Shown one piece after another: positions 1 through 64,000 of a stretch of 64,000 bases of DNA; positions within the stretch are counted from its first letter, which is position 1; each line of letters begins with the position of its first letter. This DNA is from Trichoplax adhaerens (taxonomy: Eukaryota; Animalia; Placozoa), in assembly GCF_000150275.1 (NCBI RefSeq), contig NW_002060943.1, positions 1,292,832 through 1,356,831 on the forward strand, in the 5' to 3' direction. Made by a program: the position numbers and the translations under genes. The notes below the pieces were generated by a model. That model had not been told where the DNA came from. It saw only the letters and a program-made list of their open reading frames with translations, and did not search any database.

Positions 1-3000
1 TTGTAGATGTATAAGAAGTCGACGAGCTTGGAGTTGTATATGTACTAGTCGATGAGTACGGACTAGAGCTGCTTGGAGTCGTGTATATTGAGCTCGATGT
101 CGAATATAGGCTTGTAGATGTATAAGAAGTCGACGAGCTTGGAGTTGTATATGTACTAGTCGACGAGTATGTGCTAGAGCTGCTTGGAGTCGTGTATGTT
201 GAGCTCGAAGTCGAATATAAGCTTGTAGATGTATAAGAAGTCGACGAGCTTGGAGTCGTATATGTACTAGTCGACGAGTACGTACTAGAGCTGCTTGGAG
301 TCGTGTATGTTGAGCTCGAAGTCGAATATAAGCTTGTAGATGTATAAGAAGTCGACGAGCTTGGAGTTGTATATGTACTAGTCGATGAGTACGGACTAGA
401 ACTGCTTGGAGTCGTGTATGTTGAGCTCGAAGTCGAATATAAGCTTGTAGATGTATAAGAAGTCGACGAGCTTGGAGTCGTATACGTACTAGTCGACGAG
501 TACGTACTAGAGGTGCTTGGAGTCGTATATGTTGAGCTCGAAGTCGAGTATAAGCTTGTAGATGTATAAGAAGCCGACGAGCTTGGAGTCGTATATGTAC
601 TAGTCGACGAGTACGTACTAGGGCTGCTTAGAGCCGTGTATGTCGAGCTTGAAGTCGAATATAAGCTTGTAGATGTATAAGAATTCGACGAGCTTGGAGT
701 CATATATGTACTAGTCGACGAGTACGTACTAAAGCTGCTTGGAGTCGCGTATATTGAGCTCGAAGTCGAATATAAGCTTGTAGATGCATAAGAAGTCGAG
801 AAGTACGTACTAGAACTGCTTAGAGTCGTGTATGTTGAGCTCGAAGTCGAATATAAGCTTGTAGATGTATAAGTCGACGAGCTTGGAGTTGTATATGTAC
901 TAGTGGATGAGTACGTACTAGAGCTGCTTGGAGTCGTGTATGTTGAGCTTGATGTCGAATATAAACTTGTAGATGTATAAGAAGTCGACGAGTACGTACT
1001 AGAACTGCTTGGAGTCGTGTATATTGAGCTCGATGTCGAATATAAGCTTGTAGATGTATAAGAAGTCGACGAGCTTGGAGTCGTATATGTACTAGTCGAC
1101 GAGTATGTACTAGAGCTGCTTGGAGTCGTGTATGTTGAGCTCGAAGTCGAATATAAGCTTGTAGATGTATAAGAAGTCGACGAGCTTGGAGTTGTATATG
1201 TACTAGTCGATGAGTACGGACTAGAGCTGCTTGGAGTCGTGTATATTGAGCTCGATGTCGAATATAGGCTTGTAGATGTATAAGAAGTCGACGAGCTTGG
1301 AGTTGTATATGTACTAGTCGACGAGTATGTGCTAGAGCTGCTTGGAGTCGTGTATGTTGAGCTCGAAGTCGAATATAAGCTTGTAGATGTATAAGAAGTC
1401 GACGAGCTTGGAGTCGTATATGTACTAGTCGACGAGTACGTACTAGAGCTGCTTGGAGTCGTGTATGTTGAGCTCGAAGTCGAATATAAGCTTGTAGATG
1501 TATAAGAAGTCGACGAGCTTGGAGTTGTATATGTACTAGTCGATGAGTACGGACTAGAACTGCTTGGAGTCGTGTATGTTGAGCTCGAAGTCGAATATAA
1601 GCTTGTAGATGTATAAGAAGTCGACGAGCTTGGAGTCGTATACGTACTAGTCGACGAGTACGTACTAGAGCTGCTTGAAGTCGTATATGTTGAGCTCGAA
1701 GTCGAATATAAGCTTGTAGATGTATAAGAAGTCGACGAGCTTGGAGTCGTATATGTACTAGTCGACGAGTACGTACTAGAGCTGCTTAGAGTCGTGTATG
1801 TCGAGCTTGATGTCGAATATAAGCTTGTAGATGTATAAGAAGTCGACGAGCTTGGAGTCGTATATTTACTAGTCGATGAGTACGTACTAGAGCTGCTTAG
1901 AGCCGTGTATGTTGAGCTTGATGTCGAATATAAGCTTGTAGATGTATAATAAGTCGACGAGGTAGGAGTCGTATATGTACTAGTCGACAAGTGTGTGCTA
2001 GAGCTGCTTGGAGTCGTGTATGTTGAGCTCGAAGTCGAATATAAGCTTGTAGATGTATAAGAAGTCGACGAGCTTGGAGTCGTATATGTACTAGTCGACG
2101 AGTATGTACTAGAGCTGCTTGGAGTCGTATATGTTGAGCTTGAAGTCGAATATAAGCTTGTAGATGTATAAGAAGTCGACGAGCTTGGAGTCGTATATGT
2201 ACTAGTCGATGAGTACGTACTAGAGCTGCTTGGAGTCGTGTATGTTGAGCTCGAAGTCGAATATAAGCTTGTAGATGTATAAGAAGTCGACGAGCTTGGA
2301 GTTGTATATGTACTAGTCGATGAGTATGTACTAGAACTGCTTGGAGTCGTGTATATTGAGCTCGAAGTCGAATATAAGCTTGTAGATGTATAAGAAGTCG
2401 ACAAGCTTGGAGTCGTATATGTACTAGTCGACGAGTACGTACTAGAACTGCTTGGAGTCGTGTATGTTGAGCTCGAAGTCGAATATAAGCTTGTAGATGT
2501 ATAAGAAGAAGTCGACGAGCTTGGAGTTGTATATGTACTAGTCGACGAGTACGTACTAGAGCTGCTTGGAGTCATGTATGTTGAGCTCGAAGTTGAGCTA
2601 GGAGTCGTATATGTACTAGAACTGCTTGGAGTCGTGTATGTTGAGCTCGAAGTCGAATATAAGCTTGTAGATGTATAAGAAGCCGACGAGCTTAGAGTTG
2701 TATATGTACTAGTTGACGAGTACGCATGAGAGCTGCTTGGAGTCGTGTATGTTGAGCTCGAAGTCGAATGTAAGCTTGCAGATGTATAAGAAGTCGACGA
2801 GCTTAGAGTTGTATATGTACTAGTCGACGAGTACGTACTAGAACTGCTTGGAGTCGTGTATGTTGAGCTCGAAGTCGAATATAAGCTTGTAGATGTATAA
2901 GAAGTCGAAGAGCTTGGAGTTGTATATGTACTAGTCGACGAGCTTGGAGTCGTATATGTACTAGTCGATGAGTACGTACTAGAACTGCTTGGAGTCGTGT

Positions 3001-5500
3001 ATGTAGAGCTCGATATCGAATATAAGCTTGTAGATGTATAAGAAGTAGACAAGCTTGGAGCCGTATATGTACTAGTCGACGAGTACGTACTAGAGCTGCT
3101 TAGAGTCGTGTATGTTGAGCTGGACGTCGAAAATAAGCTTGTAGATGTATAAGAAGTCGACGAGCTTGGAGTTGTATATGTACTAGTCGACAAGTACGTA
3201 CTAGAACTGCTTGGAGTCGTGTATGTTGAGCTTGATGTCGAATATAAGCTTGTAGATGTATAAGAAGTCGACGAGCTTGGAGTTGTATATGTACTAGTTG
3301 ATGAATATGCGCTAGAACTGCTTGGAGTCGTGTATGTTGAGCTTGATGTCGAATATAAGCTTGTAGATGTATAAGAAGTCGACGAGCTAGGAGTCGTATA
3401 TGTACTAGTCGATGAGTATGTGCTAGAACTGCTTGGAGTCGTGTATGTTGAGCTCGAAGTCGAATATAAACTTGTAGATGTATAAGAAGTCGACGAGCTA
3501 GGAGTCGTATATGTACTAGTCGACGAGTACGTACTAGAACTGCTTGGAGTCGTGTATGTTGAGCTCGATGTCGAATATAAGCTTGTAGATGTATAAGAAG
3601 TCGACAAGCTTGGAGTCGTATATGTACTAGTCGACGAGAATGTACTAGAGCTGCTTGGAGTCGTGTATGTTGAGCTTGATGTCGAATATAAGCTTGTAGA
3701 TGTATAAGAAGAAGTCGACGAGCTTAGAGTCATATATGTACTAGTCGACGAGTACGTACTAGAGCTGCTTGGAGTCGTGTATGTTGAGCTCGATGTCGAA
3801 TATAAGCTTGTAGATGTATAAGAAGGCGAAGAGTACGTACTAGAACTGCTTAGAGTCGTGTATGTCGAGCTCGATGTCAAATATAAGCTTGTAGATGTAT
3901 AAGAAGTCGACGAGCTTGGAGTTGTATATGTACTAGAACTGCTTGGAGTCGTGTATGTTGAGCTTAATGTCGAATATAAGCTTGTAGATGTATAAGAAGT
4001 CGACGAGCTAGGAGCCGTATATGTACTAGTCGACGAGTACGTACTAGAACTGCTTGGAGTCGTGTATGTTGAGCTCGAAGTCGAATATAAGCTTGTAGAT
4101 GTATAAGAAGTCGACGAGCTTGGAGTCGTATATGTACTAGTCGACGAGTGCGTACTAGAGCTGCTTGGAGTCGTGTATGTTGAGCTCGAAGTCGAATATA
4201 AGCTTGTAGATGTATAAGAAGTCGACGAGCTTGGAGTCGTATATGTACTAGTCGACAAGTGTGTACTAGAGCTGCTTGGAGTCGTGTATGTTGAGCTCGA
4301 TGTCGAATATAAGCTTGTAGATGTATAAGCAGAAGTCGACGAGCTTGGAGTCGTATATTTACTAGTCGACGAGTATGTACTAGAGCTGCTTGGAGTCGCG
4401 TGTGTTGAGATTGAAGTCGAATATAAGCTTGTAGATGTATAAGAAGTCGACGAGCTTGGAGTTGTATATGTACTAGTCGACGAGTGCGTACTAGAGCTGC
4501 TTGGAGTCGTGTATGTTGAGCTCGATGTCGAATATAAGCTTGTAGATGTATAAGAAGTCGACGAGCTTGGAGTTGTATATGTACTAGTCGATGAGTACGT
4601 GCTAGAACTGCTTGGAGTCGTGTATGTTGAGCTCGAAGTCGAATATAAGCTTGTAGATGTATAAGAAGTCGACGAGCTTGGAGTTGTATATGTACTAGTT
4701 GATGAGTAAGTACTAGAGCTGCTTGGAGTCGTGTATGTTGAGCTCGAAGTCGAATATAAGCTTGTAGATGTATAAGAAGTCGACGAGCTTGGAGTTGTAT
4801 ATGTACTAGTCGACGAGTACGTACTAGAGCTGCTTAGGGTCGTGTATGTTGAGCTTGATGTCGAATATAAGCTTGTAGATGTATAAGAAGTCGACGAGCT
4901 AGGAGCCGTATATGTACTAGTAGACGTGTACGTGCTAGAACTGCTTGGAGTCGTGTATGTTGAGCTCGAAGTCGAATATAAGCTTGTAGATGTATAAGAA
5001 GTCGACGAGCTTGGAGTTGTATATGTGCTAGTCGACGAGTACGTACTAGAGCTGCTTGGAGTCGTGTATGTTGAGCTCGAAGTCGAATATAAGCTTGTAG
5101 ATGTATAAGAAGAAGTCGACGAGCTTGGAGTCGTATATGTACTAGTCGATAAGTGTGTACTAGAACTGCTTGGAGTTGTGTATGTTGAGCTTGAAGTCGA
5201 ATATAAGCTTGTAGATGTATAAGAAGTCGACGAGCTTGGAGTTGTATATGTACTAAACGACGAGTAAGTACTAGAGCTGCTTGGAGTCGTGTATGTTGAG
5301 CTTGATGTCGAATATAAGCTTGTAGATGTATAAGAAGTCGACGAGCTTGGAGTTGTATATGTACTAGTCGACGAGTACGTACTAGAGCTGCTTGGAGTCG
5401 TGTATGTTGAGCTCGAAGTCGAATATAAGCTTGTAGATGTATATGTACTAGTCGATGAGTACGTACTAGAACTGCTTGGAGTCGTGTATGTTGAGCTTGG
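1..5500. repeat. Coding minisatellite, 111-bp unit, about 50 copies
   Basis: ttgtagatgtataagaagtcgacgag recurs at 1, 112, 223 and onward. Some units have 3-bp or 24-bp indels. Confidence 0.97.
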
Positions 5501-5686
5501 TGTTATAGACGTACTAGTTGGAGAAGTGTATGCGGAGCTTGTGGACGGATAAGAAGTCGACGGGCTTGATGTTGCATACATGCTAGTGCTGCTTAGAGTA
5601 GTGAAAGTTAATGATGATGGAGATGCTGTATACGAACTTGCCGAAGAATATACAGACGATGTTGTGATAGACATCACAGATGTGGA
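2..5686 (-). CDS. Large exon of a secreted mucin-like Ser/Thr/Tyr-rich tandem-repeat protein (open at the left window edge and bounded by an N-gap on the right)
   Basis: The minus-strand frame reads STSVMSITTSSVYSSASSYTASPSSLTFTTLSSTSMYATSSPSTSYPSTSSAYTS..., then repeats of LYSTSSSTYTTPSSSSTYSSTSTYTTPSSSTSYTSTS. The codon phase is the same at position 2 and position 5642. The indels inspected between units are multiples of 3, and no in-frame stop was seen in the units checked. The ORF track misses it because it has no stop in the window. Confidence 0.9.
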
Positions 5687-5687
5687 A

Positions 5688-5796
5688 NNNNNNNNNNNNN
5701 NNNNNNNNNNNNNNNNNNNNNNNNNNNNNNNNNNNNNNNNNNNNNNNNNNNNNNNNNNNNNNNNNNNNNNNNNNNNNNNNNNNNNNNNNNNNNNNN
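5688..5796. other. Assembly gap (N run)
   Basis: Run of n characters. The two ORF-track entries spanning it are artefacts. Confidence 0.99.
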
Positions 5797-7434
5797 GTCA
5801 CATACTAATACTAACTGTACTGTACTGTACTAAAATTGTCCTGCAACTCTAATATATTCTTAAATAAAACCATTTTAAACTGTTCTTTAAATGTAGATAC
5901 TTTTATAGCCTTCTTATGGAATCTACAAATATAGGTTGATATGTTTAGTTATTTACACCCCATACAGTCTTCGCCAGTTTTCTATAATTATTTGCTATTA
6001 CATAGCCTATTATGGTAGATGATGTATCTAATTTTGTATCCTAGTTCTTTCCATGTGCTGTGTCTCTAAGGCTATAAACACCAACGACTTCTGCCTCAGA
6101 TTTAGTTAGTTGCAACAGTTGTAGCGTTAGTATTTTTCACTATACTTCATGGCAGCTTACATGCTCCCCAACATTACAGTACTACCAGATCGTAGGTAAC
6201 CACAGTCTACAACATTGTACCTATTTTCTACTGAAATCTTTGAGTGATTCTCTGCATGGCAACTAAGTCTGCTACTGCTGTTGTATCGAGCTCTCCATCA
6301 CGCTACTTTCTATAAATTTGTGTCGATTGTAGATTTATTTTACAACAGGTACGATGGAATAATTCCATTGCATAAAATCCTTTATGTAGGCTCCAAGATA
6401 TGGTACCATATCGATTTTTGTAGAAAATAAATCGAATTTTAAAAATTTTCAAGTAACGTTTTTAACTTTAAACTGTATTTAATTAAGTGGTCTAGATGAT
6501 TACAGCAATTAAAAATCAAATCCTACAAAATATAGATAATTTTCTCGTAATTCGAATATATATTCCTGTAATGGCTACTTACAATTAGCACTAGTATTAC
6601 TATTAACATCGTAAAAATCTATATTCTACCTAGAAATTTTAGTATTATAGTACTGTATACATATAGCGAAACCAGTTCAACGATAAGCATGCACGCTTTA
6701 CCCATTCTACTTTACTATAGTTATTCAACTATTTTACATCGTTATACACGCTAAAACTTTATACGATGTTTTTCTCATGCTCACTGCAATCAAGACAACT
6801 TTTTACTTGGTTATTCTCTGTAATTTCTTACGATTGTAGCGGACAGATAATATCTTGAAACATCACAACGTGCAGTCCATTTAATAATTAAATGAAACAG
6901 CCTATAGCACACTATAAGATATGCAAAATGCATCTCAGTCAATATTTTCTCGATAAATCTATATCCTATATTCTTAATTGAAATCATTCTTAGTCATGGA
7001 TTATTTTAATGGAAAACATACCAAAGGTAATTTTATTTAACCCAGATGATGAAAGTAAACGGTTGTAGAAGTAGGTAATTATATGTAATATAATATGCTA
7101 TGAAATTCAAATAAGGCAAGGAGTATTTCATTAATTAATAAATCTATATCTTATATTTCTTAATTCAAATGATATTGACCTTGACCACTTCTGTTAGAGG
7201 GCTTATTTTGAAGCTAATCTTATTTAATACTGATGGCAAAGACTAACCATGGCGATAACGGAAATTATTAGATGCCGGCGTAAAACTTCAGATTAAGCTG
7301 ACCGCAAAGTTATGTATTCGTTCATTTTTTGAATACATAGATTATATAATTATCGTTCTATACCACGTTAAACAGTTTAAGTTTTGACTACTGTTGGTAA
7401 AAAATTATCTACATTAAAATTTTTTTGTGCTTAC

Positions 7435-7510
7435 CTGTCGTAGTTTGGCCATAGCTGATGATAGCAATGGCAAAAATGATTGCCAAGACGGAAGTTGAAT
7501 TTGCTGCCAT
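7435..7510 (-). CDS. Probable first (signal-peptide) exon of the Ser/Thr/Tyr repeat protein
   Basis: ATG at 7510 gives MAANSTSVLAIIFAIAIISYGQTTT, followed by a phase-1 donor G|GTAAG. It has a hydrophobic core and a plausible SYG-Q cleavage site. It is on the same strand and directly upstream of the repeat exon; linkage across the gap is inferred. Confidence 0.75.
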
Positions 7511-10500
7511 TCCGCTGTTGTAATTTACGCTTTTTCTTTATCGTATTTACCAATCACGGAGTTTTTATGTGATATTTCTTCATCGATTTCATCTAATGCA
7601 AACCTAAAAAATATTTTACCGTTTTACTAGTGAGACTGTGCGTAATTCGCTTTTAATACTTAAAAGCTATTAATATATATATATATATGAATTAGTGTGA
7701 TAAGAATCAACGTGGTCAGGATCGAAAGGAACGCTACAGGGAACAATTGACAATAATGAGATTAGTTCGTATTCAAAACAAGTTACTTTCGGTAACATAC
7801 ACGTGTACTTACTGGTAGTATATCTTGACAATTGCTGTCTAATTTTCAGTCTTCTAGCGGCACTATTTTACCAAAGTAAGATAAAGAATATGTGTGAATA
7901 ATTTTATAATCAATTAGAGCTTACTTGCCTCTTCCCCATTTTACGCATACGGGTATAATATCAACTATACTAAAAGTGAATAATAGCAGCGTTATTTATA
8001 ACTTGGTAATAACAGATAGATGTTTATTGACTGTTAAATTTTAGGACATAAAATTAAAATTTGGAAATCGAAGAAATAATATGATTTGAAAAAAGTGCGT
8101 TATTCATCCCGTTAATTATCATTAACGGACTTTGTTGCAGTATCTGCCTGAAATATATTATGAATATAATGTACTAATCGTGATGTAAAAGACTACAGAA
8201 TAACAGTCAATCACTATTATTCCTTATACATTTTCGTCTTAATTTATTTACTCAACATGAATTGATAGGGGAGTTTTGCATCTCTAGCCGTTAAATGAAA
8301 TGAATAAGACTGAAAAGTATAAATGCTTAATTATTATCATTAGCATGGTGAACAATCAATGTTACATACAATGGGGAACAATAATGCTAGAATTCTGCTA
8401 GTATATGATATTTTTGGCTAATATATCACTTAATAAGGTTACTGTACTAGATAATTACAATTTGAAAATTTTAATTTTGTACATTAAATCACCATGTCTA
8501 CGCTACGTTGACCCCTACTGCAGGGTCCGTCAATGCATTAGCCAACTCCATCTGATCAATAGTTTGTATATAGGGCGTTCCCATAGTATTTTATAAAATA
8601 AATTTATCGCTTTATATAATTTCTTTCGATGATAAATTTAATTTATATTAAAATATATGGCTGTCTAATAACCACTTTAACTTAGGTTACACGACTATAA
8701 CAGGAATAGATGTAATACTTCAGCTCAATCTATGAAGCTACAGAAAATTTATTTGGCTCCGCCAGTCAAGTCTTGATAGTTAGTAATACAAACAATACAT
8801 TATACTCATAGATAATATTGAAACATGTAATTTTCCAGTTATTGTTATTTTAATGGGTATGCATTAAATTTATTCACAAATGTAACCAAGCACTGTCCGT
8901 AGAATCTTAAGATGTATAATAATTAAACTATTTAGATCGAATGGATAGACCGCATTCAATTTAGACGAAAATGGACGTATTTAATTACATACTCATATTT
9001 TCAGATTTATCTACTTATATCTGATAATTTCGTCAAATCTACTTGAAAAAAGTCCATTAACCAGATGTAAATTTAAATCTTTAATTTTTACAGCCACTAT
9101 GTGCATTTTATTTAATCGTATGATCCTTATAATGAGATAACATAGCATAGGCTAATCAATGGAAGACAGAAAATCAGAGCCTTACGCATTTGAAATTTTG
9201 CTTTAGTTTCGATTTATTTACTACTGCTGTAATTGAAGTATAAAATTTTTTAAAATTAGGAGCGTATTAATATTGAAGATGTTCTCTTATGTTGAGTGTG
9301 TCGTTATAGTCAAAGATGCAATAATACATTGTTAATTTCTAATGTGTATTATTGAAAATTTCGTCTAAGCTTAGTGTGAATACAGAATGCTAATATTAAT
9401 TGTAGAAAATATAGTGTTCACTATCAGGCCTTACCAGTACAAAATCATCCATTTACGGACCAAAGACGTTAAGATTGTCAACATATACGCTTTGTAATGA
9501 CTATTTATTACTGCAACATTGTGTCGGGATAGCAAATTAGCAAGGGCTGCAAGGGCTGAAGAACTTAATGTAATATTGTAGCGACTGAGAAGCAAAATAA
9601 AATTGAGGATTAACAATTGTCCCCGTCTATATAGTATTTTAAGCCGATAAGCTATTCCCCTTTACTAAATAAACAGTTTGCTGACTATAAATCAACTTTA
9701 TACACTATTGAATCATTAATCAGAACTAAAGCCTCCTAACTAAAATACGGTAACGTAGAATTCTATGCCAGATTAAATTTGACTTGCCATATACAGTCAA
9801 TAAATCAATTGGTATTAAGACCTCTCTGAAGGCTTGGTAGCTAGCTAGTTTTATAGCAACTTAGAAAATGATGTTAGTATCAAAATGCATACTTGTTAAT
9901 TAAATTTAACTTGCAGAATGTATGTAATAATAGTATGCTGAGCATGTGTCTGCCTACGTGACCTAGAGACTAATTGAATCAAAGATCAAATTTGGGTGTG
10001 TCGTCAACGTTTTATGTATTAGAGTAAAAGATAAGCGTGGAAAGCTACATCATATTTAATTATCCAATTCTTTACATCATCCTTTCCACATCTGCATTTA
10101 CCTATTTTCGTTTGCCAAAGTTTTGTCTTAGAAATGATCGCTGGCATGGTTGATGATTGAGTATCTGCTATTATGATAGCAAGGTTTAAAGTTCAATCAC
10201 CTTCAATTTAATAAAGTTCAATTATAAAAGAAGTTCTACCTCTAAAATTAAAGTTAAACTTGAGCAAATTGAGTAGTGCTCTATAGAAAGAAAGGCATCG
10301 CCAACCATTTTGTAGCGGTTGCCATGGAGAATCTAGGGGGGCATTTCCGCCCCTATTATCTCTAGCTCGGCTATTAACTATATCGATCAATATTATATTC
10401 TCTATACTGTTACTGTTTTTAAGCAAGTTTAATTTGTTTTAGTGCTAGCAGCAGCTGAAGCAGTGCCTCTTGCCAAGAAGAAGACATCATCGTTCTAATA

Positions 10501-10860
10501 TCACCCTACAATTTAGTAATTTATACTGACAATTTACTAATGTATAGGATAGCATACTGCATCGTAGCTATTTTTAGGTAGTTTATATGATATACAGGGG
10601 GATGTAGCATGCATTTCATTCCATCCTATAGGAGTGACCATAACATTAATCCATTGCAAAATCAAATTACCTTAATAAATCCTAACCAGTCCATACCCTA
10701 TGAAGAGAATTACTCCACAACTTCTGCCTTGTTTTGGGAGTAATAACAAAATTTCTAATAGATAATACTCAAATCATGGTTAATCTCCACATAGCGATAT
10801 CATTAACTTGATAAGAATTGAAAATATAAATGATCGTACAAATTAGTATTTAGAATTATC

Positions 10861-12534
10861 ATGGCTACTGATTCAATTAATTTACGCCAGCCGTCATCTG
10901 CTACCGAACAAGATAACGATTCCGATTTTAATGATCGAACAAAACTGTTATCTGATAGTCAAGAGATAAACTCAGCGAATGGATCTACCCATCACGAAGG
11001 TGGAAAAAGTAATCGACGATTAACTGTGGATGACATTGCGGAATCACTCAATTGTGGCTTATTCCAGTATTTATGCAATTTTGTCTGTGGATTATGCTTC
11101 ATCGCTGAAGGTCTAATTATCCAATCGATCAGTATTATTGCCATGTCCGCCTGTGATTTAAATATCAACCCCCATAACCGAACATGGCTTAGCATGTCCT
11201 TGCTTATTGGTATCGTTGTCAGTTGTGCATTTTGGGGCCGATTAGGCGATTCCTTTGGTAGGAGGAGAGTGTTGCTATTAGCATTATTTATTAATATTAC
11301 ATTTACGCTTCTGTCAGCATTTTCTTATAATTATCAAATGTTAATTATCATGGCCTTCTTTAACGGATTTGGAACAGGAGGAGTGTTACCTGTAGCCTTA
11401 GCTTATGTTATTGAATTCTTTCCTCGAAAGTATCGAGGTATGGCTGGATTTTCAGCTAATGCATACTGGAGTTTTGGTAATATTTATGCCGCGGTAATGG
11501 CACTTTTAATTATAACTAGATCGATTGCAATTCCTATTGGTAATATTGTTTTGACCGGTTGGCGTATTTTCACAATAGTTTGCGCTATACCTCCGTTGAT
11601 AGCATTAATCAGCTTAGCATTTATGCCGAATAGTCCTCGATTTCTAATTAAGCAAGGCAAACGAGAGAAAACATTAAGTGTAATAAATAGAATACATCGC
11701 ATTAATAGTTACTGTAGCAATAAGCATAGAAATCAATCGTTGCGTATCAAATTAGCAGATTTGCCTACTATGAGTGATATACTAAATGATATTGATAAGG
11801 ATGAAGGTAAAGCTAGCTGTTCATGCTGGTCTCGAATAGTACAATTTATGCGACAATATGCAATCCTTTATTCTTTAAAGTGGCGTAAAAGGACATTATT
11901 AATGACCGCTGTATGGTTTTTATTTTGCCTTTGCACTTACGGATTTTGGCTTTGGTTACCAACCTATTTCTCACTCTATGCTCATGGTCATGGACACAAA
12001 TGTCTCCGCCCTGTTATTTTGAATCGTACACGTTATCACATGAATGTGTTAAATCAATCATTATCATGTATAGAAAACACCCGCAATACAGCTATTTATC
12101 GTAATTTATTTCTAACAACGCTATCAACACTCCTTGCCGAACTTATTTTTATACCTATTATTAATATATCTGGAAGAAAACTATTATTTAGTGGATTAGC
12201 TCTGGCAACGGGTGTAATTATGTTAAGCATTTGGTTAACCAATACATCAACAGGTGTACTCGTATTTTCATGTTTGTTCACTGGTATATCCGGTGCTGCG
12301 TGGCCAGTATTAAATGTATGGACTTCTGAATTGTATCCAACACAACTTCGTTCCACGTCCAATGGCTATCTTAATTTATGGGCTCGAATTGGTGCTATAA
12401 TAGGAACTACCACATTTGGTTTATTATTACAAGTTAGCTGTAAATTACCAATTATTATTGTTGGCATTATATGTTTACTAAGCGCAATTCTTGCTATATT
12501 TTTGCCAGATACGAGTAAAGTAGATATTGACTAG
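10861..12534 (+). CDS. Intronless MFS transporter, SV2/SVOP-like (557 aa)
   Basis: About 12 hydrophobic segments. Motif A GRLGDSFGRRR, EFFPRKYRG, MPNSPRFL and SELYPTQLRS are present. ACDLNI and a Cys/N-glycosylated loop after WLPTYF resemble the SV2 family. Confidence 0.92.
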   Translation: MATDSINLRQPSSATEQDNDSDFNDRTKLLSDSQEINSANGSTHHEGGKSNRRLTVDDIAESLNCGLFQYLCNFVCGLCFIAEGLIIQSISIIAMSACDLNINPHNRTWLSMSLLIGIVVSCAFWGRLGDSFGRRRVLLLALFINITFTLLSAFSYNYQMLIIMAFFNGFGTGGVLPVALAYVIEFFPRKYRGMAGFSANAYWSFGNIYAAVMALLIITRSIAIPIGNIVLTGWRIFTIVCAIPPLIALISLAFMPNSPRFLIKQGKREKTLSVINRIHRINSYCSNKHRNQSLRIKLADLPTMSDILNDIDKDEGKASCSCWSRIVQFMRQYAILYSLKWRKRTLLMTAVWFLFCLCTYGFWLWLPTYFSLYAHGHGHKCLRPVILNRTRYHMNVLNQSLSCIENTRNTAIYRNLFLTTLSTLLAELIFIPIINISGRKLLFSGLALATGVIMLSIWLTNTSTGVLVFSCLFTGISGAAWPVLNVWTSELYPTQLRSTSNGYLNLWARIGAIIGTTTFGLLLQVSCKLPIIIVGIICLLSAILAIFLPDTSKVDID

Positions 12535-14556
12535 ATGATATCAATTTAATATTACTGAAATATTTAAAAGTATTTGTGATTAGTATTGCTAGACTGGATT
12601 TATGTGTTATCAGACTGGAGTAGTGGATTCTGTCATTCTAAGTTTGTTCGTAAATTTGGTCACGTATTTCATAGTCATAGTTTGAGATGATGAACTACAG
12701 TCAACTTTGCAAATGAATAATGAAAAAATTAATGATAATATAGGATCTATTTAACGATAAGAAACTGTAGTAAAGGTGCTATAACAAGGCATTAAAGCAC
12801 AATTTAGGAATTCATTTAAAACATCGCGAACATAACAAATAGTTCGTTAAAATCGAAGAGATCTAAGTGGTTTCAAGATTACAGTTTCATATCCTTTACT
12901 GATAGCTTTATTTAAGCAATAGAATAGATGGCATTCCTTGAAGACGCTATAGGTTTTTAAGAGCAGAATGAAAACATAATGATTATAAGTTCAGTGTTTT
13001 TATCGTCGATTATAGGATAGAATAACGAATCAGATCGCATATTATATTTTATTGTTTTGCTGAAGTCGATTGTAGTGTATAACGAGATGTAATTTACTTT
13101 TTTGGATGATTCATTTAACCGGCGGAACCAGTACCAGCAGCTGATATACAGGATTACTTGCAATGTTGTGGGATGTAATGATTTTACATAATGTATGATA
13201 TAATAAAGTTTGACGGTATATTTTTGATATACTATGACATTATTTTTACCAACAGCGTATATTTACTGCAAATGGGTGCGTCATGGATGGACAGATGCTT
13301 TAATTTTTTATCTTTATGATACGTTACAGTATAATGAAAAATGAATAACTTGAAAACTAGTAAATAAATTTAAAATTTGGTTTAATCTAAGGTTACTTGA
13401 TCGTCTATACTTCAAAATATTTGACGTGCATATTGAAGTACAATTCAAATTTATGGCTCGATTCACGAGCATACCGCCATACTTCCATCGACTGTTCAAT
13501 TTTACTAACTGTATAAGAACTACTGCCCTTTGTAGTAGATCTATCACTAATTATAGCATGCACCAAAACTATGCTGCAAAACGCACGTAGCGCTAACTTT
13601 ATGTCTCACTCATTACTGCAATTAAATTAAACTCTAAAAAAGTTTCAACATGTCCTAATATTACGGATTTGCGAGTATAACAGCTCATTGAATTTTATTT
13701 TGCATAGCCAATTTTCAGTTGCTAAGAAATACTTTTATTGCGACATTTCCTACAATTTTACTCCTAACACGACAGTCATGTCATACAATGACGATACTTA
13801 AGGCGCATTTACTACATTACTAGACTCTATCTCGGCTTATTAAGACAAGACAGTAAATTGAAGTAGATGTCTGTTGCTATATGCACAAAACAATACACTG
13901 AAAGGATACTTGTATAAATTGTTTTAAATAATAGAATATAGGATTATGGACGGTGTATCTATAAAATACGCTATTCTCAATGGAATAAAGGGAGTAGGAA
14001 TAAAAGTTTTTAAGCCTGAAAATCTTATCATATTTTCGCGTGTTCACATGCGTTCTTAGTCTGTAGCAGTGAGGAACATGAAGTATTAAGTAGTGAGTAG
14101 GCTACAGTTTCTGCTCTATTTTATGTTGTAAATTTGTGAATTAGTCGGTGGATCACCAAATCATTAGTACTTTTTCCGCATAGGCTAGTAGTCGTCCCGA
14201 TCTTTGCATTGCTATTACGTTCTTTCTGATGTAACGAATAGGTAAATGACTTCTATAGCTATCATAGATAATCTAAGCTGTCTCTAAACAATTCATATAA
14301 TCAGCTCTACCTTTATGATATTAATCCCTAAACTACGGGCAAGGCGCTTTAGGTTGCTCCATCAATCAATTAATAGACAGTTTACCGCTCTAACTAATTC
14401 CCTAGGGTAAATAGCCGCCATAATTATTAAATCCGGGTCTGTCTACCCTAATCGGAATGCTTTTAATAATTGTAACACTATCAGACTTTAATTATCGCAT
14501 TTGTTCAAGAGATTCTATTATATATGAAATTCTTTACAGTAATATTTGCAATTGCA

Positions 14557-15853
14557 GGTCAATTGGTGATATTTTGGATAGAAAGAGAACGCTATCAATG
14601 TGTTTATCTATTAATGTACTTTTTACTATTCTGTCAGCGTTTTCTTATAATTATCAAATGTTAATTTTCATGGCCTTCTTTAACGGATTTGGAACAGGAG
14701 GAGTATTACCTGTAGCATCAGCTTATGTTATTGAATTCTTTCCTCGAAAGTATCGAGGTATGGCTGGATTTTCAGCTAATGAATATTGGGGTTTTGTAAT
14801 ATTTATGCCACGTTAACGGTGTTTTTTAATTAAAACCAAATCAATAGCAAATCCCTTTGGTAATATTGCTTTGACTGGTTGGCGTATTTTCACAATAGTT
14901 TGCGCTATGCCTCCGTTGATAGCATTAATCAGCTTAGCATTTATGCCGAATAGTCCTCGATTTCTAATTAAGCAAGGCAAATGAGAGAAAACATTAAGTG
15001 TAATAAATAGAATACATCGCATTAATAGCTACTGTTACAATAAGCATAGAAATCAATCATTGCGCATTAAACTAATAGATTTACCCACCGTAGATGATAT
15101 GCTAAATGATGTAGATGAAAATGAAGATAACGTTAAAGCTAGCTATTCATATTCTCAAATACAGCAATTTATGCGACGGTATGCAATCCTTTATCCATTA
15201 AAGTACAGTAAACGGACATTATTAATTACGACCTGGTTTTTATTCTGCTTTAGCATCTATGGGCTTTGGGTATGGTTACCAACCTATTTCTCGTCCTATA
15301 CTCATAGACAGAAATGTTCTCTCTCATCTCGTTTAAATCATACTAGCCATTATATAAGCACTTCACCACTAAATCAATTACTACCCTGTATAGAAAACGT
15401 CCGCAACACAGGCATGTACTGTAACGTATTACTAACAGCGCTATCGGCACTCCTTGTCGAAGCTATCTTCATACCTATTATTAGTATAGAAAAAAAACTA
15501 CTATTTAGTGTATTAGCTCTAGTAATTAGTATAAGTATGTTTTGTATTTGGTTAACCAATACATCAACAGTTATACTCGTATTTTCATGTTTATTTAGTG
15601 GTACATCTGGTGCTGCTTGGAATATAAGAAATGTTTGGACTTTTGAGTTATACTCTACATAATTATGATCAACCTTCAAAGGTTACAATCGTTTATGGGG
15701 TCAAATTAGTGGTATATTAGGAAACTACAATATTTAGTTTACTTCTACAAGTTGGCTGTAAGTTACCAGTTCCTATTGCTGGTATTTCATGTTTAATAGT
15801 AGCTATTTTTAGCTCTATCTCTGCCAGATACTACTACGGCAGATATCGATTAG
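14557..15853 (+). pseudogene. 5'-truncated, disabled paralogue of the 10861-12534 MFS gene
   Basis: Collinear with the intact copy from the GRLGD region to the C-terminus. There is a 1-bp deletion near 14795, CGA>TGA at about 14982, stops near 15660-15668 and further frameshifts. Confidence 0.88.
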
Positions 15854-17318
15854 CTGATTTTAGTCACCAATATAACAGTATTTTTCTAACTGCAGATAAC
15901 AAATGTTGAAAATTGTTTTGGAATTGAAGATGTTTAATAGGGTAATGATAAGTATCCCACTGGTAGCCAGGCCAAAAATTACTACAGTAATAATCTTTAT
16001 AGTCCATCATTGTAATTTTTGAGATGGTGTTACGGTTCATCATTACCGTAAATAAAAAAAAAAGATATTCATATTTTTCTAAAGTAGAGTTGTGATATGT
16101 CAAGTCGTTAATGGATTTCCATTAATGAATGTATGATGAAGATTGTCACACTTGATTAGTGAGTTGTTAAGTAACAAGTCTAGTTGATTTGTTAATTGGA
16201 GTAAGAGTGGTAAACACTCAATATTAATTTACAGATATTTATTCTATACTGACTATCATAAATGTATGTTATACAAAACCAAGTATATTGTAAATAGAAT
16301 TATGCCGATAGAAACTGGCACAGGTATATAAGAGCGTGCCTTTAATAATAGAAGGAGGTCTGATATTACATTGCCTAGTAGTATATTCTATCGCTCGAAT
16401 AAAGAGGATTTATGAAGTCATCTGGATATACTCATTGCTGAATAAGGTCGTATACTGAACTGGTCGAGTTAGTGAAGCTTATTAGCAACGGTATATTACG
16501 GTAGAGCGGTTACGCTAGGAATCAAATTAGTTACTTGTGTCACAGATGGATTTGTTATGAATTTAACTCTATAATGATTACATGATCTATTTTCAATCAA
16601 CTGAATATTAATGTAACAGCCTATATGAATTACGTAGATTTGATAAGATAATGCAGAGCAATTAAATTGCTCTTTTTAAGCAAGTTGCTATGTCAAATTT
16701 AACTGTAATGGATACAGCTCAGCGAAGTACCTTGGTGCCGTGTGATTGCTCTTACCTTAAAAATAGCTAGAGCGAAATTATATTGAAAATAATTTCACAT
16801 ATGATCCATTTTCCCTTGATATAATTTATTTGAATTCGCAAGTTCAAATTACATCAATTTATAGAATAAATCCAATATAAATTAAGCAAGGTAATGTTTT
16901 ATATTATTTGCATTGCATAATAATAAAGGCTATTGGAGGCATTAATAATGCCGTAGTCGAAGAAGTTTTTAAATTAATGAAATGATCCGTGTATTAGCAA
17001 GTTACAATTAGTCTAAAAGTTATCAGATTATGGAATAAATGAACCATAAATATGCGTATTTACTTAAGCTACAACAGTTGAAAAGGATAAATGATAGTTT
17101 TAAATAGTTTACACAATGCTAAAAAAAGCCGTGATTCGATTTCTATTTCGATATTCAAGCTTGATATCTAATCCTGAATTATCATACTAAATAATTATCG
17201 ATTTAAGAATCGATTTGTTAACAAATTAACAATTAAAGACTAGCTATTAAGAAGAGTTCTAAGTACTGTAGCTTTTCTAATCAAGTAAGATTTCTGGATT
17301 AGAAACTTCTTAACCTGT

Positions 17319-20300
17319 CTAGAATATCCCCTATAGATGTAAACAGATTACACATTTAGTACTTGATCATTTTTTATTGATATTAGCTGATTACCTTATC
17401 CTTATAATAAAACTACATAGATATTGTCTGTTACCTCCTGTTGTCCATGTTGATTTTCGAAGGCTACTGGAGTCTCTGCTATAGTAAAATAGTTAATAAC
17501 GAATTTTAATAAAAAGATAATATCTTTATAACTTTTAATATCACCATACCAGCGATAGCAGCCGACTACGTGAAAATTGCATAGAGCACAGTTTAGTTGC
17601 TAATATTGCTATCTACCTTTAGCTCGGGGAAGCAAATTCTGTTCTGGCGTTACACTTCTTAAGCTGTCGTTGTGATACGAAAATTAAAGTGAGTCAGGAT
17701 AGGATTCAAATATAGTCTACATAAAATTACAACAACAATTTTTTGATTTTATTTCTTACGTCTTCTTTTGGTTATGTTTGTACACAAAAACTGCTATCGC
17801 TACAATGACTAATACACCAACAACAGATCCCACAGCTATTCCAACGATTGTTCCCACTAAAATACAGATGAAAAACGTTAATACCAGCAATTAGATGATA
17901 ATCTATCGCAATATCATGCGTTAATATAGAATAATTATTTGTACGTGGTAACTGTTTAGACCAACATATTAAACTCACCACTAGTAGGCAAATTTTGACA
18001 GCGATTTCCCGAGACACCTTGCGTACAACTGCAGTTAAATAATACGTATTCAATTACAATACTTAATGTTCCATCCGTTACCAAAATATTCAAATTTTCC
18101 ATTGAAATATCTTAGCTTTTACTGATAGGGCTATAGTGTACTTACTTGCATTGTGCAGCACCATTAGAAGCGTAGCATGTACCTCCATTATTACAGGTAT
18201 TAGCGAAACAGACAACTGAAAAACGGGGAAAAAATGTTAATCATAACAGTGTAAACTTACATCAACATATCTAAGGTTATGCATAGATGGATAAATTACA
18301 TAAACAAATAGATAGATATCTTAAGAAAGATATATAGTATTTGTGAGTAATATTTATAATTATTTATGTACAGATATATAAGGGTTATACTATCCTAAGT
18401 TAGATTGCAATTTGAGAAAACATTGGTATATTATAGTTTGTAAAATTTCTGCTGACTTACGGGTGCAAGTTTTTCCATCACCCGCAGAGTGACTGTTACA
18501 AGCGCAGGTATAGGATCCATTGGTATTCGTGCATGTAGCGTTAACATGGCATGGCTTAACAGCAGCACTACATTCATTTAAATCTTAAAATAGAAAGCCA
18601 ATAAAAAAGACATACACAGTTATAAGACAGGTTTTCAATATAGACCTTATAAGTGCAAGAGAAAAGTTGCGAATTCTATTCTAACATTGAAAAAATTACT
18701 AAAATTCAGATTTATGTTTCCTTGACAGATGTTATTATTTAATCATAGATGAGAATTATCAAGGATTGATTTCTTTATCGTAAATCAAATGATTGTAACT
18801 AATATAAATATTTCTTACCAATGCATAGCTTAGAGGCGATATTAAATGTAAATCCCGCTCGGCAACTGCAATTATAGGAACCGACGGTGTTGGTACACTG
18901 CTGGCCTCCAGTACAATTGTTATACTGAGAGCTGGAGCACTCATTGAAATCTATTTGGATAATTAGAATCGAAATCGATGCAACAATTTTAGCACATATT
19001 AAAGTATATGATCACGATTGAATACAAAGATCGTTACCTGATACAGCAGAAGATTGTACATAATGATCACCGATTGGATTAGTGTCCAAAATAGACTTTA
19101 ACGTTGGTGTACCAAAGGTGTAATTTTGAAGCAATGTCAAGACAAAATCAATGATGATACTTCCTTGTCTATAAAGTAGTTATAATCAATAAATGAATAT
19201 TCTACTATCGGTAATTTTTAAGTTATTTAGGAATTAAATTTCGTATTATCAGTAGTTACTAAATCATTTTAAAGAATAGATAGAATACTACAGGGAATGT
19301 GAATGGGGCAAAGAAAGTGATAATTTTATGTATACATCTCAAGCCGACTAATGTCGCAAGAATGACGAAATAGTTTAGAAAATTTTTCCACTAACTCATG
19401 GCGATGAAAGGACATCTTAATATGTACCGATGAGCTAATACCATATACCGTCGCTGTATAGTTAGAGAAAAACATTAAATAAATAAATAAATTGATTTTT
19501 ACCTTAAATTAGTAATAGTTACAGCTTTGACAGTATTGCTGGTTCGAGTATCCCGTTGATATTGAAGTAATATCTAGGGTACATCAAAATAAATTCTTAT
19601 GTTCTGTAGATCATTCTTATAATCTTTAGTAGCTAAAAGGTATTAATCGTTAATAATCTAAGCTATAATTAACTCACATCATTTTGAAATTGTATTACTG
19701 CGCTCTTATAGGCAGTGCTAGTTTTATCATTGTATTGAGGATTAAATGTGCCATTTACGGTAGCAGTTACTTGGTAAGCATCGGCTCCTAATAATTATAA
19801 TCAAAAGGAAAGCGTTTATTAGGGAGAAAGCAGTAATTTCTAATTATTAGCAGGCGAATCCTGTTGTATAGATTATTATATATTAGCAGATAAATCAATG
19901 TTGTACAGATTATTATATTATACTCACGCTGGCAAGTTATGCCATCTTTGAGAGACTGGCTCAGGACTAATTGTTGATTTGGCGAATAAAGACCAGGTTT
20001 GCATTGGCAGTAATAACTTCCGTCATTGTTAATACAATCGGCAAGTTGGCCGCATGGCGTCCCGGTGCTGCATTCATTAATATCTATCATAAAGGATATC
20101 AAATACGTTCTAAATATATCCTGTCTACTTTAATAGAAAATTCTTAAACGAATGTATAGATTTGAATTTGTAGTTAGCAATCTAATAGATTTAACTAACC
20201 AGTACAAGTCTTGCCATTGCCCGTGTATCCAGCTTTGCATTGGCAGGTATAAGAACCGACAGTATTTTGACACGTTGCTTTAGCATGGCATGTACCAGGA

Positions 20301-23300
20301 ATATTGCATTCATTAATTTCTAGTCACAGATAATTTGAAATGTTACAGTAATAAGTTAACGGAATAGAAACTATGTCATTCTCAACCAGAATTGATTCAG
20401 TAATATCTGTCAAAAACCTGTGCAATTTCTGCTATTAGGATGGAGTTTGTAGCCTGCTGAACATTGACAATGAAATCCACCAATGGTATTATTACATATC
20501 ATTTGGCATAAATTATTGTTGGCTGTACATTCGTTAATATCTGTCCAAAATAAAATATTGAACACAATTTAATACTGCTTCAAATTTGTTTATTAATGAT
20601 CTGTTGATAAGTGAAATGTGAAGAAATCGTATAGATTAGCAGTGTTATTTCGAAGTCAACAATACGCAACTCATAGAAATTGTGGAAGCTAAGTAAACTA
20701 TCTTAATAAGTTATAGGTATTATCGATGTTTTGAAAATTTCTGAATTTTCCCTAACCTGCACAACTTTTTCCATCACTTTGTAAAGCGTATCCCTTCCTG
20801 CAAGCACAATAATCAGTTCCATTGCGCTGAACACAAATATGGCTACATGAGTTGGTTCCATTGCATGGAATAGTAACTACGTTGCCAATAAGGTCGATAT
20901 AAAAGAACGAATTTACATTTAGTGTGATATACCTTACGCGTACAGTGCTAAAAAATTGTTCAATAAATCATTTCTGTTTCATTTGATCTAAGATTATGCA
21001 AATTTATAGCACTATATAGAGAATTACTACGATCAAACTATTCATTCTAGGCGTTTTACCCTGTATTACTTATATCGTAGACCATAAATATGGTCATCAA
21101 AATTTTAATAGCTTCAATTTGTATGATTCAAAATTTCTAGTTAGAATAATAAGTAAACGATTACTTGTTATGTATATAGGCTAAATGGTATGATCTGGAT
21201 CTAAAAGACAAACTAATTTTTCGTTGTGATGACCTAGATAGTACTATATTCTAGCTATAATTAATTAGCCATCGTAAATTTTAATTATTTTAATTTTTTT
21301 ATCATACCATTGCAAGTTGAGTTGTCACTACTGAGAGTAAATCCGGGATCGCATGAACACTCGAAAGAACCAGGTAAATTTTGACAATTTTGCGAGCAAG
21401 TTTTTGGATTGAAACATTCATCAATATCTAGATGCAGTCAAAAATATCATATCAGCCTGGAAGGCTTAGCCATAGAAGGAATGACATCAAGGAATAAAAA
21501 TGCAATATCGCATTATCTTAAAAATAAAATTATTTGCAACTACCATCGCAAGCTTTTCCATTGGCGTTTAATCTATATCCGGGCTGGCAATCACAAATAT
21601 AGCTGCGGAAGGTATTGATACAAATTTGTTGGCAAGTATGAGTGGTAGAATTAGCACATTCGTCTATGTCAGTACAAATTCGACCATCTCCTGTAAGACC
21701 CGATGGGCAGCTACCGCATGTAAAGCCAGAAAGTGGCGCCTTATGATCGGTACAAGTAACATTTTCAAAGCATGGAGCTACAGAACAGCTATCGAAATCA
21801 ATGGTACAATGATCACCAGTCCAACCCTCTAGACACCTACATGGAACTTGCGATGCAAAGCCATCATCAACGAATTCAGCGCTAAAAGAAAGGTACAGTA
21901 ATCAACATTTAAATTTATCATTATGCAACCATTGAGCTCTATCCAATTTTAGTGTAGTCCATATCCCATTGCATAAAATCAATAAAGTATTGATATCGGT
22001 TACAAATTTCAATGTTATAGCAAATAGTTACGCTACCTGTAATCACATTGGCCTCCATTAGCACAGTGGCACATAATAACTTGTGCTGGTTGATAAATAC
22101 TAACAGCATCATTAGAATCCTTAGCTACAACTTGGATGCTAAAATTAGTATACTGGGTTACTGTCCATTGAAACTCATTTATTGCTTGATTAAGTGTCGC
22201 ATTATTTGGTAATTTAAGGGCATCAATTATAGTAGTGTCATCAGGATTTCGATCAGTAACGTTAAATATGAATTTTAACGTTTGGCCGAAAGTGACATTG
22301 AGAACAGCTGGTCCAACAATATCGGGTGGGAAATTTTCTATGGAAGCAAACATACAAGAGGTTAGAATAGGATTAAAATTATTATCAGATAAGTTAGTAG
22401 TTTGATACAGTAGAGAAAAGCTGGAAAGAAAATTGATAATCATATTATTGCATGATATCGTCGATAAGTCAATATCAATATTCATCTCATTTCCCACTTT
22501 TGCTCTTTACCTGCTTGTTTTTCAGCTGAATTGAAACTATCGACATTTTCTTTAGCTTGTACAGCCAGTTTGATATCTAACGTTTGACTAGCATCATATA
22601 AACAAGAAAGATCATTGCCACATGCTTGTTGAGCTTGTTGTAGTAATGCAGTGTTATCACCAAACAGTGCAGTAATATTGTCGCTAAAAACAGGCACAAA
22701 TGTTAAGTCAGTAAAATTTGCATGTGTAGTCCCAGGTGGATAGGTAAATAGGGATTGAGATTGACTAATTTGCCCTACAATAGATGGTCAAGAATAAGAA
22801 TATTAGCAGTCCATTGTCAACGATTGTATTAATAAAACTTTCTAGTTTGAAATAATGCTCTGCATGCCTCTATTCGATTTCAAGATTTAAAACATAACAG
22901 GAAATAATATGAGCAACTCATCAACATACATGCTTGTCCAAATTGGTAAAAGATTTGCGATTCTGTTGAATTAATCTCTACTACTGTATCATCAGGACGT
23001 GTAAAATCATCTTCCATATTACCATTCCATACACCCAACAATCCACGCGTTTGACCTCGATAAACTGTTGGAATGTTGACTGCGATATTAATCATACCAA
23101 CTAATGGTGTAACTTCTAAACTAACACCAGAGGAAAAGGCAACAATTAAGCTGCCATTCCTTGATAATGAAAGATCGACATTGTTGTATTCACGTGATAC
23201 GTTAACGCTTAAATTAGTCATGGCTAATGACATAGTACTATTAACAAGGATTGTAAAATTATTCGTTTCAAGGTCAAGTGTGCCTTGGATAATATCGGAG

Positions 23301-26300
23301 CCATTTTGCTTGGCTGAAAAAGCAGTGAAAACAGTTGCACTAGCGGATTGTGTTCCATTAACCAAAGCTCGAGCTGTTCTCGCTTGTACAACCAAGTAAT
23401 TGTTGTTGACATTGACTAAGGTATATTCTCCTAATCCATTAAACGTATATGTTTTTCCATCCAAAGTTTTAATATGAGGATCGCCCGCAAACCAAGCTAT
23501 ACAAGAAAAATACGAATCAAGTTCAACTTCATTCAATTTCAAGAATTCAAAAAAATTTAAAACAGGCGTAATTTCCGATTCAAACTATGTCATTCGCATG
23601 GCTTAAAAAAACAATCAAGTCATTTTCTAAGTTACTATAAGGCTGGAAATGCTTTTCCGATCAAACATAAAATTATAGCTATAACTCAGTAATATTATAG
23701 AATTTCAAAGTCTTAATCATTCCTGGTAGCTAACGTACGTCAATACGTTGATAAAACTGATTGAATAAAATTTTACGTTTTATTACGGACATGGCCAGAG
23801 TTATAAAACATGCTCAATGTGATTTAGAATAGTAAAATTTTAAAGATCTATCAATAGAAAACTAAATTATAGATGTGAAATGGAAAGGTTGAAATCTTAA
23901 AAACTCATTTATTGTAGGATAGGTACACTAGGAACCCTGAAATGCTTACTTCGTCTAGGTGGAATATAGCCTCGGCAACTACCACTCCTTCTTTTACTGT
24001 AATACAATCGGCATAATGGCGATTTTACACAACAGCTCAGATAGGCATCCTGATCAATATTTCGTAACTGTCTATTGGCGTAAGTTAAAGTTCCACCATC
24101 AGGCCAATTCTCGACTAAAGCACCGAAACGATTTCGTTGGAAAGAATAACAGCAGACTCTATGCATCTAATTTTGAATTGAAGGTTTACGGAAGTGGATA
24201 TAAGATATTTATAGTCAATCGATGGCTATCATATGGCTAACATCAGATATTAGAAGTAACCGACTTACCCGCTGTCTACGATCACCTAAGAACGAGCCTA
24301 TGGTTGGAGCTGCAAATCGAGTTTGTGCACATGGAAATCGAGCAACTCTACCCCAAAATGTAAATCGACGATCGAAAAACACCTGGATCCAACTGCACGG
24401 ACATGGTGATTGCATAAAGGAAGTATAGTAATTTAATGGATGCTGATTGAAGAACCAAGCTAAACATTTCTGTGAATGGCTAATGTGGTCACCGGCTGGA
24501 TCCAAGCGGAATGCCCATTGGCCCGTTTTATTCGTATTTCCAACTCTAGAATCAATTAAATATAGCTGTCGGCTGCCAGATCCTGCGATCTCATGATGGA
24601 TAGGTTTGCCAGCACCTTTCGCATAGCCTGTACGAGGCCTTCCATAGAAGTAGAAATAACGTGAGCGGGAATTAATCTTCCACCATTGCATACCTTCGTA
24701 CTCGTAATTCCACAGGGTAAACGTATTTTGGCCATTACTAACCAGAACGAGCTGAAAGGTGTTTGTCTACGATAGTTTTATTAGGATGAAAAGAGAGAAA
24801 TAAATTAAAGCCGTCCGTATCAATTCTAACGAAGAATGAATAATCTGCTGATATTATAAAATTAGACTACGATTTGATATAATTAATGCTACAACTATGC
24901 TTGGAATAAGGTGTGGAACATGATCATTCGACTTTATTTCTAGGAATATTAGCTATGGATAAATTAAGCTGTTTCCATCATATACTTAATAAATGGACTT
25001 ATAAGGGAATTTAGAGCATCTTCGCCCAACTTACAAAGCCGTAACTGTTATAATAATATGGATAGGGTGCTATTTTTGCCCAAGTAATAACGATGACACT
25101 GGTAGCAACAAAGTTAGGCACTTGAGTATGAAAATGACCAAACTCGGCTTCTACTTGTTGTGGGGTATGATTGGCAGCGTAAGCTTTCATCCTTTGCTGA
25201 AATTCATTAACATCTCTTGTTGCTTTATCTAACATAGCTTTAGACTGAGATGTTCTATCGAATGAATAATAGCCATGATAGTAAACTGTTGCATTTTTTG
25301 CTCGGTAATCTGCAGACATAAAGAATGGAGCTAGAAGAGGAAAGTAATAAGTACGAAATCGAGTTGGCCAAAATGTGCACCACTGAAATTTAAATGCAAC
25401 ATAACCATTGGAGCAAATCTGTAAAATGAAATCAGAATTTCAAGTTCAGATTCTAACGGATTATATCCATAATGTGATGGTACCTAGCATTGATAAGCTT
25501 AAATGAACAGGTAATAGGTGTTAATCATGGAGTATCAGTTACTATGACAGAATTAATTTAAGCAATAAACAGGGTAAATTTTGGTTAATACTTAACCTAT
25601 TTCATGATAATGATGAGTTAATTATTAAACTATACAGAAATGATGATTGTAAAGCTTTAGAACTATAACTTGCATCGATATGGAATAGAATTGCTATTAA
25701 TATGCGCTTCGATAGAAGGTAACTCAATCGATTTGTAGAAATAGGTTAAAAATATTTAACTGCTTTGTAAATTTTTCTTATTATAGTAATAATGTTAATG
25801 TAGACCAAATTGTCATTTTATAGATATTACGTTTGCAAATTCCATTTATTTTTTAGCTTTATTCACCGTAACTGCCTTAAGCTATTCTCAGGTTTTACTT
25901 ACTCGAAAGTTATTGTAATATTGATCCAGGAAATAGATTGGTGTTCGTAATTGGAAACGTTGTCCAGGAACAACACTCCAACGCGATTTGTATATCGATG
26001 CGTCTCCTTGAGATTTTCCATACGGATATAGCCTTGGTTCTGAAAAGATAGAGATGATTGCCAATTAATTCTAACCTATCCCAAACTTATATCAATTTTG
26101 TCATAGACATTAATTTACAATATACGAAATAAACTTAACGTGCAATTCTGATCATTCAAAGTATTGCAAAGCAGCACATTAGCCTATCGAAATAATATTC
26201 TATTCCAATTCTATTCCAATTTATTTCTACGACTTACGTCGAACTGGGGTTGGTTGTGGAGTAGTAGCAACTTGAGTCGGTGGAAGTGATATACTCGACA

Positions 26301-26525
26301 TCATCTTAGTTGAACTAGTTAAGCTAGTTGTTGCAATAATGATGCTAGTAGGTGATAATGATTGCGTAACTACTTCCACTATACTAGAAATAGATTCAAT
26401 CGAGGTAGTTATGCTTGTTGTAGGGGAATCAGTACTGGAGGTTGCCATAGTTTCAAAGCCCTTTACATCACTTGTCACAGTATTTAAACCATCGTTGGAT
26501 AATTCTATCTGGAGAGACATTTCCG
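17319..26525 (-). CDS. MUC4-like type I membrane mucin, exons 2 to about 26: short S/T stalk, NIDO, AMOP, vWD, Ig/cadherin-like module, 8 EGF, SEA, 3 EGF, TM, short tail
   Basis: Manual splicing gives LYPYG..GD (25903-26039), ICSNGY/LAPFF (25035-25418), [11 protein letters not shown] (24269-24766), AMOP-type [26 protein letters not shown] and v[26 protein letters not shown] (22930-23496). It continues with many DINEC/DIDEC Ca-EGF exons, SEA exons with RQGSIIIDF (about 19040-19790) and the TM segment [28 protein letters not shown] (about 17760-17856). The last small tail exons and the stop (..QEGIF*) are less certain. Confidence 0.88.
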
Positions 26526-29500
26526 CTAATTATGATAAAAATGCCAGTAAACATTTAATTAAAGCAGAATATTAAAAGCGATAAAAATATTTCATTTTCG
26601 TTAGATATAAACACGTAATTGATCATAGATTTATCCTAGCAAATATGCATATTAATTTAATTTCTGATCATCGTATACATGGTAGTATCACTTCAAATCA
26701 ATTTAAGTAATGAATGCATAGTGTCATATTCTTTTACAGGAATTAGTTTACGATTTGCTTACTGCCATTTTATCATAAGTAGATGACGTCTTTTGACTTT
26801 AATTAAAACTTTAAATGCCCATTCATAAACTTTCTTATTTCTAATATGAATTTTAAAGCTTCAATATCATAGTTAATCACTCCAAAAACTTATTAAAAGT
26901 ACCCAAAGTTACTTTATTTTCCTACGTTTTTCAACCATCATTCCTCATTAATATCAATTTTAGGACAATTTCTTCCCCATTGAATTTCTGTTGATTCACA
27001 GAGTTTTTAACGATTAAACTAGCCAATATCCGGCGCACCATAAGGCAATATTCTTCCATGAATAGGATTGAATATGTGTTTTGCTAAATACCTTTGATTA
27101 GGGCGCTTTATAAGAATACTTTTATATTCCAAATCATTAGCTGCTTCTCTCAATACATCTCGCTTATTTAATCACAAATAGCTATGCCTAATGATCAGAG
27201 CATAAAGTCGATTGATTGATTATAATTATGCACCTCTTTCTAAATTTATAAATTGAAATTCTCATTTCATATTGAAAACAAACTTCTCAGGCCTTCACCC
27301 TGATTATTTTAATTGACAAATTTTCATTAGAATATTGTTTTGCAATGAAAATAGTACATCATTCATTACCTAATTATTACCTTCTTTCAGTTAATATTAT
27401 CAAGTACACATCCCTCTGTTATAATATAAACTATTTTTCTATCTTTATTTCTTTGTCAATTCAAGAATAATGCTTTAAATTCATCTTAAAGTCTTGTTTA
27501 CTGTGAAATAATAATAAATTACAGTATGTTTTTTAATCAAAAATGGTACTTGCAGCAGTTACTTGGGACATTTTTACTAGATCAAAGCAGACAATGTTCA
27601 AGTTTGTTTCAAAACATAAAATTCCAAGGATTATTGTTTTTGTGATGATGTACTATTCCTCAGGAAATTTGAACCCTATTCGATATACTCCTGTTTGTGA
27701 TCTATAATAAAGGAATAGCAGGGCTTCTAGCTAGATTAATTTACCCCCTAGATTAGTAGAACTGTACAGTATAGAACAATGTATCATGATGACAACTAAT
27801 TGCTCTCGATCTGTTTTGTCCAATATGTGGATCGAATCGGTAGCCCTAAATTAGATCTTCTGAGGTAAAAGATTGATTTTGTCGTTCAGTAGACTTTCAA
27901 AAAATATTATAAAACCATCTGCCTTTTTAACATCCATTTAATCCTGTGATTACAATCTTTTCAGAAATATCATAAACAAACTTGACGTCACTCATTAAAT
28001 ATGATGTTTAATTATTAAAATCTTAGAGTCTACAAATTTTTTACCGAATAACCTATAACTATAATTTCAGTCTATCTATGGAAGTTTAGAAATTTTACTT
28101 TGTAAGACAGTGTAATATTGTATTCTAAGTTGATGATATATTTAATAATGTCTACCGTAGATGTTGTGTTCAACATGTGATAGATATTCTCGTTAGAGGC
28201 TTAAGTATTAAATATAGCTAGCTTAGTAACTGTAATCCTTTTGAAGAGGAGCGCTGCAGTGCTCACACTAGAGCTTCACATGAAAGGTGTAAACTATCTT
28301 GTATTTGAGATGCTAATACTAAAGTGTGTAGTAAGTAAGGTGCTAAGACTGTAAATGCGGAAAAGTACATAAGCGAGTAGTTAAGTATAGTAAGATAGTT
28401 CTTTCTCGTTAGAGGTCCTCAGCTAATCGATTACGTAGTATCTTTGTAAAGGAGGTTTTGTTTAATAAATCTTAATTTTCTAAAGTTTTGAAGATTCTTG
28501 ATCTATCAACCTCACATACTTATAGGAAAATAAAATAAAAATGTGCAAATTATAATAATTGAATTTAAATACATCTATCAAACTAGTCAGTAATCTATTC
28601 TGTAGTCAAGCGATGGGTAAAAAATGAACTCAAAGCGCTTGTAGTTACAATTTATCGGTTTAAAGATAATTATAACTGAGCGTGGGCATTAACCGAAAGT
28701 ATTAAATGTATGCCGCCATCATGAACAAAATCTATTCTCAATACACTTTAAATTCCAATAAAATTGGATTTGTCAACTTTAATCATTTACAATAATTAAT
28801 ATGTCTAAATTTTTACGGCAATTAGAGTAATCAAAGACAAACGAGGGAATAGAGTTTACCGGGAACGTGAATAATATTAGATAATTACTGCTGTTGAAGG
28901 AGAGAGCCCAAACAAGATATTAATTAGTTTTCAGGTAAATTAACAGTGCAGACAAGGTAGAGATCAGGTTGGTAGGTAGGATTATAGATTTGCGCAAATA
29001 TCTATTGGTAGAAGAATCAATTCATGTCATAACATAGAATTTAAGAGAAGGTCATTTATTTTCGGTTGCTTAATCATAGGATCAAATTAAAATATAGCAA
29101 TGGATTTTGGTCATTGAAACTATTCTTAATTTTAAATTAAAAATATTGCCGTTGGTAAAATTATTGAAATTCTAACGTCCTTGGCCGTATTCTTTGGATT
29201 GGAACTAATTTATAATGAAATGAACTCATACGGTCATCTTTTAAAAATAACATTAAAGAGAATTTTTATAATTTTTGTTTTATTTCTGTTAGTTAGTAAT
29301 AGAAATAACTAACCTCATGGTTAAAATAATAATCTTAATGCTTACTAATAAAATTTATGTATTTTTTTTTTCCCATTTCCTTTGATATTTAAGTGCTATA
29401 TGTATAGCATTGGTATAAAACGAAATTAGTCTTAATTTGAACATCATTAAAGAAAATCTGAAAGCAGTAATGTCTACTCTTATGGCTCGATAGTAGGACG

Positions 29501-32500
29501 AGTTGAGTTTGGGGAGAAAATGAAATGGACCAGAATTTGATATTATAGAAAACAATTATTAAAAGTTATTCTTATCCGTCTTTCTATATTTGTTAGATTT
29601 ATAATTTGTGATTGAGTAACAAAATTAGTCTCAACTTTAATAATATTAGAGAAAATTATCAGGAGGTGGTACTCTTCATTTCCTTTCGATACGGGCTTAA
29701 TTATTATGGTTATTTACTTAGAAAATTAAAATCTATTTAATCTTTTTATATTGCCAAATAAACGATAATCAGTAGTGCCCATTTCTATCCTTTAGAGATT
29801 TTTTTGACTCCTAGTTTCAGTAGGAAAGAGAAATTTGATTCTAATTTCTATTGTAGACAAAGATATTTCTCTTTTCCGGCGATATTTATGGTCTATCCAT
29901 TCATTACATGAACTGCAGTAGCAAATTAGTATTAATTTTCAATGTTGATGCTACAAGTAAATATTGATATTTCTTCATTTTAACTTACATCTAGCTAACT
30001 TATAATTTAATATCAAATGGTGAAATCGATATTTAATTTTAACATTATATAATCATCGTCAACAGACTTGATCATTTTTACTTCTTCAAAATCTGCGTAA
30101 CTCAAAAGTAGAAATATTAAATTAGTCTTAATTTTAATAACAGTAGTGCTAATTAAAACTAAACATTTTCTTACAAGAAAAAACTTTGGATTACTTCCTA
30201 TTTACTGTTACCAAAGGAGGAATAAATGACTAATAGAAAACTGGATTGAAGAATTATAACCATTAACTAAATATATTTTCTTTCAAGCTGGCTGAATAAT
30301 TTGAATAACATTTACTTTACTGTACTATAATTGCCAAGGGAAACTTTCTTCTTCCTAACTGATTTATATTGTTAGATTAGCAACCTATCATGTAATCCGA
30401 AACTAAAATTAAGTAAGTTTTTTAGGAAAAGGATCAAAATTAATGAATTATAGGATAAGTTTTCTAATAGTATTCATAATGCAAAGTATCTATTTTTCTG
30501 CAGTATCAGCGACAGTTAGGCGTGAAAAGCGAAGAATAAAAACTTTAAGCACTGATAGCACTCATTATTTTCAGATATCTCGGATTTTATTCTAATAGTC
30601 CTGATAAATTTTTAAAAGTTTAATAATTCGTAGTGAAAATTAAAATAGGCGTGATTGCTTTAACATTAAATTAAAATTTCTGCACTGATCGAAAGAGATT
30701 TGAGATTTTAAGGATAGGTACGTTAACTACTGCTGTCAATAACTTGACATGTTATTTTTAGCCAACAACAGACGATATTAATTGTAACGTGCTTACAAGA
30801 ATGGGATAGAGAAAATTTTGCTCCGCCTAACCTATTGAAGTCATTTCTTGTTGTAGTATGTATAATTTGAGTAAAAATATTGTCACTTTTAACTATTCCA
30901 GAGTTTTATTCTCTATATCTGAATAGAGCGGATGATATCAAAGACTGTAATAGAAGAAATAACAGTGGGAAAATTCATCTTTTCATCAATCAATTTAATC
31001 CCAGCGAAAAAAATGATTGAAGAGAAAGACTTGTTAAACGTATTACTTCTCTAATTGCTAGCAATGAATAGTCTATCAAACGAAATCAAGAGTAAAAATT
31101 AAGCAAAAATTTGTTGTTTTGTGGGTGAATTTGATTGCTACTATAGCGATTATGACGAAGAAACTAAATCGAATACCAATAAAAATATTGATGGACAACA
31201 TGCGAAAATTATATACAGTTGTAATCCCTTATCCTTCTAATTGTCGATAATGCGGTAGTGATCAATCAAATTGCATAGATGACTCAGGCTAAGATATGCT
31301 TTCATGGAGTATACAATCACAATTCAAAAGAGTCGTGATTAAAAAATTAGCCCAGTATGAGTTATAAATTAGACGGCAAGGGAAAACAACTGCATAAACT
31401 TATAAATTCTTAAGCTGTTAAGTGGTAAGAGCCTATGGATCGATTTGTATGGAATACTCCAGAAAGAAAGCTATATATAGTTCAATTTAAATTTAATAAA
31501 TAGAGAAAAGAACTGGACACAGGTAATAGCATTGTTCTTAAATAGCTTGCTGACAGCAGCTAATAAAAAAGTAAAAAACAGAGTCAGGAAAACAGACTGA
31601 ATCATTTTTTATAATAGATGGTCTGACTTGAGGATATTGATTGTATAAGTAGAGAAATAGTTTCCCAAACTTTTACTGACAGTACGCTATCATGATATTA
31701 TCAAACAGCTTAAGAAAAGACCGATAATATGTTTCAAATCAAGTTAAATACCATCATCACTGAAAAGAGATAAAATAGCGGAGAAAATAAGCCTAATACA
31801 GTTCCATAATTACTCAGTGCGACTGTATTAAAGATGGATGTTATCAGTATTAAAAACTTAGTTATAGAAGGATATCGTGGATATCGCAGAAACTCCCAGT
31901 ATGACAAAGAAAAATTCCTTAATGTTGCAATGTTAAAATCATTTTATGGTCTAAAATAGGATAGATATGGTAGTTAATACTTCACTTGCGTTCTTGAAAA
32001 AAATAATAAAACGTTATTGATAGAATTACTGTAGCTGCTAAAATCTAAGAAAAGTTTGACTCATAGTATATAGTATTAAAAATTCATTACGGGTGTAGTG
32101 GATTTAAAAACAATGAAGAGTACTTTTAGTTAGGTAATTCATTTAGTCGTGTGAGTAAAATCAATTGAGAATTTTATAGCATCTAAAGAGGGATGTTTGC
32201 TGTCTGTATATATTAACGGTTAAGGTATCACAACCTTAAAGACGTTATAATTTAATCGGTAAATATCAGTATAATAATTCAAGACCGGAACTTTTATTTT
32301 ATTATGAAAGTTCTTAATTTATTTTACAATAGCTCTGACGGCGACGCTTCAATTTTTACTAGAAAGTAATGCGTATTAAATTGAGTGATACGATGATTTA
32401 CGTCATACAACAGTACCGTATCTTGCTAAAGTTTTGTGGAGGTAAATTATGATAGTAAATTAATAAGAATTTATAGATTGTAGAATTAATATTTATATCT

Positions 32501-34206
32501 CAATTTTACGGTAATTCTTAACGAATAGGTTAAATCGTATTCCAGCATTATTGAAGTTGTTATTGTTACTGAATTCAATATCGTGCAAGATTACCCTCTT
32601 CATAATTTCAATACAGACCCATAACTATGGTTACAATATGATTAAATTAATATTGAATTCAAATTGAAATAAACCTTAAAATATTCAATTTTAAGAAGGC
32701 ATAATAGTAGATACGTATTTTAAATTATTCTAAGAGATAGACATAATATGTAGGGCCATGCATATATCGAACCGCTAATAGCCTGATCTTCGCTGATAGT
32801 TAAAAAAATTATTGGAATATAGGTTTCGTTAAAAGGGATTAAATTAACGGATTTACGGAAATATAATTTACTCCCAGGTGCTTAAGCTATAAGCTTAGAC
32901 ATAACGTTGAATATTTACAAAACTGTTATCCCAAAATAAGTTTCAAGGTTAAATTAGATTAAAGTAGTAATATAGTATTCATGGAGGCATTGGTCAAGGA
33001 AATTTAATACTAATTTTTCTCTCAAACATTCTCAGTCAGCACTATACCGATATAATTGATATGGCAATGGCCAAAATACTTGTATCCTATCACCGACTAT
33101 CCTTGCAATATTATATATATACTGTATGTCTAATGTCATAAACAACAGTATATTCTGAAAAGAGAATTAATTTGCTTATAGGTTAAATTTACTTAAATGT
33201 GATTTGGGGAACTTTATCTTTTCTTACTGATCATAAGAGTCTTTTAAGAATCCAGTTACTTATTTGCTCCACATGAAAATGTGGGTAAAACATACTCGTA
33301 TCTATGTGTGAAGTAATACGTTAGAAGCTTGTATATAGATAAGCAGCTGCTTCAAACATTTCAGTATAAATTAATTTTTAATCTATACTGCCGTCATTTA
33401 ATGCATATAAACAATTTAAAGGTGATTTTTTACTGTTTTTTTTTTCCGGTAACTGATTTTACCAAGGATGAGATGACTTACAGTATTTGCATTCCAAATT
33501 ATATATTCTGTTTGCTGAGTTAATATATTCGGGACAGAGTAGACAATAGGCTTTAAAAATCTTATTAGACAAATATTTTAGCCTGAAGCGAAATAGGAGT
33601 GTTATTTTCGAAATTATACTTAGCAAGAAGTAGTCGACTTTAAGAGCCGAGTTCTTTTGAGAATAAAAGCTGATCGTGTCTTTATTTATTTGCTACACTT
33701 TACTACTGCTTTTTCTCTTAATGAAAATAACAAACAGAGAATAGTGCCAATTGACTAGCACGTTTTATTTTTTATAGTTTTTACTCCTGCTGCGTAATGG
33801 CGTAATTTGAAATAAATATTGTATATGAAGCAATGAAAATTGTGAGGAAGTTCTCGACTTTCAAATTAATCTCTACAAGTAAATCTCTTTAAATGATAAT
33901 AGTAAAATATAGAAACTTATGATCATCAATCTAAGAAAATTCATAATGGGGTAATCTTAAAATCTTAAACGTCAAATTGAAATCCTAGATGCAACTGTAT
34001 TTTATGGTATAGCGAAGAATAGAAAGCTGTCTTAAGCATAGTTATCGTGTCGAATGAGGATTCGTTAAAGTTTAATTAAAATATGACGAGTTAGTTGTTT
34101 AAGCGAACAGAAAAGAGTTCAAGTAATCCAAAAATATTTTATAACAGATTATATCATGCATTAAAATGTGGTTAGAAAAGATTAAATTCAACGATTATAT
34201 TCATAC

Positions 34207-34288
34207 CTCCTTGTACATCGTTGAAATTACAGACCAATATGGCTAATGCCACCGCTATATTCCAATATAGCGATATCTTGCGATTCAT
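34207..34288 (-). CDS. Probable first (signal-peptide) exon of the MUC4-like gene
   Basis: MNRKISLYWNIAVALAILVCNFNDVQG followed by G|GTATGA (phase 1). It joins in frame to the phase-1 acceptor at 26525 to give ..[12 protein letters not shown]. Confidence 0.72.
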
Positions 34289-37117
34289 TCTAATGCTGTT
34301 TGCTGCAAGACGATCACTTTCTTAAATTGGATTTAAAGTAAAAATAAATGTAGAAACGATGAACCGATATTTTGATGTTGAATTTACCGATATTTTAAAA
34401 TTTAAGATAAAGTTCCAATTTGATCAATAGCAAGAATCGTTAATATGATTATGCCAGTTGACAGCGATATAGTTTCTATTTTTCAGAAGCGATAAAATCG
34501 TCGACTTCGTCCCGTAGGTGGTCAAAGGCTCTGTTCACGTTCTTTTACCCGCTTAAATAACAAACAAAATAACAGCAGCTAGAATCGATGCTTTCATGAA
34601 TTTAGATCATTTCTACAGTCGTTTCGTCAATTAAATTATTTGTTTCAATCTACTGATAAATCAATGCAATATTTTGGTTGCTAAGAAACCTACAAAAGAA
34701 AATTAAATAATACTAATAATTAGTATAGCGATTTAATCATTTCGATTGGATAACAATGGAATTGCTTACGATTATGTATCAACAATTCTCAATGCTCGAT
34801 TTTTTATAGCTCTATCCAGTATAAAGTGTAGTGTAGCTGTTAAAAAGTTAAAATGACCTCAGCTTTATTCCGTATCACATGAACAATAATAATTTACCCC
34901 TATTGTTAGTTGTCAACAACTTACGTAGATATTTTAAATTCTATTTGAGATGAAAGGGAAAGAATTCTATCACGAATTCATGGTGCTTGATAACTTTTAT
35001 CCGATGGGATACATTACATACTGCATGAGTATATGGCATATTATACGTACAAACAGATATACTATATAGCCTATCGAAATAGGTGTGGCATTTTACTTGT
35101 TTAAAGCAATTATATTTAGTAATAGAAGTAGCGTCTACTACAATAAAATATTTGCCACGCTATTTTTTGATTGATACATAGATTGCATCATGACTCAAAG
35201 TAGAATATCAATCCTACCCTGTAAATATAACTGATACTACCATCTGCAGTGCCTTACGTAGCCTAGCATCAATCATAGCACCTAACAATATCTCCATTAG
35301 TGATAAATAATTGTTAAGATTACTACATACGCATATTCTTCTCCCACTACTCTAGCTATTGATATTATGTTAAGAAGCGAATCAAATTAATTTCCTGAGA
35401 AAAATAATTAGAATCCTGTATTATAAAAATTTTTTTAGCATTAAAACGAAGATTGCCATGATAAGAGTTTTAGTCATGCAATCCTGCTTCATACAGAGAG
35501 ACAGCAGATCTATTCATGCTTTGGTTGGCTGAGAAATGTAATTTCCAAGCTAGGAATTAGGATGTGCAGTTTGTTATTGTAACTTATTTTAAACCACTAT
35601 ACAATAGTTATTATATTTGCGTAGTATCTTAATATGAATCTTTGGGATGTCGTTTTTATTCACAGTGGTAAAGTATTATCGCTAGTTAGTGCAAGACTTA
35701 TTGCGATTCAGGCTAGTATACTTATTATTACATCTGTTATCATTCCGTTCTTGGCCATCACTTATTTTCATTTACTAATGTTGTTTTTATAGCTATCAGA
35801 TACTCGATTTATTGTGATGTTAAAACGCTCATGTGCACGAAAAATCTTTGTGAAATTGATCAAAGACTTAAGTCAAACTCTGCGAGCATTTAATCTTAAA
35901 TTCGTGAATATAATTGGATATTACGGTTCTTTCATAAGCGTATAATCTCTAATGCAGATGAAAGAGTGATCACCTTAATTAACCAGTAGAGGAGTTATAG
36001 GGTGGTTAGTGGTTACTCTATATGTTGTCATGATAATGACCCTTTTATACTTCTGTAATAAAATTAATCTGCTGCAATTTGAAGATATACCGTATTAGAC
36101 TCAAGCTCTGTAGCCCTATTGCATGCAAATATTGTAAATGAAGAGCTGTTAACAACTGAGTTAGGCGGCTAGGTACTTTCATCTTGCTGACGCTTTAAAA
36201 AATAACATTAGCATTCAATATTAACAGCTAGTTAATAATAAATAGTACAACAGTTTGATTCCACCATTCACGACTTCAATTATGATATAGTTAGCAAATC
36301 ATTTTGCCTTGATTAAAATACAATTTTAAGCAATTTTCTATTGAAGACTAGTAATATTATGAGTTGAATTATAAGTATAACTGCGATATATCTTTTCGAG
36401 TTCATAGTATAGTATCACTAATATCGTACTACACATACTATTTGCATATACTGTAAGTAAGTATTGGTGTATTTCTGTAATGCTGTATTCCTATATTTAG
36501 GAATTTATTTATATTATATATTCCTATATTTATTATATAACTGTTCTATATTTATTTAGTTGATATGGTAGAATTACTATATACATAGCATCCTATCTCA
36601 AAACAACACCAAATATGTTTTTAACAGCTTCAGCAGATACAATAGTTTCTATTTCATAAACGATTTGTCGGTTAAAAGATAGTAAGGTAACAATATTACC
36701 ATAACAATTCATCGAAGCTGAAGATGCAAATTTATAGATATTTTAGTATTTTAGTCAAAGTCCTATAAGATCTCACTTCAAACCGATTAAAATTTTTTTC
36801 TGTTACTAAAGTTAGCAAAACGCTATCGTATCTCACAATATTGATAGCTGATACAACGAGTATATATGCAGTATATAGCCTTCAAATTTCCAGGATTTAT
36901 TAAACTCCTATGCAAGACTTGCTTGCATTTAATGCAACAGGTTCCAAGACTGAATTTATAAGAACTGATACAATGAGAGTCCGAACTCAAATCGCCTATG
37001 TAACCACTTTTAAGTTAGCAACAGTTGCGCTACCACATAACATAGAAAAGATCATTCAGATAATCATAATTGATTTGACATCGAAAGTCATTTTGAATTG
37101 TAAATAAACCAAGGTAA

Positions 37118-38941
37118 TTAAATATTGTCATGCGAATATTGCTTATCAGACTTCAAAATAAAATCAATGACATCCCTAGCTAATATATCAGGCTCTTCTA
37201 AAGCAGCAAAATGTCCGCCTCTAAGCATTGTGTTGTAAGTGACTATTTTCTTGTATCTATGAGATAACCAAGATCGCGGCGGTCTGGAAACTTCATTTGG
37301 AAAATCTGCTATACCTGCCGGAATGGATATTGGTACTCTACATAAAAAATAAATTACTTATCAATTCTCGTAATAATAGTAGTATTATAAAAGACATTCT
37401 AAAACAGGAGCATTAATATTTTTAACATAACGAATGGTAGAAGGTCAAAGAATTGCGATGTAAATACCAATACTAGGTTCACCTTTCTAACTCGAAAGTC
37501 TTGCTGTTGAATATGGATTCTTTATAGTAACGGAGGGATGGTACTATTGTTTGTGTTACCCAATAGATCATAACATTTGTTATGAGCTCATCTTTTGTGA
37601 ATTTCTCTTCAATGCAATCAATTTTGCTTGTATTGGAGCATCCAGACCAACGGATAAATTTCTCAATAATATAAGCAGCTAACCCTAATGGTGAATCATG
37701 AAGTGCAAGTCCTAATGTATCAGGTCTGGTGCTGTGTAAGAAAAAGTGCGACATTTCAATGGAATACTCAATAATCCTTTGAAGGAAAGGAAAGACTCGC
37801 TTGCGCTCTTCAGGATCTAATGGAAAACGTCACGTAATTGTTAACTGGAAGCTCGTATGTAGGATGGTACTATAGCTATCACTGAAATATCAATACTGCA
37901 ATCAACAATAAGCAGTGTCCTTATGTAGTGCAGCGTTTGTCATATGAAATTTATAAGCTATCATGTTTATCAAGCTTAAAAATGTAATCTGCCTAATTTG
38001 TATTCAACAATTGATAAGCATAATAGTAAAACAAGATATTACATTCATACCTGGGACAAATAACGACGGAAAAAAGCTGCCTATACTATATGTTAGGATA
38101 GGATTAGGAGCTGTCATAAATACAAAGTTGACGTGCAACCCTTTGCAATGCCTATTTAAAACAGTAAAGGCAATGTTAGTTCCAATGCAACCATGTTTAT
38201 ACTTGTACTATGAATAAGAAACTATGATACCGACTTAGAATCTAATATAGCCATCGCATTGGCAATTGCAGATCCCCAATCACCACCTTGAACATAGTAG
38301 TGATTGTATCCTAATCGTTGCATTAACTGTATGAATATACTAGCTGTTTCAATAGTGCCTAATCCAGATTTTTCTGGAGGACTTGAAAATCCAAAGCCAG
38401 GTATTGACGGAACAATCACAGTGTGATTGGCCTTTACTAATATCGGGATGACTTTGTAAAACTCATAAAATGAGCCCGGCCAGCCGTGTATCATTAAGAT
38501 GACCTTGGTTGACTTTTTGGCCAAATCATCACTGCCAGTTTGATGAATAAAATGGACATTAATTCCTTGTATTCTTGTTTTGTAATGATTAAAGTTGTTT
38601 ATAGTTAGTTCATGATTTCTCCAGTTGTAATGATTTTGCCAATAATTTGCTAGTGATAAAATATAATCTGCATTGGTTCCATAATCCCAATGAGTGTCTT
38701 GCAATGTTGCATAATTTCGAATCCTTTTCAACCTTGTATTTAAATCTCTTATGGCACCTTGACTAATGTTGACTTTAAACGGCTTAATTGTTGTATCATC
38801 TTCAATGGTATGAGATGGACTGTTGGTCCAGCATTGATCATTCTTGATGTACTTGGAAAGATCGACCGTTTGTGATAGGAAATAGTAATATCCGGCAGCA
38901 ATAATAATCACGACTATCGTAGCTATACTATACCCATTCAT
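37118..38941 (-). CDS. EPHX1: Microsomal epoxide hydrolase (4 exons: about 38235-38941, 38050-38152, 37484-37818, 37118-37337)
   Basis: N-terminal membrane anchor, IKPFKV..YW..YNWR N-domain, HGWPGSFYEF, GGDWG nucleophile, TRPDTLGLALHDSPLGLAAYIIEKF, FPNE and GGHFAALEEP. Confidence 0.92.
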
Positions 38942-39951
38942 TTGCAAGCAGATTATCTAACAATTACACATGATTACCCTGAAGAAGAACCATTTGATAG
39001 CATTAATATTAAGTATATCTCTGTTCAACAATCAATATACCTGTCTAAGGATAATCTCGTCGAAGCATTGCTGTATACACTACAGTATACAGTCAGTACA
39101 GTATGTCTAGTCATTGACTACAGTAGTACATGTTGTAGTTTACAAAACATAGTAATGTAATCGTGCCATGCTTAATATTTGTAAGTCAGGATATATCAAT
39201 CAATTATATTATCGTCAAAACATACTGGATTTCGATGCACTTTGCGAGGAAATAAATAAATTGTTGTTGATGACTGGTATGATTGGCAGAATCTCCCAAC
39301 GAATAACAGCAAAGTACGATCGCATACAGAACTCACACGAATAGAATCGGCAGTCTAGTCATGCAGTCGACTGGTAAGCGGTATATCGAACTACTGCAAT
39401 TTGCTCTTTGTAACAGAATGGAGCAAAAGTTGGCTCTACTTGGTACTAGATAAATCTGTAAATAGTGTCTTGAGTAGTCAAGTACCTACCTGATTAATAA
39501 AGGAGTAGCGGATTTACTACTGGATAAATAAACAAGATGTGCAACATGATTACTAGAGACCTCTAATTCAGGGTCTCTTATGATTACAGTACTACAGTAA
39601 ATCATACTCACACTGTTTGGGTGTTTTTGTCGAGCAGTCCAGTTGTCCGTATTCGGACTCAATCCATTCCCATACAAAGACTGCTAGTGACACGGTGTTC
39701 AAATGACGCATTGTTCTACGTACCACGTGAGAAGTGGAGCGTAATGGAGGCATGATGGATCATGCGCCAAGAAAACGCTTGTACCAGAACGTTGACGCAA
39801 CGAAGGCAATTTTTTGATTGGCTGAAGTAAAAAAGATTGCTAGATTCTTGACCTACTACACGCATAGGGGGTAAAATGGAATGAAAGCAGGTCGTTGTTT
39901 TGCCTTCGGCTTGGCTTTTGCCACTGCATCGAGTCTATTCTAAAATGGATG

Positions 39952-40076
39952 CGACCGCAATGGCAATCACCACACGACGATCGAAAAGGATCAATACTTG
40001 CTGTACGTGCATCCTGCGCAAAAGCAGTACACCACGGGTCCAAATTTAAGGATTAAAAAAGGCTTGATCGTCAAGG
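39952..40076. promoter_or_regulatory. Distal cluster of the CGAYCGMAA(A/T)GG motif, a partial duplicate of the proximal metallothionein promoter
   Basis: CGACCGCAATGG (39952), CGATCGAAAAGG (39978) and TGATCGTCAAGG (40065). The stretch 39952-40001 aligns with 40572-40617. Confidence 0.55.
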
Positions 40077-40550
40077 ACAGCACACTCACAGCTTCAAATG
40101 ACTGCCACGGCCCACCGATATTCTTCCATGTCTACACAGGCATTTGTTGAAGCGATCAAAGTTGATTGAATACCATGTCTTAAGTTCACTAGAGCTAAGA
40201 GAACACTTTACACTTTATTATAGAAGGTATTGGGCGCATATTTTGCTGGACAATGATGCTGATAAAGATGTAGGTTAAATCAATACAGATCCGTCCATTT
40301 TACGCTTGCTGGTGATACAGTACTACTGTCACAGTCATGTTGAATCATACTGTACTGTGCGGTGCTGCTTAGCTTGCATTGCATGATGGTTCGTTCATTC
40401 ATTGCATTACATCAGTGCATTGTATGTACTGTACTGTACTAGTGTACTGTATACCATCCCCTTAAAATGAAAGCACTGACTGCAATGTTTATTTTGATAT
40501 TGACGGCTTCTCTTTTTAGACGTACGTGATACAATAATGGTGCCATTTTG

Positions 40551-40631
40551 CGATCGCAAAGGATTAATGAACGACCGCAAGGCACTACACTACGATCGAA
40601 AAGGATCAACGTTTGCTGAAAAAGTATAAAA
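40551..40631 (+). promoter_or_regulatory. Proximal metallothionein promoter: three motif copies spaced 21 bp apart plus a TATA box
   Basis: CGATCGCAAAGG (40551), CGACCGCAAGG (40572), CGATCGAAAAGG (40593) and TATAAAA (40625-40631), about 130 bp upstream of the ATG. Confidence 0.7.
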
Positions 40632-40761
40632 GTGCTACCAACGCTTGTTCAGTATACTTTTTTTTTTCCGATCCTTCACTGTTGCTGTTCACGTCGTCGG
40701 CGTTCCGTTAAAATTTCTACCGATCAATTTCCATTCCTTTGCGTTACAATTTCTAACTTCA

Positions 40762-42604
40762 ATGGATCCTCCTTGTAATTGTGCTGAAAGTAAGTACAGT
40801 AGCATGTATCTCATTCTAGCGATAATGTATAAAATATTATATAGTATAGAGTATATCCAACTTTTTCAAGCGTTAAAAAAAATAAAAATGGTAGTATATT
40901 ATCTCAAGAAGGAAATGTGTTTATCCATTTTTTTCTCTCGTCTTTATCATAAATCACTGTTAATATGAAAAAGGGAAATACAACTTGGGCCAATTTTGAA
41001 AATGTCTAGTTTGAATATTTCGGCGAAAATTCTTTCCATTTTAACGCCATATCCTCTAGTACATTTTGAAGTTGGTTTACTTGACTATTTTTTTGTGCGC
41101 CGTAATACAGTTCAATACTGTACGTTATAACGACTATAACCATGGTATAACTATAACCGTAACCAGGGACTTCTACAATCTACAGTACAGTAGACAAGTC
41201 CCCCATACAGTATTGTACTGTACTGTACACTACTGTACACTACGCACTACAGTGTTTACTCACTGTACTGTACTGTACACTGTACCTGTATAGCGCGGTA
41301 TCAAACGTTACGCGAGTCGTTAGGTTTAATAAATAAATAAAAAAATTAACTATAAATAAATAATAAAATTTCATTTAATTGAATTTAAAATATTTATTTA
41401 AAACAAGGCTAGTTGAAGGATGGAAAAAATTATTCCAGTCAGTCCAAAACTACTGTACTGTATAAATAAAAAAATGAACTAGAAATAATAATTAATTGAA
41501 TTGAATTGAAAAAATTTAAAATTTAAAAACAACGCTGGTTGACGGATGGACAGAAAATAGTCCAGTCTGTCTCAAAACACTGCTACTACTATACTGTACT
41601 GTATATATAAAAAAAAAATGAACTATATAAATAATAATTTAATGGGCTTCAATTTAATTAAAAAAATTAATTTAAAAACAAAGCTACTTGACGGATGGAC
41701 AGAAAATATTCCAGTCTGTTCGAAAACACTCCTACTATACCGTATAAATAGAAAAAAATGAACTTTAAATAATAAAATTGAATTGAATTGAAAAAATTTA
41801 AAAACAAGGCTAGTTGATGGATGGACAGAAAATATTCCAGTCTGTCTAAAAAGCACTCCTACTATATCGTATAAATAAAAGAAAAAATGAACTATAAATA
41901 ATAAAATTGAATTGAATTGAAAAATTTAAAACAAGGCTAGTTGATGAATGGACAGAAAATATTCCAGTCAGTCCAAAAATACCGCTACTATACTGTACTG
42001 TACTCGTAATACACTAGTTTCGAATCAACGTTTTTACTTAGAATACTTTCTTTCTTCATTCCTCAGCTGGTGACTGCCAATGTCCTTCTAACTGTGCCTG
42101 CACCAATTGTAAATGCGCACCTAACTGCAGACTCTGTGGTGGGAAAACATGCAAATGCGCTGGTTAGTATTACATAATAGATGGCGCACGTACGCGTATA
42201 TTTAAAAATTTGTTGTTATACTACATTAATTCAAATGCTGTCTTATTCAATTAAAATAATAAACAAATTATAAGATTTATTGAATGACGTTTAATGTACA
42301 GTACTGTAGTTGTACTGATAATAGGTTATACTTTATGCTTATGATGCAGTAAAGTTATTCCCATATTGCACTGTGAGTACTGTACGGTAGATATATTATT
42401 AATCGTAGTATTTATAGCAAACTGACAGTGATAACTCTACCTATGAATGATTCATAACTTCGACGTTTAACTGCAATCGAAGTTGCAGGATAAGGAATTA
42501 ACTGTAAGCAACTTTACTTCATCTTTCTAGAAAATATCAGTAGCTGCGTCTGCACAACTTGCATATGTACTGATTGCAAGTGTCCTAAAGGATGCAAGAA
42601 CTAA
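40762..42604 (+). CDS. Metallothionein, 65 aa, 19 Cys (exons 40762-40789, 42067-42162, 42531-42604)
   Basis: The spliced product is MDPPCNCAETGDCQCPSNCACTNCKCAPNCRLCGGKTCKCAENISSCVCTTCICTDCKCPKGCKN*. Both introns are GT-AG phase 1, and 28+96+74=198 nt. It has eight CxC pairs and no aromatic residues or His. The N-terminus resembles mollusc-type DPCNCxETGxCxC. Confidence 0.92.
41330..42003. repeat. Intronic tandem repeat, about 125-150 bp x5, in metallothionein intron 1
   Basis: The core aaggctagttgayggatggacagaaaatattccagtctgtc recurs near 41405, 41531, 41681, 41806 and 41933, separated by homologous AT-rich spacers. Confidence 0.9.
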
Positions 42605-44814
42605 AATATTACACCTGAAGATGTAAATGTACAACTTTTTCTGGATTTGATTAGTTATTCTCGATGTTGTTGATGTTTATCTGAAAATTTCTTTAACTTT
42701 GTTGTAGATGATAGTTCATGTTGTGAACCGTATTAATTAATGGTCCGATTAATTTCTAGTAGTAAAAATCAAAACTTTCAATATACCTTTATTGATTAGC
42801 ATGCACAATGCTGTTTGCTATCTGCTTGTAGTGATGTTTGTCTATCGGTCGATAGTGTTCATTACAATAATAACTTGAGTCAGTTCTCAATATATGCGCG
42901 TGTCGATCAATCACTTAAGTAACCAGTTAAGGATAGTAGAATGTAATAAAACCTAAAATCTACCCGTATTTTATGCCTTCGTGCCTATCAGCTAACTAGT
43001 ATCGTACGTAGCAAAGTAACGTTATAAAGTGTATTAGAGTTATGGATTGTCCTTCAATCAAATGTAAATCTGATTTCTGGTTTCATTGTATGAGTTCAGA
43101 ATAAATTCTTGCAATAAATTAATGATGATAACCGTCTCGTTAAAATGAATTCTAATAGATCTAAATAAACTGAATCAATATGTAATATATATTTCATTAA
43201 CGAATGACTCAATAACATGTAGCTGTGGGCATTTATCAGTCTGCCCTATAGCATTGTGCATAGCAGTTATATGCCTGTACAAGCGTACATTCAACATCAA
43301 CTAGGAAGGCCCTGCCGATGAAGCCATTTGAACTTTGAGAAACACTCACATTCACCCTGACATACTAATGCGGTGAAAATATATAAAAATAAGGCTTCAA
43401 TTAACGTATTGATATTCCAAATTGAAAGTGTACTAATCCTAGAAAGGTACACCAGAACAATAATGCGAAGAATTTAGTCGAAATTGATTTAAGCATTGTC
43501 CATAATAAATATATATAATTATGGCAAGCATATCCATAAATTATGAAGAGCAAAGCAGAAGTAAAATTGTACGACATCTTGATATTAAAGTAAGATATTT
43601 AGGCCATGATAACTTTCAAAGACTGGCTTTATTATCGCTACGGATATTAATTTCATCATTACCTTGATTATATTGTGATTATGTCACGATCTAATTTTGA
43701 TTACGATAGCAGTTATTGTTCATTATTGTTACGTATATCGTTATTTGGTATCGCTCGGAACTTTTTTTTATCGAATTTAGATTTGTAGCAATGAATACTT
43801 TTTCACAGTCTTGATTCCGTTGCTGAATATTGTCTACTGTTTGTAGGCCTATTTGTATATTGACTTGTTTTGGGAAATGCAGAGAAGTATTAAATACATG
43901 AGTGATTGATACGTAGCGCATGCTGATGGTATAGAAGATAATAATAATAATAAAATGCCCTTATTGCAAAACGAATATCTTGTATATGAAGTCAAGCACG
44001 AAGATGCAGTACTTTATATTAGCGGAGCATGAAAAAAACTATTATGAATGTACCTAAATTTCGATCTAGCATGTCTAAATTCTCGTACGTAATCGAAGTT
44101 AGAAACATTAAAGTTACTATGGTATAGACTATACACACTTGCCATAAAGTACTAAAAAGTAATATAGCAAGACTTCGGTTTCTTGCTAAACTTCACAACT
44201 ATATAATCTAACTTATAACATGATCTATTTCTTTTTATGGGGGGGGGGGGGAGAGGATTATTGCAAAATTTCACACCAACAGTATATCAGCTACGGAAAT
44301 TACACATAAGCTTACATACTTTAGCTGTGTAACCAAGATTCAAACATAGTCATTTGTTGATAGTATTTAATTAGCAGTTTGGCTCCGAATGCAAATAAAT
44401 CGAGCCCTGAAGTAAGAAAATACCCGTAAACTTAGTCTTGCCAATAATAGTTGCTGTGAATCTTTAATTCTATTTGATTATATTCATATAATTTGCGTGC
44501 AATGTTAGGCTAGACTAATTTTAAAAGGAAGGAGATGTATAGAAATTTACTGTTTCAAAAACAAATTTTGGCAACGGTATTATTTGTATAGACACGCTAC
44601 AATCGATACGTACTACCCGTTGCTACTAGATATTACGAGTTCGAGGTAAACCGATTTAATTGCTTAGCCCTATAGTTATAGAATTTAATAGATATTCCAA
44701 CAAATATCTCGCAATTGATTATATGATTAAAAAAGTTATTCAGCTGAAATTACCAATATTAAATATAACCATAGAATTTACGACGTTAATTAATTTATAT
44801 TTATGGTGAATGTA

Positions 44815-45110
44815 TCATGAAGGAATCTTGCGATACACGAACTTAAAATACATGCAAGCAGCCACAGATAGCATTGGTATAACGCAATCTCTATGAAGAA
44901 ATGCAGTCAATACTAATGTATCATCCAAAGAACCTAATCTATCCAAGGTGACTATAATTCCGAAAGCAGTTGCTTTAATTTCAGTTGGAAAAAGTTCAAA
45001 ACTCCATAATGAAAGCATAATCCGACTTGGCTCGGTTAATGTCATACAAAAGCATGAAATACAAGCAATCTTACTGATGTATCTGCAAACCAAATAAAGT
45101 AAAGTGCAGA
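44815..45110 (-). pseudogene. Degenerate C-terminal fragment of an SV2/MFS-like transporter
   Basis: LWSFELFPTEIKATAFGIIVTLDRLGSL matches the MFS ELFPTxxRATAxG..RLG motif. No intact upstream frame was found. Confidence 0.65.
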
Positions 45111-46049
45111 TAATCCTGTAACACTATAAAAGACATGTAGTAGTTTCAGCTAATTACAGTGGTAATTGAAGTACGGTAGCATTAAGAAGTAGAATAGTCT
45201 ACTATGTTTATAAGGCAATTTCATAATTGTCGACGATGAAACGGTATACTTATAGTATTCATACTGCGTGCGTATAAGTTTGCAGTAGACAGCTATATAA
45301 CGTGATATTTTTGTGTAATGTCTTAATATAGCTGTTAGATAATACGGAATTATTATCGTGGAAACGAAGTCGATTATCCGGTTTATCTTAGCTACTTTCG
45401 GCTGTTATGAGGGTAGAAAAGTGGATTTTTCTCTTGTTAAACGTTCTACAATATTAATAAACAGATACTTTTAAGGTTAAATGCAGTGTTTACCTGATCT
45501 TGTTCCAGGATTAGAGATTTGCTGAATTTTAATAACTCAGATTTTGAGTTAGACGACCTAAGGGGTTGTAAAACCCACCACATAATTTGGCGCTGCGAGT
45601 ACTACAAGGCAATTTTATTACTACCAGCGATACGTATAAGGAATAGTGTGATTATACCTACAATTAGGCCACAAGTGTATCAGTGTAGTGATAACAATTC
45701 TTGATGGAGATGAAGGCAAAATGGTTAAGAGTAGATAGCGTTTATTTAAAGCTAGAGTTACAGCAGGAGACGACAAGAAGATAGGTTAGCCTCATGGTAG
45801 AGAGATTACGGATAAGAAGTGCTGTCCTATAAACAAATGTACAGTAATTTCTACTACTGCTATACAGTGTAAAGAATTGACTTTCAAGATTCTTTTCCGC
45901 TCTTAATGAGAGGGTATATGCTCGGTATAGATTAATGTATGCAATACTACAGGTCATTGCCTAACAGTACAGTACAAGTACCTCTTTTCACTATGCCAGT
46001 CTAGACTCATAATCTATAGTTACTTTATCAAGCACCGCCAACTATTTTA

Positions 46050-46345
46050 CATTACATAGCGCCTTAACTTCATATAGTTATCATACTTTTAAAATATATA
46101 ACTATAATTAGCTGAAATCACTACAAATTTATTGGCCATTATATATACAATAGCGCCCTAATCTCATTATTATCAAACTTTTAAAATATATAGCTACTGT
46201 AATTAGCTGAAATTACTATCAATCTATTAATTATAATTACTATTATATACAATAGTGCCTTAATTTCATATCACTATCATGCTTTTAAAATACATAACTA
46301 CTATAATTTGCTGAAATCGCTACAAATTTATTGATTATTATATAT
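46050..46345. repeat. Diverged tandem repeat, about 95-100 bp x3
   Basis: atagygcc..ttttaaaata..taatt(a/t)gctgaaat recurs near 46056, 46150 and 46252. Confidence 0.8.
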
Positions 46346-47522
46346 GTAATATTAGCATTCACTAGCTGGCTCTCCCAAGGTCAGACGGGAAATCCCACAA
46401 AAATAGACATGACCGGCAGAAATAAGTTATCGTAATGATTTACTATATTTTATTAATGAGTACAATGTAAAATGGAGCATAAATTTTGTTTATGTCACAA
46501 TTAGACTGAGAGATCCATTACTATTTATAGAGCCAATCACTGCAGTAATATTTCCTTGCCAAATAAAATATTAACAATATTAACAATATTCAAACAGTGT
46601 AGAGGCTAATGTAGTCAATTGAAATAGCCGATGAATACGGTATACAATGAGTTATATCTATTTAATTAAAGCCTACAACGAGTCTAATAAGGAATAAAGA
46701 AAAGGTCATCCGAAAGTTGGAAATAATTAATCTAAAGATAGCTTGGACAAATTATCTTCATAACTCTTTTGAAGACTTTAATACTAAAATTGTTAGAAAT
46801 TGTACTTTGATCCCACAAGATTGTTTTAAATTAAGAATCGGAAAGTTTAGAACTTTGAGTTATTGTATTTAGGGTTATCTAATGGATAACTTGATTGAAT
46901 AATATCAGGTAATACTAACTTGAAATATCTACCAACTTAATCATCCAACATCTGGAGTTATGAAGCCATATTACTTATGATATAATTTTTACAATATTTC
47001 CTAATAGTTTTTTCCAAGATTATCCACTTATGTATTTGAATGAAATGGAGATACGTGTACAAATAAGAATAATTTAGAAGGAATATTTTTATTTCATGAA
47101 ACATAAATTACGGTTAAACAGCTTCAAATTTATTGGGATTAGAGAATTCAGCAGTAAATAATATTTTGCAGCAGTTACGTGCAATTGAAATATCATTTCC
47201 ATACGTTGCCGGTAAATGTCGTTAAGATAACTAAGTTCATAGAAAGATAGACTGTATGTCAACTGAATGCCTTGATCATGCTTTGGTATCTAACATGGGC
47301 CAAAGTAATGAATATTATATATATATATTAATTACGCATATCTTCAGGTTAAGAATCGTACATTTTGTGATGGGATCACCGGTTGAAATTAAACTTATTC
47401 TGACTCATGAAACTGTCGTAGTATCAATAAACATTACATGCAGTATTATTTATTTATGTTTAACTTACAATCTATAATTTAGGATTAAATCGATCCATTT
47501 AATTAAAACAAGATCGATAGTT

Positions 47523-48738
47523 CTAAGTAAGTCGCCCACACTTTCTATATTCTGCCAGTAAAGCATCACATTCTTGAATAACAAACGACAGCGTCTTTTG
47601 AGAATAGAAATTTGGAAATAATTCCAAATTTTCAATTACATCTTCCAAGAGATGGGCTCTTCCAACGACCGATCCAGGGGCTTCGTACTTGACATGTGTA
47701 AAATGAACATGGAAATGATAATATGATGGCTGATAGTGGATGTAAATTCGCAATTGTGATTGATTCACACCATACTTTTCTTTAATCGCGGCCTAAATAA
47801 AGTTTAACAACATATTTGTTATCATTTAAACTTTAGCATTCTAAGGAATGCAACCGCTGGCTATGAAGTTACTAATTCAATATTAGTATCGTAATTGATA
47901 CTGCACCATACAATTTTTGTAAAGGTCTACTATAAGCAATGGAATTTAATAGTGATACATCCTCCATACTATGCAAACTTACAATTCCTTGGTTTCGAAT
48001 ATTACGTAATAATGGTAGATCGGAGCTAGTTAGATCTCTTAATGAGCGTAAGCCGTGACGATGACAAATTGCAACCAAGTATAAATCGCTTAGTTGCTTT
48101 TTATCCCATTTAAGATCAGGCAATAAGATAAATCCTGTGTCACGATCTGGATCTTCAAATATTATGTTTTCGCTTTCACTCTCGTGTTTGAGTATTCTTT
48201 CCACCCACTGATACGATCGATGAAATGTAAAATTGGAAGAAAACAAATTTATACACATGACATTCATCCGTTACTGCATGGAAATGAAGTACAGAAACTG
48301 CAACGTAATACAAAAGTCAAAATTTAGACGAAAAGGTAAAATTACCTGAGCGCTAAACGCGTTCTTTTCGATAAACGGCAAAGTGATATTACGATAATCA
48401 TTAGGTGTTTCTTGTAGGAGATAAAACTGATGATCACTGTACTTGTTGATGTGCTTTTCGGTAGCCGGGTAAATGACAGTCGATTTTAAAAGATTTAATT
48501 CAGCTTTAGGGGTCAAGCTATACTGACTATAAATATCGTTTTCAAGCTGGACTTGAGCCAAGGTATCTTCAGATATAATATTTTGCATGAGATCTTTTGT
48601 AAAGGGTGGTTTACTGATTAATAATATTACATCACCATCACGATCTTTGAATTTAGCAAGGATATTGATGGATTTGCTAGCAGGATTTTCAGCTAGGATT
48701 CTGCTGATTTGAATATCTTTCAAGTTGACTAAAGGCAT
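47523..48738 (-). CDS. DCPS: m7GpppX diphosphatase, scavenger decapping enzyme (exons about 48346-48738, 47983-48207, 47523-47792)
   Basis: [41 protein letters not shown], the HIT motif [13 protein letters not shown] and [13 protein letters not shown]. Confidence 0.95.
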
Positions 48739-49032
48739 GATGTAGATATGGCTTTACTCTGGCAATGAGAAGACCTACCTTATATAAGAATCGTAGTCAA
48801 GCCTTTAGTAAGTAGAATCAAACTGATGCTGTTTCTCTTCAATTGCACTTGCATGCGATTGTACGTACTATAATAATAATTAGCTAGTGCAATACAGTAT
48901 GATATGATTATCACATTTTTTCTCGACTCTACGTATAATTAATTATAGCAAGGGAGTCTAGACTCATCAGTGATTCATTTCGGTTCTGTTTAAGGCGTTT
49001 AATAATGCTGTGCATTGTTACTACTGCAGTCA

Positions 49033-49727
49033 ATACTGTCATGAGAAATATTATAAGCTGGATATACTGTACGAGTATAGTATAATAATTAAATCAGATA
49101 TTGCACATTGAACAAGTGCACGACTGCTATGATAACGAGATACAGTGACTGAATTGAGCTTTGCTACATTTGTCAAAACTTGTGGATTATTATCTTGAGC
49201 TAATTGCGTGGTTGTAAGCTACTAATTACAATGCTAGCTACTGTTAGCGAAGGTTCTTCTTCTTCTTCTCGATCAGTATAAAAGACATCAAGTTGTGCTA
49301 TAGTACAGTAGGTCAAAGCTAACACCTTGTCTTCTCACTGACTGAAGTATTTTCTTATGGATCGTATAAATCGACAGCCTTATACTGTCATGAGAAATAT
49401 TATAAGCTGGATATATGAGTATAGTATAATAATAATTAAATCAGATATTGCACATTGAACAAGTGCACGACTACCATGACAACGAGATACAGTGACTGAA
49501 TTGAGTTTTGCTACATTTGTCAAAACTTGTGGATTATTATCTTGAGCTAATTGTGAAGTAGTAAGCTACTAATTACAATGCTAGCTACTATTCGTGAAGG
49601 TTCTTCTCCTTCTTCTCGATTAGTATAAAAGACAGCAAGTTGTGCCATAGTACAGTAGGTCAAGCTAACACCTTGTCTTCTCACTGACTGGAGAATTTTC
49701 TTATGGATCGTATAAATCGACAGCCTT
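49033..49727. repeat. Recent tandem duplication, about 349 bp x2
   Basis: atactgtcatgagaaatattataagctggatat..aatcgacagcctt starts at both 49033 and 49382, with few differences between the copies. Confidence 0.95.
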
Positions 49728-50594
49728 TATAGAGCATATGGAAACAACAATAAAATGAATATGTGTCATGAAGGCCATACAGTACTTACACAATATCAAT
49801 AAAGTCGTAGTCTGATCCGACTTGCCTGCCAGCCAGCTTTTAATATGATTAACCGATTCAAATAGTGCTACCCCACTAAAAAATTGCTTTCTTTTCTAGC
49901 TGGAATATGCTCATGGGGCATCGACTACCAATAGACGGTCAGTCATTTCAGTACTGGCTTGTGGCTACAGTATAGTTCTCGACATAGTGCATGGACTTCT
50001 AGAAGTACAGACTCTACCGACTGTACAGTGTACAGTGTACACTGCCAAGTGCTGTACTGTAGACTGTACACTGTAGTCTGTTCTAGGATTGTCCAGTCCT
50101 TCACTATACCGTAGCGGAGAACTTTTGCACTCGATGAATCTCATCCAGTCAATCTTCAGATCAAAGTCTGACTTTGCAATTAAATAAGCAGGTCGAAAAT
50201 AAGAGATCAAATTAGGTAAGCACTTGAATAATATCCACCTTCAATTGCTATTGCATGAATGGCTGTCGTTGGTGATCTTTGAAACTTTTGTAGTTTGTCT
50301 CTTGGTCAATGAACTCTGCCTACAAGTACAGTACTTCAATCAGCTGTATACTGAGTGTATGGCATTGTTGATAGTAATATCTAGGACTGATATTGCTAGA
50401 TCAATTTTCGAATAAAAAAATCTTGCATTTATTTAATCAGCTCATACTGTGATACGATGACCATGATAAGATTCGAGAACGTGAATTCAATGTTTCTTCT
50501 TTCATTCGATGTTGGATACAATACATTACTCGGGTAGACTGATTTTTGCTTGAAATGGACAGATTGACATTATTTTCTATTTACAGGCATCACT

Positions 50595-53353
<2,759 letters not shown>

Positions 53354-54523
53354 AAATCCTATTTGCAAGTATTTTACCATCGAGGATAACTATTTTTATT
53401 AAATTGATTTATACCCGTAACTTGCTCTGAATTTACCAAAATCTATTTTATTTTATGCAAATGTATTACGATGGCATATCGTGCAATTTATTATACGCGT
53501 ACTTGCTAGATAACTTCTTGTATTTACTAATAATTTAAAGGAAAATTTTAGTCACTTCGTATGTTTCAAACCGGGAACTGAGTATTTACTGTATTGTAAA
53601 ATAGTTCGAGTTAAAATTGGAAATTTACACCTTCTGAAGATTGCTAATATTGATATTATTTTGCTGGCTGAATAAAGATGCGTATCCAAGAATTTGCCAA
53701 GTTAACTCGATTAAACGACAGCTAGTGAAAACCATGCCTCCTAAAGAATTCATTGCTCATGACTACCAAAGTAATAATAATATAGAGCTAACAAGGTATT
53801 ATATGCATTAAGTAAAAGTAGTAGTCTAGGCGGTAGCATCTTCAGCAAGACTTTAGCAATAAGGTTGAGTGCACGAAGGTGACATTTCTATAACACTAAG
53901 ACACATAATCACGTTAATATATTTTAAACAACTGTTAGCTATTATGTGTACGCCAGAAGTAGAGCCACAAAGTAAGCTGATAAGTTATCGACTTGGCCCA
54001 TCCACCTTACAGAATTTAAGGTGTACGGTTACCGGCAGTACCTTTACTGATAAAGTGTAACTTAGCACGTGATTGTCAGTGCTCGTTTACTGATATAACA
54101 GAGTGATTTAAGAAATTCGAAGGCCTTTCATATATTAGCTTAAAGTCATTGAACACTATTAAGAAATAATCTTTTCTAGCTTTTACAGTATACATATATA
54201 TTGCAGGCTTGCATTTTACATAACTTCAGCTTTAGAAATAAATACCATAACTCCCATAGTATTTAAAATTTTCGTGTAAACTTTATTTTCTGCCATAAAG
54301 GCGCAATTGAAAATTGCACTCTAAGTATATTGTACACTATGTGAATGTAGAACGTGCAAGTTAAATACAATCACAAATCAAAGTATTGCTTTCATTTTTT
54401 TTATGTACAGTAGCTTTTAGATATTTAGATGAAGCCATAAATCTTGTCATGACTATACACATCCATGAAATTGCCAAGCGTACAATTGCCGTAATCTCAC
54501 AATGACAAAGATAATATAGAAAG

Positions 54524-57500
54524 CTATGGAGTAATTAGGTACTTCTGGAACGGTAATCGCTTTCGCTGATTGTGGCATTCATAAATCCATTCACTTCGAA
54601 GGAATGTCAAATTCGGAAAATCAGCCACAGCCTTAGAGAAAATAATAAAATAGAATGTCTAATACGCCATAATGAGGTAATCATACCTCCAAATATATTA
54701 GCAAACATATCAAGTCATAATGCTCAGACTGACTTGGTCAAACTTCTCATCCCATTCGTTATCTGTTACTACAATATTTACTTTCTCTCCCATGTATTCC
54801 TCAACATGCCTACATAGTTCAATATGTAGTTTAGAAATATAAAAATAGTACCCTGTTCAGTGCTTGACTTTATTTTAATTCAATTAATGAATCCAGGGTA
54901 TATACAGACTTACCCATCATAAGCAGTCAAGTAACGAATCAAAATACGACGTTCATCGTAAGAGAAATCACCATAAATTAAAAATCGCATGCCAGAGAAA
55001 TAGTCCGGTAGTGATATGTCACTATTTGGATTTTCTATTTATAATACGTCAGAAAAATTTTAGATACAATGTAATAAGAAACTGTAGAAATAATACTAAG
55101 ATCTACGAGTATTATAACCTTGAACTTCTTCCTCATCTTCAGTTGAGCATTCATAAGGATCATAGTTTTTATCTTCGATTCTGTTTCATGGCGGTAATTA
55201 AAATAAGTAGCTATTACATAAAATGGTCTAGTTTCAAGATACTTGTAGATCAAATAAATTGCAAACCTGTCAGATTTGTTCTCTTTCGATGAACTTTCCG
55301 AACCTGAATCTATACAGAAACAGCAATACCGTTAATTTGTAAAAGGGTTAAAGATAACCATCAGGACTTTTAAAGTTATTTACACGTGCCATTTCAGCGC
55401 TATTGTATTATAATATTACACAATCGGGATTATTATCAATGCAAGTCCTTCCTTTATTGGTAGTAAATGATATAAAAACAACTATGTTTAGCAGCTTAAC
55501 AAACCTGCATCAAGAGGCAATGTCGCATCGGAGTCATTTACATCATCTAAAGGTAAGGTACTGTCGGTATCGTTTGAATTGTCTAATGGCAATGTTGCAG
55601 AGATATCTTGTTGCAATGCCAACGGCAAGGTTGCGGGTATATCATCTAGCACTTCCAAAGGTAGCGTGGCAGGGGTGTCATCTGTCATCTGAGAACCGGT
55701 ACGTTCAGGCAATTTAGCAACATCCGGTTTAGAAGAGGTCGATGCTTTATTATTTTGGATACTAGAAATCTCAGCAGCATCCGCTGATTGCTGGCTAGTA
55801 ATCTTCGTCTTGGATTCTGCTTCAGCATTTTTCTTACCAGATGTCGACATGCTATCCTGTTTGGATTGTGTTCGTTTCATTGAAGATGCTTTCCTTTTTT
55901 TCCAATTATAATCTTCATCGGAACTAGTTTCGTCATCGGATCTTAAGGAATACCTTTCAAAATATGTTAATAAGTTAATATGGTTATGGTTAGATCATAT
56001 TTGGACAAACAAATATCAATTTAATATATCTCCGTCACTTTTTAGTTAGGAGTCTCTTTTTATGCTTATAACAATCTGTTAGCCAATCGCTGGATACAAT
56101 TCTGCCTTTAGTTTTTCTGACTTGTCTGTATTTCGGTGTACTCTTAAAAGCGCAAATTAAATGTGTACAATCTTTTCCCCAATCAGGCCTATACTGGCCA
56201 CCTAAATTTGTTAATTTAGTTCTTAATTGCCCTCGTAAAGGATTCTGATAACCACTAAGGACAGCTATAACTTTACGTAAAGGTTCCTCATCCGATGCAT
56301 CGTCATCGGTTGAGATTTCTTCAGCAATTTTTAGTGATATTTCTATAGAAAATCGTATATTGTTAACATAAGACACTCACATAAAGTTATCATCAGTAAT
56401 ACAATAACATGGATAACTAACTTTTAGTAATTCCTGCATTGTCATCAGTTACTTTTTGGACGGGAGTTACTGCTGCTTTTGCGCCAGTTATAGCTTCCAC
56501 TGTCATGGATAAGGGAAGCATCAGATAATAGGCACGTATATACCATTTAATTAAAGCACTTCAAGGAAAATACAATATACTCTCTTCTATAAAATTATTA
56601 GTTAATTTTTATACCTCTCGGTTTCTTCACTTGTGGACTAGCGACATTATTCCCTTTAATATCTACTTTCTGTTTTGTAGTTACCTTAGCAAGGTCATCT
56701 GACTTTCGTTTAGCTGGTATTGTGACGGAAGCCTTAGATATAGAAGCAATTTTAGAGCGATGAGATAATGAAGTGTCTACTGGCAGTTGTGAGTTATCAA
56801 CTTTTTCGTTTTCCATTTTGACTTCAATAACTTTCTTTTTCCAAGTTGAAGGTTGGAGATCTTGTGTACGTTTCTCTGCTTGAGATACATCTTTGGAAAA
56901 AGTACGAAATAATGCACCAGGAACAAATTTTTGATCATTTTCTTTTTTCATATGAAATCCTCCTAAACGACTTACTGACGGTGAAGTTTTATCACCTCCC
57001 GTGGCATCATTTCCTCCAGGTGATATTAATTTAATAAATGATAATCCATAGGTAACATTCTAACCAAATGATAAGAAATGCTTTTAGGATGAAATCGGAT
57101 ACGTACGTTTCATCAATATTGCGTTACATTTGACTAAGATCCTTTGTAGAAGTACTGATATCAATAAGATTATATATTTCTTTGTAATATCATCGAATAT
57201 CGATAAAGTTTAATACCTTATTGTAAGGCTGAGTACAAATTACTTTTATTCTATCCCAAGACTCATCAAGGACGGATTTGGATAATTTATTTGAATCTAT
57301 CATTAGAATTAATGAAATTACATAATCAAATAATGGTAATAACAGTAGTAATTTTAGAAAATGTTAGATAAGGCACTAAAATAGACCTGATAGTTTTGGC
57401 ACAAGGTATTTATAAGATTAAAGGAATTAAATTGAGCTACGGTTATGCTTAAAACATTGGTATTATTAATAATAATAAATGATAGAAATGAATATACAGT

Positions 57501-58821
57501 ATGAAATTGCGATAGAATTAATACAATGTCAGCTTCAGTTTAACTTTCTCGTGCATCTTACCAAACATTCGAACACGATTTAGATTAATGCCATTTTTGC
57601 TTTCTTGAGGACTCATGAATGACGAGGTTACTAATATAACCTAAATGATATTATTATTATTCATTATAGCGTTGAACTATTCCATTAAATTACGGAAAGC
57701 AATGATAAGAAACTCTAGCATTGCATAGTATTACCAGTTACTTTTGACAAATGTCAAAAGTCTAATGAAACAGAATTTTAATACAGCATTATTGATCATG
57801 CTTAATACAGGGTAAAACCTTGAAATCTTCGTTGTGAGTCCAAGCTGATTTACCAACTAAGACCTCAATAAAAGCAGAACCTTCGTTCCCTAATCATTTA
57901 TTTGGAGTTAAATACGAGTTTAATCTAAGGCGATACTTTAGCACAAAATCAACAGTCCATTCAATACAAGTTTAGAATTGTGTCAGAATTTTTTATCTAT
58001 AGATATACTTTCATCAAAATTTTAAGATAAGGCACAGACACATAGCTACAGTATCAAGCATTGCAGGCGGTATCAACTGCACATGACAGAAGATAGGTAT
58101 GAACACTGAACAGTATAAGCAAGAAATGAAGTTATTCATAGTTACTCGTTCTGTTTACATTAGCAATATATACTACTATCCTTTACAAGTATATCAGTAT
58201 CCTACATTTTATCAATTCATCGTTGATTGAATACTGCATCGAATAAGCGTCAACTGTGCATTCAAGCTATCTGCTATATCAATCGGTTTCATACACCTTA
58301 CCAATATGAATAGAGTCAATCTTTTCAGCTTTGTTGAACTGTATAATAACTGCAACTTGTTTATCACCAGGATCAGCAGATTTCCATTTGCGAAAAGTGT
58401 CTGCATTCAAGAGATTTTTAGCGCAGTAAACCTAAACACGGATGACAAAGAGTCCTTCGATGAGAGATATGCAATACAAAATGCAAAGGTTGAGATTAGG
58501 TATAACCTATCAGTATAACTACAAGCAGCAATATTGCAATTTGCACAGTGACTTCAAATCATTCAGCATGCAATCTCTCCTATCAACTAGGTATCTTCGT
58601 TATAGAACCCAAGCTGTTGAGATTATCCACAATTCCTTCCATGTTATTATTTACTGTTCATTATTGTGTTTTGATGAGTGAAATGATATTATTTACTAAA
58701 GCAACATCGATTAATCTTCTCTATTTTCACTTCATTATGAACAGATCGATAGCCTCCAAGAAATAATTACCTTATCCTCACTGCTGCAAGATACAATATG
58801 GCTAAAAGCGATTTCCGGCAT
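54524..58821 (-). CDS. XRCC1: DNA repair protein XRCC1 (N-terminal domain, BRCT1, linker, BRCT2; about 13 exons)
   Basis: MPEIAFSHIVSCSSED start, IHIGNEGSAFIEVLVG, LVTSSFMSPQESK, CTQPYNKNVTYGLSFI, BRCT1 VLSGYQNPLRGQLR..THLICAFKSTPKY, and BRCT2 LPDYFSG..WIYECHNQRKRLP. Confidence 0.95.
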
Positions 58822-58984
58822 GATTACTTCCGCTATAAATGGCAGGGGTATACTAATCAAGTCCAGCTAATATTGCACACCAATAAGAAGCAGCAGGTCC
58901 AAAGAGAACGTATGAAACATTATGCAGATCCTGGAACAAGTTCGTGCAAATCATCAAATCATTCTTCGGAGGTAGGCTGTCCGC

Positions 58985-59205
58985 TACTGTACACAGTATC
59001 CTGCAGAGTACAATACGTACTGTACTGTACTGTACGTACATTGCACTGTACGGTACAGTACCGTACAGTACAGTTATTCATAGAGACTCGTATAAGAAAA
59101 ACCTTCAGTACAGTACAGTATCACAACATACAGTACTGTACATAGTGTACAGTACATTGTACAGTACTGTACCGTACTGTACTGTACGCAGATACTGTAC
59201 CATAC
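58985..59205. repeat. (TACTG/CAGTA)n pentamer-rich tract upstream of XRCC1
   Basis: Dense tactgtactgtac and cagtacagtac runs in alternating orientation. Similar tracts occur at about 39075-39130, 40316-40450, 41160-41292 and 50020-50080. Confidence 0.85.
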
Positions 59206-59648
59206 CTGTTTAGGCATGGACCACTAGAAATATACCGGATCGGACCGGACCAGACCGGACCAGATGCTCTTCGGATGGACGGAGTTTTCTTTCCCGATGA
59301 GACCCAAAATGTCGAAAAATAATGACTCACAGTCAGTATAGATCTTGCGTGTCTCTTTTCGAAATCACTGGTATAAATTTAAATAACATTGATGATCTAA
59401 AGTTACTGCTTTCAAGCACAGCTTAGTAACAGGCCGTGGAATACAATGCAATATCACTTAATTTATAAAACATCAGTCAACTCAGAATCGACTGTCTAAA
59501 TACTAAAGTACTCTCATAATCAAGTGTTGAACATAATTTGTCGACGAAATGAGCCCAAATGTCTGCCCCTTCACAGGAGTGTCTAGGTATTCTTCTCGTC
59601 GTTCATGCTTTAGATTGGTACGGTATATAATTAATATTAGGGGGCATT

Positions 59649-59811
59649 CAGAGGATACTATATAACAGCCATTTACTCAAAAAACGCCGCTTTGGAAAAT
59701 GTCCACAAGAGTGCGTCTGTGCAAAGTGTACAATTCAGAGAGATGCTATTTTTGTAGTCATTTTCGAAATTAGCGCTTTTGGAGTAAATGGCCCTTATAT
59801 AGTATCCTCTG
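59649..59811. mobile_element. MITE-like foldback element, 163 bp, probably Tc1/mariner-superfamily derived
   Basis: Perfect 17-bp termini CAGAGGATACTATATAA..TTATATAGTATCCTCTG, with imperfect inverted arms extending to about 70 bp. The right flank is TA and the left flank is TT (degenerate TSD). Confidence 0.8.
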
Positions 59812-62800
59812 TATTTACCTACAACACATCGGTACTAGCTGTTTCGAAGGTATCCTTTCCAGCTCATGTTACATGCATTAATCCCTCATCTTAACAGCAT
59901 AGTTATCGTACATCGCTAATTTAATAAATGGAATCGTATCAGTAAACATCAAGGGATATTGATACACAGCTCAACGGAGCAGTTTATCAAACCAGAATTC
60001 CACACATTCTGGCAAAATAGTATTCTTTCCGTGGCATGTGGCATCAATAATTACCACTTTGATACGAATTTTACAACAATATTCATGCTAGATAGAAATA
60101 AGGTTATTGATGTCAAATCCTATGCAATAATATTCATCATGATAAAAATAAAATTCATTATAATTACGTAATATCAAATTCTAATTTATAGTGATATTCG
60201 ACTATTACTTATTATTATTACACAGCTTCCAATAAGGCAGCTATTTTTGTTTGGCAAAATAAATTAAACTGTATATGATACAGTTGTTTGGCTATTTGCT
60301 TAATAATACCGATCAAATGATGTTATATCTAACTTTACCACCCATCATTAATTATTTATTACTTGCTATAACAAAATAAACCGTAATCACTATGGTCACA
60401 TCAAATTGATCACGAAATAAGAACAAGCAATAGGTATTATTAAGTTTGCAGGTAATTAAAACGCTCTTCTATCACCCATCCACTATGGGTACTTTTGATC
60501 TCATTCGTGTCAATCAATACGAAATGACTTAAATAGAGCAAGGTTAAATATTGCCTCAAAATTAAAATTCCTAATTTAACAGCTAAGCAGAAGGCTAGCC
60601 TGTAGGACAGTCAATTCCAAATGACACATCATAATGATTATTTACACTTACAGTCGAAAATTGAGTTAGCAATAACATGGTTAACCTTAAAGTGCATTTT
60701 CGGTACTACCGATATAAAATGAAATTTCACCCTTAAAACTTGAATTTATTATTACAAAAACATGCTCCATTCTGTAAAAGTATCAAATAGAGTAGAAGGA
60801 TAAGATATATTCTCTTCACATCAGCATAAAAACAATATTAAGATGTTAAAAAAAGAAATCTTGCACATTGGCTTCTGTCAGACGGCAAGTAGAATAACTG
60901 ATCAAATTTATAAGGCTGTGACTACAAAATAACTCAAAAAGATGACAAATAAAGACAATAACAGTAAAGTGATTATTAAATATAAGAATTTTAAGTACCT
61001 AATTCTGTTATGATATTTGATAAATACCATAATAGTGTGCAATCAAATAGGATATAACGGTATCATAATTAAGAACCCACCTAAAGGATAGAAATTTATA
61101 TATGTCTATCAATAGTATAATAAGTACTATCAGTATACAGTTTAACGAAAACAGAGATTAGAGCACAATTAAAATTATAACGGAATAAGGAAATAGACAT
61201 TAAAAATAAAAAATTTATTTATTTACCTTCCGTAATGATTATGATTAATGATCACAATACCTGAAAGAAAATGAGGAAAAACATAATGAAGATTCCATAT
61301 CCCCATTTTTATTTTACACTTTTTGCGATAATGTAGTGATATTGTTACGGCAACTATTCGAGTTTGAATTATTTGTTTCAACGATCAGGTAGGAATTACC
61401 ATGACATTTATAAAAGCCCACGATAGCAAACGTTGTAAAATTTTTTGCATTTATTGATCGAAAAAAATAGTACTGAAAATTATTTATTGGTTTATTAACT
61501 TACTTCAGCAAAGACGGACAGTTTAAGCTACGTAGATAAAAATTTATAATACTGATTTGCAGATAATAATTTTTTTGTTTAAATAGCTAATAAATAAATA
61601 TGAGTATGAAAAGAAATTAGTTCAGTATTAGAATGAGTTATGATTGACGTCAGAATAGCCAATAACAATAATAGATGCCATATATGCTTGTTTAAGCTGT
61701 TTATCGATAGCTATTTTTATTGCATTTCACTATAACGATAATTTTAATCTCGCTTGAGAAATCTTTATAGTAGGGCTTTCAGTAAACTCTTATACGAAAG
61801 TAATATTCTTCCACTCTACATAATATACGAAATTAAATAGCTAGGCTAACATAAGAATCCATTAATATCTTTATCTAGTTGCAACTATTTTTGCTAATAT
61901 TTTTGGCTATCAATTATTACAGCTGTAATATTCCTCTTACTGAGCTTAGTATTAGTAAATATCCAAACCGTTATAACTAAATAAAATACTTACCCATTCA
62001 GCTAGTACCGTAGTAATTGGTAACGTAATCATGACAAGCATAAATTTTCTGCAACTATTCAGCAAGAACTACCAATATACTAATATCTAGTGAATTTCTA
62101 ACACAATCTCACAGTACATTTCCATTAATGGTAAATAGTAATTAACAGTAACGTTATCATAACAATAATAGAAGCTTTTCTCATTATTTGACTTGTCAAG
62201 ACAACTTTATTGCCGGTGCAGTTGCATCTAAATTATAGGCGTCATTCATTCAGAAGTAAGACGTATTTAAGTTATGTATGCATGCATGCGAGTGCTTTGC
62301 AGTGCAATATGATATGCTCTGTAGGCCATTATTGAGTCTTAGAAATGATTAAAGAGGTATTTTCTGTCATTATTTATTCAATTGCAACACCGTACTAAAT
62401 AAACATAATTTAAAAATCTGACAGATATACAAGAGAATCAATCATCAGCGTAAATTTGAAAGTATACATAGTCAAGGTATAAACTATGTGAACTCATTAT
62501 GATAACATACGTTAAATATTTCAAAGCCAGTAATTTTAGTACAGGATAAGGCTAGCAACAGCCTAAACTCAGCAAATTATTATCCTTCCATATGATATTG
62601 AACAAAAGGAAAAAAAAGGAAAATTTAATACCAACGACATTGATTAAGTTCAATTATCAAGACGACATGAGTAAACTGTAAACAGACAAGATATCGCCAT
62701 TAATATTAATACCCGCGTGTATTAAAATCTTGATCTTAGTATAAGAAAACCATTATCATTGTTATCTAATTTGAGGAAGAAAAAATGGCATAGCCGCAGT

Positions 62801-63809
62801 AAAAATATGTTAGAATACCGACGTATGTATCAACATTTAATGGAATCCGGCGGGTTGTCATTTCTTATCAACGCGTACTTTAATACAGTTTGATATTAGA
62901 ATTAGCGATTATAGCAGATTTTAACAAGTAAAATGAGCCATTTTGGCGGCTAAGAATAATTAAAGATAAAAATTGAATGAAAATAAATCTTGAGATCATC
63001 TAGTGACTGAAATCTTCTTAAATATTCGTCAAGTTTTACAGTTTGAGCTTAAATTACTGCTATAATTTTACAACCAAAGTGACAGAATTAGCATAAATTA
63101 TAAAGCTCGCATCAGATTAGAAAATGAGAGAGCAAAATTGAAAATCGTTGTCAGTTTGATGAGATCAATCAATCAATGCAATAGTTCGAGAAAAAAATGA
63201 ACCAGAAAACATTCTATCAAAACAGAAATATAGTAAGTTACATTATTTCATTAAAGTAATTGGAAGGTAAATTCAATGATGAACCTTACAATCTCATTCT
63301 ACTAAATCAAATAAAAATTGTTCAGAAGCATATAAGTCAGCATTATGGCTTAACCCGATGATCATGACTATTTCCTATAGCATCAGATCAACTAGTTTAT
63401 GCCATAGGGGATCGAATCATCTTACTTAGGTCAAAAGGTAAGCAAAATGTAAGTTAATAACCGGTAATAATCTTATTTTCTATTGAACTATGTTTAATCA
63501 TCTTCTTATATAGTATCCATTATAAAATAAAATAAATAGTCTATCATCACATAAAATGAACGATGATTTAGCAAACAGACAAAATGAAATAGCATCACCT
63601 TTAATATAATTTTGTAATCCATGGAAAAAAGGAAAGTCAGTTAATGAGATAAAGTCATCCAAATTGCCTGCAAAATGCTGACACAGAAGAGAAACAACCT
63701 TCATTGCCTTGTTTCTTATGCAGCTATCGACGGAAAGAGTTGAGAATAAAAAATCGATCGATAGCAAGAGGAAATGGAGGCGAACCAGCTGCAGTAAATT
63801 CACTGGTTT

Positions 63810-63917
63810 TATTTTCGTTGGCTTGTCTGGCTAACCGATTTACTGTTGGTCAAGTCTTTCATATCTGTCTCCGCAATAACGATAGCTGTTGTCGTTGTTG
63901 TTCTTTCTCGTTGTGAA
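63810..63917 (-). CDS. Possible terminal exon of a gene lying mostly beyond the right window edge
   Basis: A donor AG|GTAAGA at 63996 and an acceptor AG at 63918-63919 define a 79-bp intron. The exon has higher GC, but its reading frame is ambiguous. Confidence 0.35.
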
Positions 63918-64000
63918 CTATTCTGTACACTCATTTCTCGTACCAAATTTAAATCATGCATTTTACCCCAAAAGATAGGCCGCATGGGTGTCTTACCTAA

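What the first reader, a model, noticed from the sequence alone, without database searches (positions are those of the whole stretch)
2..7510. Giant secreted Ser/Thr mucin-like protein with regularly spaced tyrosines
Seen: at least about 1,890 codons of a 37-aa repeat made almost entirely of S and T, with 5 Tyr, 2 Pro and 1 Leu per unit. Tyr spacing is 7-9-6-9-6, the consensus has no Cys or charged residues, and a signal exon lies upstream. Known: classical PTS mucin domains are Pro-richer and nearly free of aromatics. Periodic Tyr in polar low-complexity chains drives dityrosine or DOPA cross-linking and sticker-spacer coacervation in other proteins. Inference: this could be an undescribed adhesive or gel-forming mucus component that combines an O-glycan brush with Tyr stickers.
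Basis: partly seen in the sequence, partly recalled or inferred. Interest (0 to 1): 0.8.

Follow-up and report, generated by a model that had tools for sequence, protein, structure and literature searches.

The report
Tyrosine-studded mucin exon, MUC4-like gene
The repeat is real and under coding constraint: it is the giant mucin exon of a MUC4-type surface glycoprotein gene of the placozoan Trichoplax. Its charge-free Ser/Thr chain carries a tyrosine every 6-9 residues, which is very unusual for a mucin, but what the tyrosines do is untested.

Summary
Observation confirmed. The minus strand 5686..2 is one open frame of 1,895 codons. About 51 copies of a 37-residue unit follow an 85-residue unique start. 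Composition: S 45%, T 31%, Y 13%, P 5%, L 4%; two Lys and no other charged residue or Cys. Tyr spacing is 7-9-6-9-6.

Unit differences show purifying selection in this frame (pN/pS 0.17-0.45).

The N gap at 5688-5796 hides only the intron-1 acceptor and about one exon base. Two paralogues show the same phase-1 splice from a conserved signal exon.

This is not a stand-alone or gel-forming mucin. It is exon 2 of a MUC4-type gene. Beyond a 6.6-kb N run come the exon-2 end, then NIDO, He_PIG and Ca-EGF exons. Paralogues also show a VWD with GDPH, C8-3_MUC4 and a transmembrane exon.

The genome fits Trichoplax adhaerens. DOPA chemistry is unlikely because no tyrosinase was found. Peroxidase-made dityrosine links or non-covalent Tyr stickers remain open.

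The scan had already flagged the same polymer on the tandem paralogue 32.6 kb away (s1-735869). A third, diverged copy keeps 12% Tyr. I found no expression data. Array length (1,895 to about 4,130 codons) and the C-terminus of this copy are hidden in N runs.

The parts
7435..7510 (-). Exon 1: start codon plus 25 codons and 1 nt. It encodes a hydrophobic signal-peptide-like leader and ends at a phase-1 donor G|GTAAGC.
   Evidence: Sequence read. The homologous exon has the same donor and phase in paralogue B and paralogue D. It is 76/76 identical in allelic contig C694, while the flanks differ. No SignalP-type tool was available, so the signal function is inferred from the hydrophobic core and its position.
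5797..7434 (-). Visible part of intron 1. It includes a dispersed repeat at about 5,820-6,300.
   Evidence: The array frame is closed by TGA at 5800-5798. More than 40 genomic places match window ~5,820-6,300 at 67-77% identity.
5688..5796 (.). Assembly gap (109 N). It hides the 3' end of intron 1, the acceptor and about 1 nt of exon 2.
   Evidence: locates the N run. Paralogue acceptors and the exon-2 N-terminal alignment place the exon start at the gap's lower edge.
5432..5687 (-). Start of exon 2: an 85-residue non-repeated S/T-rich N-terminal stretch.
   Evidence: It is 67% identical to the same stretch of paralogue B from residue 1.
2..5431 (-). Tandem array of the 37-aa (111-nt) S/T/Y/P/L unit, about 51 units. 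The frame stays open to the window edge and continues into a 6,600-N run.
   Evidence: unit, composition, third-position bias, pN/pS. One search shows the N run directly before window base 1.

Best explanation
Window 2-7510 (minus strand) holds the first two exons of a MUC4-type surface glycoprotein gene ('gene A') of a placozoan, most likely Trichoplax adhaerens.

Gene structure:
- Exon 1 encodes a signal peptide.
- Exon 2 is a giant exon of at least 1,895 and at most about 4,130 codons. It encodes an uncharged Ser/Thr chain that gave no confident fold, with a Tyr every 6-9 residues.
- Beyond a 6.6-kb N run the gene continues with the exon-2 end, which is phase-compatible with the next exon. 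NIDO exons follow, then a 2.3-kb N run that in the paralogues holds the Cys-rich linker, VWD with GDPH and C8-3_MUC4. After that come a He_PIG-like Ig exon, Ca-binding EGF exons and a SEA-like exon.
- By homology, a transmembrane anchor closes the protein.

Inferred mechanism. The Ser/Thr chain is densely O-glycosylated in the Golgi and forms a long stiff brush at the far end of the protein. As in MUC4, autocleavage at GDPH could leave the mucin-NIDO part attached to, or shed from, the membrane-bound EGF part. It would then feed the glycocalyx or the mucus layer.

The tyrosines are kept by selection. Their role is most likely cohesive or adhesive, either as non-covalent aromatic stickers between glycan clusters or as peroxidase-made dityrosine links. 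It is not DOPA chemistry.

Shown: the reading frame, the coding constraint, the gene architecture, the paralogue family and the unusual composition. Inferred: glycosylation, cleavage, membrane anchoring of this copy, expression, and any role of Tyr.
For: Frame and unit.

Coding constraint: 105 of 160 unit differences are at codon position 3. pN/pS is 0.17 (all differences) or 0.45 (unique variants), and 0.24 outside CpG. In NCG codons synonymous G>A occurs 51 times against 7 for non-synonymous C>T. No stop was created, although 6% of possible changes would create one.

Splice logic:
- Exon 1 has a phase-1 donor.
- The same split codon at the acceptor is seen in B and D.
- A and B exon-2 starts align from residue 1.
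- The exon-2 end ...CCA C|GTAAGT is joined in phase to ag|CA AGT AGA TTA TAT of the next exon.

Domains:
- On A's own exons: NIDO E=1e-7, He_PIG 7e-6, EGF_CA 1e-11.
- On B: NIDO 3e-14, VWD 8e-15, C8-3_MUC4 2e-7.
- On C: NIDO, VWD 1e-19, C8-3_MUC4 7e-9.
- GDPH is present in B and C, and C has a TM exon.

Relatives. 262 proteins match the NIDO/linker exon. The best named ones are 'Mucin-like protein, partial [Trichoplax sp. H2]'. The full-length relatives read here end in EGF, a TM segment and a tail; Pfam found a SEA domain in the one scanned at that region, P0005.

Tyr is conserved beyond the young array:
- Paralogue D's degenerate 586-aa exon still has 11.8% Tyr, spaced mostly 6-9 apart.
- In A only 7 of 195 Tyr positions vary, all to His or Phe.

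Disorder: AF2 mean pLDDT is 37.

MUC4 alpha/beta model with GDPH cleavage: PMC8660890.

Organism: 105.63 Mb matches the 105.6 Mb listed for T. adhaerens (PMC4773876).
Against: - No transcript or protein evidence could be obtained. Three word-index protein searches returned nothing.
- Three N runs (109, 6,600 and 2,305 N) interrupt gene A. Array length, the frame across the gaps, and the AMOP/VWD and TM parts of this copy are therefore not seen.
- The 1,115-bp piece carrying A's exon-2 end and NIDO exon is 99.7% identical to paralogue B. It could be a misplaced B-derived or allelic contig.
- The Pfam AMOP model matched nothing here.
- Paralogue B has a frameshift inside its array, so members of this subfamily may be decaying.
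- Large in-frame indels follow from the triplet-phased sub-repeats and are weak evidence of selection.
- Some of the many synonymous changes are copies spread by unit duplication.
Confidence: 0.72

Rival explanations
1. Stand-alone secreted repeat protein. The array ends in a stop inside the unseen 6.6 kb, or is spliced or terminated before the NIDO exons. The product would be signal peptide plus Ser/Thr/Tyr polymer only, secreted as an adhesive or gel component.
For: The 3' end of the array is not visible. An orphan 1,066-bp array piece lies between gaps elsewhere in the scaffold, so the assembly of this region is unreliable.
Against: On the far side of the N run the array frame resumes, with a non-repeated exon-2 tail and a phase-compatible donor to the NIDO exon. 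Paralogue D shows signal exon, Tyr-rich exon and NIDO exon uninterrupted on one contig. Order and orientation in A match B and D.
Confidence: 0.12
2. Dying or silent gene copy. The array is a recently expanded coding minisatellite in a redundant tandem duplicate. It is open only because it is young, and it makes no product of consequence.
For: Units are 93-94% alike, so the array is young. Paralogue B carries a frameshift. Earlier notes report a stop in B's linker exon (s1-735894, not checked here). There are at least 19 MUC4-scaffold loci in the genome, so redundancy is high. No expression evidence was found.
Against: Strong third-position and synonymous bias, and the CpG control of 51 against 7. 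No stop in 5.7 kb, although the other five frames are broken. Exon 1 is identical in the allelic contig while its flanks differ. The Tyr-rich character persists in the diverged paralogue D.
Confidence: 0.08
3. Phosphoprotein rather than glycoprotein. This would be a Ser-rich chain with occasional Tyr that is heavily phosphorylated in the secretory pathway and works by Ca/Mg bridging, like the polyphosphoserine cement protein Pc-3 of sandcastle worms.
For: The chain is 45% Ser. Pc-3 is a Ser-dominated, phosphorylated marine adhesive (PMC4275877). That it also carries occasional Tyr is my own recollection, not checked here. Mucus secretion and gliding in Trichoplax depend on calcium (PMC6737977).
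Against: The chain has 31% Thr and Pro next to S/T runs on a MUC4 scaffold, which is the usual setting for O-GalNAc glycans. It has no acidic residues, which my own knowledge says secretory-pathway kinases of the Fam20C type usually need nearby. Trichoplax mucus binds WGA lectin (PMC6737977).
Confidence: 0.05

Closest known systems
Vertebrate MUC4 (and the SUSD2-type NIDO-AMOP-VWD proteins)
   Same: N-terminal signal peptide and a huge tandem-repeat Ser/Thr domain encoded by one giant exon. These are followed by NIDO, a Cys-rich linker, a VWD carrying GDPH, the MUC4-specific C8-3 module, EGF-like domains and (in paralogues) a single TM segment. The alpha (mucin) and beta (membrane) subunit logic follows PMC8660890.
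   Different: The repeat has 13% Tyr at fixed spacing and no charged residues; the MUC4 repeat is 16 aa (my own knowledge, not checked here). This protein has an extra He_PIG-like Ig exon and many Ca-binding EGFs plus a SEA-like module. The Pfam AMOP model does not score. The VWD, C8-3 and TM parts of this particular copy are hidden in N runs.
Placozoan 'Mucin-like protein, partial' (Trichoplax sp. [quoted passage not shown]
   Same: Same NIDO-linker-VWD-He_PIG-EGF-SEA-TM scaffold, 42-52% identical over the NIDO/linker exon. Same phylum.
   Different: Those proteins carry EGF or SRCR modules at the N-terminus and no Tyr-rich Ser/Thr polymer. Only 3-4 loci of this genome carry the polymer.
Gel-forming mucins (VWD-C8-TIL x3, PTS, cystine knot), reported for Trichoplax mucocytes
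   Same: Signal peptide and a long Ser/Thr-rich domain that is presumably O-glycosylated. Possible contribution to mucus.
   Different: There is only one VWD. No TIL, classical C8 or C-terminal cystine knot was seen in the visible exons. Hence there is no evidence for disulfide-linked polymer formation.
Tyr-bearing marine adhesive polymers (mussel foot proteins, sandcastle-worm Pc-1/2/3)
   Same: Highly repetitive, low-diversity sequence with regularly placed Tyr in a substrate-adhering marine animal (PMC4275877).
   Different: Those proteins are strongly basic or, when phosphorylated, acidic, and they rely on tyrosinase-made DOPA. This chain is charge-free, and the genome lacks type-3 copper proteins (PMC3658974). 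There is no sequence homology.

Membership tests
MUC4-type membrane mucin | N-terminal signal peptide | tested here: met
   Exon 1 (7510-7435) encodes a 25-residue leader with a 12-residue hydrophobic core. It is conserved in paralogues B and D and in the allelic contig. This was judged by eye; no signal-peptide predictor was available.
MUC4-type membrane mucin | Very large Ser/Thr-rich tandem-repeat domain in one exon, N-terminal to the globular modules | tested here: met
   1,895 open codons, 76% S+T, 111-nt period. The exon-2 tail and the phase-matched NIDO exon lie beyond the N run.
MUC4-type membrane mucin | NIDO domain | tested here: met
   Pfam PF06119 scores E=1e-7 on gene A's own exon L003:2382-2825. 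It also scores on B (3e-14) and C (2e-11, 6e-13).
MUC4-type membrane mucin | AMOP domain | tested here: inconclusive
   PF03782 gave no match in the six-frame genome search or on exons. It was also not reported for full-length relatives P0005, P0017 and P0019, so the test has little power here. In gene A this region lies in the 2,305-N run.
MUC4-type membrane mucin | VWD domain with GDPH autocleavage motif, and C8-3_MUC4 module | tested here: inconclusive
   Both are met in paralogues B and C: VWD 8e-15 and 1e-19, C8-3_MUC4 2e-7 and 7e-9, and GDPH present. In gene A these exons fall in the 2,305-N run and are not visible.
MUC4-type membrane mucin | EGF-like domains and a single C-terminal TM anchor | tested here: inconclusive
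   EGF_CA exons of gene A are found (E 1e-11 and 9e-9). A TM exon is found only in paralogue C at about window 17,890 and in relatives. A's 3' end lies in an 8,393-N run.
Gel-forming mucin | Repeated VWD-C8-TIL assemblies and C-terminal cystine knot | tested here: not met
   Pfam scans of all visible exons of A, B and C show one VWD and no TIL, C8 (other than C8-3_MUC4) or CTCK.
Classical PTS mucin domain | Pro/Thr/Ser-rich and nearly free of aromatic residues | tested here: not met
   Tyr is 12.9% here, against 0-2.5% in the S/T-rich regions of 18 homologous-scaffold proteins. Pro at 5.2% is within their range of 0-16%.
DOPA-based adhesive proteins | Tyrosinase (type-3 copper enzyme) available to convert Tyr to DOPA | tested here: not met
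   PF00264 gave no match in the genome (a weak test on a split-gene genome). A published survey found no type-3 copper proteins in T. adhaerens (PMC3658974).
Dityrosine-cross-linked extracellular matrices | Secreted haem peroxidase acting on exposed Tyr; dityrosine in the material | not testable with these tools
   Two full-length animal haem peroxidase matches exist (E about 1e-195). Their N-termini, and so their secretion, were not resolved. Dityrosine itself needs chemistry.

The most novel reading that the evidence does not exclude
The Tyr-punctuated, charge-free mucin of this small placozoan subfamily is a purpose-built cohesive or adhesive polymer. O-glycan clusters of 5-8 residues alternate with bare Tyr. 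The Tyr either stack as stickers or are joined by a secreted haem peroxidase into dityrosine. Cross-linking of this kind would turn a shed MUC4-type alpha subunit into the sticky trail or tough glycocalyx that lets Trichoplax adhere and glide. It would be a way of making a mucus network without the disulfide machinery of gel-forming mucins and without DOPA.
Probability: 0.15. Interest if true: 0.75.

Novelty: new variant of a known kind. Interest (0 to 1): 0.45.

Why it matters
Placozoans are among the simplest animals. They move by ciliary gliding on a sticky, calcium-dependent mucus trail whose molecules are largely unknown. Only a gel-forming mucin and a mucin-4-like protein have been named so far.

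A MUC4-type gene whose mucin domain is charge-free and holds 13% regularly spaced Tyr is a concrete candidate for a cohesive or adhesive surface polymer, and it can be tested directly. It also shows that the MUC4 scaffold with a giant repeat exon exists outside bilaterians, where it has expanded to at least 19 loci in this genome. That bears on the origin of membrane mucins.

If the tyrosines prove to be only tolerated, the finding is an ordinary, if oddly composed, lineage-specific mucin.

Tried and rejected
1. Word-index protein searches found nothing at the thresholds used. Queries were the exon-2 start (150 aa), the whole 1,895-aa frame and gene A's NIDO exon. For the two low-complexity queries HMMER's composition correction probably removes the score. 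The length window also excludes long gene models. These blanks say nothing about novelty or expression.

2. ESM Atlas look-alikes of five units gave a best score of 0.79, to unrelated bacterial low-complexity clusters. No lead.

3. A metagenome scan with a degenerate pattern for a 13-residue stretch of the unit (Y-T-T-P-S-S-S-S-T-Y-S-S-T) gave one hit. It proved to be an unrelated 46% GC contig, a chance match.

4. The encoding contig of the 77%-identical fragment P0001 is an 849-bp ENA metagenome contig, too short to show whether a Tyr-rich array lies upstream.

5. The Pfam AMOP model never scored, not even on relatives. AMOP is left as inconclusive rather than absent.

6. AF2 on five units gave pLDDT 37. 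There is no confident fold, so the idea of a regular beta-solenoid was not supported, though a single-sequence model is weak evidence.

7. Tyrosine sulfation was considered and set aside. From my own knowledge, it normally needs acidic neighbours, and there are none.

8. Haplotype or assembly duplication as the origin of gene A versus B was rejected for the gene as a whole. Intron 1 is only about 71% alike, and the signal, He_PIG and EGF exons differ. It is still possible for the 1,115-bp piece that is 99.7% identical.

9. Exons were searched one by one, by reference.

10. The contig is not human.

Full report
WHAT IS THERE

The window is G000:C1414:1,292,832-1,356,831 of a 105.63-Mb, about 32% GC, intron-bearing genome.

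On the minus strand, window 5686..2 is one open frame of 1,895 codons. After 85 non-repeated residues it consists of about 51 tandem units of mostly 37 aa (111 nt; TRF 93-94% matches, with 333- and 444-nt higher-order periods). The consensus unit is SLYSTSSSTYTTPSSSSTYSSTSTYTTPSSSTSYTST. Tyr sits at positions 3, 10, 19, 25 and 34, giving spacing 7-9-6-9-6, with 2 Pro and 1 Leu.

Composition is S 851, T 580, Y 244, P 99, L 70. There are two Lys and no Asp, Glu, Arg or Cys.

IS IT CODING?

An open frame in a young tandem array is not proof of coding, so I tested the pattern of unit differences.

- Among 39 canonical units there are 160 differences from consensus. Of these, 105 are at codon position 3, 107 are synonymous and 53 non-synonymous.
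- With 28.7 synonymous and 82.3 non-synonymous sites, pN/pS is 0.17. It is 0.45 if each variant is counted once, and 0.24 outside CpG.
- As an internal control for CpG decay, I compared the two changes possible in the nine NCG codons. The synonymous G>A occurs 51 times; the equally mutable but non-synonymous C>T occurs 7 times.
- No difference creates a stop, though 20 of 333 possible single changes would.
- The other five frames are broken. One same-strand frame is open in the consensus but interrupted every 200-320 codons in the real sequence.
- All unit-length variants (27, 31, 36, 38, 47 and 58 aa) are in frame. I give this little weight, because unequal exchange between triplet-phased sub-repeats produces it automatically.
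- Tyr positions vary in 7 of 195 cases, only to His or Phe.

THE GAP AND THE GENE MODEL

Exon 1 (7510-7435) is ATG plus 25 codons plus one base, followed by GTAAGC. The array frame is closed by TGA at 5800-5798, directly upstream of the 109-N gap. The frame therefore does not run through the gap, and the acceptor must be inside it.

Two paralogues settle where it lies.

- Gene B lies on the same scaffold; its signal exon is near contig 1,263,600. It has a homologous signal exon with the same donor and phase. Its acceptor reads ...tctag|CT TCC ACA.
- Gene D, on contig C1354, has the same signal exon, phase and split codon.
- Gene A's first visible bases after the gap are T TCC ACA. The A and B exon-2 N-termini align from residue 1 at 67% identity.

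So the gap hides the end of intron 1, the acceptor and about one exon base. An allelic contig (C694) has an identical exon 1, while three bases differ in the 50 nt before it.

The array runs off window base 1 into a run of 6,600 N. I take this to be an assembly gap, but I cannot exclude withheld sequence. On its far side is a 1,115-bp visible piece. There the same frame ends with a non-repeated S/T tail and the donor ...CCA C|GTAAGT (phase 1). The next exon starts ag|CA AGT AGA TTA TAT, in phase, and begins the NIDO domain.

Pfam on gene A's own exons gives NIDO (1e-7), He_PIG (7e-6) and EGF_CA (1e-11 and 9e-9). A SEA-like exon follows (compare the SEA domain in relative P0005). Between the NIDO and He_PIG exons lies a 2,305-N run.

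In gene B the stretch that corresponds to A's 2,305-N run holds the second NIDO exon with the Cys-rich linker, a VWD exon (8e-15) with GDPH, and C8-3_MUC4 (2e-7). Gene A's 3' end lies in an 8,393-N run.

Each exon was searched by reference.

THE FAMILY

Gene C lies in the window itself (about 17,700-26,529, minus strand). It has the same scaffold:

- NIDO, and VWD at 1e-19 with GDPH
- C8-3_MUC4, He_PIG and EGFs
- a TM exon at about 17,890

Its PTS exon (26,529-26,230), however, is short, non-repeated and Tyr-free.

The genome has at least 19 C8-3_MUC4 loci. The Tyr-rich polymer occurs only at A, at B, at an orphan 1,066-bp array piece between gaps, and at D. D's exon 2 (586 aa) is degenerate, with some Glu, Asp and Asn, and is 68% identical to B over its second half. 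It still holds 11.8% Tyr, spaced mostly 6-9 residues apart. This argues that Tyr is retained by selection and is not merely copied along with a young unit.

A full HMMER search with B's NIDO/linker exon found 262 relatives. The best named ones are 'Mucin-like protein, partial [Trichoplax sp. H2]'. The full-length relatives read here end in EGF, TM and a cytoplasmic tail; Pfam found a SEA domain in the one scanned at that region, P0005. In the S/T-rich regions of 18 such relatives Tyr is 0-2.5% and charged residues are 0.7-24%. Here the values are 12.9% and 0.1%.

ORGANISM

The nearest named proteins are from Trichoplax sp. H2. An earlier follow-up in this scan reached the same conclusion (s1-741774). 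I take the genome to be T. adhaerens with about 0.9 confidence.

HOW IT MOST LIKELY WORKS

By architecture this is a MUC4-type protein. MUC4 is made as one chain and is putatively autocleaved at GDPH in the VWD. That yields a mucin-NIDO-AMOP alpha subunit and a membrane-bound EGF beta subunit (PMC8660890).

I infer the same here. A long O-glycosylated brush, with no confident fold (AF2 pLDDT 37), would be carried at the tip of a membrane-anchored EGF stalk and could be shed.

Trichoplax leaves a WGA-binding, calcium-dependent mucus trail needed for gliding (PMC6737977). A mucin-4-like protein is expressed in dorsal epithelial cells (10.1101/2024.09.18.613768). That protein has SRCR modules, like relative P0004, and is a different family member.

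The role of the tyrosines is unknown.

- DOPA chemistry is unlikely. I found no tyrosinase, and none has been reported for this species (PMC3658974).
- Two animal haem peroxidases exist, so dityrosine links are possible. Whether those enzymes are secreted was not resolved.
- Non-covalent sticker behaviour is equally possible.

WHAT REMAINS UNCERTAIN

- No expression evidence was obtained (searches were blank for technical reasons).
- Array length lies between 1,895 and about 4,130 codons.
- The 1,115-bp exon-2-tail/NIDO piece is 99.7% identical to gene B, whereas intron 1 is about 71% alike. This means either gene conversion or a misplaced contig.
- Gene B has a frameshift in its array.

VERDICT

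It is a new variant of a known kind.

The scan had already noted the same polymer on paralogue B (s1-735869).

Noticed in passing
window 17,700-26,529 (minus): A third tandem MUC4-type gene (C). It has a short Tyr-free PTS exon (26,529-26,230), NIDO exons (25,439-25,014; 24,766-24,218), a Cys-rich linker (24,166-23,912), VWD with GDPH (23,584-22,883), C8-3_MUC4, He_PIG, many EGF exons and a TM exon at about 17,890.
   Followed up: partly
window 10,861-12,534 (+) and 14,457-15,662 (+); L005:4632-6317 (+): MFS/sugar-transporter-type genes sit head-to-head upstream of the mucin genes. A 561-aa paralogue lies in the same position relative to gene B, so the duplicated unit was mucin gene plus transporter gene.
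   Followed up: partly
window ~5,820-6,300 (intron 1): Dispersed repeat. More than 40 places on many contigs match at 67-77% identity. It is probably a transposable-element fragment.
   Followed up: no
G000:C1414:1,285,117-1,286,231 versus 1,256,549-1,257,663: Mosaic similarity between genes A and B. Identity is 1,112/1,115 nt over the exon-2 tail, intron and NIDO exon, about 71% in intron 1, and about 96% (aa) in the He_PIG exon. This points to gene conversion or a misplaced contig.
   Followed up: partly
G000:C1414:1,269,609-1,270,674: An orphan 1,066-bp piece of the same array lies between a 50-N and an 8,393-N run, just 3' of the transporter gene. It is open in the S/T/Y frame and at best 97.5% identical to window 969-2029. 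It probably belongs in one of the array gaps.
   Followed up: partly
L009 (G000:C1354:26,000-33,522), + strand: Fourth family member (D) on a small unplaced contig. It has a signal exon at about 3,660-3,740, a degenerate Tyr-rich exon at 5,071-6,797 (586-aa frame, Y 11.8%, some E/D/N), then the NIDO exon. The contig ends there.
   Followed up: partly
L002 (G000:C694, 2,188 bp): Allelic or duplicate contig of window 6,728-8,288 at about 99% identity. It carries a 624-bp segment absent from the window upstream of exon 1. Exon 1 itself is identical.
   Followed up: partly
G000:C1379:42,568-86,718 and other contigs: At least 19 loci with the MUC4-specific C8-3 module, four of them in tandem on C1379. 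This is a marked expansion of the MUC4 scaffold in this genome.
   Followed up: no
L008 (ENA ERZ27264358, k141_480264): An environmental metagenome contig encodes a NIDO/linker exon 77% identical to gene B's. It may come from another placozoan lineage.
   Followed up: no
window 38,222-38,947 (-), 47,872-48,738 (-): Ordinary neighbours: an epoxide hydrolase exon (EHN plus alpha/beta hydrolase) and DcpS scavenger decapping enzyme exons.
   Followed up: no

Follow-up and report, generated by a model that had tools for sequence, protein, structure and literature searches.

Metallothioneins (MTs) are short and fast-evolving proteins, often thought to have originated repeatedly, and specialists have called their evolution a "black hole". 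Mollusc MTs start with a motif like CNCxETG. Among the described domains, the vertebrate beta domain has the pattern [CxC]x5[CxC]x3[CxC]x2[CxC]x2C (PMC8476144), the beta2 domain of solenogastre molluscs [CxC]x5[CxC]x3[CxC]x2-4[CxC]x3-4C (PMC7826182) and the arthropod D1a domain [CxC]x4[CxC]x3[CxC]x2[CxC]x2C (PMC13168519). Bidomain arthropod MTs bind about six divalent ions, and the pycnogonid MT1 with 9+9 Cys (NgraMT1) was found to carry six Zn or six Cd in ESI-MS (PMC13168519). MT domains are considered to arise frequently de novo and by convergence, a short peptide with enough cysteines being sufficient (PMC13168519, PMC8476144), and pattern identity alone is therefore no proof of homology between MTs.

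The structure of MT genes offers a second line of comparison. In cetacean Mt1/Mt2 the coding exons have 28/66/92 nt (PMC10224346, Table 3). A survey of echinoderms and chordates found that introns in the coding region are all of phase 1, with two per gene except in an ascidian gene; the same work notes that MT genes, having tiny coding parts and long introns, are usually missed by gene finders (PMC5412396).

Outside the bilaterians the record is scant. A 2014 review of animal MTs begins at nematodes, leaving sponges and cnidarians unmentioned, annotation of a coral genome found no MT gene (PMC3750612), and a 2023 paper on a sea-anemone genome reports having found no common MT there or in other cnidarian genomes (PMC10588955). 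In the newest surveys (2026, on arthropods) a pre-bilaterian age is proposed for the 9-Cys [CxC]4-C domain, with no non-bilaterian sequence cited.

Here we describe a predicted MT gene of Trichoplax adhaerens which, being a placozoan, is a non-bilaterian host. All positions refer to the window, i.e. the whole 64-kb stretch of DNA that was analysed. The gene lies on the forward strand and consists of three exons (40762-40789, 42067-42162 and 42531-42604) separated by two GT-AG introns, both in phase 1. An earlier sequence-only reading of the window had proposed a three-exon spliced frame of 65 aa with a 19-Cys pattern; our direct reading and exon-by-exon translation agree with it exactly. Once joined, the frame of 198 nt is intact across the three exons and yields 65 aa.

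Coding exon 1 (40762-40789, 28 nt) comprises nine codons, spelling MDPPCNCAE, plus the first base of Thr10, and ends at the donor AA/GTAAGT. Intron 1 follows (40790-42066, 1277 nt, phase 1). Coding exon 2 (42067-42162, 96 nt) is symmetric, with phase 1 at both ends; it encodes residues 10 to 42, the outermost two in part, and contains 10 Cys. It is entered through a long polypyrimidine tract with a CAG acceptor and left through a GTTAGT donor. Intron 2 (42163-42530, 368 nt, phase 1) runs from this GTTAGT to TTTCTAG, so that coding exon 3 (42531-42604, 74 nt including the TAA stop; residues 42-65, 7 Cys) is again preceded by a polypyrimidine tract, here with a TAG acceptor. The two split codons are A/CT (Thr10) and G/AA (Glu42). 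Intron 1 also contains a locus-specific tandem array of about five units of 127-150 nt (41329-41997), whose repeat unit had no copy elsewhere in a search of the genome, and a run of ACTGT-type pentamers (41206-41281).

In the 64-kb window, read in all six frames, TGY accounts for 3.1% of codons, against 10 Cys in the 31 codons of exon 2 and 7 in the 23 codons of exon 3. In a six-frame scan of the same window, these two exons rank first and second in Cys density among stop-free stretches. The top two stretches sit, compatible in splicing, behind the first ATG that follows a TATA box, which excludes that the model is a chance product. The same scan revealed no additional Cys-rich exon near the gene, and the three-exon model is thus complete.

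Direct reading places the TATA box in question (TATAAAAG, 40625-40632, forward strand) 137 nt before the start codon. From the expected transcription start (around 40655-40660) to position 40762 the sequence contains no other ATG.

The predicted peptide has the composition of an MT. Cysteine accounts for 19 of its 65 residues (29%), within the 15-35% and below the limit of about 10 kDa that are usual for MTs, and Phe, Tyr, Trp and His are missing altogether, as expected of the family. The cysteines form eight CxC motifs and three single residues, CxC being, with CC and CxxC, one of the motifs usual in MTs. Its N-terminus, MDPPCNCAE, is no signal peptide and no hydrophobic stretch is found anywhere in the chain, as befits a cytosolic protein. 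Lys and Asn are equally frequent (six each), a balance that is uninformative about metal preference. In size, Cys percentage, lack of aromatic residues and His, and CxC motifs, that is, in every peptide trait of MTs which can be read from DNA, the product bears out the earlier call of an MT-type gene.

The 19 cysteines occupy positions 5, 7, 13, 15, 19, 21, 24, 26, 30, 33, 38, 40, 47, 49, 52, 54, 57, 59 and 63, and the complete pattern reads [CxC]x5[CxC]x3[CxC]x2[CxC]x3C-x2-C-x4-[CxC]x6[CxC]x2[CxC]x2[CxC]x3C. It divides into two halves of the [CxC]4-C type with nine Cys each and one extra Cys in the linker. The C-terminal half, [CxC]x6[CxC]x2[CxC]x2[CxC]x3C, also belongs to this type and not to the beta1/D1b type ([CxC]2-C-[CxC]2). 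Domain boundaries may be drawn in several ways on the predicted chain, as 9+1+9, as 8+11 or, following the exons, as 12+7.

The sequence-only reading had called this layout atypical, and here we disagree. The N-terminal half, [CxC]x5[CxC]x3[CxC]x2[CxC]x3C, falls fully inside the range of the solenogastre beta2 domain (PMC7826182) and departs by one residue from the vertebrate beta pattern (PMC8476144). Cysteines 5, 7, 13, 15, 19, 21, 24 and 26 carry residue numbers identical to those of the vertebrate beta domain; the ninth is at 30 instead of 29, the last spacer being the sole difference in pattern (PMC8476144). Because the N-terminal half lies within the mollusc beta2 range and its first eight cysteines stand in the vertebrate beta register, the predicted layout is archetypal rather than atypical.

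Next, we searched for relatives of the peptide. Family, homology and structure searches were run with single-exon peptides (31 aa from exon 2, 23 aa from exon 3), and such short Cys-rich queries have low power. Neither peptide matched a Pfam family at E up to 10. The MT family PF00131, searched in six frames over the whole genome, gave no match, the controls being likewise silent and the scan thus uninformative. With phmmer, the 31 aa of exon 2 retrieved nothing with an E of 0.001 or below from 1.84 billion representatives, a collection that may lack T. adhaerens records. A word search using the open frame of 41 codons in which exon 2 lies, a frame picked so that 65-aa proteins pass the length filter, returned no candidate, and neither did a back-translated 14-residue pattern match anything in the metagenome collection. 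The nearest named language-model clusters were MT families (scores of 0.80-0.83), which we regard as leads only.

In the PDB the exon 3 peptide had no match. The sole MT matched by exon 2 was the beta domain of mouse MT-1 (1DFT), with a HMMER E of 8.9 that is not significant alone. This alignment places model residues 11-27 on chain residues 11-27, in exact register, with 11 of 17 identical. When it is extended without gaps to residues 4-27 of mouse MT-1, 13 of 24 positions are identical, among them 5 of the 16 that are not Cys (31%), the HMMER E behind this comparison being only 8.9; about 25-30% non-Cys similarity is taken in the field as the homology floor for MT domains (PMC8476144). The best-scoring PDB matches of exon 2 were disulfide-rich modules of the LDL-receptor class A and Dumpy type (E 0.55-1), not significant and unaligned in Cys pattern.

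Searching the whole assembly (105,631,681 bases in 1414 contigs) for paralogues of exons 2 and 3 returned self matches only; the MT gene is single-copy. A genome scan with a degenerate CxC pattern yielded candidates most of which came from poly-Q or Thr/Ala-rich repeats read on the opposite strand, and the one looked at closely (L008) proved to be a poly-Q stretch of a receptor-like ORF. The neighbours of the MT gene are ordinary animal genes, encoding an epoxide hydrolase, DcpS, a VWD-domain protein and an SV2-like MFS transporter; the Atlas clusters nearest to the transporter are spread over molluscs, chordates and arthropods.

Upstream of the gene we found a recurrent motif, CGAYCGMAAWGG, arranged in two clusters on the forward strand. 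The distal cluster is a pair at 39952-40003, with the motif extended to ...GGATCAA; it is located some 760-810 nt before the start codon and is a candidate cis-regulatory element. The proximal cluster (40549-40609), 15-75 nt upstream of the TATA box, has copies at about 40551, 40572 (weaker, recognized by eye) and 40593, spaced by 21 nt; the one at 40549-40558 forms a palindrome of 10 nt. The 64-kb window holds four matches to CGAYCGMAAWGG where 0.3 are expected, in addition to the fifth, weaker copy seen by eye at about 40572, and every copy lies upstream of the MT gene. The clusters are further connected by a direct repeat of 36 nt (39968-40003 being the same as 40583-40618). In the whole genome of 105.6 Mb, the 17-nt form of the motif has exact matches at the MT locus only. 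The CGAYCGMAAWGG array is thus real and unique to this locus.

For the canonical metal-response core TGCRCNC, the window shows no enrichment (13 occurrences, 23.8 expected). MT genes are usually transcribed strongly, in response to metals or both, and those regulated by MTF-1 carry a cluster of such elements (MREs), while within 1 kb upstream of the present gene we found a single core (40232-40238, minus strand). No core of the antioxidant-response element (ARE) is present upstream. In this respect the T. adhaerens gene differs from vertebrate MT genes, the canonical MRE cluster being absent. Because the promoter has no canonical MRE array, it may point to a different route of metal sensing in early animals.

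Comparison of the two halves of the peptide revealed how the gene may have been built. Aligned by BLASTP, the peptides of exons 2 and 3 match with an E of 6e-4 in the expected register, residues 7-21 aligning with 8-22 and sharing C-CT-CKC. They are therefore related beyond their cysteines, which upholds the earlier proposal of two similar 9-Cys halves. The predicted second half is a copy of the first that has since diverged. CKCA and the split Glu, with which exon 2 ends, echo the CNCAE at the end of exon 1, and both introns, in phase 1, follow a CxCA(E) motif, their positions differing by one codon relative to the CxC motif. Exon 2 can accordingly be read as a part resembling the last exon, a junction of seven residues (RLCGGKT) and a part resembling the first exon (...CKCA); the middle exon looks like a fusion that arose from one internal tandem duplication. 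The ancestor would have been a two-exon MT gene with nine Cys. The duplicated stretch would have started within its exon 1, taken in the intron and stopped where its last exon ends; repeated in tandem, it would have joined a copy of the last exon to a copy of the first and so created the present middle exon. Between introns 1 and 2 we detected no residual similarity, the observed score being reached in 12 of 200 shuffles; since the two introns no longer resemble each other, the duplication would be old.

Taken together, these results are best explained by a real, single-copy placozoan MT gene, homologous to bilaterian MTs and built by duplication, and we hold this reading, drawn from the sequence, with good though not complete confidence. 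The locus is a real MT gene that very probably functions. Its transcript, once spliced, would be translated into a cytosolic peptide of 65 residues, whose 19 Cys thiolates would wrap d10 ions (Zn2+, Cd2+, Cu+) in metal-thiolate clusters. Most likely, the two halves of beta2/D1a type would form two M(II)3-Cys9 clusters holding about six divalent ions, with the linker Cys to spare, and the protein would serve in buffering zinc and copper and in detoxifying cadmium. The N-terminal half would be homologous to the mollusc beta2, arthropod D1a and vertebrate beta domains, and the phase-1 intron after 28 coding nucleotides would be an ancestral one that has been retained. A bolder form of this reading takes the gene as a true orthologue of the bilaterian MTs with beta2, D1a or beta domains, keeping the ancestral phase-1 intron, and the CGAYCGMAAWGG array with its 21-nt spacing as possibly a new metal-response element; this we put forward tentatively, its chances being slightly short of even.

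The alternative with most to recommend it is a functional MT of independent placozoan origin, in which the [CxC]4-C pattern was reached by convergence, as an arrangement that folds well around three divalent ions, and the 28-nt exon and the intron phase agree by coincidence. MT domains that are de novo or convergent are considered common, a short peptide sufficient in Cys being enough (PMC13168519, PMC8476144); moreover, our single-exon searches gave no significant match to any MT, and the failure of two papers to find a common MT in cnidarian genomes (PMC10588955, PMC3750612) leaves a phylogenetic gap. Yet convergence would need to arrive at the protein register and the gene structure at once: eight cysteines numbered as in the vertebrate beta domain, together with identity at 5 of the 16 non-Cys positions in the ungapped residues 4-27, an N-terminal half exactly within the mollusc beta2 range, a first coding exon of 28 nt with the phase seen in mammals, and a pair of phase-1 introns such as deuterostome MT genes have. 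Since cetacean exon I has 28 nt, the first mammalian intron falls after 28 coding nucleotides, in phase 1 and at the same place in the Cys register. It is in the agreement of protein register with intron position and phase that we see the strongest case for common descent as against convergence; this case is suggestive and not conclusive, because a single intron position is concerned and introns have preferred sequence contexts. Independent origin consequently seems to us unlikely.

It is far less probable that the locus is not a live gene at all, being either an unexpressed relic or three Cys-rich pieces that are not spliced together. One might suspect this since no annotated protein containing exon 2 was found in large protein collections, which may however lack the records of this genome. 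Against it, MT genes, tiny and split by long introns, are commonly overlooked by gene finders (PMC5412396). An intact frame of 198 nt, good donors, acceptors and polypyrimidine tracts, a TATA box with no intervening upstream ATG, and the lack of any nearby Cys-rich exon able to replace one of the three would all be hard to reconcile with a dead gene. Finally, we consider it extremely improbable that the Cys-rich product serves a different function, for instance as a secreted disulfide-rich toxin, an antimicrobial or a structural peptide. The LDL-receptor class A and Dumpy modules that headed the PDB matches of exon 2 (E 0.55-1) would lead in this direction, but those matches are neither significant nor aligned in Cys pattern, and the peptide, which starts with MDPPCNC, contains neither a signal peptide nor any hydrophobic stretch. 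The number of its cysteines is odd (19), and dominance of CxC together with the lack of aromatic residues is as in MTs, unlike folds of the knottin or EGF type.

We therefore return to a placozoan MT homologous to those of bilaterians. In the open-access literature that we searched, no description of a placozoan MT was found, and the novelty that the sequence-only reading had made dependent on this point stands as far as that literature goes. The gene is a new member of the MT family from a phylum without a described MT in the searched literature, an existing database entry being possible. Sharing of the predicted Cys layout and of the first intron position with mollusc and vertebrate MTs suggests that the MT family predates bilaterians. 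If orthology is true, the core domain of MTs, with its gene structure, is older than the divergence of Placozoa and Bilateria, and in cnidarians MT has been lost or has diverged beyond recognition. The gene provides a concrete and testable object for the pre-bilaterian origin of MTs and an outgroup sequence for rooting MT domains, while its intron position is a marker able to tell homology from convergence. Its simple two-copy architecture may be one in which origin by a single internal duplication can still be read. For work on metal stress in Trichoplax it would also serve as a practical marker.

Compared with the MTs of molluscs, the T. adhaerens peptide matches in size and Cys count the beta2/beta1 proteins of solenogastres and scaphopods (65-66 aa, 18-19 Cys; PMC7826182). 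Its C-terminal half, however, is without the beta1 pattern [CxC]2-C-[CxC]2 that is found in nearly all mollusc MTs (PMC7826182). The second domain is again beta2-like, as in the beta2/beta2 MTs of bivalves (e.g. Crassostrea MTIII), and the segment C30-x2-C33-x4-[CxC] that follows the N-terminal half resembles the start of the second bivalve domain (PMC7826182).

With arthropods, it has in common the 9-Cys [CxC]4-C domains, known there from the D1a/D1b protein of pycnogonids and the D1a+D1a+t-D1a protein of horseshoe crabs (PMC13168519, PMC12800444). The homotypic arrangement reached in arthropod MT1 by tandem duplication of a 9-Cys domain (PMC13168519, PMC12800444) appears likewise in T. adhaerens. 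The spacers differ, being x5/x3/x2/x3 in the N-terminal half and x4/x3/x2/x2 in D1a (two residues off), and in contrast to arthropod MT1 the placozoan peptide has no D1b domain and carries one additional Cys in the linker.

Among chordates, vertebrate MTs differ by their alpha domain with CC or CCxCC, which the T. adhaerens peptide lacks. Amphioxus MT2 is unrelated in its Cys pattern (CCx2Cx2Cx3Cx[CxC]xCC). Its exon 2 is symmetric and usually skipped (PMC3419175, PMC8476144), and exon 2 of T. adhaerens is comparable in being internal, in corresponding to one repeat and in leaving the frame undisturbed when omitted, because its 96 nt are bordered by phase 1 on both sides. By analogy, skipping could yield a peptide of 33 residues with nine Cys. 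In structure, the T. adhaerens gene is organized like a deuterostome MT gene, with two introns in phase 1 and 28 coding nucleotides ahead of the first. Cetacean Mt1/Mt2, with 28/66/92 nt against 28/96/74 nt in T. adhaerens, share with it three coding exons and the 28-nt first exon (PMC10224346). The middle exon has 96 nt in T. adhaerens and 66 nt in the cetacean genes, and the second intron accordingly falls at codon 41 1/3 in the placozoan and at 31 1/3 in these genes.

Two clusters of the motif CGAYCGMAAWGG(ATYAA), one at 39952-40003 and the other at 40549-40609, lie upstream of the metallothionein (MT) gene, a three-exon model on the forward strand (40762-42604). Copies of CGAYCGMAAWGG in the proximal cluster (40549-40609) follow one another at 21-nt spacing, and one copy of the motif forms a 10-nt palindrome, TGCGATCGCA. 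When the whole genome was considered, exact matches to the 17-nt form of the motif were found at the MT locus only.

Within the gene itself, much of the 1277 nt of intron 1 is taken up by roughly five tandemly repeated units (41329-41997). These units, 127-150 nt in length, are 77-90% alike, and no match to the unit was detected elsewhere in the whole genome. Runs of ACTGT/ACAGT-type pentamers (TACTGTACTGTAC...) were identified at 39070-39110, 40400-40450 and 41206-41281.

Among the neighbouring genes, the forward strand carries a single-exon gene for an SV2-like MFS transporter of 557 aa (10861-12534). On the reverse strand lie a VWD-domain exon (22880-23542) and a gene for the scavenger decapping enzyme DcpS, which occupies two adjacent ORFs (47872-48738). 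Over the first 6000 nt of the window (1-6000), the GC skew is strong (+0.34 to +0.38); G+C content there is 39-43%, higher than in the remainder of the window. An epoxide hydrolase gene, encoding EHN and alpha/beta hydrolase domains (38222-38947, reverse strand), is arranged divergently with respect to the MT gene. Because its transcription is directed away from the MT gene, the two genes may share a common intergenic region.
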